This document shows positions 1 through 62,927 of a stretch of 62,927 bases of DNA, piece after piece (positions within the stretch are counted from its first letter, which is position 1; the number at the start of each line of letters is the position of its first letter). The DNA lies in contig CAYLJE010000003.1 of the NCBI GenBank assembly GCA_964383915.1, forward strand, positions 1-62,927, written 5' to 3'. The notes under the pieces were generated by a model, which ran no database searches, was not told the origin of the DNA, and worked only from the letters and a program-made list of their open reading frames with translations. The translations under genes were made by a program, and so were the position numbers. The DNA comes from an uncultured Rikenellaceae bacterium. GTDB lineage: Bacteria > Bacteroidota > Bacteroidia > Bacteroidales > VadinHA17.

Positions 1-1238
1 GCCATGGCTTCCACAGGATTCAGGCGGGAAGCGCTGTATGCCGGGGTGTATCCGGAGACAACACCGATCACAGCCGAAATGGTAAGGCCCAAAATAATAT
101 TGCTTAAGGTTAGGGTCATATTGATATCTTCCAGATGATTCACGATCAGGGTACCGATAAAAATCAGTAATAGCCCGAGGATCCCTCCCAGCAGTGAGAG
201 AATCACAGCCTCATAAAGAAACTGTTGAAGGATAAATCCGTTCTTTGCTCCCAGGGATTTCTGGATGCCAATGATCCGTGTACGTTCTTTTACAGAAACG
301 AACATAATATTGGCAATTCCAAAACCTCCCACCAGAATAGAAAATCCTCCGATGATCCATCCTCCCAGATTCACCATTTTAAAAATGGAGTTCAGTCCCT
401 GTGAAATCATACTGGCCTGGTTGATAGAAAAATTGTTTTTTGCCGATGGTTTAATCCTGCGTATGCTTCGCAACAACCCGGTAATTTCATCTTTCAGTGC
501 TACCAGGGAGACGCCCGATTTGGCTTTGACCATAATAAAAGGGTTTAAGGAGTGGCTGCGCAGGTTAATGACATTTCTGACATAATTGACCGGGACAAAA
601 ACCACCTTATCCATACCCTGATCTCCGATACCGCCGGCCCCTTCTTTTTTAAATATACCAATGACGGTAAGCTTTCTCCCGCGGATGGATATTTTTTTTC
701 CTATAGGATCTTCGTTGTCGAAAAGGTTTTTGGATATCTCATGACCGAGAATGGCCCGGTTTTCCCCACTTTGTGCTTCAAAATCGGAGAAATACCGTCC
801 TCTCTCAATGTCAAAGGAGCGGATTTCACCGAAATTTCTTGTAGCACTAAGAAAAGAAATATTATTAACCGAGTTGTTAAGATATTGGACATTCACATTG
901 GCAGAAACCACAAAAGACATAGCTTCTGCCCGTGATGACCGGCGCTTCAGTTTTTTATATTCTTCAAGGGAGGGCTCCGGCCATCGCATGATTTCCCACC
1001 ATTTTACATCCGAGTTAAAAGACCATGGCCATTTCTGGACATAGACGATATTATTTCCCAGGGAAGAGATGCTGGTACGGATGGAGTTTTCCATCCAGTC
1101 CAGGACCGTAAATACTGAGATAATAGCAAAAATTCCAATGGTTATCCCCAGGAGAGTCAGGAAAGTACGTAGTTTATTGACCCGTATAGCCTGTATGGAA
1201 AAAAGAAAGCTTTCTTTTAAAAGCCGGAAAAAAATCAT
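1..1238 (-). CDS. ABC transporter permease, MacB/FtsX family (3' end runs off the window edge)
   Basis: Manual translation from ATG at 1238 gives MIFFRLLKESFLFSIQAIRVNKLRTFLTLLGITIGIFAII. The frame at the edge reads GVVSGYTPAYSASRLNPVEAM, a typical MacB/FtsX C-terminus. Missing from the ORF track because no stop falls in the window. Confidence 0.9.
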   Translation of the reverse strand, partial: MIFFRLLKESFLFSIQAIRVNKLRTFLTLLGITIGIFAIISVFTVLDWMENSIRTSISSLGNNIVYVQKWPWSFNSDVKWWEIMRWPEPSLEEYKKLKRRSSRAEAMSFVVSANVNVQYLNNSVNNISFLSATRNFGEIRSFDIERGRYFSDFEAQSGENRAILGHEISKNLFDNEDPIGKKISIRGRKLTVIGIFKKEGAGGIGDQGMDKVVFVPVNYVRNVINLRSHSLNPFIMVKAKSGVSLVALKDEITGLLRSIRRIKPSAKNNFSINQASMISQGLNSIFKMVNLGGWIIGGFSILVGGFGIANIMFVSVKERTRIIGIQKSLGAKNGFILQQFLYEAVILSLLGGILGLLLIFIGTLIVNHLEDINMTLTLSNIILGLTISAVIGVVSGYTPAYSASRLNPVEAM

Positions 1239-1426
1239 TATTCTTTGTTTAAGATCGAAAAATACATAAACACCGGAACATAACAAAACTCTTTTGGCGT
1301 TGAAAATATTATCATTAGGTAAGACTATCTGAATAAATTTATCTAATTTTACGGGCAAAATGATTTTCAGGGATTGGCCCTGCTTAAATAAATGATTTTT
1401 AACAGAATAAAAGCGTTGAGTAATTC

Positions 1427-2944
1427 ATGAAGAAAATTGAAAGTGCATTAATATCCGTTTATCATAAAGAAGGGATAGATGAAGTTGTCAGGGAACTTAA
1501 TGAGTTGAATGTCAGAATCTATTCTACCGGTGGCACACAAAAATATATCAGTGATCTTGGGGTTCCCGTTACCGCAGTAGAAGAAATGACCACTTATCCA
1601 TCCATTCTGGGAGGCAGGGTGAAAACATTACATCCGAAAGTTTTTGGGGGAATACTGGCACGAAGGGAAAACATACAGGATGAGGAAGATCTTAAGAAAT
1701 TTGAAATACCTGAAATTGATCTTGTGATCGTAGATTTATATCCTTTTGAAGAAGCTGTCCGGTCAGGGGCTGAGGAAGTGTCTGCTATTGAGAAAATTGA
1801 TATCGGGGGGATTGCCCTGATCAGAGCTGCTGCAAAAAATTTCCATGATATCCTGGTTGTGTCAAATAAAGGACAATACAGGCATCTTCTGGACCTGCTT
1901 GAAGAAAAAAAGGGGAAGACCACCCTGGAGGAAAGGAAACTTTTTGCTGTTGAAGCTTTCCAGGTGAGTTCACATTATGATACAAACATATTTAACTGGT
2001 TTAACCGTGGAATAGGTATCCCTGTTTTTAAACAAAGTATTCCGTCAGGGCGTAAAATGCGTTATGGAGAGAATCCTCATCAGAAAGCTTATTTCTTTGG
2101 GGAGTTTGCTAAGTGGTTCGATCAGCTTCACGGGAAGGATATCTCCTATAATAACTTGCTTGATATTGATGCTGCCGAAGGATTGATCGCTGAATTTTCG
2201 GAGACGGTTTTTGCAGTTTTTAAACATAATAATGCTTGCGGTGCTGCTGTACGGGACACATTGACGGAAGCCTGGACTGATGCACTGGCCGGTGATCCGG
2301 TGTCTGCTTTTGGAGGGATTCTGGCTACCAATCGTACGGTGGATGAAAAGACTGCAGCCGGCATGAACAAACTCTTTTTCGAAGTGGTAATTGCTTCCGG
2401 TTATACACCGGAGGCGCTGGATATATTGAAGACGAAAAAGAAAAGGATTATCCTGAAGCGTAAAAACCCCGATTTCCCTGACCATCTTTACCGGACTGCC
2501 CTGAATGGAGTATTGCTGCAGGACAGGGATACAAAAACAGAAGGTGCATCCGATATGAAACCGGTTACCCATCACAAACCGACGGGAAAAGAAATTGAAG
2601 ACATGATCTTTGCCAATATTCTCGTGAAACATTCAAAATCCAATGCTATTGTGTTGGTGAAAAACAAACAATTGTTGGGACATGGTATCGGCCAGACTTC
2701 CCGGGTGGATGCCCTGAAACAGGCAGTGGAAAAAGCACGTCGTTTTGGGTTTGATCTGCAGGGGGCGGTAATGGCCTCTGATGCATTTTTCCCTTTTGCC
2801 GATTCGGTGCAATTGGCCCATGAAGCCGGTATTACTGCCGTTATTCAACCCGGAGGATCTATCAGGGATCAGGAATCAATTGACTATTGCAATGAACATA
2901 ATGTGGCAATGGTTTTTACAGGAGTCAGACATTTTAAACATTAA
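1427..2944 (+). CDS. purH: Bifunctional AICAR transformylase/IMP cyclohydrolase
   Basis: STGGT, GGRVKTLHP, IDIGG, RYGENPHQ, FKHNNACG, ASDAFFPF and IQPGGSIRD motifs. Confidence 0.97.
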   Translation: MKKIESALISVYHKEGIDEVVRELNELNVRIYSTGGTQKYISDLGVPVTAVEEMTTYPSILGGRVKTLHPKVFGGILARRENIQDEEDLKKFEIPEIDLVIVDLYPFEEAVRSGAEEVSAIEKIDIGGIALIRAAAKNFHDILVVSNKGQYRHLLDLLEEKKGKTTLEERKLFAVEAFQVSSHYDTNIFNWFNRGIGIPVFKQSIPSGRKMRYGENPHQKAYFFGEFAKWFDQLHGKDISYNNLLDIDAAEGLIAEFSETVFAVFKHNNACGAAVRDTLTEAWTDALAGDPVSAFGGILATNRTVDEKTAAGMNKLFFEVVIASGYTPEALDILKTKKKRIILKRKNPDFPDHLYRTALNGVLLQDRDTKTEGASDMKPVTHHKPTGKEIEDMIFANILVKHSKSNAIVLVKNKQLLGHGIGQTSRVDALKQAVEKARRFGFDLQGAVMASDAFFPFADSVQLAHEAGITAVIQPGGSIRDQESIDYCNEHNVAMVFTGVRHFKH

Positions 2945-2971
2945 GATTAAGAATTAAATACGTAAAAATTT

Positions 2972-3994
2972 ATGGGACTTTTTTCATTATTGATGCAGGA
3001 AATTGCGCTTGACCTGGGTACTGCCAATACGATTATTATTTATAACGATAAGATTTTAGTGGACGAACCGTCCATAGTGGCTATGGATAAAGCCAGTGGA
3101 AAATTAATAGCAATAGGGAAAAGAGCCCGGCAGATGCAGGGTAAAACTCCTGAACACATTAAGACCATCCGTCCGTTGCGGGATGGGGTCATTGCTGATT
3201 TTGATGCTGCCGAGTTGATGATCCGGGGAATGATAAAAATGACCAATTCCAAACCGAGATTATTTAATCCTGCCTTGCGCATAGTGGTGTGTATTCCTTC
3301 GGGGAGTACAGAGGTAGAGATTCGTGCTGTAAGGGATTCTTCCGAACATGCCGGCGGACGTGATGTGTATATGATTTACGAACCTATGGCTGCTGCCATC
3401 GGTATCGGTATTGATGTGGAAGCTCCTGAAGGAAGTATGGTTGTGGATATTGGAGGAGGAACCACGGAGATAGCCGTGATCGCCCTCGGAGGCATCGTTA
3501 CCAACAAGTCTATACGGATTGCCGGAGATGGATTTACCGCAGATATACAGGCATATATGAGACATCAGCACAATATTAAAGTGGGTGAGCGGACGGCTGA
3601 GGATATAAAAATTAATGTGGGTTCAGCCTTACCGGATTTGGATGATCCGCCACAGGATTATGTGGTCAGGGGTCCTAACCTGATGACTGCTCTGCCCATT
3701 GAAGTGCCTGTCTCTTATCAGGAAGTGGCTCACTGTCTGGATAAATCGATCTCAAAAATTGAAACAGCTATTTTAGGTGTGCTGGAACAAACTCCCCCTG
3801 AACTGTATGCTGATGTCGTTTCTCACGGGATTTATCTGGCAGGGGGGGGAGCTCTGCTGAGAGGCTTGGATAAACGTTTGACGGATAAGATTAATATCCC
3901 TTTCCATATTGCTGAAGATCCTTTACATGCTGTGGCCAGAGGCACCGGTATAGCCTTAAAAAATGTAGATGAATTTTCTTTTCTGATGAGATAA
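2972..3994 (+). CDS. mreB: Rod shape-determining protein MreB
   Basis: DLGTANT, EPMAAAIG, VDIGGGTTE and LAGGGALL actin-like motifs. Confidence 0.97.
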   Translation: MGLFSLLMQEIALDLGTANTIIIYNDKILVDEPSIVAMDKASGKLIAIGKRARQMQGKTPEHIKTIRPLRDGVIADFDAAELMIRGMIKMTNSKPRLFNPALRIVVCIPSGSTEVEIRAVRDSSEHAGGRDVYMIYEPMAAAIGIGIDVEAPEGSMVVDIGGGTTEIAVIALGGIVTNKSIRIAGDGFTADIQAYMRHQHNIKVGERTAEDIKINVGSALPDLDDPPQDYVVRGPNLMTALPIEVPVSYQEVAHCLDKSISKIETAILGVLEQTPPELYADVVSHGIYLAGGGALLRGLDKRLTDKINIPFHIAEDPLHAVARGTGIALKNVDEFSFLMR

Positions 3995-4016
3995 TTATAA
4001 AATCGTCGCTTGATGA

Positions 4017-4835
4017 ATGAGGTATTTATTAAAAATAATATATAAATATCATTTTTTTCTGCTTTTTCTCATGCTCGAGGCGATTGCTTTATCTATGGGT
4101 ATTCAGTATAATTTATACCAGCGTGCCCGTTTTGTGTCTCTTAGCGAAAATATCTCAGCCTATTTTAACGAATCCATTAGTTCTTTTACTGACTATTTTA
4201 ATCTTATAGAGACAAACCGGAGATTGTCACTGGAGAATGCGAAGTTGAAAAATCAGCTTCAGCGGGTTTACAGATCTGATAATCTTTTCTTTTTCGGAGA
4301 AAATGATACCCTGCACCGGCAGAAATATTTTTTTACTTCTGCCAGGGTTATTAAAAACAGCGTAAACCGGATGCATAATTATCTTACCCTTGACAAAGGA
4401 TCAGAGCAGGGGGTCCGGCCGGAGATGGGAGTGATCTGTCCCGAAGGAATTGTTGGAATTACAGCCGGCGTTACCCGCAATTTTACCTCCGTTATCTCTT
4501 TGCTAAATGTCAATTTCCATGTCAGTGCCAAACTGAAGAAAAATAATTACTTTGGGACTTTGTCCTGGGGCGGGCAGGATTACCGTAAAGCTGTGTTGCA
4601 GGATATTCCGTATCATGTTCAGATTGAGGTGGGTGATACGATTGTTACCAGCGGATACTCTGCGGTGTTCCCGGAAGGAATCATGATCGGGAAGGTTGAA
4701 AAAGCAATCATAAAGAATGGTAACTTTTATACTGTCACGGTAAGCTTATCTACGGATTTTAAGCATCTGGTCTATGTCGATGTGATAAGAAACCTTCAGA
4801 AAGAGGAACAAAATAAACTGGAAACGCATGATTAA
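4017..4835 (+). CDS. mreC: Rod shape-determining protein MreC
   Basis: N-terminal TM helix, coiled coil ENAKLKNQL, GDTIVTSG; follows mreB. Confidence 0.93.
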   Translation: MRYLLKIIYKYHFFLLFLMLEAIALSMGIQYNLYQRARFVSLSENISAYFNESISSFTDYFNLIETNRRLSLENAKLKNQLQRVYRSDNLFFFGENDTLHRQKYFFTSARVIKNSVNRMHNYLTLDKGSEQGVRPEMGVICPEGIVGITAGVTRNFTSVISLLNVNFHVSAKLKKNNYFGTLSWGGQDYRKAVLQDIPYHVQIEVGDTIVTSGYSAVFPEGIMIGKVEKAIIKNGNFYTVTVSLSTDFKHLVYVDVIRNLQKEEQNKLETHD

Positions 4836-5352
4836 TTCTCTGTTAAGAAATAGTTTCCTTTTTATAGTACTGATTCTGGTACAAATCCTGATACTGGACA
4901 ATCTGCAGTTGAGCAGTTATGCTGTTCCTTTCCTATACGTACTTTTTATTTTGATGCTCCCTTTTGAAACCCCGGGATGGGCGCTTTTATTGCTGGCTTT
5001 TGTGATGGGCTTTACTATGGACCTGTTTGAACATACTTATGGCATTCATACGGCGGCTACACTTCTCATGGCATGGTTCCGTCCGGGGGTCCTGCGGTTA
5101 ATCGCTCCAAGGGAAGGTTATGCGTCCAATACCTTGCCGGGGATCTATGACTATGGATTAGGCTGGTATCTTAAGTATGTTGTAATCCTTGTTTTTATTC
5201 ATCATTCTTTCTTGTTTTATTTTGAGGTATTTTCTTTTAAACATTTTTTTGATACTTTACTAAGGGTGATTATCAGCTCGTTATTTACTATTATACTGGT
5301 GATATTAAGTCAGTTTTTTGTCCACAAGCCTAAAGTATTTGTCAGGGAATGA
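4828..5352 (+). CDS. mreD: Rod shape-determining protein MreD
   Basis: Hydrophobic 174 aa protein overlapping the mreC stop; position in operon. Confidence 0.9.
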   Translation: MINSLLRNSFLFIVLILVQILILDNLQLSSYAVPFLYVLFILMLPFETPGWALLLLAFVMGFTMDLFEHTYGIHTAATLLMAWFRPGVLRLIAPREGYASNTLPGIYDYGLGWYLKYVVILVFIHHSFLFYFEVFSFKHFFDTLLRVIISSLFTIILVILSQFFVHKPKVFVRE

Positions 5353-7196
5353 AAGAGTATGATCAGTATGCCGGGAGGAAATATGTGATCGGAGGATTAT
5401 TGATTTTGGTGTCCTTGTTGTTCATCGGCAGGTTATTTATTATACAGATTGTGGATAAATCTTACCGGTTGAGTGCAAGCAACAATGTGTTACGGTATGT
5501 TCCCCAGTATCCTGCGAGGGGACTGATATTTGACCGGCATCATGAATTGATTGTCTCCAATGAGGCAGCCTATGATCTAATGATAGTCCCTGCGCAGGTT
5601 ACGGCGTTTGATACTGCTGAGTTTTGTAAAATTCTGAATATTCCGGTTGCTGATCTGGAGCAGGGGATTCGTCATGCTACTGATTATTCCAGACTGAAAG
5701 CCTCTGTACTGGTCAAACAACTTTCTGCCAGAACCTATGCTCTCCTGTCTGAAAAGATGTTTAAGTTTCCTGGATTTTTTGTGCAACCACGTACCATCCG
5801 GCATTATAACTACCCTATGGCCGCTCACATGCTGGGATATGTAGGGGAAGTTACGGAAGATATCATAAAAAAGAATCCTTATTATAAAATGGGGGATTAT
5901 ATTGGTGTCAGCGGGATAGAAAAATCATACGAGAAAAATTTGCGGGGCAAGAAAGGCTTTAATATTTACCTCGTGGATGTTCATAATCGTATCAAAGGGT
6001 CTTTTGAAAACGGGAGATACGATACGACAGCCGTTGTGGGCTCTGATCTGGTTGCGACATTTGACCGGAAACTGCAGGCGTATGGAAAGTCTTTGATGAA
6101 AAATAAGGCAGGCAGTATTGTTGCCATAGAGCCTTCTACAGGGGAGGTGCTATGCATGGTATCCTCTCCGGGATATGTTTCTTCCATGCTTATTGGCAGA
6201 AACCGTTCAAAATATTTCACCAAACTGGTTGCAGACACAATGAAGCCTTTGTTTAACAGGGCAATTATGGCCAGTTATCCTCCGGGATCTACTTTTAAGG
6301 TGGTGAATGCTTTGATCGGTTTGCAGGAGAGGGTTTTGTTTCCTTCTTCTATGTATTCCTGTGCTCCCGGATATTATGCCCCGGGCGTTTATATCGCGTG
6401 CCACATCCACCGGACACCGCTAGACCTGGTCGGGGCCATTCAGAATTCCTGTAATGCTTATTTCTGTAACGTTTTCCGTAATATTTTGGACAACCCAGAG
6501 TATCCATCTATATATCAAACATTTAGTATTTGGAGAAACTACCTTCAGCGTTTTGGCCTGGGACACCGTTTGGGTATCGATTTACCAAATGAACTAAATG
6601 GATTTCTGCCGGATACATCATATTACGACCATTATTATCACAAAAACGGATGGAGCTCGTTAACGTTGATATCGATGGCCATTGGACAGGGAGAACTTGG
6701 GTTAACCCCCTTGCAGATGGCCAACCTGACAGCAACCATTGCGAATAGAGGATATTATATTGTTCCTCATGTAGTGAAGGAGGTGCAGGGGAAATCCTCT
6801 GTTGATCCTGGTTTTTTGGTAAAACATAGTGTTGGGATTGACTCTTCTTATTTTTCTGTTGTGATAAAAGGAATGGATCTGGTGGTTAACGGGGAACCAG
6901 GCTCAGGCTCTACAGCCAGAATAGCCCGGATCGATGATATTCGTGTGTGCGGGAAAACAGGTACTGCTCAAAACCCGCACGGTAAAGATCATTCCATATT
7001 TATAGCATTTGCGCCAAAAAATAAACCGAAAATAGCTGTTTCTGTTTTTGTGGAAAACGGAGGATACGGAGCGACTTATGCCGCCCCTATTGCCTCGTTG
7101 ATGATAGAAAAGTATTTACACGGGAAAATTAAGCGTAACTGGCTGGAAGAATATATACGTAAAACAGATCTGATCCATGGATTACCGGAGAAGTAG
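5349..7196 (+). CDS. mrdA: Penicillin-binding protein 2
   Basis: RGLIFDR, SxxK in YPPGSTFK, SCN and KTGTAQ motifs. Confidence 0.95.
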   Translation: MKEYDQYAGRKYVIGGLLILVSLLFIGRLFIIQIVDKSYRLSASNNVLRYVPQYPARGLIFDRHHELIVSNEAAYDLMIVPAQVTAFDTAEFCKILNIPVADLEQGIRHATDYSRLKASVLVKQLSARTYALLSEKMFKFPGFFVQPRTIRHYNYPMAAHMLGYVGEVTEDIIKKNPYYKMGDYIGVSGIEKSYEKNLRGKKGFNIYLVDVHNRIKGSFENGRYDTTAVVGSDLVATFDRKLQAYGKSLMKNKAGSIVAIEPSTGEVLCMVSSPGYVSSMLIGRNRSKYFTKLVADTMKPLFNRAIMASYPPGSTFKVVNALIGLQERVLFPSSMYSCAPGYYAPGVYIACHIHRTPLDLVGAIQNSCNAYFCNVFRNILDNPEYPSIYQTFSIWRNYLQRFGLGHRLGIDLPNELNGFLPDTSYYDHYYHKNGWSSLTLISMAIGQGELGLTPLQMANLTATIANRGYYIVPHVVKEVQGKSSVDPGFLVKHSVGIDSSYFSVVIKGMDLVVNGEPGSGSTARIARIDDIRVCGKTGTAQNPHGKDHSIFIAFAPKNKPKIAVSVFVENGGYGATYAAPIASLMIEKYLHGKIKRNWLEEYIRKTDLIHGLPEK

Positions 7197-8604
7197 CATA
7201 CTGAGCAGGGTGGACTGGATGACGGTCATCATGTATCTGATGCTGGTGATCTTCGGTTTTGTAAATATCTATTCTTCTTCTTATCATGAGGATCATGCCC
7301 TGATTTTTGATTTTTCTCAACGGTATGGGAAACAGTTTTACTGGATTGCTACAGCTCTTCTTCTGGCCGCAGTAGTTTTTGCAATAAATACACGATTTTA
7401 TTATTTTTTTGCTTTCCCTATTTATATTCTTTCATTACTGTCATTGCTGGCCGTTCTGTTAATTGGAGCCACTATTCACGGATCAAGATCCTGGATAGCT
7501 GTTGGAGCTTTTCACATTCAGGTAGCAGAATTTGCCAAGGTGGCCACCGCACTGGCGCTGGCAAAATATTTGAGTTTTTATAACAGATCACTGACCCGGT
7601 TTAAAACACTGCTGAATGCTTCTTTGATTATTTTTATCCCGGCATCATTGATTATGCTTCAGCCGGATATGGGTTCTACTTTGATTTACCTTGCCTTTAT
7701 TCTTGTGTTATACCGTGAAGGACTTTCTTTGGGTGTCCTGATCGTCGGAGTTCTTTTTGCTTTATTATTTATACTGACCCTTGTCATGGACAAAACCCTT
7801 ATTATTTTAGGATTGCTGGTGTTGGGGTTATTTATTCATGTGATCATTGAAAAAAAAATCAGATATACCCTAACAGGCCTCGTTATTTTGCTTTTAACAG
7901 GGATTGTATTGTGGGGGTTTTCCAGGATTTTCCATCATACTTATTCTGTTTATACAGTTATTTTTCTGACAGTATTCGCCGGAGGCATTCTCTTAATACC
8001 GTTTTTTTACAAGTATAAATTGAAAAAAACAGGTTTTCTTTATTCATTACTGGTCGTCTCTATTTTGTTTACTTTTTCGGTAAATTATGTCTTTAGCAAT
8101 ATTCTTGAAGAACACCAGCGTAAAAGAATTAATATTGTGCTGGGAATCGAATCAGATCCATATGGCTGTGGGTACAATGTAAATCAGTCAGAAATAGCAA
8201 TTGGCTCCGGAGGTTTCGCAGGGAAGGGCTTTTTGCATGGAACCCAGACAAAATTCGACTTTGTTCCGGAACAAAGTACTGATTTTATTTTCTGTACGGT
8301 GGGAGAAGAGTGGGGGTTTATTGGCACTTTTCTGGTTGTTGTTTTTTATGTATTGTTTCTGCTGAGGCTGTTGTATCTGGCTGAAAGGCAACGATCGTCA
8401 TTTAACAGAATCTATGGATATTCTGTTTTTTCACTGTTTTCCGCACATGTTTTGATAAATATTGGTATGACCATTGGCTTGTTTCCTGTGATAGGAATAC
8501 CCCTGCCATTTTTTAGTTACGGAGGATCTTCCCTTTGGGCCTTTACTATTTTGTTGTTTGTTTTTTTGCGGTTAGATGCCGACCGGATGGAAATAGCTTT
8601 TTGA
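7177..8604 (+). CDS. rodA: SEDS family rod shape protein RodA
   Basis: QPDMG, IAIGSGG, PEQSTDFIF and GIPLPFFSYGGSS motifs; follows mrdA. Confidence 0.95.
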   Translation: MDYRRSSILSRVDWMTVIMYLMLVIFGFVNIYSSSYHEDHALIFDFSQRYGKQFYWIATALLLAAVVFAINTRFYYFFAFPIYILSLLSLLAVLLIGATIHGSRSWIAVGAFHIQVAEFAKVATALALAKYLSFYNRSLTRFKTLLNASLIIFIPASLIMLQPDMGSTLIYLAFILVLYREGLSLGVLIVGVLFALLFILTLVMDKTLIILGLLVLGLFIHVIIEKKIRYTLTGLVILLLTGIVLWGFSRIFHHTYSVYTVIFLTVFAGGILLIPFFYKYKLKKTGFLYSLLVVSILFTFSVNYVFSNILEEHQRKRINIVLGIESDPYGCGYNVNQSEIAIGSGGFAGKGFLHGTQTKFDFVPEQSTDFIFCTVGEEWGFIGTFLVVVFYVLFLLRLLYLAERQRSSFNRIYGYSVFSLFSAHVLINIGMTIGLFPVIGIPLPFFSYGGSSLWAFTILLFVFLRLDADRMEIAF

Positions 8605-8614
8605 CAGGAATTAC

Positions 8615-9256
8615 TTATCCGCGTTTTTTTAGAACTTCGGGGAATTCTAACATAAAAACATCTGAAAGAAATAGTTTGATATCAAAAGCTGACATTACAT
8701 AATGAACGATATCAGGAAAGAAGCAGAAAAACTCTTCCCGGTATAAATCATAGTGCGTAATGAGAATACGAATAGCATCATCCGTATAATCAGGTAAGGT
8801 AGTTATCTCACTCATTTTTCTCAGCACATGTTCTATTCCCTCAATAGTGTTGTAGGCTTCCAGCCATCTGTTGAAAATGAAAGAAGGAACAATTTGTTTT
8901 ACGGCTTCAGGAAGGATATCATAATTTTCATGTAGGGTTCTATAGGTTACTTCAGCCAGTTCGGGAAGAGGAACAGATGAAATATAATCCCAGTTGGCCG
9001 AAAGAAAATGATCATAAAAAATATCAATGATGACCCCTGCATACTTATGGTAAAACGGGATAAGCCTTGCCTTACTGTCCTGGACGACGGAATGCGCATC
9101 AGTATAAGAATCAATATGGCGGTGTAAAATAATGCCTTTTTTGATTCCTTCAGGATAAAGGCTGAAATCACGCCCCTTCACATAATCCCCAATAAAATTA
9201 CCAATCCTGACCTGATCAGAATCACCAGACAGAAAGGTATGGGCCAAAAAATTCAT
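8615..9256 (-). CDS. acpH: ACP phosphodiesterase (AcpH/DUF479 family)
   Basis: MNFLAH start, GNFIGDYVKG, HRHIDSYTD and DIFYDHFL motifs. Confidence 0.88.
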   Translation of the reverse strand: MNFLAHTFLSGDSDQVRIGNFIGDYVKGRDFSLYPEGIKKGIILHRHIDSYTDAHSVVQDSKARLIPFYHKYAGVIIDIFYDHFLSANWDYISSVPLPELAEVTYRTLHENYDILPEAVKQIVPSFIFNRWLEAYNTIEGIEHVLRKMSEITTLPDYTDDAIRILITHYDLYREEFFCFFPDIVHYVMSAFDIKLFLSDVFMLEFPEVLKKRG

Positions 9257-9453
9257 ATAAAATAATCTTCTTATTATTTAGACGAAAATTATGCCAAAAT
9301 GGTTGCTAATAAAATTATTTCAGTGTCTTTAAACATATTTTGTAAAATATTTATTTACAGTGCATACACATATTCCATTTTTTATTATTATTAAGGTATA
9401 TTTATACGATTATTGTATATACTATTTTTTATCTATTTAAAATTATTAGCATT

Positions 9454-10791
9454 ATGGCAAAAAGAAGAGTTATCATTATTGGTGCAGCAGGAAGGGATTT
9501 TCATAATTTTAATACTTTCTTTCGAAACAACAACCAGTATGAAGTGGTTGCATTTACGGCGGCTCAGATTCCGGATATAGACAGGCGTTTATATCCGCCG
9601 GAGTTATCAGGGGATTTGTATCCGCAAGGAATTCCGATTTATCCTGAACAGGAGTTGCCAAAGCTGATCCGGGAGATGCATGTGACAGACTGTGTGTTTT
9701 CTTACAGTGATGTTCCCTATCAGAAGGTAATGGAAGTGAGCGCCATTGTCAATGCCAGTGGGGCTTCATTTATGTTGCTGGGTCCGGATGATACGATGGT
9801 AAAAAGTCACAAACCGCTTATTGCTGTCGGAGCAGTACGGACAGGATGTGGGAAAAGTCAGACGTCACGCCGGGTTATTGAAGTTTTGATGGAGAAAGGT
9901 TTAAAAGTTGTAGCCGTCCGGCATCCGATGCCTTATGGCAGTCTGGCGGAACAGAAAGTACAACGGTTTGAAACCCTGGAGGATTTGAACAAAAACCAGT
10001 GTACCATTGAGGAAATGGAAGAATATGAACCTCATATTGTCCGGGGAAATGTGATTTATGCCGGAGTGGATTATGAAGCCATCCTGCGGGCGGCTGAAAA
10101 CGATCCGAAAGGTTGTGATGTGATCTTATGGGATGGTGGTAATAATGATTTTCCGTTTTATAGACCTGATTTAATGATTACTGTGGTGGACCCTCACCGG
10201 GCTGGTCATGAGCGCAAGTATTATCCGGGAGAGGTGACCTTGCGTATAGCCGATGTGGTTATTATCAATAAGATGGATACGGCCCGGCCGGAAGATGTAC
10301 AAACGGTCAGGGAAAATATTAGGGAGCTGGCTCCTGAGGCTGTGGTTATAGATGCAGCCTCTCCCATCCGGGCAGACCATCCGGAAGTGATACGGGGGAA
10401 ACGGGTATTGGTCGTGGAGGATGGTCCGACACTGACCCATGGAGGCATGACCCTGGGGGCCGGCATCGTAGCTGCACGGAAATACGGGGCTGCCGGACTG
10501 GTGGATCCTCGTCCGTTCCTGGTTGGCAAGCTGCATCAGACATTTGAAACATATCCCGGGATAGGCACCTTATTGCCTGCCATGGGATATGGAGAAGAAC
10601 AGTTACACGACCTGGAGAAGACCATTAACAATACCGACTGTGACGCCGTTGTGATCGGGACCCCGATCGACCTGAACAGGATCATTAAGATTACCAAACC
10701 CACTACACGGGTATATTATGATCTGCAGGAAATCGGCGATCCGACACTGGATGATGTGCTGGAGAAATTTGTTAAAAAGATTCAGGGATAG
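9454..10791 (+). CDS. COG2403 P-loop ligase, probably ArcE-type arginine synthetase (family often auto-annotated as GTPase or cyclic 2,3-diphosphoglycerate synthetase)
   Basis: GAAGRDFHNFN N-terminus, AVRTGCGKSQT P-loop, RHPMPYG, WDGGNNDFPF, EDGPTLTHGGM and LPAMGYG. The ArcE assignment rests on my recall of the Thermococcales protein. Confidence 0.7.
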   Translation: MAKRRVIIIGAAGRDFHNFNTFFRNNNQYEVVAFTAAQIPDIDRRLYPPELSGDLYPQGIPIYPEQELPKLIREMHVTDCVFSYSDVPYQKVMEVSAIVNASGASFMLLGPDDTMVKSHKPLIAVGAVRTGCGKSQTSRRVIEVLMEKGLKVVAVRHPMPYGSLAEQKVQRFETLEDLNKNQCTIEEMEEYEPHIVRGNVIYAGVDYEAILRAAENDPKGCDVILWDGGNNDFPFYRPDLMITVVDPHRAGHERKYYPGEVTLRIADVVIINKMDTARPEDVQTVRENIRELAPEAVVIDAASPIRADHPEVIRGKRVLVVEDGPTLTHGGMTLGAGIVAARKYGAAGLVDPRPFLVGKLHQTFETYPGIGTLLPAMGYGEEQLHDLEKTINNTDCDAVVIGTPIDLNRIIKITKPTTRVYYDLQEIGDPTLDDVLEKFVKKIQG

Positions 10792-10842
10792 TTTAGAAAG
10801 AAGGTTAGATTGTTGCTTCGGGGTGCTCTGGGCGCCGGGATG

Positions 10843-12687
10843 TTAATCTATAATTCCCAATAACTTCATCAGGAAAGTAGCATTCATATGTTTTGTGATA
10901 CCCGGATAAAGTATATAATCAAACCGGATAGTATCTTTTTCCGGGACGGCTTCAAAGCATTCGGTAACAATATTATCAGGAAATTCTTTTTCCATTTCGG
11001 CCAGGATAAGATCATGTGTGGCAATAATACCTGCTCCTCCCAGGGAAATCATTTTACGTAGTACGGCTTGCGATCCTGAAGCTTTATCACGGGAGTTAGT
11101 GCCTTTCAATATTTCGTCCAGTAACACGATGACAGGCAGGTGGTTTTTCTCCTTTAGTCTGTCAAGGATGATGCGAAGACGGTTTAGTTCGGCATAGAAA
11201 TAAGACTCGTGTTTTTCCAGAGAATCGCTGGTACGCATACCTGTGTATAAATCGCTGATACGAAAAGACATGCCCCGGGCGCAAACGGGAGCTCCTGCAT
11301 GCGCAAGTATAAGGTTTATGCCCACTGTCCTGAGAAAAGTACTTTTCCCTGCCATGTTAGGACCTGTGATAATATGGAATTCGCCCTTTTTTGTTATAAT
11401 AAAGTCATTATCCACTCTTTCGCCGGCAGGGATCATAGGATGGCCGAGTTTTCCGGCGCAGAGCAAGCTTCCGGTTTCTGTGATCTCCGGGAAGACAAAT
11501 TCCGGGTTATTGGCAGAAAAAGCAGCCAGCGAGTTTAGTGCATCCACTTCTGCCACCACATCAAACCATCTACTCATTTTTCTGCCATAACGTGCCAGCC
11601 ATTTTCTGATACTTATTAATACCCAAAAGTCCCAAAGCATCGTAAGGTTCAGTACCACCCCCACAAAAATATTGTGCCGGGCATCCAGCATATTAAACTG
11701 TTTCACCAGCTTGTCCAGTATCGCACCGGCTGGCATTCCTTCGATATTGAGTTGTTTTTTTAATTGTTGTAAATATTTTCCTGTAAAGTCTTTGGCCCCA
11801 ATATGATTAAGCAGGTGTTTGTTCTTTTGCATGAGGTCAATGACCGAAGAGGTGATCCGGTGATAGCGGTTGATTTTTTTTAGAAAAATCCCTTCAAGAA
11901 GGGCAGGTATTAACAAAAAATATAAAGGGATTTGATAAGGTAGTGTCCCGACCCCCCATAAAATGATCAGCACAAACAAAGAGGCAGGGAGTAAGAACGA
12001 TATGATTTTCGCCCATCTCCATTTTTCAAAAACCGGGGTCATCCGGAGCCATTCCCCAAAATGACTCCGGTCATTCTTTCCTTCAGGTCTTTCTTCTCCG
12101 TATGCATAAAAAAGCTGTCGCCACCGGGGTACTTCGGCTAATTCGCTGATCGTTTCCTGCCTCTGCAGGATGTTTTCTTTTTCTTTTCCGGGATTTTGCA
12201 ACCAGCTTGCCAGCCTGTCTCTCCCTGCCAAAGTTACGGTTCTGTTCATCGCCTGAAACAGAGACATTTTCCCGAAAACATCCAGATCGTATGTAAAAGG
12301 ATGACTACGGTCTATAAATTCATTTCCGGGATCAAATCCTGATAAATCTCCTTTTTGGGCGCGGATTTCTTTTTCATTTAATTGTACGATTTCTTCGGCC
12401 ACTTTTTTCCTGAAAGAACGATTCCCATGAATCTTTATCAATGCAAAAAAAGCAATTAAAAACAATCCGCCGGTAACATCTTCCCATGCCAGACGATTCC
12501 TGATCCCTGAATAAAAAAATGTAAACGAGGCTAAAAAGACAAACAATCGGGACCAGGCGATCCTGGTTATTTGTCGTCCTACAGTTGCAACTTTTTCCGA
12601 AGCTTCTGCCTTTAGGTTTTCATATCCGGGAGGGTTGTGCAGGTAACTTAATTCGTTACGTATCTTTCTTGGCGCCGGGGATATCAT
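10843..12687 (-). CDS. MutS-like ATPase (domain V only) with N-terminal and central TM segments
   Basis: TGPNMAGKSTFLR Walker A, LLDEILKGTNS Walker B, ATHDL. Hydrophobic segments near aa 45-85 and 220-270. No mismatch-binding domain I. Confidence 0.85.
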   Translation of the reverse strand: MISPAPRKIRNELSYLHNPPGYENLKAEASEKVATVGRQITRIAWSRLFVFLASFTFFYSGIRNRLAWEDVTGGLFLIAFFALIKIHGNRSFRKKVAEEIVQLNEKEIRAQKGDLSGFDPGNEFIDRSHPFTYDLDVFGKMSLFQAMNRTVTLAGRDRLASWLQNPGKEKENILQRQETISELAEVPRWRQLFYAYGEERPEGKNDRSHFGEWLRMTPVFEKWRWAKIISFLLPASLFVLIILWGVGTLPYQIPLYFLLIPALLEGIFLKKINRYHRITSSVIDLMQKNKHLLNHIGAKDFTGKYLQQLKKQLNIEGMPAGAILDKLVKQFNMLDARHNIFVGVVLNLTMLWDFWVLISIRKWLARYGRKMSRWFDVVAEVDALNSLAAFSANNPEFVFPEITETGSLLCAGKLGHPMIPAGERVDNDFIITKKGEFHIITGPNMAGKSTFLRTVGINLILAHAGAPVCARGMSFRISDLYTGMRTSDSLEKHESYFYAELNRLRIILDRLKEKNHLPVIVLLDEILKGTNSRDKASGSQAVLRKMISLGGAGIIATHDLILAEMEKEFPDNIVTECFEAVPEKDTIRFDYILYPGITKHMNATFLMKLLGIID

Positions 12688-13442
12688 GCCTTGTGTCTCA
12701 TTGAATGTAATTCTTTCTCCATAATATCCCGAACATAAAGAGCCAGCTCCCGTGTATGCATGTCCTCAAAGATTTCAGGAGGGACCTCATCCATTATCCT
12801 GATTCTCAGAATATGTTTTCCCCGGAAGATCGCTCCGTGTTTTGGCAATGCTTCACCAGTTCCATCCAGAACGATTGGCAAAACAGGGATGCCGGTCTCT
12901 TTAGCTAAGCGGAATGCTCCTTCTTTAAATTTCCCCATTTGTGTCGTTTCCGACCGGGTGCCTTCAGGGAAGATCATCAGAGAGGAACCATTATGTAATG
13001 CTTTTTTCCCGTTTTCCATCATTTGGAGAATACTGGTGCGACTACCACGTGTCAAGCGGATGTAACGGTTCAGACTCATCACCCAGCCAAGAATAGGAAT
13101 CCTGAAATTTTCAATCTTGCTGACCCATTTATAATGCCGGAATAACCGGAAAAGTACCAGGATATCCACCATAGACTGGTGATTGGATACCATCACATAA
13201 ACTTTCTTTTTATTCATTTTATTTCTGTTCTCAATCTTTACTTTCCAGAAGGGAGCCACCCAGGTGTATATTGATGACCAAAAACTCGTGAATGCATGCA
13301 GGGATACAAGCCTTCGGTCAAAAGGGAATGTAACCAACCAGATCAGTAGTGCCACCGGGAACAGGGTTGGAAAGGTAATAGTCACAATGATATATAACCA
13401 AACTGAGCGAAAGATATCTTTTATTTTTTCAGAGATGCCCAT
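12684..13442 (-). CDS. plsC: 1-acyl-sn-glycerol-3-phosphate acyltransferase (PlsC family)
   Basis: SNHQSMVD (HxxxxD) and FPEGTRS motifs. Confidence 0.88.
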   Translation of the reverse strand: MGISEKIKDIFRSVWLYIIVTITFPTLFPVALLIWLVTFPFDRRLVSLHAFTSFWSSIYTWVAPFWKVKIENRNKMNKKKVYVMVSNHQSMVDILVLFRLFRHYKWVSKIENFRIPILGWVMSLNRYIRLTRGSRTSILQMMENGKKALHNGSSLMIFPEGTRSETTQMGKFKEGAFRLAKETGIPVLPIVLDGTGEALPKHGAIFRGKHILRIRIMDEVPPEIFEDMHTRELALYVRDIMEKELHSMRHKA

Positions 13443-13460
13443 GATTCGTACGACCTCAGG

Positions 13461-14450
13461 TTAATCGAACAGGAACCGGATCCATTCACCGGGCGAAATT
13501 ACAGAAACTTTCCTTTTTCCCCATATTATTTCCGCTGTTTGTTCCACGGCTTCCCTCCTGAACGATACCCCCTGAAAATAAAGGGCAGTGTCTTTTACCC
13601 CGGCAGGTACAATGGTAAGATCAGGGAAAGATAACTTCTGAATTTTTCCGTCTTTAACAGTGATATGTATATAAAATTCCGAACCGGCATAATGTATTTT
13701 TCTTGACAGGGTACAAGCAGGGGAGTAAGCAACATTCCATTCCCAGGTAGCATATTTTTCCTTTACCAGTTTTCCAATGGCTGCCTGATCTTTTTTGTTG
13801 AACTCATAAATTTCGATAGGAGAAAAATATTGCAGGCACTGCTCTTTCAGTTTTTTTCTGAATTCATCTATTGTTAAAGGAATTTCCAGGTGTTGTCGGA
13901 TATTTGTCACGCGGCTGCGCTGTGACATCACTGCTTTGTCTTTTATTTCCTCCTGGTTGGATTGTAATGCCTCCTCCAGAGTTTGTAATTTAGTATCAAA
14001 AAGAAGAGTCCCGTGATGCAGGACTCTGTTTTTATAAATGTGCTCAGCATTGCCGGATATTTTTTTCCCTGCTATACGGATGTTATGGTGTTCATCGGCA
14101 ACGGCTTTTGCGCCGAGGTTATTGATAAATTCAACCACCGGACGGATATATCTCCCGAAATCTACCAGTTTTCCGGGTTCTCCGGTAACGATAAAACCAA
14201 AGTTCAGGTTCCCTTCGTCATGATATACGGTTCCGCCGCCTGTCAGGCGGCGGATGACGGGAACAGGATGCCTGTGCAAAAAAGAACGGTTTACCTCCCG
14301 GAAGATATTCTGGTGTTTCCCGACAATGACCGACGGCCGGTTGATATACAACAGGACAAAATCGTCCTTTTTTTCTTGCAGGAGGTATTCTTCTGCTGCC
14401 AGGTTAAAATAAGGATCTTTTGTCTGACTATTTATGCAATAAATCATCAT
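13461..14450 (-). CDS. lplA: Lipoate-protein ligase A
   Basis: NLAAEEYL, RRLTGGGTVYHD, KKISGNA and HHGTLL motifs. Start moved to MMIYCIN at 14450 because the longer track ORF overlaps the PAP2 gene. Confidence 0.9.
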   Translation of the reverse strand: MMIYCINSQTKDPYFNLAAEEYLLQEKKDDFVLLYINRPSVIVGKHQNIFREVNRSFLHRHPVPVIRRLTGGGTVYHDEGNLNFGFIVTGEPGKLVDFGRYIRPVVEFINNLGAKAVADEHHNIRIAGKKISGNAEHIYKNRVLHHGTLLFDTKLQTLEEALQSNQEEIKDKAVMSQRSRVTNIRQHLEIPLTIDEFRKKLKEQCLQYFSPIEIYEFNKKDQAAIGKLVKEKYATWEWNVAYSPACTLSRKIHYAGSEFYIHITVKDGKIQKLSFPDLTIVPAGVKDTALYFQGVSFRREAVEQTAEIIWGKRKVSVISPGEWIRFLFD

Positions 14451-14482
14451 TTGATGTCTAAAGTGCCTGGAGTTTGGAGTGA

Positions 14483-15070
14483 CTAGTGCTGGAAGAAAAA
14501 CTTTATTTTTTGTAACCAGCGTCTGTCCGTTTCCCGGAAAAGCAGGAAAATGAACCATCCTGAGAAAATTCCCAATAAGGCTCCTGTTACTACATCTCCG
14601 GGATAGTGAACCCCCAGATAGACACGGCTGTAACTTATCCACACAGCCCACAGGAAAATCAAAATGGAATAGGTTCTGTTTTTCAATAGCAGGGCTGTAA
14701 AGGTAGCAATGCCAAATGTATTGGCAGCATGACTCGAGACGAAGCCATATAATCCTCCACAATGATTTTTTACGAGATGAACCATGGGGGCCAGACTCTC
14801 ATTATGACAGGGTCGCAAGCGTCTGAAGACATCTTTAAACAGGTGTACCGATGTCTGATCGCTCAGAAAAATAAGCAGGGTAATAAAAATGAGCAGAGCA
14901 TAGGCCCGTCGTTTATAATTTTTAATAAGCCAGAGCAGGATAAACAGATATAAAGGGATCCAAAACCATTTTCCACTTACCTGCCACATTACCTGATCCC
15001 AGAAAGGGGAGTGCCATCCGTTGATCAGAAGAAAAAGTGACCGGTCTGCCTTTTCAAGAAACGAAATCAT
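14483..15070 (-). CDS. PAP2 family phosphatase
   Basis: [15 protein letters not shown] and [12 protein letters not shown] motifs. Confidence 0.9.
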
Positions 15071-16067
15071 GATTTTCCTGATTTAATGTTTCCCAGATCA
15101 AATCTTTCAAACGATCCAAACCCTGACCTGTGACCGAAGATATAAATACCCCCGGGATATCCCGCAGATGAGATTTCACCTCATTCAGCAATTCCTCATC
15201 GAGAAGATCGGACTTGGTGATGGCCAGGATTCTTTTTTTGTCCAGCAGTTCAGGGTTAAATGCTCTCAATTCTTTCAGCAGGATATTATATTCCTCGGTA
15301 ATATCTCTGTCACTGTCTGCCGGAACCATAAACAGGAGCAAGGCATTTCGTTCAATATGGCGAAGAAAACGAGTCCCCATTCCTTTACCCTGATGGGCAT
15401 TTTCAATGATGCCGGGAATATCTGCCATAACAAAAGAACGGTCATCGCGGTATGAGACAATCCCTAGTTGAGGCACCAGGGTGGTAAAAGGATAATCAGC
15501 TATTTTAGGCTTGGCTGCCGTGATGGTGGATAAAAGAGTGGATTTGCCGGCATTGGGAAATCCGACCAGTCCTACATCTGCGAGAATTTTAAGTTCCAGG
15601 ATAAACCATCCTTCCTGTGCATCTTCACCCGGCTGGGCAAAGCGGGGAGTCTGTCTGGTAGCTGATTTGAAGTGTACATTTCCCAGGCCGCCGCGGCCGC
15701 CGGGCAACAGGATTTTTTCTTCTCCGTGGTCCATTACCTCGAAAAGTATCCGTCCGGTCTCAGCACCCCTGGCCACCGTCCCCGGCGGGACCTCAATGAC
15801 CTTATCAGCTCCATTGGCTCCTGTTTTCATGGATGCAGAACCGGATTCACCGTTTGTAGCTTTAATGTGTCGGTGATATTTCAAATGCAGCAACGTCCAC
15901 AGTTGGCGGTTCCCTCTGAGGATAATATGTCCGCCACGTCCGCCGTCGCCGCCGTCAGGCCCCCCCTTCGGGTTGCTTCGATCGCGATGCAAATGGGCTG
16001 AGCCGGCCCCTCCCCGTCCCGAACGGCAATAGATCTTTACATAGTCAATGAAATTGCTCTCAGCCAT
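15054..16067 (-). CDS. obgE: GTPase ObgE/CgtA
   Basis: Gly-rich Obg domain, [20 protein letters not shown] and TKSD motifs. Confidence 0.97.
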
Positions 16068-16087
16068 ATCTCTCTGTAACTCCGGGA

Positions 16088-16657
16088 TTATTTGTTTTGT
16101 ATTATACTGATAATCCGTTCATACACTTCATCAATGCTTCCTTTCCCATTGATAGGATGATATTTTCCTTGCTGCCTGTAATAATCCATTACCGGGACTG
16201 TTTGTTTAAAATAAACACCCAGCCGGTTTTCAATAACATCCAGGGTATCATCCGACCGGCCTTCAATTTTTCCCCTGTCCAACAACCGTTTAACCAGTTC
16301 CTCATGATCCACTTCCAGGGCCACCAGAAAATGTATGGTGGTATTTCTTTCTTTCAGCATCCTGTCCAGAAACTCTGCCTGGAACACGTTCCGGGGGAAT
16401 CCATCAAAGATAAAACCCCTGACGTCAGGGTAATGGTCCACTGCATTTACCACCATCTGAGCCACATCTTCATCCGGGACAAGCGCTCCCTTATTTATAT
16501 ATGCTTTTGCTTTTATCCCCAAAGGGGTTTTGTTTGTCATCGCATTGCGCAGGATATCACCTGTGGATAAGTGAATTAGATCCAGCGATTTACTAATTTT
16601 AAATGCCTGCGTTCCCTTGCCGGATCCCGGCGGGCCAAAAAGGATTAAATTCATCAT
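16088..16657 (-). CDS. adk: Adenylate kinase (short LID)
   Basis: [22 protein letters not shown] and GRSDD motifs. Confidence 0.96.
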
Positions 16658-16730
16658 GACTATTAAATTTTATGATCATAATTTTGATAAGATCGAATGA
16701 TTGTATAAAAATGTTGTCTTTCTGTTCATA

Positions 16731-17270
16731 TTAATCTTCATCCAGGATATAAATTCCATTAAGATTTCTTCCATATCCATTGTAATCGAGTCCATAACCC
16801 ACAATGAACTTGTTCGGTATTTCCATGCCAACATATTCGACCGGTATCTGATGGTGATAAGCTTCCGGCTTTAGCAAAAAAGAAGCAAAATGAATCTCCG
16901 CCGGCTGAAGAACAGTTAACTGTCGGAGGATATGATTCAGGGTCGTACCGGTATCTACGATATCCTCCACTACAATGACGATATGGTCTTTCAGGTCTTC
17001 ATTCAGACCGGTTAATTGCTTTACCTTTCCGCTACTTTCCATGCCCTGATAGGAAGCCAGACGCAGAAAAGTAATCCTGGCTTTCAGACGAATATGACGA
17101 AATAAATCCGCAGCAAACATAAATACTCCGTTGAGAATTCCTACAAAGACTACTTCCTTTCCCTCAAAATCATGGTTTATTTTATCTGCCATTGCATTCA
17201 CTCTTTGCTGAATGGTTTCCGGAGTAATAATTTTTTTAAAATGTTTATCAAGAATTGTAACTTTTTCCAT
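16731..17270 (-). CDS. hpt: Hypoxanthine phosphoribosyltransferase
   Basis: VVEDIVDTGTT PRPP loop and FIVGYGLDY. Confidence 0.94.
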   Translation of the reverse strand: MEKVTILDKHFKKIITPETIQQRVNAMADKINHDFEGKEVVFVGILNGVFMFAADLFRHIRLKARITFLRLASYQGMESSGKVKQLTGLNEDLKDHIVIVVEDIVDTGTTLNHILRQLTVLQPAEIHFASFLLKPEAYHHQIPVEYVGMEIPNKFIVGYGLDYNGYGRNLNGIYILDED

Positions 17271-17353
17271 GAAAATATTTATATTCGTTATTTTGCTAAA
17301 ATATCAAATCTTGTCTTAAGTTAAATAGAAACTTTGACAAAATACGGAAAAAT

Positions 17354-17863
17354 ATGAAACCGCTTGTAAGTATTATCATGGGAAGCACCTCGGATCTCCC
17401 GGTGATGGAAAGAGCTGCAGATGTTCTTAATGATTTTCAGATTCCTTTTGAGATGATGGCTTTGTCGGCACACCGTACGCCCGGAGAGGTCGAAGATTTC
17501 AGCCAGACTGCCCGTGATAAAGGCATCAGGGTAATCATTGCCGGGGCTGGCATGGCCGCCCATCTGCCCGGATTTATTGCTGCTCATACTACGCTTCCTG
17601 TGGTAGGAGTGCCCATCAAAGCTACCCTGGACGGCTGGGATGCCATTTTATCTATTCTGCAGATGCCTCCCGGGATCCCTGTGGCTACTGTTGGCGTGGA
17701 TGCTGCCCGGAATGCAGGATTGCTGGCTATTCAGATGTTGGCTGTTTCCGATCCCGGATTACAGGAGGAACTTTTACGGTTTAAAGAAGATTTGAAGGAA
17801 AAAGTAGTGAAAGCCAACAGGGATCTTGGATCTATCCAAAAATACACCTATAAAACCAATTGA
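17354..17863 (+). CDS. purE: N5-CAIR mutase
   Basis: MGSTSD, SAHRTP, AGMAAHLPG, VVGVP and QMPPGIPVATV motifs. Confidence 0.97.
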   Translation: MKPLVSIIMGSTSDLPVMERAADVLNDFQIPFEMMALSAHRTPGEVEDFSQTARDKGIRVIIAGAGMAAHLPGFIAAHTTLPVVGVPIKATLDGWDAILSILQMPPGIPVATVGVDAARNAGLLAIQMLAVSDPGLQEELLRFKEDLKEKVVKANRDLGSIQKYTYKTN

Positions 17864-17872
17864 TAAAAATTT

Positions 17873-18718
17873 ATGGTGAATCTTCTGAATAAAAGGATCC
17901 GTTTATTTTACAGACTTCTGGCCGTTGTTATTTCAATAATCTGGATAAATACCGGGAAGGCAGCCCCCATTAATTATCTGCTGGGGGCCCGTTTCGATGC
18001 GATGGCCAATGCTACTGTCATGATCCCTGATTTTTGGTCCTTATCTCATAACCAGGCAGGCCTGGGATGGGTAACCACTCCTTCGGTGGGATTCCACTTT
18101 GAAAATAAATTTGCAGTTCCTCAATACGCTCTCAGTGCCATGGCAGTTGCCGTTCCCACCGGCCCTGGTACCTTGGGAGTCATGCTTTATTATTTTGGAT
18201 ATTCAAAATATCATGATACACGATTTGCCCTTTCTTTCGGACGGGCTTTTACAGAACATTTTGCAGCCGGCGTCCAGTTAAATTATATATCTACATTTAT
18301 TGCAGACGAATATGGTAGTTACGGATCCCTGGTAGCCGAGGGAGGGATCATCGCCATCCCTGTTGACAACCTGTATATAGGGGCTCATATTTATAATATA
18401 ACCGGAGCAAAGATGTCAGATCCCGAAAAAGAACCGCTGCCTGTTATTATGAGGGTAGGCCTTGGCTATCAATTGCAAAAAAGCATCTTTGTCTCTATTG
18501 AAACTGAAAAAGAATTGAATAAAAAACCTGTCTTTAAAACCGGGATGGAGTTAAGCGTTCTGGATAATCTGTTTCTGCGCGGAGGGTATGCAACCCGTCC
18601 GGGCAGACCTTCTTTTGGCCTTGGATATCTGGCCCATCGTTTTCGTGGGGATTTTGCCGTTACGCTCCATCCGCAACTGGGATTTACTCCTTATTTTTCC
18701 GTGATGTATTCCTTTTAA
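17873..18718 (+). CDS. Predicted outer-membrane beta-barrel protein (PorV/FadL-like appearance)
   Basis: Signal peptide, GARFDAMANA...NQAGL N-terminal motif like PorV/FadL barrels, alternating beta-strands and C-terminal aromatic (VMYSF). Confidence 0.6.
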   Translation: MVNLLNKRIRLFYRLLAVVISIIWINTGKAAPINYLLGARFDAMANATVMIPDFWSLSHNQAGLGWVTTPSVGFHFENKFAVPQYALSAMAVAVPTGPGTLGVMLYYFGYSKYHDTRFALSFGRAFTEHFAAGVQLNYISTFIADEYGSYGSLVAEGGIIAIPVDNLYIGAHIYNITGAKMSDPEKEPLPVIMRVGLGYQLQKSIFVSIETEKELNKKPVFKTGMELSVLDNLFLRGGYATRPGRPSFGLGYLAHRFRGDFAVTLHPQLGFTPYFSVMYSF

Positions 18719-18744
18719 TTCCCAGGGGGTGACTATTCCCCGAC

Positions 18745-20868
18745 ATGTTGTCGTTCGAAGAAACACAGAACTATAAATATATGTCCTCTTTCCGGTTCAT
18801 TATTCTGGTGTGTATCATTATGGGCAGGATTATGTTAAAAGGATACGGGCAACAACCTGTATCCGGCAATGATCCTCAGTTTCAGGCTGACATGGAAGAG
18901 ATGATGCGATCCGGAAACCGTAGGGAAGATCTCTCTGACCTCATTGACTATTTTTCTGAACTACAACAACATCCCATAAACATTAATAGGGCCAACAGAA
19001 CAGAGCTTGGAAAATTACTGTTTCTGAATGATTTTCAGATTACCAGCTTGCTGGACTATCGGGAACAGACAGGTAATATACTTAGTATAAGTGAGCTACA
19101 ACTTGTTTTCGGATTTGACCAGGATGTAATCAGACGCATCTTACCGTTTATCACCTTAGGACCGGAAAGCATGTTAAACAAGAACTCCGGCCAAAGCAGG
19201 CCCCGCTGGGTACAGGAAGGATTTTTACGTTTTAAAACAACCGTTGAAAAAGAAGCCGGTTATCTTACACTTCCTGATTCAATCCCGAAGTCCAGGCAAA
19301 ATGCTGTATATCAGGGAGATCGGACGGGGATTCTTTTTAGGTATAAAGTGACCTATGGCCAAACACTTTCTGCCGGCATTTTAGGAGATAAAGATCCTGG
19401 CGAGCCATTTTTTTCAGGAAGAAACCGGCAGGGTTTTGATTTTTATTCTTATTATTTTCAATATAATCATACGGGGGTTCTCAGGCAGGTAAACCTGGGT
19501 CATTATCACCTGCGTTTAGGTCAGGGATTGGTTTTATGGAACGGGTTCCGTATGAGTAAATCTTCTGATGTAATGGATATAAATAAGCGTTCTCCGGAAG
19601 TGAGAGTTGCTTCTTCCTCTGCAGAAACAGGGTACCTCAACGGGGCCTCTGTGGTCTTGCAAATGAAAAACTTCACAGTGGTCCCATTTTTTTCTTCGAA
19701 AAGAATTGATGCAAAACTGGAATTTCCGGATTCCGGTATGGTTGATCCGGTTATTACTTCCTTCCCGGAGACAGGCCTGCACCGGACAGCCAAAGAGTTG
19801 CAAAATAAGCAAACAGCCCATGAAATCACTTCCGGCATGAGAATATCCTGGAGACATAATCATTTGACAGTAGGGGTAACTACCGTTTATACAGGGACAG
19901 ATCATATCTTTCGGCACCGGGATACCCCGGATAACCTGTATGATTTCCAGGGGATGGAAAATATAAATGGGGGGATAGACTATCTGTTATCATTGAAAAG
20001 AATTTCCTGCTTCGGAGAAGCTGCCATAAGCAGAAACCTGTCATGGGCAGCTCTCCAGGGAATACAATGGTATTTTTCCCCACTGCTGTCCCTCAGCTTC
20101 CTGGCCAGATATTACCAGCCCGGATATTTCGCTGCTTATTCCAATGCTTTCACGGAAACAGGCACAACAAAAAATGAGGAAGGAATTTACCTGGGGATAA
20201 ATATTCATCCGATACCTCATGTCTCCTTGTCCGGATATGTTGATTTTTATAAGTTTCCCTGGCTGCGATACCAGATTGATGCCCCTTCGAGCGGAACGGA
20301 AGCAAGAGTGATCCTTTCCTGGGAACCTACGGATCATTTATTATTTAATGCCCAGTATAAAAATGAAAACAAATCTCACAACAATCCGGATAACGCAGAT
20401 CCTATGAACGGACTTATTCGACAAAGACAAGACCATCTTCGCCTGCAGATCAGGTATGCTCTGTTGCCTCAGTTACAAGCTACCAACCGGCTGGATATTA
20501 CCCGTTTTTTATTCGGATCTGTTGCGTCCGCAGATAACGGATATATGATCTACCAGGATTTTCGTTATACGCCGGAACATTTTCCGATTACGGTGTATTT
20601 GCGTTTTGGCATGTTTGATACCAAATTTTATACACGGATATATACTTATGAAAATGATCTGCTGTATAATTTCTCCACTCCCTCTTTTACCGGTCAGGGT
20701 ATTCGGTGGTTTATGATGCTGAAATATCCGGTTGTGCGACATGCAAACATAGGAATCCGTATAGCCCAAACCATCTATGCCGATCGTGAAGTCACCGGCA
20801 CTGGTGTGACACGCATCGTATCTCCTCATAAAACCGAGATAAAAGCACAGATCAGATTCCGGTTTTAA
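18745..20868 (+). CDS. ComEA-like helix-hairpin-helix domain plus predicted outer-membrane beta-barrel protein
   Basis: PININRANRTELGKL...LLDYREQTGNILSISELQLVFGF HhH region, then about 550 aa of amphipathic strands ending IRFRF. The start may be 18781 or later. Confidence 0.75.
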   Translation: MLSFEETQNYKYMSSFRFIILVCIIMGRIMLKGYGQQPVSGNDPQFQADMEEMMRSGNRREDLSDLIDYFSELQQHPININRANRTELGKLLFLNDFQITSLLDYREQTGNILSISELQLVFGFDQDVIRRILPFITLGPESMLNKNSGQSRPRWVQEGFLRFKTTVEKEAGYLTLPDSIPKSRQNAVYQGDRTGILFRYKVTYGQTLSAGILGDKDPGEPFFSGRNRQGFDFYSYYFQYNHTGVLRQVNLGHYHLRLGQGLVLWNGFRMSKSSDVMDINKRSPEVRVASSSAETGYLNGASVVLQMKNFTVVPFFSSKRIDAKLEFPDSGMVDPVITSFPETGLHRTAKELQNKQTAHEITSGMRISWRHNHLTVGVTTVYTGTDHIFRHRDTPDNLYDFQGMENINGGIDYLLSLKRISCFGEAAISRNLSWAALQGIQWYFSPLLSLSFLARYYQPGYFAAYSNAFTETGTTKNEEGIYLGINIHPIPHVSLSGYVDFYKFPWLRYQIDAPSSGTEARVILSWEPTDHLLFNAQYKNENKSHNNPDNADPMNGLIRQRQDHLRLQIRYALLPQLQATNRLDITRFLFGSVASADNGYMIYQDFRYTPEHFPITVYLRFGMFDTKFYTRIYTYENDLLYNFSTPSFTGQGIRWFMMLKYPVVRHANIGIRIAQTIYADREVTGTGVTRIVSPHKTEIKAQIRFRF

Positions 20869-20892
20869 GGAAAAACCTGACGGAACAGGTAG

Positions 20893-22041
20893 TTATTTCC
20901 AGCTGCCGGCTTTTTTTCGGAAAGGATACATAGCGATGCCGGCCAATCCGGTGATAACGATATAAAAAGGATAAATCAACTGTAAAAAAGGAAACCAAAT
21001 CAACAGATTCCTTTGCTTAAAATAGGAGGTAACGGAAAAAAGAAGCAGAAAATCCGGGATGGATTTTAAAAACAAAAAAACCAATGACGGCACAAGCCAC
21101 CTGCCCTGAAAAAAAGCAGCCACAAAAAAGAAAACGATTAAAAGATTTACCAACAGAACAACCCATGCGGTGAACAATGTATCAAAATCTTTGTAACCCG
21201 GACTTTTAGAGGCCCAGCGTATCCGTTGACGTATAAATGTACTTACATTTTTCTTCCCTTTAATCCTAACAGTGGCATCTCTGGATTTTAAAAAACGGAT
21301 AGTCCCGGAAGCATATTTTTTCACGGTATGCAATAAAAATACATCATCGCCGCTTTCTATTTCTTTATGAAGCGGGTTAGGGGCAAGGTTCAAAAGATTT
21401 TTTTCATAGGCCAGGTTTGCACCGTTGCAGTAGATCGGATGACCTGCCGACGCAGCTCCTGTCCCGGCGCCAATCAAACTATAAAACTCAAGTGACTGGA
21501 ATTTCGAGATTATCTTTTTCTCCGTAATCATCGCTACCGGTCCTGCAATAAACCGGGCGCCCGTATGCTCATAAAATGAAACAATAGTAGTTATCCAACG
21601 GGGCTCCAGGTGTACATCTGCATCGGTTGTGAGTATAAAATCCGAAGAGCATTCCCTGATGGCTGATAACAAAGCTTCTTTTTTCCCTTTGTTTTGATTT
21701 TGTATGATTTTGATGAAAGAATGTTTCCGGGAGGCCTCTGACATAATCTCCCGTGTATGATCTGTTGAATGATCATCCGCCAGAATGATCTCAGTTAGTT
21801 GGGAGGGATAATCCTGGGCTAACAGATCACGGATTAAATGAGGTAAATGCCCTTCTTCATTACGGCAGGGAACAATAACCGAAACTTTTTCTGAAAAAGT
21901 AAGTTTCGGGGCAGTATAATCTTTCAGGGATATCCAACCTTTAAGAAACCATAAAATCATCACCCCATAAACCAGCCACAGAAACCCTGTTATTAATAAA
22001 AAGGCCGGCGTTAAAGGTGAAAACCTGATTACTTCATCCAT
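20893..22041 (-). CDS. Membrane glycosyltransferase family 2
   Basis: VIVPCRNEE, TTDAD, SGDDVFL, QRIRW motifs and TM helices at both ends. Confidence 0.9.
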   Translation of the reverse strand: MDEVIRFSPLTPAFLLITGFLWLVYGVMILWFLKGWISLKDYTAPKLTFSEKVSVIVPCRNEEGHLPHLIRDLLAQDYPSQLTEIILADDHSTDHTREIMSEASRKHSFIKIIQNQNKGKKEALLSAIRECSSDFILTTDADVHLEPRWITTIVSFYEHTGARFIAGPVAMITEKKIISKFQSLEFYSLIGAGTGAASAGHPIYCNGANLAYEKNLLNLAPNPLHKEIESGDDVFLLHTVKKYASGTIRFLKSRDATVRIKGKKNVSTFIRQRIRWASKSPGYKDFDTLFTAWVVLLVNLLIVFFFVAAFFQGRWLVPSLVFLFLKSIPDFLLLFSVTSYFKQRNLLIWFPFLQLIYPFYIVITGLAGIAMYPFRKKAGSWK

Positions 22042-22478
22042 TCGTATAGTGCATAGTGATCTCCGTTCATTTGTATTTTCTCATAGATTGTCCGGGCTGT
22101 TGTGTTGAATTTATCTACATACAATCTGATTCCCATTACCCGGTTATCTGACAGGACCAATGCTTTAATATGTTGATACATGGTTTTAAAAACGCCCCGG
22201 TTCCTGAACTCCGGCTTTACAAAAACGGATTGAATCCAATAGATGGTTCCATTGCGCCAGTCACTCCATTCATAGGTTATCAGCAACGAAGCAATAATAC
22301 TCCCCTGGTTTTCCGCAACAAAATAACACCCATGTTCCGGTCTGGCAAAGACCTGCTTCACACCGGCTACTACAGTACGTCTGTGCAGTTTCAGTTGCTC
22401 GGTTTCCAAAGCCATAAGTATTTGAAAATCTGCAATAATTTTGGAATCCGCCGGATTTGCTTGTCTAATGGTAATCAT
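22029..22478 (-). CDS. GNAT family N-acetyltransferase
   Basis: YWIQSVFVKPEFRNRGVF acetyl-CoA binding motif. Confidence 0.88.
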   Translation of the reverse strand: MITIRQANPADSKIIADFQILMALETEQLKLHRRTVVAGVKQVFARPEHGCYFVAENQGSIIASLLITYEWSDWRNGTIYWIQSVFVKPEFRNRGVFKTMYQHIKALVLSDNRVMGIRLYVDKFNTTARTIYEKIQMNGDHYALYEWMK

Positions 22479-22489
22479 TTCAGAAAAAA

Positions 22490-25400
22490 TTAATATTCAT
22501 CCCAGGCCAGAATGCTGATATCATTGGGTGTATATTTACAAAATGCCAGTATAAAAGCGCTGGCAAGACGGGCATTGGTGATCAGGGGGACATTAAAATC
22601 CACTGCACTGCGCCGGATCAGATAATCATTATCCAGTTCGCCTTTCGAAAGATCCTTGGGAATATTAACCACCAGGTCCACTTCACGATTACGGATAAGA
22701 TCCAGGGTATTGGGATTCTTATCTTCGTCCGGCCAGTGAGCCAGTTTTGTTTTGATGCCATACTGATCACAGAACTTTTTGGTACCGCGTGTGGCATAAA
22801 GGGTATATCCTTTTTCCAGCAGGGCATGTGCACTATTGATCAGTTCTACTTTCGAACGGGCCGGGCCGGTGGAGAGAAGAATCTTTTTTTCCGGGATATG
22901 ATATCCCACCGATAACATGGCTTTCAGGATTCCTTCGTAAAAATCATCTCCGATGCACCCTACCTCACCGGTAGAGGACATGTCCACACCCAGCACCGGG
23001 TCGGTAAGTTGCAGTCGTGAAAAAGAGAACTGGGGTGCTTTCACCCCGACATAATCCAGGTCAAAGATGGATTTTGCCAGCGGGGGAACCTGTTCTCCCA
23101 GCATCACGCGGGTAGCGAGGTCGATCAGATTCGTTTTTAATACCTTGGACACAAAAGGCATACTTCGTGAAGCACGGAGGTTACACTCAATCACTTTAAT
23201 TTCATTATCCTTGGCCAGGAATTGTATGTTGAAAGGTCCTGAAATATTCAGCTCACGGGCTATCTCCCGGGAGATACGTTTAATGCGGCGGATGGTCTCA
23301 AAATATATTTTCTGGGGAGGAAAAACCATCGTAGCATCTCCGGAATGAACCCCGGCAAATTCAACATGCTCGGATATGGCATAAGCAATCAACACTCCTT
23401 CCCGGGCCACGGCATCAATTTCAATCTCCTTGGCTTCCTGGATAAATTCAGTAACGACCACCGGATATTGTCTCGACACATCTGCTGCCAGCTTGAGAAA
23501 ATAACCCAGCTCTTCCTTGTTGGATACTACATTCATGGCAGCTCCGGACAGAACATACGAAGGACGTATTAAAACAGGAAAACCGATCCGGTCAACGAAA
23601 CCCTGAATATCTTCAATGCTGGTAAGTTCTTTCCACCTGGGCTGATCTACTTTCAGATTATCCAGCATAGCTGAAAACTTATTTCTGTTTTCAGCCCGGT
23701 CGATAGATACAGGTGAAGTGCCTAATACCTGAACTTTTTGATTGTAAAGCCGTATAGCCAGGTTATTTGGGATCTGTCCTCCTGTAGAGACAATTACCCC
23801 ATAGGGTTGTTCCAGTTCGATGATGTCCATCACCCGTTCAAAAGATAACTCATCGAAATAAAGCCGGTCAGAGATATCAAAGTCTGTGCTGACCGTTTCC
23901 GGATTGTAATTGATGATAACAGAACGATAACCTTTTCCCTTCACAGTGTTTAGGGCACTGACGCCACACCAGTCAAACTCCACACTGCTGCCGATGCGAT
24001 AAGCCCCCGAACCCAGTATAATAACTGAATGCTTATCCTGTTCAAATTGCACATCATGCTCAATAGCACTATATGTCATATACAGATAATTGGTCTGCGC
24101 CGGATATTCTGCGGCCAGGGTATCAATCTGTTTTACATACGGAACAATATTCCGGGATATCCTGTATTGCCGTACCTCTAATAATTTTTCTTCCATCTTT
24201 TCAGGAGGCGGGTTCAGCACAAAACGGGCAATCTGAAAGTCGGAAAATCCTTGGATTTTTGCTTCTGACAGTTTATCATCACCCAGCTCCTTTATTGTCT
24301 TTGAGGAAGCCAATGCTTTTTTCAGATCAAAGATATTTTTCAGTTTATACAGGAACCAGCGGTCTATTTTTGTCAGTTCATGAATGCGGTCAACGGAATA
24401 TCCTTTTTCCAAAGCATCGGCAATGACAAAAATACGCATATCCGTAGGTTGTGCCAGCTCTTTTTCAACATTATCGAAAGTCAGGTTCTGATTTCCGACG
24501 AAGCCATGCATCCCCTGTCCGATCATCCGCAAGCCTTTCTGGATAGCCTCTTCAAATGTTCGTCCGATGGACATTACTTCTCCCACACTCTTCATACTGC
24601 TCCCGATGAGGTGGGAAACTCCTTCGAATTTGTTCAGGTCCCATCGCGGAATTTTACAGACGATATAGTCCAGGGCCGGTTCAAAAAATGCCGTTGTGGT
24701 CCTGGTCACAGCATTCTTTAACTCATGTAATCCGTATCCCAGGGCCAGCTTTGCAGCTACAAAAGCCAACGGATAACCGGTGGCCTTGGAAGCCAGTGCG
24801 CTGGAACGGGACAACCGGGCATTTACTTCAATAACCCGGTAATTTTCCGAATCAGTATCCAATGCATATTGTATATTACATTCCCCTACAATACCGATAT
24901 GCCGGATCACCTGTATGGATAGCGCCCTGAGTTTATGGTATTCCTTGTTAGTCAGGGTCTGCGACGGAGCCACAACAATACTCTCCCCCGTATGAATCCC
25001 CAAGGGATCAAAGTTTTCCATATTACAGACGGTAATACAATTATCAAAGCGGTCCCTCATAACCTCATATTCCACTTCTTTCCATCCTTTCAGTGATTCT
25101 TCCACAAGAATCTGGCCGGTGTAGGAAAAAGCTTTGGATACCTGCTCGGACAGTTCCTTTTCGTTCGAACAGAAAGCGCTGCCTTGTCCCCCGAGGGCGT
25201 ATGCCGACCGGATAATCACCGGATAGCCAAGACTGGCTCCTGCTTTCAATGCTTCATCCAGACCGGTGACTGCTAAGCTCCGGGGAGTCCTGACATGGAT
25301 CTCATTCAATTTGTTGACAAAAAATTCGCGGTCTTCTGTATTCATAATGGCATGAATAGGAGTTCCCATTACTTCAACGCCGTATTTTTCCAATATGCCG

Positions 25401-25711
25401 TTCTTATACAACGTTATTCCGCAATTCAGTGCTGTCTGACCACCAAAAGACAGAAGAATCCCATCCGGGTTTTCCTTCCGGATGACCCGTTCTACAAAAT
25501 AAGGGGTAACCGGAAGAAAATAAATGCGATCGGCAATATTCTCAGATGTCTGGACTGTCGCAATATTCGGGTTAATAAGAAGGGTATAGATACCTTCTTC
25601 CCTCATGGCCTTCAATGCCTGTGATCCGGAATAGTCAAATTCTCCCGCTTCTCCGATTTTTAAAGCTCCTGATCCCAGTAACAGAACTTTTCTCAATGAT
25701 GTTTTTTTCAC
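22490..25711 (-). CDS. carB: Carbamoyl-phosphate synthase large subunit (GTG start)
   Basis: GEAGEFDYSG, PLGIHTGES, EVNARLSRSS, IGSSVEFDW, duplicated ATP-grasp domains and MGS-like C-terminus. Confidence 0.97.
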   Translation of the reverse strand: MKKTSLRKVLLLGSGALKIGEAGEFDYSGSQALKAMREEGIYTLLINPNIATVQTSENIADRIYFLPVTPYFVERVIRKENPDGILLSFGGQTALNCGITLYKNGILEKYGVEVMGTPIHAIMNTEDREFFVNKLNEIHVRTPRSLAVTGLDEALKAGASLGYPVIIRSAYALGGQGSAFCSNEKELSEQVSKAFSYTGQILVEESLKGWKEVEYEVMRDRFDNCITVCNMENFDPLGIHTGESIVVAPSQTLTNKEYHKLRALSIQVIRHIGIVGECNIQYALDTDSENYRVIEVNARLSRSSALASKATGYPLAFVAAKLALGYGLHELKNAVTRTTTAFFEPALDYIVCKIPRWDLNKFEGVSHLIGSSMKSVGEVMSIGRTFEEAIQKGLRMIGQGMHGFVGNQNLTFDNVEKELAQPTDMRIFVIADALEKGYSVDRIHELTKIDRWFLYKLKNIFDLKKALASSKTIKELGDDKLSEAKIQGFSDFQIARFVLNPPPEKMEEKLLEVRQYRISRNIVPYVKQIDTLAAEYPAQTNYLYMTYSAIEHDVQFEQDKHSVIILGSGAYRIGSSVEFDWCGVSALNTVKGKGYRSVIINYNPETVSTDFDISDRLYFDELSFERVMDIIELEQPYGVIVSTGGQIPNNLAIRLYNQKVQVLGTSPVSIDRAENRNKFSAMLDNLKVDQPRWKELTSIEDIQGFVDRIGFPVLIRPSYVLSGAAMNVVSNKEELGYFLKLAADVSRQYPVVVTEFIQEAKEIEIDAVAREGVLIAYAISEHVEFAGVHSGDATMVFPPQKIYFETIRRIKRISREIARELNISGPFNIQFLAKDNEIKVIECNLRASRSMPFVSKVLKTNLIDLATRVMLGEQVPPLAKSIFDLDYVGVKAPQFSFSRLQLTDPVLGVDMSSTGEVGCIGDDFYEGILKAMLSVGYHIPEKKILLSTGPARSKVELINSAHALLEKGYTLYATRGTKKFCDQYGIKTKLAHWPDEDKNPNTLDLIRNREVDLVVNIPKDLSKGELDNDYLIRRSAVDFNVPLITNARLASAFILAFCKYTPNDISILAWDEY

Positions 25712-25818
25712 GTGATAAAACTTTCCCCCTTTACAATATTGCTTTTTTGATCATCTGATATTCAATCCCTCTTCCAGCTTGCAATAAAATCGGAAACCAA
25801 GCTTTTTCCTTTTCCCGG

Positions 25819-25826
25819 CAAAGATA
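25819..25826 (-). promoter_or_regulatory. Bacteroidetes -7 promoter element (TATCTTTG) for carB
   Basis: caaagata on the + strand matches TAnnTTTG on the - strand, about 110 nt upstream of carB. Confidence 0.55.
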
Positions 25827-25857
25827 CACAGGAACGGAAAATTTATGGGCGAAAAAT

Positions 25858-25925
25858 AATGCAAAAATTTGTATTGATAAAATAAAAATGTATAAATTTG
25901 CATCCTAATTACATATTTATGCATT
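25858..25925. promoter_or_regulatory. Three ARG boxes (ArgR operators)
   Basis: 18-bp imperfect palindromes AATGCAAAAATTTGTATT (25858-25875), AATGTATAAATTTGCATC (25887-25904) and ATTACATATTTATGCATT (25908-25925). The last two are 3 bp apart and abut the argR ATG. Confidence 0.8.
25868..25900 (+). promoter_or_regulatory. Bacteroidetes promoter of the argR operon (-33 TTTG, -7 TAAATTTG)
   Basis: TTTG at 25868-25871 and TAAATTTG at 25893-25900 with a 21-nt spacer; both lie inside ARG boxes. Confidence 0.7.
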
Positions 25926-26408
25926 ATGATGGACAAAAATACGAGATTATACCTGATCCGGCAGCTTATCCGGGAAAAAGATATTTGCACGCAGGACCAA
26001 TTATTGACGTTACTGCAAGAAAGAGGCTATTTGGTCACGCAGGCGACCTTATCCCGGGATTTAAAGTTTCTGAGAGCTGGTAAGATTCCTTTTCGGGATG
26101 GAAAGTATAAATATATTTTAGATGAAACGGCACGTTTGGATCCCGGGACAGAATCTCCTCCTTCAAAGGGAGAGGGCTTTGTCTCTCTGGAGTTTGCGCA
26201 ACAATTAGCATTGATTAAAACCCTGCCGGGTTATGCCAACATGCTGGCCATTGCCATAGACAGGGCCAGACGGTACGAGTTTGCGGGAACAGTTGCAGGG
26301 GATGATACCGTCCTGATCATCCCCCGTGACGGCATCAGCAGGGAAGCTGTACGTAAAGCATTGCAGTGGATATTCCCGGATATCAGTGACAGGATCGTAA
26401 AATCCTGA
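25926..26408 (+). CDS. argR: Arginine repressor
   Basis: TQDQLL, VTQATLSRDL and GTVAGDDT motifs. Confidence 0.95.
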   Translation: MMDKNTRLYLIRQLIREKDICTQDQLLTLLQERGYLVTQATLSRDLKFLRAGKIPFRDGKYKYILDETARLDPGTESPPSKGEGFVSLEFAQQLALIKTLPGYANMLAIAIDRARRYEFAGTVAGDDTVLIIPRDGISREAVRKALQWIFPDISDRIVKS

Positions 26409-26444
26409 ATATTTATTAATCATAACTTTTTAATTTTTATCAAC

Positions 26445-27689
26445 ATGAAGAATCATAAAATTGTACTTGCGTACAGTGGAGGGCTGGACACATCGGTCAT
26501 ACTAAAATGGCTCATTGACCGTGGAAATGAAGTAATTGCCTTTGTGGCAGATGTCGGACAGGAAGACAATTTTGATGAATGCAGGCAGAAAGCGCTGGAT
26601 ATTGGGGCCAGTGAGGTAATAATTGATGATCTGAAAAGGGAGTTTGTAACTGATTATATCTTTCCGGCCATCCGGGCCAATGCCATTTATGAAAGCCGTT
26701 ATCTTCTGGGGACGGCTCTGGCCAGGCCGTTAATTGCTAAAAGGATGATTGAAACAGCCAATAAACTGAAAGCGGGGGTGGTCTCCCACGGTGCTACAGG
26801 AAAAGGAAACGACCAGGTAAGGTTCGAACTTTCTTTTTATGCGCTGAATCCGAAAATTGTTGTTTTCTCTCCCTGGAAAGATGCCGAATTTCTGGATCAT
26901 TTCAGGGGTCGCACCGACCTGATCCGTTATGCAGAGAGTGCAGGGATCCCCGTGAAAGCTACCCAAGAAAGACCTTATAGTGAGGATGATAACCTGATGC
27001 ATATCAGTCACGAAGCAGGAATACTGGAAGATCCTGCCCTGAAAGCAGATATGAATGTGTATTCCAAGATCACCCATCCTTTTCTGGCTCCGGACCAACC
27101 GGAGAGTATTGCCATTGAGTTTAAAGACGGCACCCCTGTAAAAGTTATCCATGCAGAAGATGGAAAAGAAATAACAGAACCACTGGAATTATTTCTATAT
27201 CTTAACAAGTTGGGGTCAAAGCATGGGATCGGCTTGCTGGACATGGTAGAAAACCGGTTTGTAGGAATCAAATCCAGAGGTATTTATGAAACGCCCGGGG
27301 CTAAAATCCTGTTCAAAGCACATCAGGATATTGAGGGGATTGCCATGGACCGGGAGGTCATGCGGTTAAGGAACATGCTCTCACCCAAATTTGCCGAACT
27401 GGTTTATTACGGATTCTGGTTCAGTCCAGAGATGGATTTTCTCATGGCTGCCATCCGGAAAAGTCAGGAAGTTATAGACGGAAAAGTTTACCTGACCCTG
27501 TATAAAGGAAATGTGATAATTGACGGCAGGGAGTCTCCCAGCTCACTATATAATCAGGATTTATCCAGCATGGACATTGAGGGAGGATTTGATCAGAAAG
27601 ACAGCAAAGGTTTTATTAAAATCAATGCTATTCGTCTGATGGCTCATCATGCTATTGTGAGTAAACGTAAAAGAAACAATATTATTTAA
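26445..27689 (+). CDS. argG: Argininosuccinate synthase
   Basis: [40 protein letters not shown] motifs. Confidence 0.97.
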
Positions 27690-27763
27690 TATAATAAACA
27701 AACAAATAGTGCCAGGTGCCGGAAGCAGAATCTCCCGGTTGGTTGCTAAAATTTATCCGGATT

Positions 27764-28564
27764 ATGAATCAAAATATTGCTATTCTCGGAGGAGGGAATA
27801 TAGGAGGCGCCATGGTTGAAGGATTTCTGGCAGGCAACTCCATAAACCCGGAACATATTACGGTTACAAGGCGCAGAACACATCTACTGGATCATTTATC
27901 ATCCAAAGGGATTACGATCACTTCAGACAATGTGGAAGCTGTCAGCCGGTCAGATATGGTGATTATTACCGTACGCCCGCGGCAAATGGAACCCCTTCTC
28001 CGGGAGATTGCCCCGGTACTCGATGCCGGGAAGCACGTTCTTATCTCGGTAGTCACAGGATTTTCTATCGCTGAAATCGTGGAAATTACCGGAGATACTC
28101 TCCCGGTAATCCGTGCCATGCCTAATACGGCAGTGGCAGTCAGGGAATCCATGACCGGATTGTCAGCCAACAAATCGGGAGATACCAAAATGGAAATGGT
28201 AAAAGAACTGTTTAATCTGCTGGGACGTAGTTATGTGATTGAAGAGAATTTGATGGCTGCTGCCACCATAATGAATGCCTGTGGCATTGCTTATTTCCTG
28301 CGGGTTATACGAGCCATTTCACAGGGAGGTATTCAGATAGGGTTCCATGCTTCCGAGGCAAAGGTGATTGCTTCTCAGGTGGCCAAAGGAGCAGCCGAAA
28401 TTTTATTGGATTCGGGCATCCACCCGGAAGAAGAAATTGATAAGGTTACCACCCCGCGCGGAGTAACCATCGCCGGGTTGAATGAAATGGAACATCACGG
28501 ATTAAGTTCAGCCCTGATCAAGGGAATCATGACTTCTTTTCACGAAATTGAAAGACTGAAATAA
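27764..28564 (+). CDS. proC: Pyrroline-5-carboxylate reductase
   Basis: ILGGGNIG, RAMPNT and VTTPRGVT motifs; start set at MNQNI (27764). Confidence 0.93.
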   Translation: MNQNIAILGGGNIGGAMVEGFLAGNSINPEHITVTRRRTHLLDHLSSKGITITSDNVEAVSRSDMVIITVRPRQMEPLLREIAPVLDAGKHVLISVVTGFSIAEIVEITGDTLPVIRAMPNTAVAVRESMTGLSANKSGDTKMEMVKELFNLLGRSYVIEENLMAAATIMNACGIAYFLRVIRAISQGGIQIGFHASEAKVIASQVAKGAAEILLDSGIHPEEEIDKVTTPRGVTIAGLNEMEHHGLSSALIKGIMTSFHEIERLK

Positions 28565-29904
28565 TGAAGAAACTGTGGGATAAGAACCTGCCTTTAGACC
28601 AGGCTATTGAACAATTTACCATCGGAAACGATGCCATTCTGGACATGGACCTGGCTCCTTATGATATTATCGGATCCATTGCTCATGTGAAAATGCTACG
28701 GCAGGTCAACCTGCTCACATCAGAAGAAGAAAAAAAACTAACCGGAGAACTCAGGGTTTTATACCGACAGGTTGAGTCCGGGGCTTTTATTATTGAGCCG
28801 GGAATAGAGGACATACATTCCCAGGTGGAAAAAATGTTAACGGATAAACTGGGAGAGACAGGAGAAAAAGTGCATACGGCCAGATCCAGAAATGATCAGA
28901 TCATCCTGGACATCCGGTTATTTACCCGCGACAAACTGGCTCATATCCGGGACAGAATACTCATCTTGTTTAATTTATTAGTAAGTCTCAGTGAGAAGCA
29001 CAAAGATCACCTGATGCCCGGATACACACATTTCCAGGTGGCCATGCCTTCTTCTTTCGGACTCTGGTTTGGATCCTTTGCCGAAAGTCTTGCTGATGAC
29101 GTGTTACTGTTAAACGCTGCATACCGTGTTACCAATCAGAATCCGCTTGGGTCGGCTGCCGGTTACGGGTCTTCTTTTCCTATTAACAGAGAGATTACCA
29201 CCCGTTTGCTGGGGTTTGATGGCTTAACGGTTAACTCAATTTATGCCCAGGCCGGGAGAGGAAAAACAGAGAAAACAACTGCCTTCGCTCTGGCTTCCGT
29301 AGCATCTTCTTTGGGCAGGCTGGCTATGGATGCGGTGTTGTTTATGAATCAAAATTTCGGGTTCATGGAGTTGCCGGATGCTTATACTACCGGATCAAGT
29401 ATCATGCCCCATAAAAAGAATCCGGATGCTTTTGAACTGGTCCGTGCCCGCTGTAACAAGATGCAGGCCTTGCCCAACGAAATCCAGCTGATCATGGGGA
29501 ACCTGCCAACAGGCTATCACCGGGATTTTCAACTGTTAAAAGAATCTTATTTGCCCGCTTTTAATACCCTCGACAGTTGCCTGAAGATAACCATCTTGTT
29601 GTTACAAAATCTACACATCAGGAAGGATATTCTGGGGAAAGATATTTATCGCTATATATACAGTGTAGAGGAAGTCAACAGGTGGGTCAGTCAGGGTATT
29701 CCCTTCAGGGAAGCTTACAGAAAAGTGGCTGAAGAAATCCGCACCGGCCAGTTTCATCCTCCTGAAAAAGTAGCATATACTCACCTTGGGAGTATAGGGA
29801 ACCCGGGCAATGATAAGATCAAAAATAAAATGGATATTATCGTAAAAGAAGTGGACTATCACAAGGCGGAACAATCTATCCGGTTACTAATAAAGCAGGA
29901 TTAA
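28564..29904 (+). CDS. argH: Argininosuccinate lyase
   Basis: HTARSRNDQ, MPGYTHFQ and GSSIMPHKKNPD motifs; TAATG overlap with proC. Confidence 0.96.
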   Translation: MKKLWDKNLPLDQAIEQFTIGNDAILDMDLAPYDIIGSIAHVKMLRQVNLLTSEEEKKLTGELRVLYRQVESGAFIIEPGIEDIHSQVEKMLTDKLGETGEKVHTARSRNDQIILDIRLFTRDKLAHIRDRILILFNLLVSLSEKHKDHLMPGYTHFQVAMPSSFGLWFGSFAESLADDVLLLNAAYRVTNQNPLGSAAGYGSSFPINREITTRLLGFDGLTVNSIYAQAGRGKTEKTTAFALASVASSLGRLAMDAVLFMNQNFGFMELPDAYTTGSSIMPHKKNPDAFELVRARCNKMQALPNEIQLIMGNLPTGYHRDFQLLKESYLPAFNTLDSCLKITILLLQNLHIRKDILGKDIYRYIYSVEEVNRWVSQGIPFREAYRKVAEEIRTGQFHPPEKVAYTHLGSIGNPGNDKIKNKMDIIVKEVDYHKAEQSIRLLIKQD

Positions 29905-29917
29905 AAGGACATAAGAG

Positions 29918-30601
29918 ATGAACCAGGACCAAAAAAAGATCGTAGTTAAAGTAGAAATTCATGTTCTACTGGGGGAGGATGGAACCTTTGACCGGGCCAG
30001 AATGGAACGTTTGACCATGATTCTTTCCAATATGGTGAATAGCGGAGCACAAATATTTATTGTATCCTCCGGAGCCATTTTTTTGGGGGCACAAAAACTC
30101 GGGCTGGGAGATCAGCCGGAAGAACTGGTAGAAAAACAAGCCATTGCTGCCGTAGGTCAGGCAGAGTTAATGAAGTTATACCATAGTTATTTTGAAGGTT
30201 ATAACCAGACGGTGGCCCAGGTTCTTCTGACCGGGGATATCTTTTCAGATCCTGTCCGGCGTGAATATGCCAGAAATACTTTAACACATCTTTCCGTGCT
30301 GGGAGTTATTCCTGTCATCAATGAAAATGATTCAGTATCTACAGAAGATATCGAACTAAATGACAACTATTATCTGGTCAGGAATGTAGCTGACCTGATC
30401 GGGGCACATTTACTATTAATAAAGGGGAAAGGACAGCATCAATATGTTTTGATTACCAGGGATCCCGGCATCCTGCCCTTTATCACGGAAGAGAAGCGGT
30501 TAATGGATGATATTCTGGGGTTAAAAGCAGTCACAGATCATCCCGGTTATACCGGTAAAGTTTTTCCGGACCGCCTTCCCCGCGAAATTCTCCAGACATA
30601 A
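29918..30601 (+). CDS. Degenerate glutamate 5-kinase paralog, probably catalytically impaired
   Basis: Keeps VSSGAI, KQAIAAVGQ and PVINENDSVS. Has VKVE in place of VKxGS/T and lacks the L(S/T)DxDGLY and GTGGMxxK motifs. Confidence 0.75.
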   Translation: MNQDQKKIVVKVEIHVLLGEDGTFDRARMERLTMILSNMVNSGAQIFIVSSGAIFLGAQKLGLGDQPEELVEKQAIAAVGQAELMKLYHSYFEGYNQTVAQVLLTGDIFSDPVRREYARNTLTHLSVLGVIPVINENDSVSTEDIELNDNYYLVRNVADLIGAHLLLIKGKGQHQYVLITRDPGILPFITEEKRLMDDILGLKAVTDHPGYTGKVFPDRLPREILQT

Positions 30602-30616
30602 ATAGAAAAATAATAT

Positions 30617-31420
30617 ATGGATACACGAAAAAACCGGGGGAAAAATCGGATCGTTGTGAAAGTGGGGAGTTCTATCCTGTCTTTTTCCAATGGGAAAATC
30701 AACCTGCAATGGATTGAACAATTGGCCGGTGTTCTGAGCAATGTGCGGCATGCCGGAAAACAAGTGGTCCTTGTTTCTTCAGGTGCCATCGCCGTAGGGG
30801 GAGGATTACTGGGTATAAAGAAAAAGCCGGATACATTGCCTGAGAAACAGGCCCTGGCAGCCATAGGTCAGGCTGAACTGATGAGGATTTATCAGCGTTT
30901 TTTCGAGCCCCACAGACAAACGGTTGCGCAGGTATTGCTGACAAAAGACGGCCTGCAGGAAAAATCAAAGCGACAGAATGCCTATAACACGCTGAAGAAA
31001 TTATTGGGGATGGGTATCATTACTATCATTAACGAGAACGATACCGTTTCTACATTTGGTATCCGCTTTGGTAACAATGATGTACTGGCTGCCAATGTGG
31101 CGGCCCTGATAAAAGCAGATCTGTTGATTATTTTATCAGATATAGACGGTCTCTATACATCAGATCCGCGGACCGATCCGGAAGCTACCATTATTGATAC
31201 GGTCACAGAATTTTCTGCAGACATCTTGCTTTCGGCACAGGGGAGCAGAAACGCATTTGGCACAGGCGGCATGATGGTCAAGCTGGATGCTGCCCGTATC
31301 TGTATGGAGTCAGGGATCGATATGATCATTGCCAACGGCAAAAACCCGGAAATCATTTCGGACATTCTGGCCGGTAAAACCGTTGGGACCCTATTCACAA
31401 AATATTATCTGAAAGATTAA
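30617..31420 (+). CDS. proB: Glutamate 5-kinase (no PUA domain)
   Basis: VVKVGSS, VSSGA, INENDTV, LSDIDGLY and GTGGMMVK are all intact. Confidence 0.94.
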   Translation: MDTRKNRGKNRIVVKVGSSILSFSNGKINLQWIEQLAGVLSNVRHAGKQVVLVSSGAIAVGGGLLGIKKKPDTLPEKQALAAIGQAELMRIYQRFFEPHRQTVAQVLLTKDGLQEKSKRQNAYNTLKKLLGMGIITIINENDTVSTFGIRFGNNDVLAANVAALIKADLLIILSDIDGLYTSDPRTDPEATIIDTVTEFSADILLSAQGSRNAFGTGGMMVKLDAARICMESGIDMIIANGKNPEIISDILAGKTVGTLFTKYYLKD

Positions 31421-31442
31421 ACAAATTAAAAATAATTGCCAT

Positions 31443-32693
31443 ATGCATGAAGAACTGGAACAAAAGGGAAAAAAAGCCAAAAAAGCGAGTATTTTTTTAC
31501 GTGCAGCGAACACAGCAAATAAGGACAAAGCTCTTCTCAAGGCTGCAGGCCTGTTGAGAATAAAAGCGAAAGAGATTCTGGATGCCAATAGTCGCGATGT
31601 GGAAGAGGCAAAAAGAAACAATATCAGTGGAGCTTTTCTCGACAGGCTGGTACTCAATACTGACCGTATTGAGAGTATGGCAGAGGGATTGGAAGAGGTG
31701 ACTGCCCTGCATGATCCTGTGGGAGAGGTTGTCTCGATGGTAAAAAGACCCAACGGCCTGATGATCGGGAAACAGCGGGTTCCTATCGGGGTCATCGGCA
31801 TCATTTATGAATCACGTCCCAATGTGACCGCAGATGCTTTCGGACTTTGCCTGAAGGCTGGGAATGCTTCCCTTTTACGGGGAGGGAAAGAGGCCATCCA
31901 CTCAAACCAGGCTATACGTAAAATATTACAGGAGGCCCTGACAGCCTGTAATTTTCCCGCTGAGGCTGTTCAGGTAGTCGAAGACACTTCACGTGAGAGT
32001 GCAAGGGAGATGATGAAGATGAATAAATACCTGGACCTGCTGATCCCGCGGGGAGGGGCAGGTCTGATTCGGACTGTCGTGGAAAACAGTTCTGTACCTG
32101 TGATTGAGACAGGCGTTGGGAACTGTCATGTATTTGTGGATAAATATGCTGATTTTGAAAAGGCTGTCGCTATTACGGTCAATGCCAAGACCCATCGTCC
32201 GGGGGTGTGCAATGCAGCAGAGACCCTTTTGGTGCACAGAGATATTGCAGATACTTTTATCCCGGCAGTGTGTCAGGCGCTGGCGGATAAAAAAGTAGAG
32301 ATCAGGGGAGATAAAACGGTAATAAAATATTACCCGGACGCTGTTCCGGCGACCGAAAAAGACTGGGGAACCGAATACCTCGACCTTATTCTGGCCGTAA
32401 AAACTGTTGACTCTCTTGACGAAGCCATTGACCATATCTCCAAATACGGGACAGGTCATTCGGAAAGCATTGTAACGGAAAATTATACCCATGCCCAGGA
32501 TTTTTTGAATCGTATTGATGCAGCTGCCGTTTATGTCAATGCTTCTACCCGGTTTACTGACGGTTACGAATTCGGTTTCGGAGCAGAAATCGGTATCAGT
32601 ACCCAGAAACTACATGCCCGTGGGCCAATGGGCCTGAACGAATTGACGAGCAACAAATACATTATATATGGGAACGGCCAGATCCGGGAGTAA
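31443..32693 (+). CDS. proA: Gamma-glutamyl phosphate reductase
   Basis: GIIYESRPNV, RPGVCNAAET, NASTRFTDG and HARGPMGL motifs. Confidence 0.96.
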   Translation: MHEELEQKGKKAKKASIFLRAANTANKDKALLKAAGLLRIKAKEILDANSRDVEEAKRNNISGAFLDRLVLNTDRIESMAEGLEEVTALHDPVGEVVSMVKRPNGLMIGKQRVPIGVIGIIYESRPNVTADAFGLCLKAGNASLLRGGKEAIHSNQAIRKILQEALTACNFPAEAVQVVEDTSRESAREMMKMNKYLDLLIPRGGAGLIRTVVENSSVPVIETGVGNCHVFVDKYADFEKAVAITVNAKTHRPGVCNAAETLLVHRDIADTFIPAVCQALADKKVEIRGDKTVIKYYPDAVPATEKDWGTEYLDLILAVKTVDSLDEAIDHISKYGTGHSESIVTENYTHAQDFLNRIDAAAVYVNASTRFTDGYEFGFGAEIGISTQKLHARGPMGLNELTSNKYIIYGNGQIRE

Positions 32694-32713
32694 TCAGGGG
32701 AATGAATTTTTTA

Positions 32714-32721
32714 TAATTTTG
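32714..32721 (+). promoter_or_regulatory. Bacteroidetes -7 element (TAATTTTG) upstream of the DUF4491/uORF/TonB-receptor unit
   Basis: Exact TAnnTTTG match about 50 nt before the ATG at 32774. Confidence 0.5.
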
Positions 32722-32773
32722 CCAATAAATATCTGTTTGTATTATTCAAAATTTAATCCTGTTTATACCCCTT

Positions 32774-33067
32774 ATGCCGAACATGAATATTGATGGTTTT
32801 CTTTTGGGATTATTTGTATTTTTTCTCATTGGTTTATTCCATCCCATTGTCATTAAAATGGAATATTATTTTGGAAAGGGTTATTGGTGGATACTATGCT
32901 TTCCCGGAATAATATTTGTGTTTGCTTCCTTATTTTTGCAGGGGATATATTCTATGGGGGCGGGCCTTATCGGTTTTGTATTGTTGTGGAGTACTCAAGA
33001 ACTTTTTAAACAACATCAAAGGGTAAAAAAAGGACAGGCACGAAAAAACCCGAAAAGAACTTACTAA
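32774..33067 (+). CDS. DUF4491-like small membrane protein, copy 1
   Basis: FLIGLFHPIVIKMEYYFG and WSTQELFKQHQRV..KNPKR, three TM helices. Confidence 0.8.
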   Translation: MPNMNIDGFLLGLFVFFLIGLFHPIVIKMEYYFGKGYWWILCFPGIIFVFASLFLQGIYSMGAGLIGFVLLWSTQELFKQHQRVKKGQARKNPKRTY

Positions 33068-33068
33068 T

Positions 33069-33380
33069 ATGATTCTCATTGTTTTATTGCATTCTTTTCA
33101 TCTGGATGGAATTGTCTTAGGCGGGGCAACATATATCATTATTCTGTTAGGAAGATATTCCTGTATTGCCGGAGAATATTATTTCACGAAGAAAATCTGG
33201 AAGCTGTTTCTGGGACTTGGTCTGTTATCATTAGTGTTGTCTTTGTTTGTTTCCAATTTAATGCTTTCCGGCATATTATCTATTACGGGATTTACGTATC
33301 TTTGGGGCATAAAAGAAGTGATAGAACAGGAAAAACGGGTTCATAAAGGTTGGTTTCCCAAAAACCCTAAAAGGAGATAA
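33069..33380 (+). CDS. DUF4491-like small membrane protein, copy 2
   Basis: GEYYFTKKIW and LWGIKEVIEQEKRVHKGWFPKNPKRR; paralog of the upstream gene. Confidence 0.8.
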   Translation: MILIVLLHSFHLDGIVLGGATYIIILLGRYSCIAGEYYFTKKIWKLFLGLGLLSLVLSLFVSNLMLSGILSITGFTYLWGIKEVIEQEKRVHKGWFPKNPKRR

Positions 33381-33381
33381 A

Positions 33382-33774
33382 ATGTTTTTCAGTGGCATAT
33401 TCTCGTCTCATGTAGCATTCATTGCCATGTATGCGGGATTCCTGTATTATATTTTGCAGGCTGTCACTTTTGGTATTCAAAAAAGTGATAAAATCTTTCC
33501 TGCCCAACCCAAAGCCCAGGAACAGTCCGTTCTTTTTTCAGGGGAAAACATAGATGTCGTTTTACTTCGTGCCTATCAACCGGAGAACTTTACGAAGGAT
33601 AAACAAGAATCAACACACATTGAGAAAACGCTTCGTATTTATTCTTTTTATTTTCTATATCATTTTATTTCACTGTATATTCCTTACTCAGGAGGGAAAT
33701 ATCTGCAGTATTTTCTAAAAGCCATTTCTTTACGGGCTCCTCCTTTGTTTTCATTTTTTAGCAGCTTTAAATAA
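33382..33774 (+). CDS. Candidate RAPP-type translation-arrest leader protein upstream of a TonB-dependent receptor
   Basis: 130 aa with an N-terminal hydrophobic segment and SLRAPP at aa 116-121 (RAPP codons 33733-33744), 9 aa before the stop. Confidence 0.6.
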   Translation: MFFSGIFSSHVAFIAMYAGFLYYILQAVTFGIQKSDKIFPAQPKAQEQSVLFSGENIDVVLLRAYQPENFTKDKQESTHIEKTLRIYSFYFLYHFISLYIPYSGGKYLQYFLKAISLRAPPLFSFFSSFK

Positions 33775-33790
33775 ATATCCTGTATTCTTT

Positions 33791-33840
33791 TTTATCCGGT
33801 TCCCATAGAAGGCAACATTCCTTCTGTGGGGAAGGATAAA
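33791..33840 (+). terminator. Long imperfect stem-loop between the RAPP ORF and the receptor (attenuator-like)
   Basis: tttatcc-ggt-tcccatagaagg-caacatt-ccttctgtgggga-a-ggataaa. No 3' U tract, so not a classic intrinsic terminator on the + strand. Confidence 0.55.
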
Positions 33841-33883
33841 GGTTTATAGGGTTCCCATTTTATAATATTTAAATAATAGAACA

Positions 33884-35977
33884 ATGAAAACATTTGTCAT
33901 AATTGTATTTATATTAATAACAGTTTCATTAGAAGCTTTTCCCCAGAAAAATTTTATGGTTGTTGACACAACCCGGGCTATTGCCTTAAAAGAAGTTATA
34001 ATACAAGCGGAGAAATCAGATGAAAAACTTCAAAAAATCCCGGCTTCTGCCAGTTTGATTTCTCAGCAGCGGATTCAGGTGCAGGAAATACAAGCGCTTA
34101 CTGATTTAAGTGCCAGGATACCTGATTTTTTTATACCTGACTATGGTACCCGTCTGACAACCCCTGTTTATATCAGGGGCATCGGTTCCCGGATAGGGGC
34201 TCCTTCTGTTGGACTGTATGTAGATAATATCCCTTATTTCGACAGAGGTTCTTTTAACTTTCAATTTTTAGATCTTAAAAAAATAGAAGTCTTACGGGGT
34301 CCTCAGGGAACATTGTATGGCAGGAATACCATGGGGGGTTTGATCAAAATTTATACCACAGATCCGACAAACAAGCAGGAGGGGGACCTGAGGGTTAACT
34401 ATGGTAATGATAATCAGATCCATACAATGTTCAGGTTTAATCAGCCGGTAAGTAAAAAAATGCAGGTGTTATTGGATGGATCCTTTCTGCATCGGGATGG
34501 TTTTTTTACCAATACATTCAATAATAAGAAAGCAGATGGTTTGAATACGTGGTCGGGACGCATAAAGATGGCTTATCATGCTTCCCGTAAAATGAAAATT
34601 ATATGCTCGGCGGATTATGAAAAGAATGACCAAAACGGTTATCCTTACGGGTTATATAACGATTCCTTGCAAACAGGCAATCCCGTAAATTATAATCAAC
34701 CCAGTGCATATAATCGTGATTTGTTTTCATCCGGCTTGAATGTCAATTATATTGGAAACAGGTTTATTGTCAGCACGGCAACCAGTTACCAATATCTGAA
34801 TGATCATCAGAGAATTGACCAGGATTTTTTACCTGTATCGTTATTTTATGTTAGGCAAGACAGAATCCATCATACGGTGGCACAGGAGTTTACCATTCAT
34901 TCAAAAAATAATGTACGACTCCAGTGGCTGGCAGGTGCTTTTGGTTTTTTACGTTTTAAGAACAAACAGGTTGGGGTAGATTTTGACGGAATCTATAATA
35001 CAAGATATCATTTACAGAATAAAAACAAAACATACAATCAACCAACGAAAGGAGCCGCAATATATGGGCAAGTATCTTATCCTTTCTGGAAATTTACAGT
35101 AACGGGAGGATTAAGAATGGATTATGAAGTGTCCCGGTTGGCATATAATTACGATCTGGTTCTTACAACAAGTGATACTATACATACAAATTTTGATCAT
35201 CATCTGCAATTTACTCAGATCCTTCCAAAGATTACTGTATCTTTTCCGTTAAAGGAGAATATTAATACATACGTTGCTGTTACCAGGGGATATAAAACAG
35301 GAGGTTTTAATTCTACCTTTGAACGGAAAGAAGACCAAACGTATGCTCCGGAATACAGCATAAATTATGAAACAGGGATAAAATCCTCTTTATATCATAA
35401 CAGGGTCAAAGCCAATCTGTGTCTTTTCTATATAGATTGGCGTAATCAACAGGTATATCAGCCTATCCCCAGCGGACAAGGTGCTATGCTAAAGAATGCC
35501 GGCCATTCAATCAGCAGGGGCGTTGAAATTGAACTACTTGCCATGGTGTATAAGAATCTTGAAGTCTGGACAAGTTTCGGATATAATCATGCGCAATACC
35601 TTCATTATAAGAAAGACTCTCTCCATATATATGATGGAAACCATCTCGTTTATATTCCATCCTTTACCTTGAATGCCGGATTTGATTATTCGATATATCT
35701 CTCCAATACTTCTCCGATAAAAAAAATATTGTTGAATATGAACTATCAACGTCTTGGGAGAATGTATTGGAATGATTCGAATACAGCATATCAGGATGAC
35801 TACGGATTACTCAATGGAAGATTATCTTTTGAAGCAAAAAAAATGGCTGTGGGCCTATGGAGTAAAAACATGTTGAATGCCAGATATTATTCATTTTATT
35901 TTGAAGAGCTTGGAAATGCTTATGTACAACAGGGGACCCCATTTCAGATAGGTCTTTTTATCCAAAAGAAATTCTAA
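33884..35977 (+). CDS. TonB-dependent receptor (iron-siderophore/FyuA-like plug)
   Basis: Signal peptide, plug motifs YIRGIG, GLYVDNIP and IEVLRGPQGTLYGRNTMGG, C-terminal F. Confidence 0.92.
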   Translation: MKTFVIIVFILITVSLEAFPQKNFMVVDTTRAIALKEVIIQAEKSDEKLQKIPASASLISQQRIQVQEIQALTDLSARIPDFFIPDYGTRLTTPVYIRGIGSRIGAPSVGLYVDNIPYFDRGSFNFQFLDLKKIEVLRGPQGTLYGRNTMGGLIKIYTTDPTNKQEGDLRVNYGNDNQIHTMFRFNQPVSKKMQVLLDGSFLHRDGFFTNTFNNKKADGLNTWSGRIKMAYHASRKMKIICSADYEKNDQNGYPYGLYNDSLQTGNPVNYNQPSAYNRDLFSSGLNVNYIGNRFIVSTATSYQYLNDHQRIDQDFLPVSLFYVRQDRIHHTVAQEFTIHSKNNVRLQWLAGAFGFLRFKNKQVGVDFDGIYNTRYHLQNKNKTYNQPTKGAAIYGQVSYPFWKFTVTGGLRMDYEVSRLAYNYDLVLTTSDTIHTNFDHHLQFTQILPKITVSFPLKENINTYVAVTRGYKTGGFNSTFERKEDQTYAPEYSINYETGIKSSLYHNRVKANLCLFYIDWRNQQVYQPIPSGQGAMLKNAGHSISRGVEIELLAMVYKNLEVWTSFGYNHAQYLHYKKDSLHIYDGNHLVYIPSFTLNAGFDYSIYLSNTSPIKKILLNMNYQRLGRMYWNDSNTAYQDDYGLLNGRLSFEAKKMAVGLWSKNMLNARYYSFYFEELGNAYVQQGTPFQIGLFIQKKF

Positions 35978-35980
35978 GTT

Positions 35981-36175
35981 ATGGTTAAATCACCTGTCAG
36001 TAAATACATTACATTACTGAACCTGTATCTGGCCCAGTCGATTCCGATGAGTTTCTTCTCTACGGTACTTCCCGTGATTATGCGTACGGAACACTACTCG
36101 TTAACCTCTATCGACGATACAGGATATTCCCACCGATTTTATACCGGGAAACAGACTCATTTACAAAACCAATAA
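35981..36175 (+). pseudogene. 5' fragment of an AmpG/RhtX/FptX-family MFS permease, truncated after about 44 codons
   Basis: LYLAQSIPMSFFSTVLPVIMR matches TM1 of this family. The expected GLLQL.KLPW.LK continuation is replaced by unrelated sequence after about 36113. Confidence 0.75.
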
Positions 36176-36185
36176 CATATACATC

Positions 36186-37559
36186 ATGAATATACCTAAG
36201 TCCCTCATCAAAAAATACAACGTGCCGGTACCACGCTATACCAGCTATCCCCCGGCTAATTTTTTTCATAGTAGATTTACCGGAGAGGATATTAGAAAAA
36301 CGATTATCAACTCCAATGCAGATCAGCCGGAAAATATTTCGCTATATATTCATATTCCGTTTTGTGCCAGATTGTGTCTCTATTGTGCCTGTAACACATA
36401 CATTTCACATGATAAAACGCTGATTCGCCAATATATAAAGACGTTAAAACAGGAAATATTGTTGGTAAGGGATCTGCTTAATTCCGAACGAAGGGTGTCT
36501 CAGGTACATTGGGGTGGAGGGACTCCTAATTATCTTCCTGCTAATTATATACAGGAAATCATGGATCTCCTGTATAAGCATTTTCGCTTTATTCCACAGC
36601 CGGAGATTGCCATGGAATGTCATCCGGCACATCTAACATACGATTATTTGGATAAACTGGATACATTGGGATTTAATCGTTTAAGTGTCGGTATTCAGGA
36701 TTTTAAAGAAGAGGTTCTGAAAAATGTCAACAGAGCATTACCGAATTTGCCGGTTGAAGAAATAGTTACTTTTCTGCATAAACGAAATATTTCGGTGAAT
36801 CTGGATTTTGTTTACGGTTTGCCCGGACAAACCACGGAAAGTTTTCGTAAGACCATAAAAAAAGCAGTAAATATTGCTCCCGACCGGTTGGCATTATTCT
36901 CTTATGCCCATGTGCCTTGGATTAAACCGTATCAGAAACTTCTGGAAAAATATGTTCTGCCGGATGCCGGGCTCAAAACTGCTTTGTTTGAAACAGCTTA
37001 TAAAATTTTAACGGATAATGACTATGTGTCGATTGGTTTAGACCATTTTGCAAAACCGGTAGATGAATTGAGCCTTGCGCTTGCAAATAAAACATTAAGT
37101 CGAAATTTTCAGGGTTATTGCACACGGCGAACGACCGGACAAGTGTATGCTTTTGGGGTAAGCGGTATCAGTCAGTTGAGCACTGGCTATTTGCAAAATA
37201 CAAAAGATTTAAAAGTGTACCGTGAAAGTATCGGAAAAGGTATTTTCCCTTTTGAAAAGGCCTATTTTTTAAATAAAAATGAGAAACTGATCAGGTACAT
37301 CATTACCGAAATCATGAGCAATCGATATATTTCTTTTGAGGCCATTGAAAAGCGGTTCAACCGCTCTTATGATACCATCCTGGATATTACCGGACTTGAC
37401 TTTGATAGACTTAAAGCATTTGAACAAGAGGGGCTTATAGAGATTTCCGGTAAGGAAATTTCAGTAACACATCAAGGGATGTTCTTTTTACGGAATATTG
37501 CATCTTCTTTTGATCCCTTAATTAAACAGACAGACAAACAATTTTCTAAATCTTTGTAA
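36186..37559 (+). CDS. hemN: Oxygen-independent coproporphyrinogen III oxidase
   Basis: PRYTSYP, HIPFCARLCLYCAC (CxxxCxxC), VHWGGGTP and RNFQGY motifs of true HemN. Confidence 0.93.
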   Translation: MNIPKSLIKKYNVPVPRYTSYPPANFFHSRFTGEDIRKTIINSNADQPENISLYIHIPFCARLCLYCACNTYISHDKTLIRQYIKTLKQEILLVRDLLNSERRVSQVHWGGGTPNYLPANYIQEIMDLLYKHFRFIPQPEIAMECHPAHLTYDYLDKLDTLGFNRLSVGIQDFKEEVLKNVNRALPNLPVEEIVTFLHKRNISVNLDFVYGLPGQTTESFRKTIKKAVNIAPDRLALFSYAHVPWIKPYQKLLEKYVLPDAGLKTALFETAYKILTDNDYVSIGLDHFAKPVDELSLALANKTLSRNFQGYCTRRTTGQVYAFGVSGISQLSTGYLQNTKDLKVYRESIGKGIFPFEKAYFLNKNEKLIRYIITEIMSNRYISFEAIEKRFNRSYDTILDITGLDFDRLKAFEQEGLIEISGKEISVTHQGMFFLRNIASSFDPLIKQTDKQFSKSL

Positions 37560-37560
37560 A

Positions 37561-38898
37561 ATGGAAAAGAATATTGCCATAATAGGAAGCGGAATAACGG
37601 GATTAACAACGGGATACTATCTGAAAAAAGCCGGGATTAATTTTAAAATATATGAAAAAACAAATCATATAGGCGGTGTCATACATACGATTTCCGAAAA
37701 CGGTTTTACTTTTGAAACAGGTCCCAATACAGGAACATTATCAAATATTGAAACCGTAGAACTTTTTGAGCATCTGGCCAATGACTTTGAACTTGAAATA
37801 GCAGATCATACGGCAAAAAGACGTTTGATATTAAAAAACAGCAAATGGCATGCCTTGCCATCAGGTTTGTTTTCCGGAATTTTTACGCCTTTATTTTCTG
37901 TAAAAGATAAATTTCGACTGTTGGGGGAACCATTTCGTAAACCGGGGAAGAATCCGTTTGAAACCATTGCGGAACTGGTTATTCGCAGAATGGGAAAATC
38001 TTTTCTTGATTATGCCGTTGATCCTTTTATTTCAGGAATTTACGCCGGTAATCCGAATTATTTGGTTACGAAATATGCACTTCCGAAATTATATAACCTT
38101 GAACAGACATACGGCAGTTTTATCGGAGGTTCAATAAAAAAAGCCAAAGAGCCGAAAACCGGGCAAGATAAAAAAGTTACAAAAGAAATTTTTTCGGCAA
38201 AAGGCGGCCTGTCTTCCATTGTAAAAGCTTTGGTTAAAAATATCGGAAAGAAAAACATTATTTTAAATGCGGATGTTGAAGTTGTAACAAATAAACAACT
38301 GTATAGTATAGGAGATGAAACCTTTACACATGTGGTAAATACAACAAATGCCGGAGAATTACAGAAATTATTTCCTTTCCTGAGCCAGGAAGATGTTTCT
38401 GATATATCCCATCTGAAGTATGCCCAGGTGGCAGAGATTGCCATCGGGTTTAAAGAATGGAGAGGAATCCATTTGAATGCTTTCGGCGGATTAATTCCTT
38501 CAAAAGAAGGAAGAAATGCTTTGGGAATTTTGTTTATGTCAACTTTATTTAAAAAACGAGCCCCCGAAAATGGGACATTACTAACAACTTTTGTCGGCGG
38601 AACCAAAAAGGAGCAACTTGCAGCGCTGTCGGAAGATGAATTGTTGGAAATACTAAAGCCTGAATTACAAGAATTACTTGGATTGCAAGAATTTAACCCG
38701 GATTTGCTGAAAGTGTTTTATCATAAAAAAGCCATTGCTCAGTATGGGGCCGATAGTGAAAAACGATCGGAAGCAATTAATAAGTTAGAAGGTGAGCATA
38801 AAAATCTGTTCTTGGCAGGAAGTATTCGTGACGGGATCGGGATGGCAGATCGCATAAGGCAAGGCACGGAATTAGCCGGTTTGATTATTAAAAATTAG
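37561..38898 (+). CDS. hemY: HemY-type FAD protoporphyrinogen oxidase
   Basis: IIGSGITGL FAD site, FETGPN, PFISGIYAG and GIGMADRI motifs. Confidence 0.88.
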   Translation: MEKNIAIIGSGITGLTTGYYLKKAGINFKIYEKTNHIGGVIHTISENGFTFETGPNTGTLSNIETVELFEHLANDFELEIADHTAKRRLILKNSKWHALPSGLFSGIFTPLFSVKDKFRLLGEPFRKPGKNPFETIAELVIRRMGKSFLDYAVDPFISGIYAGNPNYLVTKYALPKLYNLEQTYGSFIGGSIKKAKEPKTGQDKKVTKEIFSAKGGLSSIVKALVKNIGKKNIILNADVEVVTNKQLYSIGDETFTHVVNTTNAGELQKLFPFLSQEDVSDISHLKYAQVAEIAIGFKEWRGIHLNAFGGLIPSKEGRNALGILFMSTLFKKRAPENGTLLTTFVGGTKKEQLAALSEDELLEILKPELQELLGLQEFNPDLLKVFYHKKAIAQYGADSEKRSEAINKLEGEHKNLFLAGSIRDGIGMADRIRQGTELAGLIIKN

Positions 38899-39682
38899 GG
38901 TCCGTTTCCTGCTTACGAAAATAGGATTTCAATGCATCAGCAAACCCTTCAAAGGAGCTGAAATCGGTGCCGGTAATTTTAGGCTTTAACCCTGATTGTA
39001 AAGCGGATGACGCCGTATAAGGTCCGAAACAAGCAACCTTTAACTGTGAAAACAGGGTTTCATTATTTAAAAGATATTTTAATGCCTCAATTTCTCCTCC
39101 GCTTGTGAAAGCTATTAAATCATAATCCGATTTTTTGATTTTTTGTAAAATTTTTAATTTTGGATTTTTATTAGGGCGTGTGATATAGGCATCAATTTGT
39201 GTAACTTCTGCAATCGAATTCAATCGTTTAATAAAATCAGGAATAATATCCGGTTCATTGATAATCTCAACCCTCGGCGTTAACACAGCAAGTTTATTCA
39301 TGCTTTTAATCTTTTTTAAAGCACGAAAAATGCCGACCGTGCTTGTTTCTTCTGTTTTTAATTTGCTTGTAAGTTCGAAACGACTTAAAAATTCGGCATC
39401 TTTGCCTATGACAGCAAAGTTTAAAGTTTGTAAGACATTTTTCGAAAGTTTATATTTTTTTGCTTGTTGAACAAAACTTCTGATAGCATTGCGGCTGGGT
39501 AAAATAATATAATCGAAAGTATGAATTTCTTCAAAAAAAACTTTAAAAACCGGATTATCAAATAAAATGGTTTCGATGACAGGAGATTGTAAAACTTCAA
39601 AATTATTTCCGGTCAAAACGGTTTTTAGTTTTTTGTTGTATATTTTTGGAGCAGTGACAATTATTCGTCTTTTTTTATTCAT
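38888..39682 (-). CDS. hemD: Uroporphyrinogen-III synthase
   Basis: IIVTAP start, PVIET, YIILPSRNAI, VIGKDA, YITRP, AFTSGG and CFGPYT motifs; start set at MNKKRR (39682). Confidence 0.75.
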   Translation of the reverse strand: MNKKRRIIVTAPKIYNKKLKTVLTGNNFEVLQSPVIETILFDNPVFKVFFEEIHTFDYIILPSRNAIRSFVQQAKKYKLSKNVLQTLNFAVIGKDAEFLSRFELTSKLKTEETSTVGIFRALKKIKSMNKLAVLTPRVEIINEPDIIPDFIKRLNSIAEVTQIDAYITRPNKNPKLKILQKIKKSDYDLIAFTSGGEIEALKYLLNNETLFSQLKVACFGPYTASSALQSGLKPKITGTDFSSFEGFADALKSYFRKQETDPNF

Positions 39683-39724
39683 CGATACAATAAACTTATT
39701 GACATTTTCACTTCCTTTCCCCCT

Positions 39725-39756
39725 CAAAAATACGCATCTTTGTGATAAACCGTAAA
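39725..39756 (-). promoter_or_regulatory. Putative hemD promoter (-7 TATTTTTG, -33 TTTA)
   Basis: caaaaata at 39725-39732 and taaa at 39753-39756 on the + strand, 20-nt spacer. Confidence 0.45.
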
Positions 39757-39871
39757 TATAAAAAATTGTTTTAACCCCTTTTTGGGAAAGTATTACTGAA
39801 ATAGGAAAGAAACCTCCTGTGAATGGTCCTTTTCTTTTTGCTCTGATACAGAACAAGAGTGAAAGAAATTA

Positions 39872-39901
39872 TTTGTAATCATAAATTATTCTGTATCTTT
39901 G
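39872..39901 (+). promoter_or_regulatory. rpsP promoter (-33 TTTG, -7 TATCTTTG)
   Basis: TTTG at 39872-39875 and TATCTTTG at 39894-39901. Confidence 0.65.
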
Positions 39902-39942
39902 CAGCCACAAAAATTTAAACATAACCATTAAAAAAGTAACGA

Positions 39943-40635
39943 ATGCCAGTAAAAATCAGGCTAAAGCGCGAAGGTCGCAAGAAAAAACCTTTCTATCACA
40001 TTGTGATAGCAGATAGCAGGGCGCCACGAGATGGCCGGTTTATTGATAAAATCGGGTATTACAATCCCCACACAAATCCTGCTACAACAGAACTGGACTT
40101 TGATAAGGCATTGGATTGGTTATTGAAAGGCGCCCAACCTACCGACACGTGCAGAGCTATTCTGTCATACAAAGGGGTATTGTATAAGAAACATCTTCTC
40201 ATTGGAGTGCGTAAAGGAGCTTTCTCGGAAGAAGAAGCCGGGCGTCGTTTCGAAGCCTGGATGAAAGAGAAAGAAGAAAAAATACAGGCTAAACGCGAGC
40301 GGTTACAAAAAACCCATGAGGAAGATACAGAGAAACGGCTGGAGGTAGAAGTTAAAATAAACGAAGCCAGAGCTCAGGAATTAGCGAAGAAACGTTCCAA
40401 GCTGCTGGAGGAAACAACCAGCGCCGGAGAAGAGGGGAAATCCGGGACAAGCGAGACGAAAGGAACTGCCGAACAAACTGAAACACAGGCAGCCGAAGCT
40501 ACTGTTGAACAAACCGGGTCAGAGGCTTCTGAAGTTCCAAAAGAGACAACTAAATCAACGACTCCGGTTGTGGAAACTGTAACTAAAGATTCGTCTTCTG
40601 CTGAAAAGAAAGACGAAGAAAAAGCAAAGGAATAG
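39943..40635 (+). CDS. rpsP: 30S ribosomal protein S16 with long C-terminal extension
   Basis: [25 protein letters not shown] and GAQPTDT motifs; followed by rimM. Confidence 0.96.
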
Positions 40636-40662
40636 ACCCTTCATCTTTTTAACTTGTGTCTT

Positions 40663-41187
40663 ATGTCCCGCGAAAATTTAATTCCTGCGGGAGAAATATT
40701 GAAAGTTCACGGACTGGAAGGCGGGCTCGTTATCCGGATCAGCGAACTTTTTTATCCTTTTGAAAAGATTCCGGAATTCTTCTTCCTGTTAATAAACGGA
40801 CTGCCAGTGCCTTTTTTTGTCAACGATGCCGAGGCATTCGGAAAGGGATCATATCTCGTCTTTTTTAAGGAGATCACTACGCGGGATCAGGCATTAAAAT
40901 ATCGTGACTGTGAAGTGTTACTCGAAGTAAAATATGTACCTCGCGAAAAGAAAAATGCCATTCCGGGAGACTACGCCGGTTATTCTTTTACTGACGAGAC
41001 CTCCGGGAAAAAAGGACGGGTCTCCGGCCTTGTACCTGTTCCGGAAAATCCTTTCTACGAAGTAAATACCGGCGACAATTTTTTTTTGATACCGGCGGCA
41101 AAAATCTTTATTGTACAGGTTGATAGTGGAACAAAACAGGTTATTTTCCGGTTACCCGAAGGAATTTTTAATCCTGATAACTTATAA
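40663..41187 (+). CDS. rimM: 16S rRNA processing protein RimM
   Basis: GEILKVHGLEG, INGLPVPFF, PRC-barrel C-terminus; position after rpsP. Confidence 0.85.
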   Translation: MSRENLIPAGEILKVHGLEGGLVIRISELFYPFEKIPEFFFLLINGLPVPFFVNDAEAFGKGSYLVFFKEITTRDQALKYRDCEVLLEVKYVPREKKNAIPGDYAGYSFTDETSGKKGRVSGLVPVPENPFYEVNTGDNFFLIPAAKIFIVQVDSGTKQVIFRLPEGIFNPDNL

Positions 41188-41264
41188 TCGGGTTTCCTTC
41201 ACATGCAACATTACGAATTTGTATTCGTCTTTTAAAAAGATAATAAATCCTAATTTTAAAACAC

Positions 41265-41987
41265 ATGAAACGTAATCTTTTCCATGTAGTGACACTGGCC
41301 ATTACTTTTTCTTTTTTATCCTCCTGCATTGGATATACCCAGAAAGAGGAAATCCGTAAAACAGGTTCTTTTAGCGAAATTACCTTGTCTATTCCTGCTG
41401 ATGTATTCCTGACCCAGGGACCCCGTACAGAAGTCAAGCTGGAAGGGCCGGAAAATTATTTGGGAAAAGTTGAGACCAAAGTTAAAGGAGATAGACTAAG
41501 TATCGCTTTCTACCACAACTATTTCGGCTGGAGAAGACCTCAGGGAAGAATCGCCATCTATATTACAACCCCTGAAATTAAGCGTCTTAATGTAACCGGT
41601 TCAGGGAAGATCGAAACGAAAACGCAGGTCTCTTCCGATGAATTAAAATTGCTGGTAACCGGCAGCGGAAAGATTAAGGTAAGTGACCTCCTGGCCAAAA
41701 GGGTAGATGTTTCTGTAACAGGATCCGGGACCATCAAGCTTGCCGGGAAGGAACCGGTAATATCCCAGGAAGTAGAAATTACCGGATCAGGAACCATTCA
41801 CAATGAGAATCTCCCGACAAAAAAGGCCGAAGCTTCTATTACCGGGTCGGGAGATGCTTATGTTTATGTTAACGACCGGCTTAAGGTTTCTATTACCGGG
41901 AGTGGCGATTTGTATTATGCCGGAGCCCCTGTTGTAGATGCCAGAATCACCGGCTCGGGGAATGTGAAAGCCCTGAAGGAAAAATAA
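41265..41987 (+). CDS. DUF2807/GIN-domain lipoprotein
   Basis: Lipobox LSSC and repeated (V/I)TGSG beta-helix units. Confidence 0.85.
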   Translation: MKRNLFHVVTLAITFSFLSSCIGYTQKEEIRKTGSFSEITLSIPADVFLTQGPRTEVKLEGPENYLGKVETKVKGDRLSIAFYHNYFGWRRPQGRIAIYITTPEIKRLNVTGSGKIETKTQVSSDELKLLVTGSGKIKVSDLLAKRVDVSVTGSGTIKLAGKEPVISQEVEITGSGTIHNENLPTKKAEASITGSGDAYVYVNDRLKVSITGSGDLYYAGAPVVDARITGSGNVKALKEK

Positions 41988-42079
41988 GCAGGCGGGTAGA
42001 AAATACCTATTTAAATACCTGTTATAATAGGTAGATGTGGATTCGTTGGAGATCTGCAGTTGCAGGTGAGACAGGACCA

Positions 42080-42655
42080 TCAATCCCGAAGAATGGCTCT
42101 GGTCCCATCGGGATATATTCTGATTATGTGCGAAGGTTTTGCAGGAGTTGACTCTTCCTGTCTCCATTTTACAACATAATCCACCTCTTTGATTAATCCG
42201 GGGTCAATAAACCTGAAGGATGCCGGTGGGTGCTGGGAGAAATAATTGGCTGAAGTAGATACCAGTGGCACTCCTGATTCCCGGATCAGACGAGTACAAA
42301 AAATGTCCTTTGGGATCCTGATCCCGGTAGTCCCGTCATTGTGTATCAGGGAAGGCGCGATGCCATTTACCCCGGGCAGAATAAAAGTAGTAGGAAGGGT
42401 AGCATGTTCCATTTCCAAGATCACATCCGGAGCTACATTTTTTGCATACCGGAGGAGCATATCTTTGGAATCCACCAGCATGATGAAATTTTTTCCCAGG
42501 GGTCTCTTTTTTATCCGGGAGACTTTGCGTACAGCCTCCTCATTTGTGGCATCACAGCCAATTCCCCAAATGGTGTCCGTAGGGTAAAGAATTACCCCTC
42601 CTTTTTTTAATATCCGGACAGCTTCTTTTATTTCTTCCCCAACCTGATTATTCAT
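42080..42655 (-). CDS. tsaC: L-threonylcarbamoyladenylate synthase (Sua5/YrdC)
   Basis: YPTDTIWGIGCDA, IKKR, GIRIP and STSAN motifs. Confidence 0.88.
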   Translation of the reverse strand: MNNQVGEEIKEAVRILKKGGVILYPTDTIWGIGCDATNEEAVRKVSRIKKRPLGKNFIMLVDSKDMLLRYAKNVAPDVILEMEHATLPTTFILPGVNGIAPSLIHNDGTTGIRIPKDIFCTRLIRESGVPLVSTSANYFSQHPPASFRFIDPGLIKEVDYVVKWRQEESTPAKPSHIIRIYPDGTRAILRD

Positions 42656-42813
42656 AACTGGTTTTAAAAACGATCTCTTTCTGTGCGTACGAATTTACTT
42701 AAATTCATGCAATATATATTTATTTATCCTGTGGGAAAATTAATAATTTTCCCACGCTCCATTTTTTATACCGGGAATTCTCTTTATTTTTATGTTTTAA
42801 ACGAATAAATAAT

Positions 42814-43791
42814 TTGCCGGAAAAAACATCTGTTTTGAAAAAGCTTTCCGTGATCATCGTAAATTACAGAGGGTGGGAGTCTCTGAAATTATGTTTGGAT
42901 TCACTTTCCTGTCTTAAAAGTGCAGGTTTTGGATGGGAAGTTATCATAGTTGATAATTTCTCCGATGATGGCAGAATGGATGAATTTGCTTTATCCTATC
43001 CGGATTTCCGTTTTATTGAAAACAAGGGAAATTATGGTTTTTCAAACGGAAACAACCTTGGGGCTGCATATGCCGGGGGGGAATATTTTTTATTTTTGAA
43101 TCCTGATACCATCGTTTCACTGGAAGCCCTGTCTTCCATGTTACATCTGGCTGAGGAGCATCCTGTTTATCACATTGTCTCTATACAACAGAGAAGACAG
43201 TCGGGAAAACCGGAAAATCCTTTTGGCATTTTCCCTTCGGTTTGGACCATTAATGGACTTATTAGAATCGGTTACTCTCTTTTTTCAAAAAAGAAATTTA
43301 AAAAAGATTGTAAAACGAATCCGGTTATTTTACCGGACTGGGTATCCGGTTCCGTTGTCTTGATTAAAAGACAGGTTTTTGAACAGACAGGGGGCTGGAG
43401 TGAGGATTTCTGGTTGTATTATGAAGACATTGATTTATGTAGAAGGGTGAGGGATAGGGGAGGCAGGATCGCTTTGTTGTGTGATATTTCCATCACCCAT
43501 CACCATGGCAGTCTCACCAGAAAAGATAAAAAACGTATTGCTTTTTTTAAAGCCGAAGTAATGAAATCAAGGCATATTTATTTTTATAAGCATTATAAAA
43601 GAGGACAACAGATTATATTACAATCTTTTTTGGTTATTAACACATTGTTCTTTGAGGAACTTATCCCTGCAATGATTGGTTTGATATTCTTTCCTTTTCT
43701 CAAAGCCAGGGTTCATTTATTTATCTATATCTATCTCTGGGAATATTATTTTCAGGTAATGAAGAAAAAGAGCTGGATACTCCGTTCTTAA
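42814..43791 (+). CDS. Glycosyltransferase family 2 (WbbL/rhamnosyltransferase-like)
   Basis: IIVNY, VDNFSDD, LNPDT and YYEDIDLC motifs; start uncertain. Confidence 0.85.
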   Translation: MPEKTSVLKKLSVIIVNYRGWESLKLCLDSLSCLKSAGFGWEVIIVDNFSDDGRMDEFALSYPDFRFIENKGNYGFSNGNNLGAAYAGGEYFLFLNPDTIVSLEALSSMLHLAEEHPVYHIVSIQQRRQSGKPENPFGIFPSVWTINGLIRIGYSLFSKKKFKKDCKTNPVILPDWVSGSVVLIKRQVFEQTGGWSEDFWLYYEDIDLCRRVRDRGGRIALLCDISITHHHGSLTRKDKKRIAFFKAEVMKSRHIYFYKHYKRGQQIILQSFLVINTLFFEELIPAMIGLIFFPFLKARVHLFIYIYLWEYYFQVMKKKSWILRS

Positions 43792-43802
43792 TTTGCAAAG
43801 GT

Positions 43803-44516
43803 TTATTCGTTCATTACTTTCTCCCAATCAATAATAGGAGCCAGGAATGGTGTTTCCGCATGGGTAGCGTAGGCTGGCATCGGACTGATGAGGTATGCTC
43901 TTTTTTTATCACTCAGGTATTGAAACTTGGCTTTATCTCTGGCGATTCCTTTTCTGCTTTTACAATATATTTCATGTATCTTAAAATGTTTCTTTAATGT
44001 TTTAAACCTCGTTGCCCACGTATTTGTTGTGGACGGGATGTATCGCCAGTGAACGGAGGGGGAGAAAATAATTCTCGACTTCAGGTTCCGGTATCTGCGC
44101 AAAAAATACTTATCCCTGTGGTCATACAATGAGACATAATCAGCATCTGAATGCCCGAATCCTTCCAGCATAATATCCACCCAGCCTTTCCGATGAACAT
44201 AATCATCTTCCAGCACATAAACAATATCATTATCGGGGATATCCCGGGTGATGATATAGTATAACAGATTGTGCAGGCTCCTGGAATCATCTCCCCCTGT
44301 AAACTCTACAATTTTAAAGTCTTTTTCGGCAGAGATAAAATGTTTTTCCAGGGCTCCGTTGGCGTTATCATAGACCAATGTCAATTCGACCCTGTTGTCA
44401 TCTGCAATCGTATTCTTAAGATTGCGAAAGCATTTTTCCCTGCTAAACCAATCAGGTCTTTTTTTATTTATTGAACTCGGAGAAAATCCGCAATGTCTCT
44501 GAAAAATATGTATCAT
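43803..44516 (-). CDS. Uncharacterised GT-A-fold glycosyltransferase-like protein
   Basis: VYVLEDDYVH DxD-like motif and YVSLYDHRDKY; lies between two GT2 genes. Confidence 0.5.
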   Translation of the reverse strand: MIHIFQRHCGFSPSSINKKRPDWFSREKCFRNLKNTIADDNRVELTLVYDNANGALEKHFISAEKDFKIVEFTGGDDSRSLHNLLYYIITRDIPDNDIVYVLEDDYVHRKGWVDIMLEGFGHSDADYVSLYDHRDKYFLRRYRNLKSRIIFSPSVHWRYIPSTTNTWATRFKTLKKHFKIHEIYCKSRKGIARDKAKFQYLSDKKRAYLISPMPAYATHAETPFLAPIIDWEKVMNE

Positions 44517-44577
44517 AGGATACTAAATTAAGTTTTTCCCTTCATATTTTTATTAAATATCTGTGAGTCGACCGAAC

Positions 44578-45357
44578 TCATCTGTCATTTTTGTTTTTTA
44601 TTGACCTGTCTATATTTATTGTACGGGTCTTAAGGTGTTTTAAAAAACTGGAATAGGCATTCAGATAGCATACTTTCCATCCAATCTTTCCGTCTAAGAA
44701 CCCCAGACGGAAGAAATAATTCCAGGCAAACCGCCAAACAAGGCTAAGGATGATACGAGGCCATGATGATTTCCCTCTGAGATCGTAATATTGCCCGGCG
44801 CTAATAGATGAAAAATTATATATTTTCTCGCGGTGTTCCTGTTCCGAAGCCTGGGTATAGTGTAACAAATCTCCTTTGAGGTATCCCTTTACTGCTCCCG
44901 GTAATAATTTCATGGTATCATGAGGGTTAATACCATCCCAATAAGCTTTTCGCCGGTCTGCCAGCCGTAGTTTTTTATCAGGATAAACACCGGAATGACG
45001 GAGCCATTTTCCATAATAATTATTCAGACGATTGAAATAATATCCGTCCCGACTCCAATTATTCTTAACTTCTTTTATGGAATTCCTTAGTTTGTCAGAT
45101 AACATTTCATCAGCATCCAGAGAAAGGATATATTCATATTTTGCCTGTTGCATAGCCCAGTTTTTCTGTTCTATGTATCCTTCAAACGGATGCAGGATAA
45201 ACCGGCAATTAAATTGTTTACATATCTCTTTTGTCCGGTCCGTTGAATAAGAGTCCACTACGATAATATCATCGGCGACTCCTTCCAGAGATGAAAGGCA
45301 CTTCCCTATATAAGTCTCTTCGTTATAAGAAATAATGACAGCAGAAATCTTTGGCAT
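44578..45357 (-). CDS. Glycosyltransferase family 2 (KdtX/WaaE-like)
   Basis: SAVIISYNEE, VDSYSTD, SLDADE and FLDGKIG motifs; start set at MPKIS. Confidence 0.88.
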   Translation of the reverse strand: MPKISAVIISYNEETYIGKCLSSLEGVADDIIVVDSYSTDRTKEICKQFNCRFILHPFEGYIEQKNWAMQQAKYEYILSLDADEMLSDKLRNSIKEVKNNWSRDGYYFNRLNNYYGKWLRHSGVYPDKKLRLADRRKAYWDGINPHDTMKLLPGAVKGYLKGDLLHYTQASEQEHREKIYNFSSISAGQYYDLRGKSSWPRIILSLVWRFAWNYFFRLGFLDGKIGWKVCYLNAYSSFLKHLKTRTINIDRSIKNKNDR

Positions 45358-45488
45358 GGTAAAGTAAATAAAACAAGAGATACTGCAAATAGCTAATGTA
45401 AGCACATTTATGTTAATCCTTTAAGTAATGATTAACTTATTTCCTTTTTTTTCTTTTCGTGTCAGGATAAGATAAAACAGGAAAATTC

Positions 45489-46301
45489 TTAAACAGAAAT
45501 ATCATATTCTCTCAATGCCTCATTAAGTGAAGTTTTCAGGTTGGTTGATTCTTTTCTTTTTCCGATGATCAAGGCGCAGGCAACCTGATAATTTCCTGCC
45601 GGGAAAGATTTTGTAAAACTTCCGGGTATTACCACAGAACGGGGAGGCACTTCTCCCCGTAATTCTATTGATTTACTGTTTGTTACATCAATGATGCGGG
45701 TAGATTGGGTTAGTACAACATTGGCTCCCAGTACTGCTTCTTGTCGTACCCTGACGCCTTCAACTACAATGCAGCGGGATCCGATAAAGCAACCATCCTC
45801 AATGATAACAGGAGCAGCCTGCACAGGTTCCAAAACACCTCCGATGCCTGCCCCTCCACTCAGATGAACATGTTTCCCGATCTGAGCACAAGAGCCAACG
45901 GTAGCCCAGGTATCCACCATGGTTCCCTCGTCAACATAAGCTCCGATATTCACATAAGAAGGCATCATAATCACCCCGGGGGCCAGATAGGATCCATATC
46001 GTGCCAGAGCATGTGGAACGACACGTACCCCTTGTTCTTTGTAGTGATGTTTTAAAGGGATCTTATCATGAAATTCAAAAGGAGGAGATTCAATTATTTC
46101 CATTTTACGTAAAGGAAAATATAGAATCACTGCTTTTTTGACCCATTCATTAACCTTCCATTTTTCACCGGACGGTTCAGCTATCCGTATTTTTCCTTTA
46201 TCCAGCAGATCAATCGTGTTATAGATTGCCTGCTGAACTTCAGGGTCTTTCAATAATTCTTTTTTCTCCCAAGCTTTCTCAATGATATTCTGATATGTCA
46301 T
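45489..46301 (-). CDS. dapD: Tetrahydrodipicolinate N-succinyltransferase
   Basis: NEWVKKAV, MPSYVNIGA, DTWATVGSCAQIG and GGVLEP motifs. Confidence 0.96.
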   Translation of the reverse strand: MTYQNIIEKAWEKKELLKDPEVQQAIYNTIDLLDKGKIRIAEPSGEKWKVNEWVKKAVILYFPLRKMEIIESPPFEFHDKIPLKHHYKEQGVRVVPHALARYGSYLAPGVIMMPSYVNIGAYVDEGTMVDTWATVGSCAQIGKHVHLSGGAGIGGVLEPVQAAPVIIEDGCFIGSRCIVVEGVRVRQEAVLGANVVLTQSTRIIDVTNSKSIELRGEVPPRSVVIPGSFTKSFPAGNYQVACALIIGKRKESTNLKTSLNEALREYDISV

Positions 46302-46431
46302 AAGTATATATTATATGGCTGTAAAATTCGTAAATTTTTTAAGATTATAAAATTTGTTTTGATAAATTCTTCACTTTTGGTCTATGTTTTGTGAAAAAAA
46401 TAAAGATAAGGAAAGATGATATTTTTGATTT

Positions 46432-46445
46432 AAAAAAAAAAAAAA
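46432..46445 (+). repeat. A14 homopolymer tract
   Basis: 14 consecutive A, ending 26 nt upstream of the ATG at 46472. Confidence 0.9.
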
Positions 46446-46471
46446 GACCTTTACAACTTAAACAACTGATT

Positions 46472-47254
46472 ATGGGGGTTAAAAAATATCTGAGTTGGTT
46501 TATGTTGTTTTTTTTAATAACCATGGTATCTGTGTATGCACAGCGGGAGACTCTGTCTCTGGATTCACTGGTCATGATGCAAGGTCAGTTAAGGGATGTT
46601 GCCTCCGGCGTCCCCATCCCTTATGCACACATCCTCAATACGAGATATAAACGGGCTACGGTTTCGGATACTCTTGGTTTTTTTACCCTCCCCATGCATC
46701 GGAATGATACGCTCTTTATCACGGCCATTGGCTTTGAAGACACAAAATTTACCTTGCCTGTTTTCTGGCCTGCAAATCATTATTCCGGCGTGATTTATAT
46801 TAAAGAAAGGGTCTATCATATCGAAGGAGTTACCGTCCATGGGTTGGGGACCTATGAACAATTTAAGCAAAAAGTATTATCCCTGGATCTTTCCAAAAAT
46901 AAGGTTATCAGAATGCAAACTTACTATGATAAAATTCTTACTGAAGAAGCTATTAAATATCAGAAAGTCAGTACCGGCTTTTTATTCTCACTTCGTAGTC
47001 CCGAAGAACGCAGTCTGAAAAAATTGGAGAAAGTCCTTGAAGAACAAAAAATCCGGGATAAAATTAAATCAAAATTTAATAAGGCGATGGTCAGCCAGCT
47101 AACCGGTCTGCAGGGTATCCAACTTGAAAGGTTTATGCATTACTGTGATTTACCGGAAGATTTTATCCTGAATGCTTCGGAGTATGATATACTGGTAAGG
47201 GTAAAAAATATTTATGAGAATTATAAACTCTTGCAGAACAGACAAACGAGATAA
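46472..47254 (+). CDS. Secreted protein with carboxypeptidase-regulatory-like domain
   Basis: Signal peptide MGVKKYLSWFMLFFLITMVSVYA, then GQLRD..SGVPIPYAHI, TVSDTLGFF and ITAIGF. Confidence 0.75.
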   Translation: MGVKKYLSWFMLFFLITMVSVYAQRETLSLDSLVMMQGQLRDVASGVPIPYAHILNTRYKRATVSDTLGFFTLPMHRNDTLFITAIGFEDTKFTLPVFWPANHYSGVIYIKERVYHIEGVTVHGLGTYEQFKQKVLSLDLSKNKVIRMQTYYDKILTEEAIKYQKVSTGFLFSLRSPEERSLKKLEKVLEEQKIRDKIKSKFNKAMVSQLTGLQGIQLERFMHYCDLPEDFILNASEYDILVRVKNIYENYKLLQNRQTR

Positions 47255-47256
47255 GC

Positions 47257-48201
47257 ATGGAATCCCTTGGTTTTCAGGATATCATTAAAGCGCAGGAACG
47301 TATCCGCTCCTTTATTCACAAGACCCCTGTTTTAACCTCCCGGTCTGTCAATAAAATACTGGGGGCTGATTTTTATTTTAAATGTGAGAATTTTCAGAAG
47401 GTGGGTGCTTTTAAGTTCCGGGGAGCAATCCATGCGGTAACTACCCTGGATAAAACAGCCCGAAAAAAAGGGGTGGCTACCCACAGTTCCGGTAACCATG
47501 CAGCAGCATTGGCTCTGGCTGCCAGCATGGTTCATATTCCTTCCTATATTGTTATGCCTGAGAATGCTCCGCGGATTAAAAAAATGGCTGTAGAAGGGTA
47601 CGGTGCAAAGATTTACTTTTGCAGACCTGCTCTCCGGGCCAGGGAACAAACGCTGGCCACCGTCGTCAGAGAAACCGGTGCCACATTTATTCATTCCTAT
47701 GATAACATACGGGTAATTGCAGGCCAGGGGACAGCAGCTCTGGAGCTTATGGAACAAATGCCTGTGCCGGATGTGGTCCTTGCTCCGGTAGGAGGAGGGG
47801 GTCTGTTAAGCGGGGTATCTATTGTCATAAAAGCGCTCTCTCCCAAAACACAGGTCATCGGGGCTGAGCCCGTCCAGGCAGATGATGCCGCCCGTTCTTT
47901 CCGTTCCGGTAAACTCATGCCCTCTGTTCATCCCGATACCATTGCTGACGGATTATTGACATCCCTCAGCAAACGTACCTTTTCCATCATCCGGCAACAG
48001 GTAGATAACATCCTGACAGCCAAAGAGGAGACCATTATTCAGGCCATGCGCCTCGTCTGGGAACGGATGAAAATCATTATTGAACCTTCATCGGCGGTAC
48101 CACTGGCTGTGGTTATGGAGAACCGCGGGTTGTTCCGGGACAAAACCATTGGAATTATTATTAGCGGCGGAAATGTTGATCTGGAATATTTGCCTTTCTG
48201 A
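47257..48201 (+). CDS. PLP-dependent serine/threonine dehydratase or serine racemase family protein (no ACT domain)
   Basis: KCENFQKVGAFKFRG, SSGNH, VGGGGL, EPSSA and SGGN motifs. Confidence 0.88.
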   Translation: MESLGFQDIIKAQERIRSFIHKTPVLTSRSVNKILGADFYFKCENFQKVGAFKFRGAIHAVTTLDKTARKKGVATHSSGNHAAALALAASMVHIPSYIVMPENAPRIKKMAVEGYGAKIYFCRPALRAREQTLATVVRETGATFIHSYDNIRVIAGQGTAALELMEQMPVPDVVLAPVGGGGLLSGVSIVIKALSPKTQVIGAEPVQADDAARSFRSGKLMPSVHPDTIADGLLTSLSKRTFSIIRQQVDNILTAKEETIIQAMRLVWERMKIIIEPSSAVPLAVVMENRGLFRDKTIGIIISGGNVDLEYLPF

Positions 48202-48206
48202 CAGTG

Positions 48207-49298
48207 TCATTTATCTTCTTTAACCAACGTGCAGGTAACTGGAAAATGATCCGATAACCGGTTATGGTAAGTATGATATGTTATCGCCCTCCATTGCCTG
48301 TCATGTAAAACATAATCTATCCGGAAAGATGGAAACAGGCCGTGATAAGTTTTACCAAAACCGGATCCACTTTCGACAAAAGCATCTGCCAGATTACCGG
48401 ACAAAAGATGATAGGTATAGGAGACCGGCGTATCATTAAAGTCTCCGCAAACCAATACCGGATATGGAGATTGCCGGATATGCTGTTTTAGTATTCTGGC
48501 TTGTTTTGCCCTTTTGATAAAGGCCGTTCTGAGTCGCACCGAAATGTCCTTTACCTCTCGTATGGTCTCTCCTTCCTGATTGAATTCATCCAGCCTGATT
48601 TCTTTTTTTATTAACCTGGTTGATTGAAGATGATTGTTAAAAAGACGCAGGGTATCTTTTCCGATCACCAGATCACAGGACTGACTTTGATTAAAGGAAT
48701 TGGCAAAACGGATATTTTTTTTGTTTAGCATAGGATAACGGCTAAAAACAATAAGCCCATATCTGGCATTTCTATGCCCTTCTTCTATGTATGATATATA
48801 GTGATAAGGATAATTAAGCGATTGTATTATCTTTTGTTCCGGTAATCTGGGCGGATCTGTATAAAATTCTTGTAAACAAAGAATATCCGGTCTGTTTTTT
48901 TTTAAAAACTTAATAATTTTATCAGCAGGTCGTTCTACTTTCCCGGTTGTAAAAATATTAAATAATCTTACATTAAAGGTCATGACAGATATTTTTTTTA
49001 CATCATGGGGCATGTCCCGGTTTTCATGATGGGGAACAGGTAATCGATAGAAATGTGAGAGAGGATTCCATCCCAGCAGAATAACTACAAGTAGTACAAT
49101 ACTTTCTTTCTTCAGACGGACCAACCAATAAACCAGTAAAAAGATATTAGTAGTCAGAAGATAGGGGAAAGCAAGTCCGAAAAATGCGGGAATCCAACAC
49201 TTGTCAGGAGGAATGAATACAGACAGATAAGATAAGAGCAGCGCTGCCGTCAGCACATACGAAAAAATATAGAGAAGAGTTCGGGTTAGTTTAAGCAA
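48207..49298 (-). CDS. Membrane-anchored endonuclease/exonuclease/phosphatase family protein
   Basis: TFNV, CLQE, HLQS, GDFND, RIDY and SDHFP motifs. Confidence 0.9.
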   Translation of the reverse strand: MLKLTRTLLYIFSYVLTAALLLSYLSVFIPPDKCWIPAFFGLAFPYLLTTNIFLLVYWLVRLKKESIVLLVVILLGWNPLSHFYRLPVPHHENRDMPHDVKKISVMTFNVRLFNIFTTGKVERPADKIIKFLKKNRPDILCLQEFYTDPPRLPEQKIIQSLNYPYHYISYIEEGHRNARYGLIVFSRYPMLNKKNIRFANSFNQSQSCDLVIGKDTLRLFNNHLQSTRLIKKEIRLDEFNQEGETIREVKDISVRLRTAFIKRAKQARILKQHIRQSPYPVLVCGDFNDTPVSYTYHLLSGNLADAFVESGSGFGKTYHGLFPSFRIDYVLHDRQWRAITYHTYHNRLSDHFPVTCTLVKEDK

Positions 49299-49309
49299 GA
49301 TTACTGTTT

Positions 49310-50197
49310 TTAATGTTTCTTACTCATTTTGAAAAGGGTTTCTTTTTCCTCTTTTGTGAGACTGTCATAACCTCCTTTTGAAATCTTATCCAGGATCCGG
49401 TCAATTTTTTTTTGTTCATCAGCCTTTTGCCGGTTGTATTCCATATCATCTACCGGGCGTTTATGGGTTACATGAAGTTTTTTCCTGTGAGGTCTGAACC
49501 ATGAGAAAACAGCATCAAGAAAGCGGTTAATACTTTTGGTATTATCTTTTCCTTTGCGGTATTGTACAATAAAAAGATATCCGTACAAAGCCCCTCCGAG
49601 ATGAGCAATTTTCCCTCCCGTATTGGAAGAAAAATCCACCAATGTAGTCAGAATGAAAGCTATCAGTGCTATATATTTGATCTTAACAGGACCGATCAGC
49701 GTTATACGGACGGTATAGTTTGGTACATATACAGAAATAGCAATCACAACGGCCATAATGGATGCTGAAGCCCCCAAGGCAATGGAACGATGTAAAATGG
49801 GATGAAAAGCCGGGAAAATATTGAAAGTCAGGATATATAAAAAAGCGCCGCTAAGACCGCCTAAAAGATACACTCCCACCAGTTTCCTGGGATCAAAATA
49901 TTGTAGGAAAATAAGGCCGAACCAATAGAGCCACAGCATGTTAAAAAGAATGTGAAAAAAATTCTGGTGGGTAAACATATACGTAATAACAGTCCATGGG
50001 TGAGTAAGTAAGCTGGGTAAATAAGCAGGAACAGCCAGCCATTCCAGTATCCTGGCCGAAGGGGCCGGTACCGAAAAAAGAAACAGGATAATGTAGGCAA
50101 TGTTCACAGTCAGCCAAACCCCGACATTGATATAGATCAATTGGGTCAGGGTTGTCCCCTTCCTGAACGAGTCTTTAATACCTTCCCATATAGTCAT
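49310..50197 (-). CDS. Rhomboid intramembrane serine protease with C-terminal DUF6576-like tail
   Basis: HILFNMLW, GASA, AHLGG and IDRILDKISKGG motifs. Confidence 0.9.
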   Translation of the reverse strand: MTIWEGIKDSFRKGTTLTQLIYINVGVWLTVNIAYIILFLFSVPAPSARILEWLAVPAYLPSLLTHPWTVITYMFTHQNFFHILFNMLWLYWFGLIFLQYFDPRKLVGVYLLGGLSGAFLYILTFNIFPAFHPILHRSIALGASASIMAVVIAISVYVPNYTVRITLIGPVKIKYIALIAFILTTLVDFSSNTGGKIAHLGGALYGYLFIVQYRKGKDNTKSINRFLDAVFSWFRPHRKKLHVTHKRPVDDMEYNRQKADEQKKIDRILDKISKGGYDSLTKEEKETLFKMSKKH

Positions 50198-50201
50198 CCG
50201 A

Positions 50202-51026
50202 TCAATAAAAGTTGGTTCCTTTTTTATTCCAGTATTTTACCATAATATATCCAAAAAGCATGCCACCCAGATGTGCCACATGGGCAATATGACCCCCTGG
50301 TTGGGCCAGGGCCAGATAAAACTCCAGGGCTCCGTACCCCAGGACAAAATACTTCGCTTTGATAGGTATGGGTGGAAAAAGAAGCATTAGTTGTGTGTTT
50401 GGGAACAACATCCCAAAAGCCAGTAAAACGCCAAAAACTGCACCCGAAGCTCCAATAGTAGGGATATTGATTAATGTATGGACATAATTATTTGTCTGCG
50501 ACACTGCCTGGTTAGCGTACGCCATATCAGCCAGATGGCTCCGCCAGGCATCAATAAACTGATAAACCTGAGGATTTGGGTGATGAACGTATTTTTGGAT
50601 AAATGTTAAAAAGAGATCTGGTGTCGGATGACTGGCAAAAGAAGAAGCAAAATGAATCATGGGTGTATATTCAATCCAATGCACCAGCGTATAAAAGCCG
50701 GCAGCGCCAATGCCCGTGACGAAATAGAATATAAAAAATCTTTTTCCTCCCCAGACATTTTCCAGCACCCGGCCGAACATCCAGAGAGCAAACATATTAA
50801 AAAATAAATGTACCAGCCCGGCATGCATAAACAAATGAGTGACAAACTGATACGGATGAAAATACTCCGAACCCGGATAATAGAGTGCCAGGTAACGGGT
50901 AAGGTCAATGCCGAAGCTATGCTCCAATACCCAGGTTATAAGTAACATCAGGGTAGATATGATAATTATATTTTTTACAACCGGAGGAAAATTAGGATTC
51001 GTTGACCTGTGAGAGCTATACATCAT
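50202..51026 (-). CDS. Rhomboid intramembrane serine protease
   Basis: HLFFNM, GASGAVFG and AHVAHLGG motifs; start set at MMYSSH. Confidence 0.9.
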   Translation of the reverse strand: MMYSSHRSTNPNFPPVVKNIIIISTLMLLITWVLEHSFGIDLTRYLALYYPGSEYFHPYQFVTHLFMHAGLVHLFFNMFALWMFGRVLENVWGGKRFFIFYFVTGIGAAGFYTLVHWIEYTPMIHFASSFASHPTPDLFLTFIQKYVHHPNPQVYQFIDAWRSHLADMAYANQAVSQTNNYVHTLINIPTIGASGAVFGVLLAFGMLFPNTQLMLLFPPIPIKAKYFVLGYGALEFYLALAQPGGHIAHVAHLGGMLFGYIMVKYWNKKGTNFY

Positions 51027-51061
51027 ATTTTTTATTTCCTGCTTATTTACAATCGGTGCGC

Positions 51062-51069
51062 CAAAGTTA
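51062..51069 (-). promoter_or_regulatory. -7 element (TAACTTTG) upstream of the rhomboid genes
   Basis: caaagtta on the + strand. Confidence 0.5.
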
Positions 51070-51119
51070 AAAAAAGCAACGGATAACAAAATAAATAAGA
51101 CAAAATGTCATTATTTGTC

Positions 51120-52952
51120 TTATTCAAATTGTTTTTCCACGTCTGTCAGGGGTAAAATGTAAAAGACAGGTTTCCCGCCGGCGGTATATCCGGGTTCTTT
51201 GCAACCAAACAAACGATCTGTGATATCCCGCATCTCTTCTGTTGTAAGCAACTTTCCGTAAGGGATGGAAGCAGCACGGGCCAAAGCTCGTGCAATTTTT
51301 TCCCGTGTCCCGGCCGAAGGGTCAGATTCTGAGATTTTATACTCCGCAATCAGTGAATGTATCATTTCTACAGGATCTGAAGATATAATATTTCCTGGCA
51401 AGCCGGTGACACGAATTGTCGTATCTTTCTCTACCTCGTACGAAACCCCCAGTTGCTCAATATCCGGTCTTATTTCCTCCAATACCATGAAATCAGCAGG
51501 ATTCAGTGTACATCCCACAGGGAACAACTGTTGCTGTGAAGATCCGGTTTCCGACCGGAGAAGACGATCATACTCTTCAAAGAGAATCCGCTCATGAGCT
51601 CTTTTCTGATCTATGATCATAAGGCCTGATTTCACAGCAAACAAGATATATTTTTGTTTGAACTGTAGAAATGAAAATCCGCTGTCCCTATGCCCCCGGG
51701 CTTCCTCATTTTCGAATCTCTGCTGTTTTTCCCCATGATCCTGTTCCGGTCCCCCATAAAGTTTTTCCCAGTGTTTTATAATCTCTGCATCAGCTGTTCG
51801 CCTGCGTTCCTCTCTTTTAAAAGAAGAAAACCCGTCTTCTTGTTCAAATGGATTAAAATCCGGGTTGACGGGAATGTCCGGTGGATGAACTTTCTGACCC
51901 GGCCGGGATATGGGGATATCAATGGATGTGTCATTTCCAAAATCAATGGAGGGAACAATATTAAATTTACCAAGGGCTTCCTTTACCGAAGCGTGTAATA
52001 TCTGCCATACAGATTGTTCATCTTCGAATTTTATTTCTGTTTTGGTGGGATGGATGTTGATATCAATTTTCTCGGGATTGGTCTCGAAAAATATAAAATA
52101 AGAAGGAACCGACTCAGAAGGTAGAATATTTAAATAAGCTTCTGTGATGGCCCGGTGGAAATAGGCATGTTTCATAAAGCGGCGATTGGTAAAAAAAAAC
52201 TGTTCCCCAAAAGTTTTCCTGGCAAACTCCGGTTTCCCGATGAAACCACGGATTTTTACCAGAGATGTATCTGTTTTCAGGGGGATTAAGTGCTGATTTA
52301 TAGCTTTCCCAAAAACACTGACTACCCGTTGTCGGAGATTGGAAACGTGTGGCAATTGGTAAATATCCGTTTCATTGTGGCGAAGATGAAAAATGATCTC
52401 CGGATGAGTTAATACAATGCGTTGGAACGCTACCACAATGTGTTTAATCTCTGTGGCGTTGGTCTTCAAAAATTTCCGACGTGCCGGAATATTGAAAAAC
52501 AAATTTTTTATCGTAAAATTACTCCCGTCGGAACAGGCGACAGGCTCCTGACTTTCTACAGCGGATGCGGCAATAACCAGATAAGTCCCCAGTTCATCTT
52601 CTTTTCTTTTGGTTTTTAATTCTACCTGGGCCACCGCAGCGATAGAGGCCAGGGCTTCTCCGCGGAAACCCATGGTCTGAATGGCAAAAAGGTCTTCGGC
52701 TTTTCGTATCTTGGAGGTAGCATGACGCTCAAATGCCAGCCGGGCATCCGTGTCTGACATTCCACATCCGTCATCAATGAGCCGGATCATTGTCTTTCCG
52801 GCGTTTACAACATGTACGGTAATACTACTGCTTCCGGCGTCAATGGCATTCTCCATTAATTCTTTCACTACCGAAGCCGGTCGCTGAATAACCTCTCCCG
52901 CAGCAATCTGGTTGGCTACCGAATCAGGTAGTAGTCGTATAATATCAGCCAT
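51120..52952 (-). CDS. mutL: DNA mismatch repair protein MutL
   Basis: AAGEVIQRP, KELMENAIDA, GFRGEAL, INIHPTK and DQKRAHER motifs. Confidence 0.97.
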   Translation of the reverse strand: MADIIRLLPDSVANQIAAGEVIQRPASVVKELMENAIDAGSSSITVHVVNAGKTMIRLIDDGCGMSDTDARLAFERHATSKIRKAEDLFAIQTMGFRGEALASIAAVAQVELKTKRKEDELGTYLVIAASAVESQEPVACSDGSNFTIKNLFFNIPARRKFLKTNATEIKHIVVAFQRIVLTHPEIIFHLRHNETDIYQLPHVSNLRQRVVSVFGKAINQHLIPLKTDTSLVKIRGFIGKPEFARKTFGEQFFFTNRRFMKHAYFHRAITEAYLNILPSESVPSYFIFFETNPEKIDINIHPTKTEIKFEDEQSVWQILHASVKEALGKFNIVPSIDFGNDTSIDIPISRPGQKVHPPDIPVNPDFNPFEQEDGFSSFKREERRRTADAEIIKHWEKLYGGPEQDHGEKQQRFENEEARGHRDSGFSFLQFKQKYILFAVKSGLMIIDQKRAHERILFEEYDRLLRSETGSSQQQLFPVGCTLNPADFMVLEEIRPDIEQLGVSYEVEKDTTIRVTGLPGNIISSDPVEMIHSLIAEYKISESDPSAGTREKIARALARAASIPYGKLLTTEEMRDITDRLFGCKEPGYTAGGKPVFYILPLTDVEKQFE

Positions 52953-52965
52953 ATTGGCAGTTATA

Positions 52966-53247
52966 TTAACGGAAAATGAGATAGGCTAACAGGAGTAAGA
53001 AAGCCAGGATAATCAGTATCCTGATATTTGATGATTTTTCACGGGACTTTGATTTTCTGTGGAAATAATTTTGCATTTGTCCTTTTCTTATCTTCGGAAC
53101 ATATGCTTTTTCTTTCCGCAGGCCTAATTCCTGCTCAACCTGGTCGATTCGCTGTTGCATAGCCTCTTTCTCAGGATCATAATACCGCGGAATGTAATGG
53201 AACTTACGTGGTTTTTGTGTCCGAAAAAAACTTGGTAATGAAGACAT
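52966..53247 (-). CDS. Small Bacteroidetes protein with C-terminal TM helix
   Basis: PRKFHYIPRYYDPEKE motif and terminal hydrophobic helix; directly upstream of mutL. Confidence 0.75.
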   Translation of the reverse strand: MSSLPSFFRTQKPRKFHYIPRYYDPEKEAMQQRIDQVEQELGLRKEKAYVPKIRKGQMQNYFHRKSKSREKSSNIRILIILAFLLLLAYLIFR

Positions 53248-53268
53248 TTTTACCTCTTTTTTATCTTA

Positions 53269-53276
53269 CAAAATTA
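53269..53276 (-). promoter_or_regulatory. -7 element (TAATTTTG) for the mutL unit
   Basis: caaaatta on the + strand. Confidence 0.5.
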
Positions 53277-53306
53277 CGGATAATTCTTCAGATTACCTAT
53301 ATGACT

Positions 53307-55025
53307 TTATCCTTCCTCTTCCAATTTAAAACGTCCCAAATCATTCAGGGAAGAAAGCCTGATGAACTCAGCACTGGCCTTGTTCTCAGTCCGTGCATTG
53401 CGCAGAAAGACCTCCAGCGATTTCCAGTAGCCGGATTCCCTGTTGGTATCGAGTAACAACAAGTAGCCCATGATGATGTTCCCCGCTATTTCTACCAGCC
53501 GGCGTGCATGGAAGTCAATGTATTCTTTGTTTTCTGTTTCATATACTTTCCGGCTGGCCTGTTCGAAATCTTCGGTCATCGTTACCAGCATGCGCCGGTA
53601 AGTATGCAATTCGGGCTTGATCTTCGTCTCTTTGTATTCTCTGATCTGTTTCAACAGGGTTCCTTTGGCAATGCCCGTGATGGCAGCGACTACCTGTAGT
53701 TGAGTTGTGCCCTCATAGATAGAGGTGATCCGGGCATCCCGGTAGATCCTCTCAATAGGATAATCTTTCATAAACCCTGAACCCCCATGAATTTGAAGAG
53801 CATCATAAGCCATGTGGTTACATATCTCCGAAGTCAGTCCTTTGGCAAGCGGGGTATAGGCATCGGCCAGTTGCTGGTATTTTTTCATTTCAAACCGTTC
53901 TTCTTTTTCCAGTTGTCTTTCCTGTGAAATATGATAATAAGCTTTATAAACATCCACAAAGCGGGCTGTTTCATACAGCAGTGAACGGCTGGCGTCCAGC
54001 TTGGCTTTCATGGAAGAAAGCATCTCATAGACAGCCGGAAACTCAATGATCGGTTTGCCGAACTGCTGACGTTCTTTGGCATAAGCAAGGGCTTCCCGGT
54101 AGGCGGCCTCGGTAATCCCTACAGACTGAGCGGTGATCCCCAGACGTGCCCCGTTCATCAGTGACATCACATAACGGATCAAACCCATACGTCTTGAACC
54201 TACCAGCTCGGCAGGGGTATCACGATAAACCAGTTCGCAGGTAGGAGACCCGATAATCCCCAGCTTGTGTTCAATCCTTCGGACTTTAACCGTATGATTG
54301 TTTTTGTTGTCATAAATAAACATAGACAATCCCCGGCCGTCTTTGGTGCCTTCTTCCGAGCGTGCCAGGACGAGGGCAATATCTCCGTCACCATTGGTAA
54401 TGAAGCGTTTTACACCATTGAGAAACCATTGGTCTTTTTCTTCATCATAGGTGGCTTTTAATTGTACAGACTGTAAGTCGGAACCGGCATCCGGTTCGGT
54501 CAGAGCCATCGCCCCGGTCTCTCCCTGGCAAAAACGCGGCAGGTATTTATCTTTCTGTTCTTCGGAAGCAAACTCATGAATGGTCTCGGCACAATCCTGT
54601 AACCCCCAGATATTAACAAAAGCTGCATCCGCTCTGGAGACTATGTCTGCTGTCATTGTATAAGGAACGATTGAAAAGTTCAGCCCGCCATATTTTCGTG
54701 GGAGGGTGATCCCCATCAATCCGGCTTTCCGGATCGCCTCCAGATTGGTCTCCGTACCACGGGCATACTTCACCCGGTTGTTCTCCACCTCAGGACCTTG
54801 CTTGTCTATATCTTCCGCGTTGGGTGCGATGATCTCCCCGCAAATCTCCCCTACAACATCCAGCACTTTCTCATAACTGTCCAGGGTGTCTTCAAAATCT
54901 ACCGGAGCATAATCATATTGGTCTTTATCTGCAAAATTGCGCTCCTTTAATAAAACGATTTTTTTCATTAAAGGATGATTCAGATGAAATTTCAAATCCG
55001 GGTTATCACTAAAAAAATTTGGCAT
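53307..55025 (-). CDS. Acyl-CoA dehydrogenase (long Bacteroidetes type)
   Basis: MALTEPDAGSD, NGVKRFITNG, QIHGGSG and IYEGTTQLQ motifs. Confidence 0.92.
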   Translation of the reverse strand: MPNFFSDNPDLKFHLNHPLMKKIVLLKERNFADKDQYDYAPVDFEDTLDSYEKVLDVVGEICGEIIAPNAEDIDKQGPEVENNRVKYARGTETNLEAIRKAGLMGITLPRKYGGLNFSIVPYTMTADIVSRADAAFVNIWGLQDCAETIHEFASEEQKDKYLPRFCQGETGAMALTEPDAGSDLQSVQLKATYDEEKDQWFLNGVKRFITNGDGDIALVLARSEEGTKDGRGLSMFIYDNKNNHTVKVRRIEHKLGIIGSPTCELVYRDTPAELVGSRRMGLIRYVMSLMNGARLGITAQSVGITEAAYREALAYAKERQQFGKPIIEFPAVYEMLSSMKAKLDASRSLLYETARFVDVYKAYYHISQERQLEKEERFEMKKYQQLADAYTPLAKGLTSEICNHMAYDALQIHGGSGFMKDYPIERIYRDARITSIYEGTTQLQVVAAITGIAKGTLLKQIREYKETKIKPELHTYRRMLVTMTEDFEQASRKVYETENKEYIDFHARRLVEIAGNIIMGYLLLLDTNRESGYWKSLEVFLRNARTENKASAEFIRLSSLNDLGRFKLEEEG

Positions 55026-55066
55026 CTTTCTGTTATTTTAAAATTATCCGGGTATAGAACAGGGAA

Positions 55067-56092
55067 TTATTTTGAGTTTTCTTTATAATACTTGATCATT
55101 TTGGGAATAACCTCCTCCATGTTCCCGATGATTGCATAATCGGCAATTTTATTGATTGGGGCTTCGGGATCATTGTTCACGGAGATCACCATGGCAGATT
55201 CATGCATCCCGGCAATATGCTGTATCTGTCCCGATATCCCGCAGGCGATGTATAATTTAGGTCGCACGGTGACACCGGTTTGTCCGACTTGCCGGTCAGG
55301 GCTGACAAACCCGGCATCTACGGCAGCCCGGGAAGCTCCTACCTCGGCTCCAATCAGTTCGGCCAGTGAGAATAAGAGATCAAAATTTTCTTTTGATCCT
55401 ACCCCGTAGCCACCGGACACAACGACCGGAGCCCCTTTGAGGTTGACATCCGACTCTTCCATATGTCGTTTGATGACTTGCACCACAAAATTTTCAGGAC
55501 TGACATATTTATCAATGTCCGGATGTTTCACTTCACCTTGGTGTGGTTCCCTGCATTTTTCTTTTTTCATCACACCTTCCCGCACGGTGGCCATCTGGGG
55601 TTTATGCTCCGGGTTAATAATGGTTGCGATAATGTTTCCACCGAATGCAGGCCGTATCTGAAGTAATAAGTTCTTGTATGTTTTATTGGCTTTTTTATCG
55701 ATATGTTCTCCGATCATCAAGGCAGTGCAGTCGGCTGTCAGGCCACTGCCCAGGGCAGAAGAAACACGGGGGCCCAGGTCTCTTCCATAGCTGGTGGCCC
55801 CGAGCAATGCTACCTGAGGTTTCTCTTCCTTAAATAAACCCACGGCAATATTGGTATAAGGAATAGAAGTATAATGTTCCAGCCGCGGGTCATCGATCAC
55901 CCACACCCTATCAGCTCCGTAAGAAAATATTTCTTTTTCGATATTTTTCAGTTGATAGCCAATTACCAGCGCCTCCAATTCACATTGTAACTGCTCCGCC
56001 AGTTTTCTTCCTTTGGTAAGTAGCTCCAGGCTGATTTCGGCCACCTTGCCGTTGTCCATTTCACATATGACAAATAAATTATTCACTTTCAC
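55067..56092 (-). CDS. etfA: Electron transfer flavoprotein alpha subunit
   Basis: RPAFGGN, GASRAAVD, QVGQTG and ISGQIQH motifs. Confidence 0.94.
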   Translation of the reverse strand: MKVNNLFVICEMDNGKVAEISLELLTKGRKLAEQLQCELEALVIGYQLKNIEKEIFSYGADRVWVIDDPRLEHYTSIPYTNIAVGLFKEEKPQVALLGATSYGRDLGPRVSSALGSGLTADCTALMIGEHIDKKANKTYKNLLLQIRPAFGGNIIATIINPEHKPQMATVREGVMKKEKCREPHQGEVKHPDIDKYVSPENFVVQVIKRHMEESDVNLKGAPVVVSGGYGVGSKENFDLLFSLAELIGAEVGASRAAVDAGFVSPDRQVGQTGVTVRPKLYIACGISGQIQHIAGMHESAMVISVNNDPEAPINKIADYAIIGNMEEVIPKMIKYYKENSK

Positions 56093-56130
56093 AGGATTTT
56101 AAGATTTGATTTTTTTCTTTTTTACCGGAT

Positions 56131-57006
56131 TTAACCCAGGGTGTGGTTTAGTATCAATTCTTTCATGAACCGGTTGATGCTTGAATCATTACTCTCCAAA
56201 ACTTTGGCTTCTTTCGCCTGGAAAACCACATTCTCTATCTTTTTGACTTTTGTAGGCGAACCGGATAAACCGAGTTTTTCGACTTCTACGTCGATATCTT
56301 TCACGTTCCATTCCTGGATATTGAGAAAAGGTCTGTCATCATAGATAGAGATATAATCTTCCGACATATTTTGTCGTTCACTGAGGGTCGTTGCCCGTTT
56401 ATATTTCATGATCAGCCTGGCATTTCTCGGACGGCATGCCGGAGCTGTCCCCGTCACAGTGATTAGTACCGGCAGTGTGGTTTTTACGATCTCGATACCT
56501 TTTTCAAGGCGTCTTTTAATGGTAATTGTATTTTTCCTGATTTTGACGATTTTTTCGGTATAGGTGACCTGCGGAACATCCAGTTTCTCCGCTACCTGGG
56601 GGCCTACCTGGGCTGTGTCTCCGTCTATGGCCTGGCGTCCGGCGAGGATAAAATCAAAATCCCCCATTTTCATAATAGCGCGTGACAGTGCATAAGAAGT
56701 AGCCAGGGTGTCTGATCCTGCAAAAGCCCTGTCTGTTAACAGTACCCCGTTGTTTGCTCCCCGGTACAAGCCTTCCCGGATAATCTCGGCAGCACGAGGT
56801 GGTCCCATGGTCAGGAGAATAACCGTACTTCCCGGATACTGATCCTTGATGTGCAATGCCTGCTCCAGGGCATTCAGATCCTCCGGATTAAAAATAGCCG
56901 GCAATGCAGCCCGGTTTACCGTTCCGTCTGCTTTCATCGCATCTTTTCCCACATTCCGGGTATCAGGCACCTGCTTGGCCAAAACGATAATCTTGAATTT
57001 TTGCAT
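56131..57006 (-). CDS. etfB: Electron transfer flavoprotein beta subunit
   Basis: KQVPDT, NPEDLNALE, AGSDTLATS and GRQAIDGDTAQVGPQ motifs; start set at MQKFK. Confidence 0.94.
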   Translation of the reverse strand: MQKFKIIVLAKQVPDTRNVGKDAMKADGTVNRAALPAIFNPEDLNALEQALHIKDQYPGSTVILLTMGPPRAAEIIREGLYRGANNGVLLTDRAFAGSDTLATSYALSRAIMKMGDFDFILAGRQAIDGDTAQVGPQVAEKLDVPQVTYTEKIVKIRKNTITIKRRLEKGIEIVKTTLPVLITVTGTAPACRPRNARLIMKYKRATTLSERQNMSEDYISIYDDRPFLNIQEWNVKDIDVEVEKLGLSGSPTKVKKIENVVFQAKEAKVLESNDSSINRFMKELILNHTLG

Positions 57007-57092
57007 ACGTATGTTATTTGTGTTCTGTGGGCATAGGAGAAGGCACATGAACTTATTATTGACGTTTCTTCTTTTAAGAAATTTTTGTCCGG

Positions 57093-57100
57093 CAAATATA
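57093..57100 (-). promoter_or_regulatory. -7 element (TATATTTG) for etfB-etfA-acd
   Basis: caaatata on the + strand. Confidence 0.5.
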
Positions 57101-57215
57101 GATTTTTTTCTTTATTGAAAAAATACCACTGGAGAATGGGTCTCTTATCTTTCTGATATTGTTCTTGTTGCAATACCATCTAATTTATCCTCCGGTGAAC
57201 AATATGCTTATTTAT

Positions 57216-57223
57216 TACCTTTG
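57216..57223 (+). promoter_or_regulatory. -7 element (TACCTTTG) for the DMT gene
   Basis: Exact TAnnTTTG match just upstream of the ATG at 57232. Confidence 0.5.
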
Positions 57224-57231
57224 CCGGAAGA

Positions 57232-58170
57232 ATGGAAAAGAAAATAAAAATTAGAGATACTACCAAAGGTTATATCCTGGCTCTGATCTCCACCCTGGCC
57301 ATGGCGAATGTCTATATCTTCAGCAAAGCCGCATTGAATGAAGTGCATTTATTCCAGTTCGGATTTTACTGGTACGGCATGGCGCTGGGCTGGTTGTCTG
57401 TTTACCTTTTATTCAATAAAAAAGCCCGATTGCTTCTGGTGGTACCAAGGAAACACTTTTTCATACTGATGATCATTGGCCTTCTTGAACTGACGGGAAC
57501 AGTTCTTTTTTTTATGGCCATTGAAACTATGGAAAATCCGGCTTTTGTTTCTTTTTTGGCCAACCTGACCCCCTTATTGATCACGTTGCTGGGCTTTATT
57601 TTCCTGCAGGAGCGGTATCAATCTGTAGAGATTCTGGGGATCGTGATGACGCTGACGGGTGCTTTTATCATTAGTTATCAGAGAGGGGACCCTTCCGGAT
57701 GGCTGCGTGAGGGAGCAGGGCTGGTGTTCTTTTCATCGCTGGTCTATTCGGTAGCTTTTGTCCTGGCCAAACGTTACATAACCAGGCTGAATCCTCTCGT
57801 TCTTACCATCAACCGGGTGGTGTTCCTGGAAACATTCATGCTTGTTGCTCTTCTGGTTTCGGGAAAGACTTTTTTCCTGCCGGTGAGAGCTATGCTGAAT
57901 ATTACCATGGGATCTTTCCTCGGGCCTTTCCTTACCGCCCTGGCGCAATACACTGCCATCCGGTATCTGGAGGCTTCACGTACCTCTATCATCACCAGTT
58001 CAAAAGGATTCTTTGTCCTGGCCGGAGCTTTTCTTTATTTTGGACTGACACCCACTGTCTGGCAAGTATGGGGCGGGGTACTTACTGTCGCCGGGGTTAT
58101 CCTGATCACCCTTGGAAAACGATGGATGGGGAAAATATCAACATCTGCAGGAAGATGGAGAAAAGGTTGA
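57232..58170 (+). CDS. DMT/EamA family transporter
   Basis: About 10 TM helices in two EamA-like repeats. Confidence 0.88.
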   Translation: MEKKIKIRDTTKGYILALISTLAMANVYIFSKAALNEVHLFQFGFYWYGMALGWLSVYLLFNKKARLLLVVPRKHFFILMIIGLLELTGTVLFFMAIETMENPAFVSFLANLTPLLITLLGFIFLQERYQSVEILGIVMTLTGAFIISYQRGDPSGWLREGAGLVFFSSLVYSVAFVLAKRYITRLNPLVLTINRVVFLETFMLVALLVSGKTFFLPVRAMLNITMGSFLGPFLTALAQYTAIRYLEASRTSIITSSKGFFVLAGAFLYFGLTPTVWQVWGGVLTVAGVILITLGKRWMGKISTSAGRWRKG

Positions 58171-58374
58171 TTCACTGGTCGTGGTATGATTCTTAGCGTC
58201 TGTATACCATAGAATTTTTGAGAGAAACCCACAATCCGGGTTAAAGAAAATCATTATTGATATTTGATTTACCTTTGTTGTCAACCGGGCAATTTTGATC
58301 CTCTAATTCCCCGTTCCGTTGAAAATTCACCCTCATTGTTGAAAAACAATTTCCCTGAACACGTTGTATTTCCT

Positions 58375-58382
58375 TATCTTTG
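58375..58382 (+). promoter_or_regulatory. -7 element (TATCTTTG) for parE-parC
   Basis: Exact match about 33 nt upstream of the ATG. Confidence 0.55.
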
Positions 58383-58414
58383 CAAAAATCTTTTAGCAGA
58401 AGGAGCATATTATT

Positions 58415-60253
58415 ATGACGGCGAATTATTCAGAAGATACCATTAAAACCCTGGATTGGAGAGAGCATATCCGGAAACGTCCCGGCATGTATATCGGCAA
58501 GTTGGGAGACGGGTCCTCCCAGGATGATGGGATCTATGTGTTATTGAAAGAGATAATGGATAATTCCATAGATGAATATATGATGGGGTTTGGTAAAAAA
58601 ATTGTCGTGACGATCCAGGACAGCCGTGTAACCGTACGTGATTTTGGTCGGGGTATTCCCCTGGGAAAAGTAGTGGAAGTGGCTTCTAAAATGAACACTG
58701 GTGCCAAATATGATTCGAAAGTGTTTAAAAAATCAGTAGGACTCAATGGTGTCGGGATCAAAGCAGTAAATGCGCTGACTTCCGATTTTGTTTTAAAATC
58801 TTTCCGGGAGAAGGAGGTGCATACTGTCCGGTTTGCTAAAGGCAGGTTGCTGAAAGACGAATCGTTACAATCAACAGAAGAATCCAATGGGGTAAGTGTT
58901 GGTTTTATCCCCGATGAAGAGATTTTTGGAAAATATCATTTTGTTTCTGAATATGTAGAGACGATGTTGATGAATTATGTGTTCCTGAATGCAGGTCTCA
59001 CGGTTGAATTCAACGGACAAAAACTTTTTTCCAAAAACGGTCTGCTGGACTTGTTGACGGAGAACCTGTCCCAACCAGGACTCTATACGCCCATCCATTT
59101 AAAAAATGGAGATCTTGAGGTGGCTTTTACCCATGGAACACATTATGGAGAAGAGTATTATTCTTTTGTCAACGGTCAGCATACTGCCCAGGGGGGGATC
59201 CACCTGGCTGCCTTCAGGGAGGCTGTCGTAAAGACTATCCGTGATTTTTATAAAAAAGACTTTGAGGCTGCAGACATACGGGCATCCATCATTGCCGCAT
59301 TTAGTATTAAGATCGAAGAACCTGTATTCGAATCGCAGACAAAAACCAAATTGGGTAGTAAAAACATGGGGCCCGATGGCCCGGGTGTTCGAAATTATGT
59401 GATGGATTTCATGAAGAAAGAATTGGATGATTTTCTCCATAAAAATCCTGAAACGGCTGATATCCTCCTGAAAAAAATTCTGGATTCTGAGAAAGAGCGT
59501 AAAGCCATCTCCAGCATTAAGAAAATTGCGCGGGAAAGAGCCAAAAAAGCCAACCTCCACAATAAAAAACTCAGGGATTGCCGTGTCCATTATAATTCAA
59601 AAGATGAGCGGAGACTGGAAACCACTATTTTTATCACGGAGGGAGATTCGGCCAGCGGCTCTATCACCAAATCACGCGATGTCGAAACCCAGGCAGTATT
59701 CAGCCTGAAAGGAAAACCTTTGAATACGTATGGTCTCACAAAGAAAATCGTTTATGAGAATGAGGAGTTTAACCTCCTGCAGGCAGCTTTGAACATTGAA
59801 GACGGATTGGATAACCTGCGTTATAATAATGTGGTGATTGCTACTGATGCTGATGTGGATGGTATGCATATCCGACTTTTGTTACTTACTTTCTTCCTTC
59901 AGTTCTTCCCCGACCTGGTTAAACAAGGGCATTTGTATATTCTCCAGACTCCTCTTTTCAGGGTGAGAAACAAAAAAGAAACCCGTTACTGTTATGCGGA
60001 AGAAGAAAAGGAAAAAGCGATCAATGCTTTGGGGAAGAACATAGAAATCACACGTTTTAAAGGGCTGGGAGAGATCTCACCCGGAGAATTTAAACATTTT
60101 ATCGGGAAAGATATACGTCTGGATCCGGTGCGTCTGCGTAAGGATGAGCTGGTGGAAGAATTTCTTAGTTTTTACATGGGTAAGAATACTCCCGACAGGC
60201 AGGAGTTTATTATCAATAATCTGCGGGTTGAGGAAGACCTGGTGGAAGCCTGA
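58415..60253 (+). CDS. parE: DNA topoisomerase IV subunit B (Bacteroidetes type)
   Basis: [29 protein letters not shown] and RFKGLGEI motifs; 612 aa. Confidence 0.9.
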
Positions 60254-60288
60254 TCAATCATTTCATTGATGGAGAAGGGAAGGTGGAA

Positions 60289-62927
60289 ATGAATGACGAA
60301 GAAAAAAACGAAGAAGAAAAAATACGGGAAAATGGCCCTGTATCAGAAGAAACCGGGGAAGAGCTGCTGACAAAAGCGGGCTCATCCGACCTGATAAAAG
60401 TGGCTCATCTCTCGGGAATGTATCGTGACTGGTTTCTGGATTATGCTTCTTATGTGATCATGGAGCGGGCCGTTCCCAACGTGGTGGATGGTCTGAAACC
60501 TGTGCAGCGCCGGATCCTGCATGCCATGAAACAACTGGATGACGGCCGTTACAATAAAGTGGCCAATATCATCGGGCACACCATGCAGTATCATCCTCAT
60601 GGTGACGCTTCCATCGGGGATGCCTTGGTGCAGTTGGGGCAGAAGAATCTGCTGATAGATACCCAGGGGAACTGGGGGAATGTCCTCACCGGAGACAGTG
60701 CTGCGGCACCCCGGTATATCGAGGCACGGTTGTCTAAGTTTGCCCTGGAAGTGGTTTTTAACCCGAAAACAACCGAATGGAAACTGTCCTATGACGGGCG
60801 GAACAAAGAACCGGTAACCCTGCCGGTGAAGTTCCCTCTGTTGCTGGTCCTGGGGGGCGAAGGTATCGCTGTCGGACTGGCATCAAAGATACTGCCACAT
60901 AACTTTAATGAACTGTGTGACGCTTCCATCCTTTATTTACAGGGGGAAGACTTTGAACTGCTGCCAGACTTTCCAACCGGCGGTATGGCTGACTTCTCCA
61001 GATATAATGAAGGCTTGCGTGGAGGGCAGATTAAAATACGGGCAAAGATCGAAAAGAGAGATAAAAAAACACTGGTCATTACCGAGATACCCTTCGGAAA
61101 AGTCACAGGATCCTTAATAGATTCGATTATCAAAGCCAATGACAAAGGGAAAATTAAAATCAAGAAAATTGATGATAACACGGCCGAAAAGGTGGAAATT
61201 GTCATTCATCTGGCGCCCGGTGTTTCTCCGGACAAGACCATAGATGCTCTGTATGCTTTTTCCGATTGTGAAGTCTCTGTTTCTCCCAATGCCTGTATAA
61301 TTGACGGGAAAAAACCTGGTTTTATAGGCGTGAAGGAAATACTCCGGATGTCGGCAGATCAAACCAGATATCTTCTCGGACGTGAACTGGAAATACGGAA
61401 ACAGGAACTGGAAGAAGCCTGGCATCTCTCCTCCCTTGAAAAAATTTTTATCGAAAACAGAATCTATCGTGATATTGAAGAATGCACAAGCTGGGAAGAG
61501 GTGATTGAAGCTATTGACAAAGGACTGTCCCCATTCAGGAAACTCTTTTACCGTGAGATTACCAGAGACGATATCATTCATCTTACGGAGATCAAAATAA
61601 AAAGGATCTCAAAATATGATGTTAAAAAAGCAGAAGAGACCATCAAATCCATTGAAGAAGAGATGGAAGAGGTCAAAACCCACCTGGCTAATCTGGTGGC
61701 ATATGCCATCAACTATTACCGGCAGATAAAGAAAAAATACGGGAATGTTTATCCCCGGAAGACGGAAATACGCAGTTTTGAGATTATTGTGGCTACCAAA
61801 GTGGCAGTTGCAAATGCAAGATTATATGTTAACCGGAAGGAGGGCTTTGTTGGCACCAGTCTGAAAAAGGACGAGTTCGTGGCCGAATGTTCGGATATTG
61901 ATGATATGATCGTGTTGTTGCGTGATGGCCGTTATATCATTACCAAAGTGACTGATAAAGTTTTTGTGGGGAAAGATATTGTACATGTGGGTATCTTCAA
62001 AAAGAATGATACACGGACCATTTATAATATTATATACCGCGACGGGAAAGAATCCCGCTACCTGGTAAAACGTAGCGCTATTACAGGGATTACCAGGGAC
62101 AGAGAATATAATATCACCAAAGGAAAACCGGGATCAAGGATTGTTTATTTTAGTGTCAACCCCAACGGGGAAGCCGAGGTGGTTAAAGTCCACCTGAAAC
62201 CTAAGCCCAGATTGAAGAAACCGGTGTTTGATTTTGATTTCGGTACCCATGCTATCAAAGGACGTAACTCCCATGGGAATATCCTGACCAGATATGCAAT
62301 ACAGCGTATTACCATGAAAGAAAAAGGGATATCCACACTGGGTGACAGGAAAATATGGTTTGATGATACTGTGCTCCGTCTCAATGCTGACGGACGGGGG
62401 ATCCTGCTGGGCGAATTCAGTGGCGATGACAGGATCCTTGTGGTGCGAAAGAACGGATCCTTCCGCACTACTAATTTCGATCTGGCTAATCATTATGAGG
62501 ATGATATCCTGCTGATACAAAAATTCAAGGAAGGGAAAGTAGTTTCGGTGGTATATTTTGATGCTGATCGGGAATATTATTATGTTAAGCGGTTTTCCTT
62601 CAAGCCTTCGGAAAAAACGGTTTCTTTCACAGGGGATAATACCGAATCAAAACTGGTGAGTATAACCGAAGTGGAATATCCGCGGCTGGAAGTTAATTTT
62701 GGTGGGAAAAACAAGAACCGACAGTCTGAAATTATTGAGGTAGCTGAATTTATCGGGGTGAAAAGTTTCCGCGCCCGTGGGAAGAGACTGACTAATTATC
62801 AGGTGGTTAATATTACCGAGTTGGAGCCGGTGGTCAAACAGGAATACGGTCAGGAGGAGGACCTCCTGACCGTAGATGAATCGGAGGAAATGGAAGAAGC
62901 AGGGAAGCCCGGTATGATCACAAAGAA
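60289..62927 (+). CDS. parC: DNA topoisomerase IV subunit A (runs off the right edge)
   Basis: Manual translation gives FLDYASYVIMERAVP, DGLKPVQRR, YHPHGD and AAPRYIEARL (catalytic Tyr). Confidence 0.9.
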   Translation, partial: MNDEEKNEEEKIRENGPVSEETGEELLTKAGSSDLIKVAHLSGMYRDWFLDYASYVIMERAVPNVVDGLKPVQRRILHAMKQLDDGRYNKVANIIGHTMQYHPHGDASIGDALVQLGQKNLLIDTQGNWGNVLTGDSAAAPRYIEARLSKFALEVVFNPKTTEWKLSYDGRNKEPVTLPVKFPLLLVLGGEGIAVGLASKILPHNFNELCDASILYLQGEDFELLPDFPTGGMADFSRYNEGLRGGQIKIRAKIEKRDKKTLVITEIPFGKVTGSLIDSIIKANDKGKIKIKKIDDNTAEKVEIVIHLAPGVSPDKTIDALYAFSDCEVSVSPNACIIDGKKPGFIGVKEILRMSADQTRYLLGRELEIRKQELEEAWHLSSLEKIFIENRIYRDIEECTSWEEVIEAIDKGLSPFRKLFYREITRDDIIHLTEIKIKRISKYDVKKAEETIKSIEEEMEEVKTHLANLVAYAINYYRQIKKKYGNVYPRKTEIRSFEIIVATKVAVANARLYVNRKEGFVGTSLKKDEFVAECSDIDDMIVLLRDGRYIITKVTDKVFVGKDIVHVGIFKKNDTRTIYNIIYRDGKESRYLVKRSAITGITRDREYNITKGKPGSRIVYFSVNPNGEAEVVKVHLKPKPRLKKPVFDFDFGTHAIKGRNSHGNILTRYAIQRITMKEKGISTLGDRKIWFDDTVLRLNADGRGILLGEFSGDDRILVVRKNGSFRTTNFDLANHYEDDILLIQKFKEGKVVSVVYFDADREYYYVKRFSFKPSEKTVSFTGDNTESKLVSITEVEYPRLEVNFGGKNKNRQSEIIEVAEFIGVKSFRARGKRLTNYQVVNITELEPVVKQEYGQEEDLLTVDESEEMEEAGKPGMITK

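Follow-up and report, generated by a model that had tools for sequence, protein, structure and literature searches.

The locus raises two questions: which reaction is catalyzed by the 445-aa P-loop protein encoded at 9454..10791 (plus strand), and in which direction this reaction runs in a genome that also encodes ArgG and ArgH. The window is the whole stretch of DNA that was analyzed (62,927 nucleotides). Arginine synthetase (ArcE), first described in 2024, has so far been characterized in a single archaeon, Thermococcus kodakarensis, where it interconverts arginine, ADP, and Pi with citrulline, ATP, and NH3 in a near-equilibrium reaction (Michimori, Yokooji and Atomi, PNAS 2024; PMC11032458). 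In public annotation, the orthologs of ArcE appear as 'GTPase' or under the incorrect name 'cyclic 2,3-diphosphoglycerate synthase', and arginine catabolism and its ATP yield are therefore mis-modelled in thousands of bacterial genomes. The sequence comparisons described below indicate that the window gene very probably encodes a bacterial arginine synthetase orthologous to ArcE of T. kodakarensis (TK2200), a call that corrects this mislabel. The fuller statement, in which the ortholog would also operate in the catabolic direction and supply carbamoyl phosphate, has a slightly better than even prospect of being correct.

Gene organization in the window

The arcE ortholog starts with ATG and is preceded by a 197-nt spacer (9257..9453), the AT content of which is 82% versus 58% for the whole window; this divergent, AT-rich spacer is the candidate promoter region. 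The 5′ neighbor is an ACP phosphodiesterase gene (8615-9256) in divergent orientation, and the 3′ neighbor is a MutS2-like gene (10843-12687) in convergent orientation. Because both flanking genes lie on the minus strand, arcE is monocistronic as judged from the geometry. The preliminary description had presented a lone gene behind an AT-rich spacer of this length, with which the geometry agrees, and all five motifs that it quoted for a 445-aa P-loop protein were located in this open reading frame. The conserved neighbors of the gene are purH-mreBCD-PBP2-rodA-acpH. The exact Bacteroidota-type -7 box (TAnnTTTG) was not found in 9257-9453, scans for sigma-70 promoters and terminators at arcE gave results at chance level, and the hairpin downstream of the gene was not significant (z = -1.2). 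The sequencing runs that contained the arcE sequence were only DNA runs, from marine sediment metagenome, and no match was obtained in the RNA-seq runs searched.

The conventional route from citrulline to arginine was assigned with Pfam to the argR, argG, proC, and argH context at 25926..29904, comprising argG (26445-27689), proC (27716-28564), and argH (28564-29904; TIGR00838 match, E 9e-99), all on the plus strand. The co-occurrence of arcE with ArgG/ArgH in one genome, as claimed previously, is thus borne out within the window itself. The gene for the large subunit of carbamoyl-phosphate synthase, carB, is located at 22490..25711 on the minus strand, and the genome therefore has a conventional source of carbamoyl phosphate. 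Three ArgR-like palindromic boxes (TGYATAAATTTRCA, 0–2 mismatches) occupy the promoter of the arg operon (25860..25923), and no such box with two or fewer mismatches was detected upstream of arcE (9257-9453). ArgR-like boxes across the related loci occurred at 0.21 vs 0.05 per kb, an enrichment that is inseparable from AT-richness. Genes for ornithine transcarbamoylase (OTC), carbamate kinase, and arginine deiminase (arcA) were absent from the 63-kb contig, the sole contig of the MAG examined. The window arcE stands alone without an arc-type cluster, whereas bacterial relatives are found in arcE-arcC(-arcB) clusters.

Relation to Thermococcales ArcE

TK2200 was compared by way of two proxies, P0527 (Thermococcus peptonophilus) and P0516 (Pyrococcus furiosus), whose identity to TK2200 should be about 90% or higher; the archaeal seed sequences were found by amino-acid composition. 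At an identity of 90% or higher, P0527 is grouped with proteins of Thermococcus and Palaeococcus in a single cluster (201 members, with T. kodakarensis absent among the 15 members listed), and P0516 is by eye very similar to P0527. Since both proteins are in, or closely similar to, this cluster, they stand in for TK2200; arcE is present throughout Thermococcales (PMC11032458). The window protein showed 62% identity to P0527 (274/442, 589 bits) and 63% identity to P0516 (593 bits). These alignments were full-length with one 3-residue gap, and every quoted motif was identical. In regards to length, the window protein (445 aa) falls in the class of the Thermococcales proteins (447–449 aa).

We aligned 36 sequences from Bacteroidota, Thermococcales, Thermoproteota, and Bathyarchaeia (alignment A3), and the window protein kept all 70 of the 70 invariant columns. 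The glycine-rich loop of the N-terminal domain, GAAGRDFHNFN (residues 10–20; 9481..9513, plus strand, as for all motifs that follow), is identical in Thermococcales, and G10, A11, G13, R14, D15, H17, and F19 are invariant in A3. The Walker A motif (P-loop) RTGCGKS (residues 129–135; 9838..9858) has invariant T130, G131, G133, K134, and S135 and aligns with the P-loop GKRIGKT of cyclic 2,3-diphosphoglycerate synthetase (cDPGS). Within RHPMPYG (residues 156–162; 9919..9939), R156, H157, P158, M159, and Y161 are invariant. The family signature WDGGNND (residues 226–232; 10129..10149), located at the end of a Walker-B-like strand, is invariant, as are D323, P325, T328, H329, and G330 of EDGPTLTHGG (residues 322–331; 10417..10446). 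The window protein thus carries the entire family signature set, i.e., the GxxGRDxH loop, the Walker A sequence TGxGKS, RHPM, WDGGNND, and PTxTHG. The GRDFHNFN, WDGGNND, and THGG motifs would make up the substrate pocket.

The relatives of the window protein number more than 8000. Those of Bacteroidota, from sediments and digesters, share 77–85% identity with it and are nearly invariant, so the observation lies far beyond chance. Over a dozen bacterial phyla retain ArcE at 64–78% identity, and the conservation at both levels argues for a central role. The wider family extends to members of about 35% identity and includes divergent paralogs without a P-loop.

Separation from cDPG synthetase and other P-loop families

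The name that the NCBI pipeline currently gives to many homologs, cDPGS, would make the window protein a cDPG-forming enzyme. cDPGS from Methanothermus fervidus (PDB 8ORK/8ORU, also 9SXB) is distantly homologous to the window protein, shares its two-domain P-loop kinase fold, and is the nearest solved structure. However, the alignable segments of cDPGS were only 23–26% identical to the window protein, the structural alignment gave 16–17% identity, and the ArcE family profile scored cDPGS at 58–74 bits only. A phmmer search with the window protein matched 9SXB (E 2.7e-5) across about 100 residues and did not match 8ORK. In the profile alignment, T130/G131 of the window protein lie opposite K145 and R146, the 2,3-DPG-binding residues of the cDPGS P-loop (PMC10690619). 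Furthermore, cDPGS lacks the WDGGNND and THGG signatures; it carries (M/L)EGSGA at the former position and a different sequence, LFATTAPKVVVG, opposite EDGPTLTHGG. The preliminary description had held that the motifs fit Thermococcales ArcE and not the Methanothermus enzyme, and the identity values of 62–63% and 23–26% confirm this.

A neighbor-joining (NJ) tree with cDPGS outgroups, one of the checks proposed earlier, placed the window protein on the ArcE side, with cDPGS split from the rest in 200/200 bootstraps. The least inclusive clade containing both the window protein and Thermococcales excluded cDPGS and Thermoproteota in 163/200 replicates and included the operon-linked bacterial members in 162/200. 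The method was simple (200 bootstraps, capped distances, and an MRCA-based test, with fragments as the cDPGS outgroups); under an over-strict exact-set definition of the clade with saturated, uncapped distances, recovery was 8/200 and 31/200. The tree supports the placement with ArcE as opposed to cDPGS at the level of sequence, and we make no claim for the deep branching within the family.

The AlphaFold model of the window protein was confident (pLDDT 91.9, pTM 0.89) and predicts a two-domain P-loop enzyme with a cDPGS/LpxK-type fold. The top folds retrieved with Foldseek were cDPGS (E 3e-17) and LpxK (E 8e-8), and LpxK is also the structural neighbor reported for TK2200 itself, which has no PDB entry. 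LpxK, the N-domain of CTP synthase, and dethiobiotin synthetase have the P-loop core in common with the window protein, but the likeness is at the level of the fold only (9–17% identity) and their substrates differ.

These results leave the cDPGS label effectively refuted, its remaining support being the database source names and the nearest solved structure. Thermococcus proteins, of a lineage shown to be ArcE, bear the same label. In addition, cDPG is reported solely from hyperthermophilic methanogens, and no 2-phosphoglycerate kinase candidate was recognized in Pfam scans of the window ORFs of at least 150 aa. The 'predicted GTPase' label, which is the JGI name and would imply a G3E-type metallochaperone (CobW/HypB/UreG-like), was likewise rejected as extremely improbable. 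A weak Pfam cobW match (residues 236–299, E 2e-6) speaks for it, but these 64 residues correspond to profile positions 113–179 of 180, i.e., roughly the last third only; the NCBIfam scores were 12–16 bits against cut-offs of 121–600, and the architecture and closest folds differ. Improbable, to a lesser degree, is a related P-loop amidoligase or kinase acting on a ureido or guanidino substrate other than citrulline or arginine. One family member has been assayed so far, the family is broad with divergent paralogs, and the linkage to pyrBI described below could point to another carbamoyl compound. Nevertheless, specificity changes are unusual at 62–63% identity, the invariant residues are all kept, and the protein falls in the same subclade as members of bacterial arcE-arcC(-OTC) operons, which also favors its identification as ArcE.

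Gene context of the relatives and direction of the reaction

The loci of the relatives were found by a genome scan with a 9-sequence alignment. Of the 76 loci in which the arcE ORF is full-length, 11 have carbamate kinase next to it, and in one more the kinase gene is three genes away. Two Melioribacteraceae loci have arcE-arcC-OTC operons. The proteins of the bacterial arcE-arcC(-arcB) clusters are 66–74% identical to the window protein. A natural fusion of carbamate kinase and ArcE (P0127) is 47–48% identical to the window protein and branches outside its subclade in the NJ tree.

We consider that the window ArcE would most likely convert arginine to citrulline with the gain of one ATP, because the genome has ArgG/ArgH and CarB. 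In the direction of arginine formation, ATP would phosphorylate the ureido oxygen of citrulline and NH3 would then displace phosphate; in the opposite direction, phosphate would attack the guanidinium carbon, NH3 would leave, and the phosphoryl group would pass to ADP. By analogy, this chemistry may resemble that of CTP synthase, in which the carbonyl/ureido oxygen is phosphorylated before the attack of nitrogen. Citrulline would be converted by OTC to ornithine and carbamoyl phosphate, the latter for carbamate kinase or pyrimidine synthesis. Arginine deiminase (ArcA) does the same job ahead of OTC and carbamate kinase, releasing citrulline and NH3 from arginine, but its fold is unrelated, and its hydrolytic reaction is irreversible and yields no ATP, whereas ArcE is reversible and conserves one ATP. 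The two genes show a complementary distribution among genomes (PMC11032458). ArgG/ArgH, like ArcE, form arginine from citrulline, but in two steps with aspartate and the conversion of ATP to AMP and PPi; ArcE uses free NH3 and converts ATP to ADP and Pi.

In T. kodakarensis, carbamoyl phosphate for pyrimidines is drawn from arginine with a net gain of ATP. The equilibrium constant of ArcE is about 10 toward citrulline and ATP at 80°C. The T. kodakarensis arc genes are dispersed, and linkage of arcE to arcB/arcC is not required. The window differs in that its genome has ArgG, ArgH, and CarB, all three of which T. kodakarensis lacks, and in that arcB and arcC are not found near arcE. The host is a mesophilic or psychrophilic sediment bacterium, whereas T. 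kodakarensis is a hyperthermophile, and the characterized ArcE works at 80°C, which counts against our explanation.

The same enzyme may instead be mainly anabolic, serving as an ammonia-dependent, single-ATP last step from citrulline to arginine alongside or instead of ArgG/ArgH, which would benefit a cell in anoxic sediment rich in ammonia. We regard this as rather unlikely, with evidence on both sides. In its favor, the reaction runs close to equilibrium, and arginine can be made in vivo from supplied citrulline by means of ArcE; the source is marine sediment; and the catabolic partner genes are absent from the contig, which also counts against the catabolic reading. On the other hand, the Ks for NH3 of the characterized enzyme is millimolar, many members of the same subclade adjoin carbamate kinase, and catabolism has been inferred for genomes where ArcE coexists with ArgG/ArgH (PMC11032458). 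The ArgR boxes bear on both directions: ArgG/ArgH are present with ArgR-type operators and arcE is without any, which argues against an anabolic role, and the missing box upstream of arcE also counts against the catabolic one.

The presence of arcE in Bacteroidota and the catabolic inference in the presence of ArgG/ArgH were already published in 2024, with Bacteroidota such as Petrimonas among the listed carriers (PMC11032458). Carriers that can be grown in culture include Marinifilum, Winogradskyella, Saccharicrinis, and Petrimonas. The earlier statement that the enzyme is uncharacterized in Bacteroidota holds insofar as no characterized enzyme from this phylum was found in the literature searched, but its novelty was overstated. 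Provided that the Bacteroidota enzyme is active, it could raise the yield of arginine fermentation in these anaerobes from one to two ATP per arginine and could be a further source of carbamoyl phosphate for pyrimidines.

The new lead is the linkage of arcE to pyrB. Twelve related loci (11 with a Bacteroidota-lineage label) have arcE on the same strand directly upstream of pyrB, with carA-carB between them in two; pyrI follows pyrB in 11/12, and a divergent argS frequently lies upstream of arcE. These biosynthetic arrays headed by arcE fit an anabolic role as well as a catabolic one. Because of the arcE-(carA-carB)-pyrB-pyrI arrays with divergent argS, we tentatively propose that Bacteroidales ArcE may be tied to carbamoyl-phosphate and pyrimidine metabolism and not to a classical arc fermentation cluster. 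It would then sit like a valve between carbamoyl phosphate and the arginine pool. Arginine could be the source of the carbamoyl phosphate used for pyrimidines, with a net gain of ATP, or else, in anoxic habitats rich in ammonia, ArcE could complete arginine synthesis by a cheaper, ammonia-dependent step; the standalone window gene might have the same role. The arcE-pyrBI linkage is a concrete, testable handle on which role applies.

Identity of the 445-aa protein

The arcE gene (9454..10791, plus strand) starts with ATG, and translation of the ORF gave the 445-aa product with all five motifs reported in the preliminary description. The 197-nt intergenic region upstream, likewise described there as AT-rich, had an AT content of 82% versus 58% for the whole window. 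Because both neighbors, an ACP phosphodiesterase gene upstream (8615-9256) and a MutS2-like gene downstream (10843-12687), lie on the minus strand, the gene geometry agrees with the earlier view that arcE is transcribed alone. The sequence is a complete metagenomic scaffold from marine sediment (ENA ERZ23499380 scaffold_24, 62,927 bp) and was present in DNA runs only. The upstream block purH-mreB-mreC-mreD-PBP2-rodA-acpH (1427-9256; L002/L003) also occurs in a second Bacteroidales genome (GCA_032942435.1). Downstream of arcE the two differ, with gpsA-pgi in GCA_032942435.1 versus the MutS2-like gene here.

Pfam gave only a partial cobW match for the protein, and no NCBIfam model scored above its cut-off. 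More than 8000 homologs were found; those from Bacteroidota were 77–85% identical and carried the source labels “GTPase” or “cyclic 2,3-diphosphoglycerate synthase”. An exhaustive representative search (E ≤ 1e-30) yielded 627 clusters, with full-length relatives down to approximately 35% identity. Further searches were seeded with archaeal representatives selected by hyperthermophile amino-acid composition: one seed retrieved Thermoproteota proteins, including those of Hyperthermus, Pyrodictium, and Ignisphaera, and the other retrieved named Thermococcales proteins. A 201-member cluster at ≥90% identity, with the Thermococcus sp. 21S9 protein as its representative, includes T. peptonophilus, T. 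eurythermalis, T. sibiricus, T. argininiproducens, and Palaeococcus pacificus. Since arcE (TK2200 in T. kodakarensis) is found throughout Thermococcales (PMC11032458), identity of this cluster's proteins to TK2200 should reach about 90% or more, and the T. peptonophilus and P. furiosus proteins served as its proxies.

The window protein was 62% identical (274/442, 589 bits) to the T. peptonophilus protein and 63% identical (593 bits) to that of P. furiosus, with a single 3-residue gap in the alignment to the Thermococcales proteins. The motifs GAAGRDFHNFN, RTGCGKSQTSR, RHPMPYG, WDGGNNDFPF, and EDGPTLTHGGM were letter-identical, in line with their assignment as Thermococcales-type in the preliminary description. 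By its sequence, the gene is a new member of the ArcE family.

We compared the protein with cyclic 2,3-diphosphoglycerate synthetase (cDPGS). A single-sequence PDB search returned 9SXB as the sole match (E 2.7e-5, approximately 100 residues), and the family profile scored 58–74 bits against three cDPGS entries. Identity over the shared region was 23% to Methanothermus fervidus cDPGS and 26% to 9SXB, versus 61% to the P. furiosus protein. In neighbor-joining trees with fragmentary outgroups, which do not resolve deep branching inside the family, all 200 of 200 bootstraps set the two cDPGS sequences apart from every ArcE-like sequence. In 163/200 replicates, neither cDPGS nor the Thermoproteota branch fell inside the smallest clade holding the window and Thermococcales proteins, which supports the proposed grouping with Thermococcales. 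A profile alignment placed the ArcE P-loop R-T130-G131-C-G-K-S opposite G-K145-R146-I-G-K149-T150 of cDPGS, whose K145 and R146 bind 2,3-DPG (PMC10690619). With T130 and G131 at these positions, the 2,3-DPG-binding basic residues are therefore absent. The low identity (23–26%), the consistent tree split, and the missing K145/R146 equivalents effectively rule out a cDPG synthetase. No candidate 2-phosphoglycerate kinase was recognised by Pfam among window ORFs of ≥150 aa.

The AlphaFold2 model (36-sequence alignment; pLDDT 91.9, pTM 0.89) matched M. fervidus cDPGS best in Foldseek (E 3e-17, 16–17% identity), followed by LpxK (E 8e-8), which Michimori et al. also reported as a structural neighbor of TK2200. 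“Cyclic 2,3-diphosphoglycerate synthase” is the NCBI name for ArcE orthologs, among them those of Thermococcus, Pyrococcus, and Bacteroidales, and JGI uses “predicted GTPase”; given the 2024 characterisation, the former name is wrong for the family and the latter is misleading too.

Gene neighborhoods of arcE relatives

A species-representative genome scan gave at least 594 relatives. Neighborhoods were counted in the best 80 of these (64–78% identity), which are not a random sample; neighboring ORFs were clustered without prior bias and their identities then confirmed with curated models. Among these best 80 of at least 594 loci, 76 held a full-length arcE ORF and 11 an acpH-type gene near arcE. 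pyrB lay directly 3′ of arcE on the same strand in 12 (L011, L013, L016, L031, L033, L036, L037, L039, L042, L045, L077, and L081; arcE at approximately 10001-11340 in most). Eleven of the 12 were labeled Bacteroidales, Bacteroidota, or Lentimicrobiaceae, and one only “uncultured bacterium”. pyrI followed pyrB in 11/12, carA-carB lay between arcE and pyrB in L011 and L013, and argS was divergent upstream of arcE in 11/80, including 8 of the 12. This arrangement points to a tie between the predicted ArcE proteins and carbamoyl-phosphate/pyrimidine metabolism. We found no description of it in the ArcE papers or in a full-text literature search.

In the same best 80, 11 loci had a carbamate kinase gene right next to arcE and in the same orientation, and a further locus had it at a distance of three genes. 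A compact arcE-arcC-OTC (HCLP type) operon was present in two Melioribacteraceae genomes (L078:10001-13356 and L082:10001-13228); judged from its predicted genes, it is the entire “arginine synthetase pathway” in a bacterium of the FCB group. Moreover, in the metagenomic protein P0127 (L006:134-2434, on a 2.8-kb Logan contig), a full-length carbamate kinase (residues 3–309; TIGR00746, E 9e-101) is naturally fused to an ArcE domain (residues 328–758), and the gene for the proteobacterial-type homolog P0122 adjoins one for a 306-aa amino-acid kinase. The archaeal arcE-arcB-arcC association, on which the discovery of ArcE was based, thus recurs in bacterial relatives.

The 2024 paper (PMC11032458) already described the ArcE family and the reaction it catalyzes, listed Bacteroidota such as Petrimonas among its carriers, and made the argument from ArgG/ArgH co-occurrence. 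As to the earlier statement that the enzyme is uncharacterised in Bacteroidota, no characterised Bacteroidota arginine synthetase was found in the searchable literature; its presence there was already known. What is added here is the arcE-pyrBI/carAB/argS linkage and the carbamate kinase-ArcE fusion.

Reaction direction and arginine genes

ArcE catalyzes Arg + ADP + Pi ↔ Cit + ATP + NH3 with K = 10.1 at 80°C (ΔG0′ = −6.8 kJ/mol), is sigmoidal in ADP, and has millimolar Ks for NH3; it is required for ornithine and ATP supply and runs toward arginine when citrulline is given (PMC11032458). In T. kodakarensis, pyrimidine synthesis also draws carbamoyl phosphate from this pathway (PMC13260591). 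In the proposed mechanism, the P-loop would phosphorylate the citrulline ureido oxygen and NH3 would then displace the phosphate; the reverse reaction would yield ATP.

In agreement with the preliminary description, argG and argH are co-encoded with arcE, in an argR-argG-proC-argH-proB′-proB-proA cluster on the same contig, which also carries carB. Because ArgG/ArgH already make arginine, we favor the catabolic, carbamoyl-phosphate-supplying direction as the predicted role; Michimori et al. likewise infer catabolic ArcE where ArgG/ArgH coexist (PMC11032458). An anabolic role, toward arginine, would fit both the linkage of relatives' arcE to the anabolic carAB/pyrBI genes and an ammonia-rich habitat, and we regard it as possible but rather unlikely beside the catabolic direction. 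A Pfam check of all window ORFs ≥150 aa except overlapping shadow ORFs detected neither an OTC nor a carbamate kinase nor an arginine deiminase.

The cluster combines genes of arginine and proline metabolism; argC, argD, and argF are missing from it. proB′ (29918-30601, 227 aa) covers the proB model only up to position 163, directly precedes the full proB (30617-31420) and proA (31443-32693), and may represent a glutamate 5-kinase gene that was duplicated or truncated. Three AT-rich palindromes just 5′ of argR (25860-25923), TGCAAAAATTTGTA, TGTATAAATTTGCA, and TACATATTTATGCA, were the sole window matches at ≤2 mismatches and are probably ArgR operators; the region upstream of arcE had none at this threshold. 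In the Bacillus/Sporosarcina loci L061, L064 (two in tandem), and L067, arcE is preceded by ARG-box-like palindromes, e.g. TGTATAAAAATACA and TGTATTAATATGCA, which may reflect ArgR/AhrC control, with a signal not separable from AT-richness in the test used.

Family spread and divergent members

Sources of the best 80 of at least 594 relatives included Bacteroidales, Lentimicrobiaceae, Rikenellaceae, Flavobacteriia, Marinimicrobia, Spirochaetota, Desulfobacterota, Bacillota (Virgibacillus, Sporosarcina, Bacillus), Chloroflexota, Acidobacteriota, Ignavibacteria, Calditrichota, Cloacimonadota, and one Bathyarchaeon. Proteins of Thermococcales (P0449/P0516) and Bathyarchaeia (P0513; L050, Candidatus Bathycorpusculum soli) resembled bacterial ArcE (61–70% identity) more than they did the ArcE of Thermoproteota, which is 46–47% identical to the window protein. 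The cross-phylum identity of 64–78% and the archaeal pattern suggest strong constraint plus inter-domain horizontal transfer.

The representative search also returned P0224 (806 aa), an ArcE homolog interrupted by a LAGLIDADG intein, in which homology to the window protein picks up again precisely at the Walker A residue Ser135 (of GKS); the predicted protein lacks the N-terminal extein. P0175, P0283, P0284 (Saccharicrinis aurantiacus), and P0128 form a divergent paralog subfamily (38–44% identity) that may be non-catalytic or altered in function. The GKS P-loop and the THGG motif are both missing from P0175; P0128 has no THGG either and retains its P-loop in the degenerate form GKG. A second Saccharicrinis genome (L072) carries a standard ArcE.

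Follow-up and report, generated by a model that had tools for sequence, protein, structure and literature searches.

A conserved Bacteroidales leader family ending in R-x-P-P as a candidate membrane-anchored arrest peptide upstream of a TonB-dependent receptor

Does a short ORF that ends in a ribosome arrest motif just upstream of a TonB-dependent receptor control that receptor and, if so, by what means? RAPP-type arrest peptides were for a long time associated with the secretion machinery. With CruR and CutF, this type of arrest reached copper homeostasis, and thousands of further cases before TonB-dependent receptors were predicted, but not characterised, in a survey of 2025 (PMC12992588). 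In the window (the whole stretch of DNA analysed here, 62.9 kb), the original prediction, made from the DNA letters, described a 130-aa ORF with RAPP at residues 118-121, a tail of 9 residues and a receptor starting 109 nt downstream, all of which is confirmed. Its core idea, that the ORF is an arrest leader of the RAPP type which would control the receptor gene in cis, is backed by the comparison of related loci given below. The leader and its neighbours were annotated as follows (positions are those of the window).

32714-32721, + strand: weak candidate for a Bacteroidota -7 promoter box, TAATTTTG, 53 nt 5′ of DUF4491 gene a
32774-33067, + strand: DUF4491 gene a, a small membrane protein of 97 aa (Pfam PF14898, E=1.8e-30)
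33069-33380, + strand: DUF4491 gene b, 103 aa (Pfam PF14898, E=1.5e-32)
33382-33774, + strand: leader ORF, 130 aa, ATG start (homologues, synteny, dN/dS)
33884-35977, + strand: TonB-dependent receptor, 697 aa (Pfam Plug and TonB_dep_Rec_b-barrel)
35981-36115, + strand: remnant of an MFS transporter gene, first 45 codons (tblastn)
36186-37559, + strand: hemN, oxygen-independent coproporphyrinogen oxidase type, 457 aa (Pfam Radical_SAM and HemN_C)
37561-38898, + strand: hemY-type protoporphyrinogen-oxidase-like flavoprotein, 445 aa (Pfam Amino_oxidase, E=2.8e-43)

Since the leader ATG begins 1 nt past the stop codon of DUF4491 gene b, the leader is the third cistron here and not the operon head. 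The DUF4491 pair also lies directly 5′ of the leader in the related loci L001, L004 and L055, and the L056 contig contains just the DUF4491 gene adjoining the leader. In most subfamilies a gap of 60-170 nt precedes the leader, which is probably the first cistron there. Related loci usually carry an MFS transporter gene between receptor and hemN; in the window this gene is truncated, and its full-length counterpart in L001 encodes 415 aa and matches MFS_1/Acatn. No NCBIfam model reached its cut-off for the receptor. A scan of 33300-33884 for the pattern TAnnTTTG returned no Bacteroidota -7 box, so that no separate receptor promoter is evident. Rfam searches gave no match in 32500-36500 (E up to 1) other than a chance-level hairpin at 32696-32764, and none in the leader-receptor region of six related loci, and a riboswitch (e.g. 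cobalamin) or other known cis-regulatory RNA 5′ of the receptor was accordingly rejected. An intrinsic terminator after the leader was rejected as well, the strong intergenic hairpin at 33800-33832 having no U-run behind it. No homology between leader and DUF4491 was detected, and neither PADLOC nor PDB sequence searches with the leader profile and with DUF4491 gene b returned a match.

The leader is a real gene of a conserved, unnamed Bacteroidales family. Pfam and NCBIfam had no match for it, and when the ORF on its own was used in a word-based protein search, only the ORF itself came back. Homologues were identified by HMMER among 1.84 billion proteins (E 5e-6 to 7e-5), relatives were located by tblastn at the equivalent position in L001, L055 and L056, and further relatives were recovered by profile searches. 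In many Bacteroidales lineages these relatives precede orthologous TonB-dependent receptors. Whole-gene dN/dS of the leader is 0.16-0.33, with a pN/pS of 0.13 in the N-terminal segment versus about 0.5 in the linker, and GC content by codon position agrees with that of the neighbouring genes. The position of the motif is equally consistent. Among all ORFs of 50 aa or more in the six frames of the window, the leader alone contains RAPP, RGPP or RAGP, and contains it once. At 54 related genome loci, R[AGP]PP was found in the last 14 residues of 16 out of 508 ORFs (80-160 aa), all 16 being on the receptor strand and directly upstream of the receptor. This was replicated in 80 metagenome loci, bringing the related loci to 134, where 9 of 514 ORFs end in the motif and 9/9 are directly upstream of the receptor. 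The leader-receptor gap varies between 51 and 564 nt across the family, from 51 nt in L014, L015 and L039 to 351-564 nt in L017 and L004.

The motif itself was compared both within the family and with published mutagenesis.

33733-33744, + strand: RAPP, aa 118-121, codons CGG GCT CCT CCT, 9 residues before the stop codon

R118, P120 and P121 are invariant in a seven-sequence alignment (A1). When 17 sequences over distant subfamilies are aligned, only Met1 and the two prolines are invariant, with Arg and Gly5 nearly so; R118 is absent from a single relative, L040, in which Leu takes its place. A further 38 database proteins keep F-[A/T]-R-P-P-P (leaving out one fragment without a C-terminus), followed by 5 residues in all but one, and motif codons differ synonymously between loci. 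Orthologs were expected to keep RAPP and receptor adjacency while the rest diverged; they do keep R-x-P-P and the adjacency, along with proximity to the stop codon, and the remainder has indeed diverged. In mutagenesis of R-x-P-P, Arg was irreplaceable for arrest, whereas arrest was fully or partly kept with Ala, Gly or Pro at x, and Ser and Asp were partly permissive (PMC12992588). The natural residues at x in the leader family are A, G or P, all of them among the arrest-permissive ones. The L040 relative, with Leu for the Arg that experiment calls irreplaceable, is an observation against arrest. RAPP and RGPP are among the most avoided tetrapeptides of bacterial proteomes (PMC12992588). Judged by its sequence, with the motif near the C-terminus and Arg and Pro conserved in homologues, the leader has the core of a RAPP-like arrest peptide. 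By analogy with ApdA and ApdP, arrest is predicted with Pro120 (33739-33741) in the P site and Pro121 (33742-33744) in the A site (PMC12992588).

Upstream of the motif, the most constrained part of the peptide is its N-terminus.

33382-33480, + strand: N-terminal hydrophobic segment, aa 1-33, predicted membrane anchor, MFFSG[IV]FSS conserved

A hydrophobic segment had been anticipated at about residues 10-31; it is present, but extends from residue 1 to about 33. Across the family the segment begins at residue 1 and its best 19-residue hydropathy window is 1.6-2.3, and in an AlphaFold2 model of the leader the sole confidently predicted helix spans residues 3-38. Hydropathy and model together predict an N-terminal membrane-insertion signal. 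No K/R occurs ahead of the segment and 2-4 K/R lie within 15 residues behind it, a charge distribution that by the positive-inside rule suggests an N-terminus-out, C-terminus-in orientation. The spacer between segment and motif measures 73-90 aa across the family (about 85 in the window), and the tail behind the motif 2-9 aa. At 9 residues the tail of the window peptide is unusually long, and it is without the aromatic residue at -2/-3 that is present in relatives. The peptide contains no Cys, as had been stated. Its description as His/Tyr-rich was right for Tyr (11, enriched, as is Phe with 17) and wrong for His, which accounts for only 3 of 130 residues. The C-terminal half is rich in Phe, Tyr, Ile, Leu and Ser, as AT-rich DNA would give. 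The linker between membrane segment and motif has no conserved column, Cys, His and Tyr included, in the 7- and 17-sequence alignments. Heme or metal sensing through conserved linker His, Cys or Tyr was rejected for want of any such column, and the suggestion that the leader senses heme or iron finds no support.

Folding of the mRNA predicts pairing between the sequence just 3′ of the arrest site and the receptor start.

33746-33760, + strand: 5′ strand of a helix found in MFE and ensemble folds, of which 33746-33755 perfectly complements 33883-33892
33775-33883, + strand: structured 109-nt intergenic rod, with an inner hairpin (33800-33812 / 33820-33832) and an outer stem (33791-33797 / 33834-33840)
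33877-33892, + strand: 3′ strand of the helix, equal to the receptor translation initiation region and including the AUG at 33884-33886

The segment 33733-33900 folds at -49.9 kcal/mol (z=-6.0 versus 200 dinucleotide shuffles), and a perfect helix of 10 bp (33746-33755 : 33883-33892) is predicted to cover the receptor AUG, for which folding gives P(unpaired) of 0.01 in free mRNA. Positions 33746-33754 lie +7 to +15 from the P site, within the footprint of a stalled ribosome. With this footprint kept single-stranded in the folding, P(unpaired) for -6 to +8 of the receptor rises from 0.10 to 0.46. The duplex between leader tail and receptor start ranks best among 460 windows along the leader (p=0.015 versus shuffles, 0.046 versus synonymous recodings). 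As the window helix pairs a U-rich with an A-rich strand, composition contributes and this significance alone is modest. At 13 of 18 loci, where 2.6 were expected, the receptor initiation region has its main pairing partner at most 30 nt from the arrest P site; two of the 13, L061 and L084, are lineages that came to light when the helix had already been noticed. Pairing from stall site to start is absent from the folds of L001 (among relatives with a full locus, the one whose leader is closest to that of the window), L017 and L004, and what the helix of L055-57 covers is not the AUG itself but a purine-rich tract 19-44 nt 5′ of it. Applied to seven loci of the MFLPFG subfamily, RNAalifold gave only an internal hairpin. 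It returned no aligned long-range helix, since the complementary segments, though present, are in registers that shift from member to member. Among close relatives intergenic identity exceeds synonymous-site identity. Metagenomes were scanned with back-translated leader motifs (600 pattern matches, 0 confirmed relatives) and with the receptor, for which no locus was closer than 49% identity, which left the window helix without close relatives for a covariation analysis. On these predictions the initiation region downstream would be sequestered by the very sequence that a stalled ribosome occupies, as in a masking leader.

Taking these features together, we lean, with more confidence than doubt, towards the leader being a membrane-anchored arrest peptide whose stalled ribosome would unmask receptor translation, a reading drawn from sequence. 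The N-terminal hydrophobic segment would insert into the inner membrane co-translationally, and about 85 residues on the ribosome would stall at Arg-Ala-Pro-Pro, as in ApdA, ApdP and SecM. In free mRNA, 33746-33760 would pair with 33877-33892, AUG included, at the base of the intergenic rod. A stalled ribosome would keep 33746-33754 in its mRNA channel and so free the AUG, such that the receptor would be translated only during the stall; expression of hemN and hemY probably follows the receptor. A comparable step is described for CutF, where a polyproline stall melts a stem-loop shielding the downstream start (bioRxiv 10.1101/2025.02.05.636593). Output would then be set by whatever lengthens or shortens the stall. 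Because the membrane segment and the spacer length are conserved and ligand-binding residues are not, the fate of the membrane segment, either insertion and pulling force or a contact within the membrane, is the most likely modulator. From the charge distribution we infer that release may depend on force. The anatomy of the leader (localisation signal, narrow spacer, short tail) resembles that of known monitoring substrates. Spacers of MifM-type N-out substrates are typically roughly 54 aa (PMC10987492), and the 85 aa of the window peptide, being longer, speak against an N-out, force-sensing reading. Going further, it is conceivable, and we put it forward as tentative, that the family is a true sensor in which the fate of the membrane segment, set by contact with the DUF4491 pair or with a tetrapyrrole that the receptor takes up and that partitions into the membrane, determines the stall and gates a porphyrin-salvage operon through start-codon unmasking.

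The main alternative is attenuation like that of CruR, in which a stall at RAPP keeps Rho off the RNA and permits read-through, and relief of the stall leads to Rho termination in the intergenic region. This is the mechanism of the only characterised RAPP leader before a TonB-dependent transporter (PMC9426467). It would also account for the long-gap loci without start-codon masking. The cruR loci typically have long and structured intergenic regions, and those of the leader family measure 51-564 nt. The C/G ratio of the window peaks (2.1) over 78 nt that surround the stall site and the stop codon, but absolute C content there is low (17/78, in an AT-rich locus), and the 51-nt gaps of L014, L015 and L039 leave little room for loading after the stop codon. 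Nor does a Rho model need the recurrent pairing between stall site and initiation region, and we regard it as unlikely here. Less probable again is a coupling without any sensor, where a constitutive pause at R-x-P-P holds the masking helix open and receptor output simply tracks the upstream cistrons. Such coupling is compatible with the RNA layout observed, with a linker lacking any conserved ligand-binding residue, and with a leader start 1-5 nt from the stop of DUF4491 gene b in the window, L001, L004, L055 and L056. It leaves the conservation of the membrane segment (pN/pS 0.13) and of spacer length unexplained, however, and in most subfamilies, with their gap before the leader, there is probably no upstream cistron to track.

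We consider it quite improbable that the leader is a functional small inner-membrane protein, e.g. an accessory to DUF4491 or to the MFS transporter, with R-x-P-P as an interaction or degradation tag. The product is indeed conserved, membrane-anchored and encoded in a transport operon, and conservation of its N-terminal 9 residues exceeds the need of a mere anchor. Against this, the middle 80 residues diverge almost freely with no fold predicted, the motif is always 2-9 residues from the stop codon, bacterial proteomes strongly avoid RAPP and RGPP (PMC12992588), and the motif-centred RNA pairing would be a coincidence. A chance untranslated ORF in an AT-rich spacer, to which the AT-type composition of the C-terminal half and the first word-based search without homologue might point, is refuted by HMMER homologues with dN/dS <1, conserved frame and motif, the syntenic, receptor-adjacent position of motif ORFs and GC by codon position like that of neighbouring genes.

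For the favoured membrane-anchored arrest leader, the closest point of reference is CruR (Bordetella pertussis Bp2923, DUF2946), which precedes BfrG. Both peptides have about 120-130 aa and an N-terminal localisation signal (PMC9426467), both end in RAPP a few residues before the stop codon directly upstream of a TonB-dependent receptor, and both are followed by a structured intergenic region; action in cis is shown for CruR and proposed for the leader. The background given in the original prediction on CruR and on ApdA, ApdP and SecM is accurate, per the literature. Homology to CruR/DUF2946 was rejected, as the window ORF and 9 relatives have no Pfam match at E up to 1 and no NCBIfam match. 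CruR carries an invariant copper-sensing CXXC motif at a fixed distance from RAPP, whereas the leader has no Cys and the family no conserved Cys column. The leader N-terminus is uncharged, hydrophobic from residue 1 and not a signal peptide, unlike that of CruR. CruR heads its operon, whereas the leader is the third cistron behind two DUF4491 genes in the window subfamily, and the genes downstream are copper-related for CruR and tetrapyrrole-related for the leader. Finally, CruR works through Rho, while start-codon masking is the better-supported layout at the leader locus. CutF (Rhodobacter capsulatus, DUF2946), with a polyproline stall before cutO, shares PPP with the RPPP variants of the leader family (PMC9973294); it belongs to a separate protein family and has a copper-binding motif, unlike the leader (PMC9973294; bioRxiv 10.1101/2025.02.05.636593). 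At CutF a Shine-Dalgarno site before a multicopper oxidase gene is shielded, whereas the leader locus would mask the AUG or a tract just 5′ of it. Bacteroidota mostly do without Shine-Dalgarno initiation, and it is in this phylum that the predicted start-codon-masking helix sits.

ApdA, ApdP, SecM and MifM have in common with the leader an R-A/G-P-P core, a localisation signal, a variable linker and an arrest site near the stop codon (PMC7897499, PMC10987492, PMC10951233), together with the idea that a stalled ribosome remodels the downstream mRNA, and there is no sequence similarity beyond the core. The leader spacer of 73-90 aa falls between the MifM type (about 54) and the SecM/VemP type (about 130). 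These peptides control Sec or YidC components, whereas no such gene follows the leader: downstream are the receptor and a heme-pathway cluster of hemN and hemY. Fujiwara et al. (2025, PMC12992588) reported RAPP/RGPP uORFs before TonB-dependent receptors as a class that is enriched throughout the Gram-negative bacteria. The leader fits the definition of that class, with less than 300 aa, a motif near the C-terminus, a localisation signal and a TonB-dependent receptor downstream (PMC12992588). Most uORFs of the class carry signal peptides, and the supplementary rows compared are His/Cys-rich, unlike the leader (PMC12992588). In the part of the supplementary tables compared, no leader-family sequence or accession was found, which does not prove absence from the tables as a whole (PMC12992588). 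As the survey covered RAPP and RGPP only, the RPPP majority of the leader family lies outside it (PMC12992588). The locus had been called the strongest candidate for an undescribed system, which holds for the family but not for the class, already reported (PMC12992588). Since such uORFs are catalogued, the leader represents a new family of a known kind: what is new is the family, and what was known is the arrest principle and the occurrence of RAPP/RGPP uORFs before TonB receptors. Some RGPP-uORF/TonB-receptor rows in the supplementary part compared are presumably from Bacteroidota, judging by accession or locus tag.

The locus supplies a concrete, conserved, non-DUF2946 family without a metal-binding motif. 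Ala, Gly and Pro have all been tried by evolution at the variable position of its motif, and the family is found alongside genes of the late heme pathway (receptor, MFS transporter, hemN and hemY). If the favoured reading is true, Bacteroidales would control a probable tetrapyrrole-scavenging system post-transcriptionally, and DUF4491 would gain its first functional lead; the more tentative sensor reading, if true, would add a non-metal, non-Sec use of RAPP arrest. One family member resides in the cultured Marinilabilia salmonicolor JCM 21150 (L017), which makes the hypothesis testable.

The original prediction described a 130-aa ORF with RAPP at residues 118-121, nine residues behind the motif, no Cys, and a receptor starting 109 nt further on; reading of the sequence, the composition count and the domains of the next gene bear this out. 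The features of the locus are listed below.

32774..33067, first DUF4491 gene, upstream of the leader
33069..33380, second DUF4491 gene, in tandem with the first, its stop 1 nt ahead of the leader ATG
33382..33774, + strand, leader ORF, 130 aa, ATG start
33733..33744, + strand, RAPP codons CGG GCT CCT CCT, residues 118-121, then 9 residues
33884..35977, + strand, receptor, Plug and TonB-dependent beta-barrel domains, 109 nt past the leader
35981..36175, 64-codon ORF between receptor and hemN
36186..37559, hemN, downstream of the receptor
37561..38898, protoporphyrinogen-oxidase-like gene (hemY), after hemN
38888..39676, - strand, hemD, uroporphyrinogen-III synthase (PF02602), convergent with hemY

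The N-terminal hydrophobic stretch is present and extends from residue 1 to ~33 rather than over residues ~10-31, and of the supposed His/Tyr richness only the Tyr half holds (Tyr 11 and Phe 17 are frequent; His is 3). No Rfam family matched in the leader/receptor region of the window. Ahead of the leader ATG lies AAGGAGATAAA, with AGGAG 7 nt upstream (33366..33384), overlapping the Arg-Arg-stop codons of the second DUF4491 gene; AGGAGATA is also present before the leader at ~3260..3277 of L001, whose receptor is the most similar among the genome loci (54% identity). To our knowledge, Shine-Dalgarno-like elements are unusual in Bacteroidota. Further upstream, between proA and the first DUF4491 gene, a stable AT-rich hairpin (32696..32764), which may serve as the terminator of proBA, overlaps a candidate -7 box at 32714; its Rfam match to Spy392987 is at chance level only (25 bits versus 47).

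A word-indexed protein search with the window leader gave nothing beyond the leader itself. Exhaustive HMMER comparison with 1.84 billion representatives gave three homologues of 124-126 aa (E 5e-6 to 7e-5), all starting MFFSG[IV]FSS and ending NRAPP plus two residues, and a profile search added two more. The order DUF4491-DUF4491-leader-receptor recurs on the contigs of these homologues and in L001. For the leader as a whole, three close relatives give dN/dS values of 0.29-0.33, and the pair L001/L058 gives 0.16. Split by region, pN/pS is lowest in the N-terminal segment (0.13), higher in the last ten codons (~0.2) and highest in the linker (~0.5). On these data the window leader is a real, conserved gene.

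In a scan of 54 genome loci, many Bacteroidales lineages (Rikenella-like, Prolixibacteraceae, Paludibacter, Marinilabiliaceae, Lentimicrobium) proved to have a homologous leader ahead of the orthologous receptor, while the same upstream scan found none in Bacteroides, Prevotella and Tannerella loci. The family shares an uncharged, hydrophobic N-terminus ([ML]F/LPFG.F..) and ends in F-[S/T/A]-R-P-P-P plus 2-5 residues, in RGPP or in RAPP. In a 17-sequence alignment only Met1 and two prolines are invariant, with the Arg and Gly5 nearly so; as the original prediction would have it for orthologs, R-x-P-P and receptor adjacency are kept across lineages where few other columns are. Profile search retrieved 39 proteins besides the query, 38 of which retain RPPP near the stop, the other being a fragment that lacks the C-terminal end. 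No Pfam domain occurs in any of them, and where a name is given it is 'hypothetical protein'. Because the motif codons vary synonymously (CGG GCT CCT CCT, CGC GCC CCT CCG, CGG GCA CCG CCA, AGA GGC CCT CCA, CGT CCC CCT CCT and others), selection acts on the peptide. Of the 508 ORFs of 80-160 aa read in six frames across the 54 genome loci, 16 carry R[AGP]PP within the last 14 residues, and all 16 lie directly upstream of the receptor on the same strand; a replication on 80 independent metagenome loci gave 9 such ORFs out of 514, again all (9/9) directly upstream. By these comparisons R-x-P-P is the defining feature of the leader family.

The hydrophobic segment starts at residue 1 across the family, with no K/R before it and 2-4 in the 15 residues after, which by the positive-inside rule suggests an N-out/C-in membrane anchor; helix 3-38 is the only part confidently predicted by AlphaFold2 from a shallow alignment. 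The spacer from this segment to the Arg is 73-90 aa and the tail after the motif 2-9 aa. MifM-type N-out substrates have a shorter spacer (median 54, versus ~80 aa here; PMC10987492). In mutagenesis of ApdA/ApdP, the Arg was irreplaceable for arrest, Ala to Gly was fully permissive or stronger, and Ala to Pro, Ser or Asp partly permissive; random libraries also yielded R-x-P-P with x = G, A, S or P, and bacterial proteomes avoid few tetrapeptides as strongly as RAPP and RGPP (PMC12992588). The natural x of the family (A, G, P) falls within this permissive set. Since no residue between membrane segment and motif is conserved in the family alignments, the proposed sensing of heme or iron finds no support in sequence; the conserved membrane segment and narrow spacer point instead to segment insertion, a pulling force or contacts within the membrane as candidate signals.

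Several leaders depart from this pattern. In locus L040 the leader (3497..3856) ends SLPPP, with Leu in place of Arg, and may rely on PPP alone. Both leader and receptor of L042 (~3529..3937) carry frameshifts, which could be assembly errors. The RGPP-ending leaders of L004 (3074..3439) and L022 (3328..3756) occupy the same position upstream of the receptor, and positive charge precedes their hydrophobic segment, the reverse of the charge pattern in the main family; they may have diverged from a common ancestor with it or have arisen independently.

Window positions 33733..33900 fold at -49.9 kcal/mol (z=-6.0), and in both MFE and ensemble folds 33746..33760, beginning two nucleotides past the predicted A-site codon, pairs with 33877..33892, which contains the receptor AUG at 33884; within this helix, 33746..33755 and 33883..33892 are perfectly complementary. 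In free mRNA the AUG has an unpaired probability of 0.01, and holding a modelled ribosome footprint (P site -12 to +15) single-stranded raises the accessibility of -6..+8 from 0.10 to 0.46. Of 460 windows along the leader, none pairs better with the receptor start region than this tail segment. Shuffled sequences reach its duplex energy in 1.5% of cases and synonymous recodings in 4.6%, so base composition (U-rich tail, A-rich start) contributes. The same layout is built from different sequences in other loci, for example CGGUGACA:UGUCACCG (L039), UUCCAUGAUU:AAUCAUGGAA (L010) and CUGCUG:CAGCAG (L008/L012), and in L055-57 a GAGAGAGG tract ahead of the AUG is the partner of the Pro codons CCUCCU; L061 and L084, from lineages recovered only after the helix was noticed, show it too. 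For loci with gaps of at most 210 nt, the main partner of [AUG-45..+11] lies within 30 nt of the arrest P site in 13 of 18, versus 2.6 expected from dinucleotide shuffles. The layout was not found in five short-gap loci or in L001, L017 and L004 (gaps 351-564 nt), and RNAalifold gave no aligned long-range helix in the one subfamily analysed, because registers differ between its members. Close relatives are more alike in the intergenic region (identity 0.82) than at synonymous sites (0.66).

An arrest-peptide leader whose stalled ribosome would unmask the receptor initiation region, is the best-supported model, and we consider it moderately probable; such unmasking has been shown for CutF-cutO (bioRxiv 10.1101/2025.02.05.636593) and for SecM/MifM-type systems. 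The main rival is a CruR-like stall that shields RNA from Rho (PMC9426467), with which the C>G bias around the window stall site and the long-gap loci are both compatible. Weaker still are a sensor-less 'coupling pause' and a leader product serving as a structural small membrane protein.

Apart from the unmasking model, TCCGG/CCGGA is enriched in the leader-receptor spacers of 20 loci (8.6 per kb versus 3.7 in flanks; Poisson p ~4e-5 for a pentamer chosen post hoc), often as ATCCGG...CCGGAT inverted repeats, with the window copy at 33795; it could be a protein operator or a mere stem-forming element.

The claim of an undescribed system stands for the family itself; the RAPP uORF principle and the TonB-receptor class were already known. 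A 2025 survey reports strong enrichment of RAPP and RGPP uORFs upstream of TonB-dependent receptors (5450 and 4450 cases), and the rows listed include RGPP examples from Bacteroidota, judged by accession or locus tag; RPPP, the form mostly found in our family, was outside its search, and no leader-family sequence is among the supplementary rows listed (PMC12992588). CruR and CutF had established the stalling principle with copper genes, whereas the present leaders precede a receptor, MFS, hemN and hemY cluster, have no DUF2946 match and lack CXXC; in the window subfamily the leader follows two DUF4491 genes. Our literature search found no papers on the leader family or on DUF4491.

In nearly all related loci an MFS_1/Acatn-type transporter gene sits between receptor and hemN (full-length in L001, 6097..7344, 415 aa). 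In the window only the first 45 codons remain (35981..36115), running into unrelated sequence and a stop codon; with ~1.1 kb missing, this copy is a pseudogene remnant. The hemD gene is convergent with hemY, which brings the tetrapyrrole genes clustered around the receptor to three. We can only infer a tetrapyrrole substrate, as the window receptor stays below the cut-off of every NCBIfam receptor model. Heme-auxotrophic Bacteroidota retain late heme-pathway genes, for whose products a role in precursor salvage has been discussed as a possibility (PMC13096392). DUF4491 genes, encoding small membrane proteins, are linked to the receptor/hemN/hemY cluster in the window (two tandem copies directly upstream of the leader, 32774..33380), L001, L003 (opposite strand), L004, L034 (a single gene after hemY), L055 and L056, a possible functional lead for DUF4491. 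Rfam search found no whalefall-1 RNA motif (RF01762) in the window; in L001 one lies just upstream of the first DUF4491 gene (2432..2485; 36.8 bits versus a gathering score of 37, E=4e-6).
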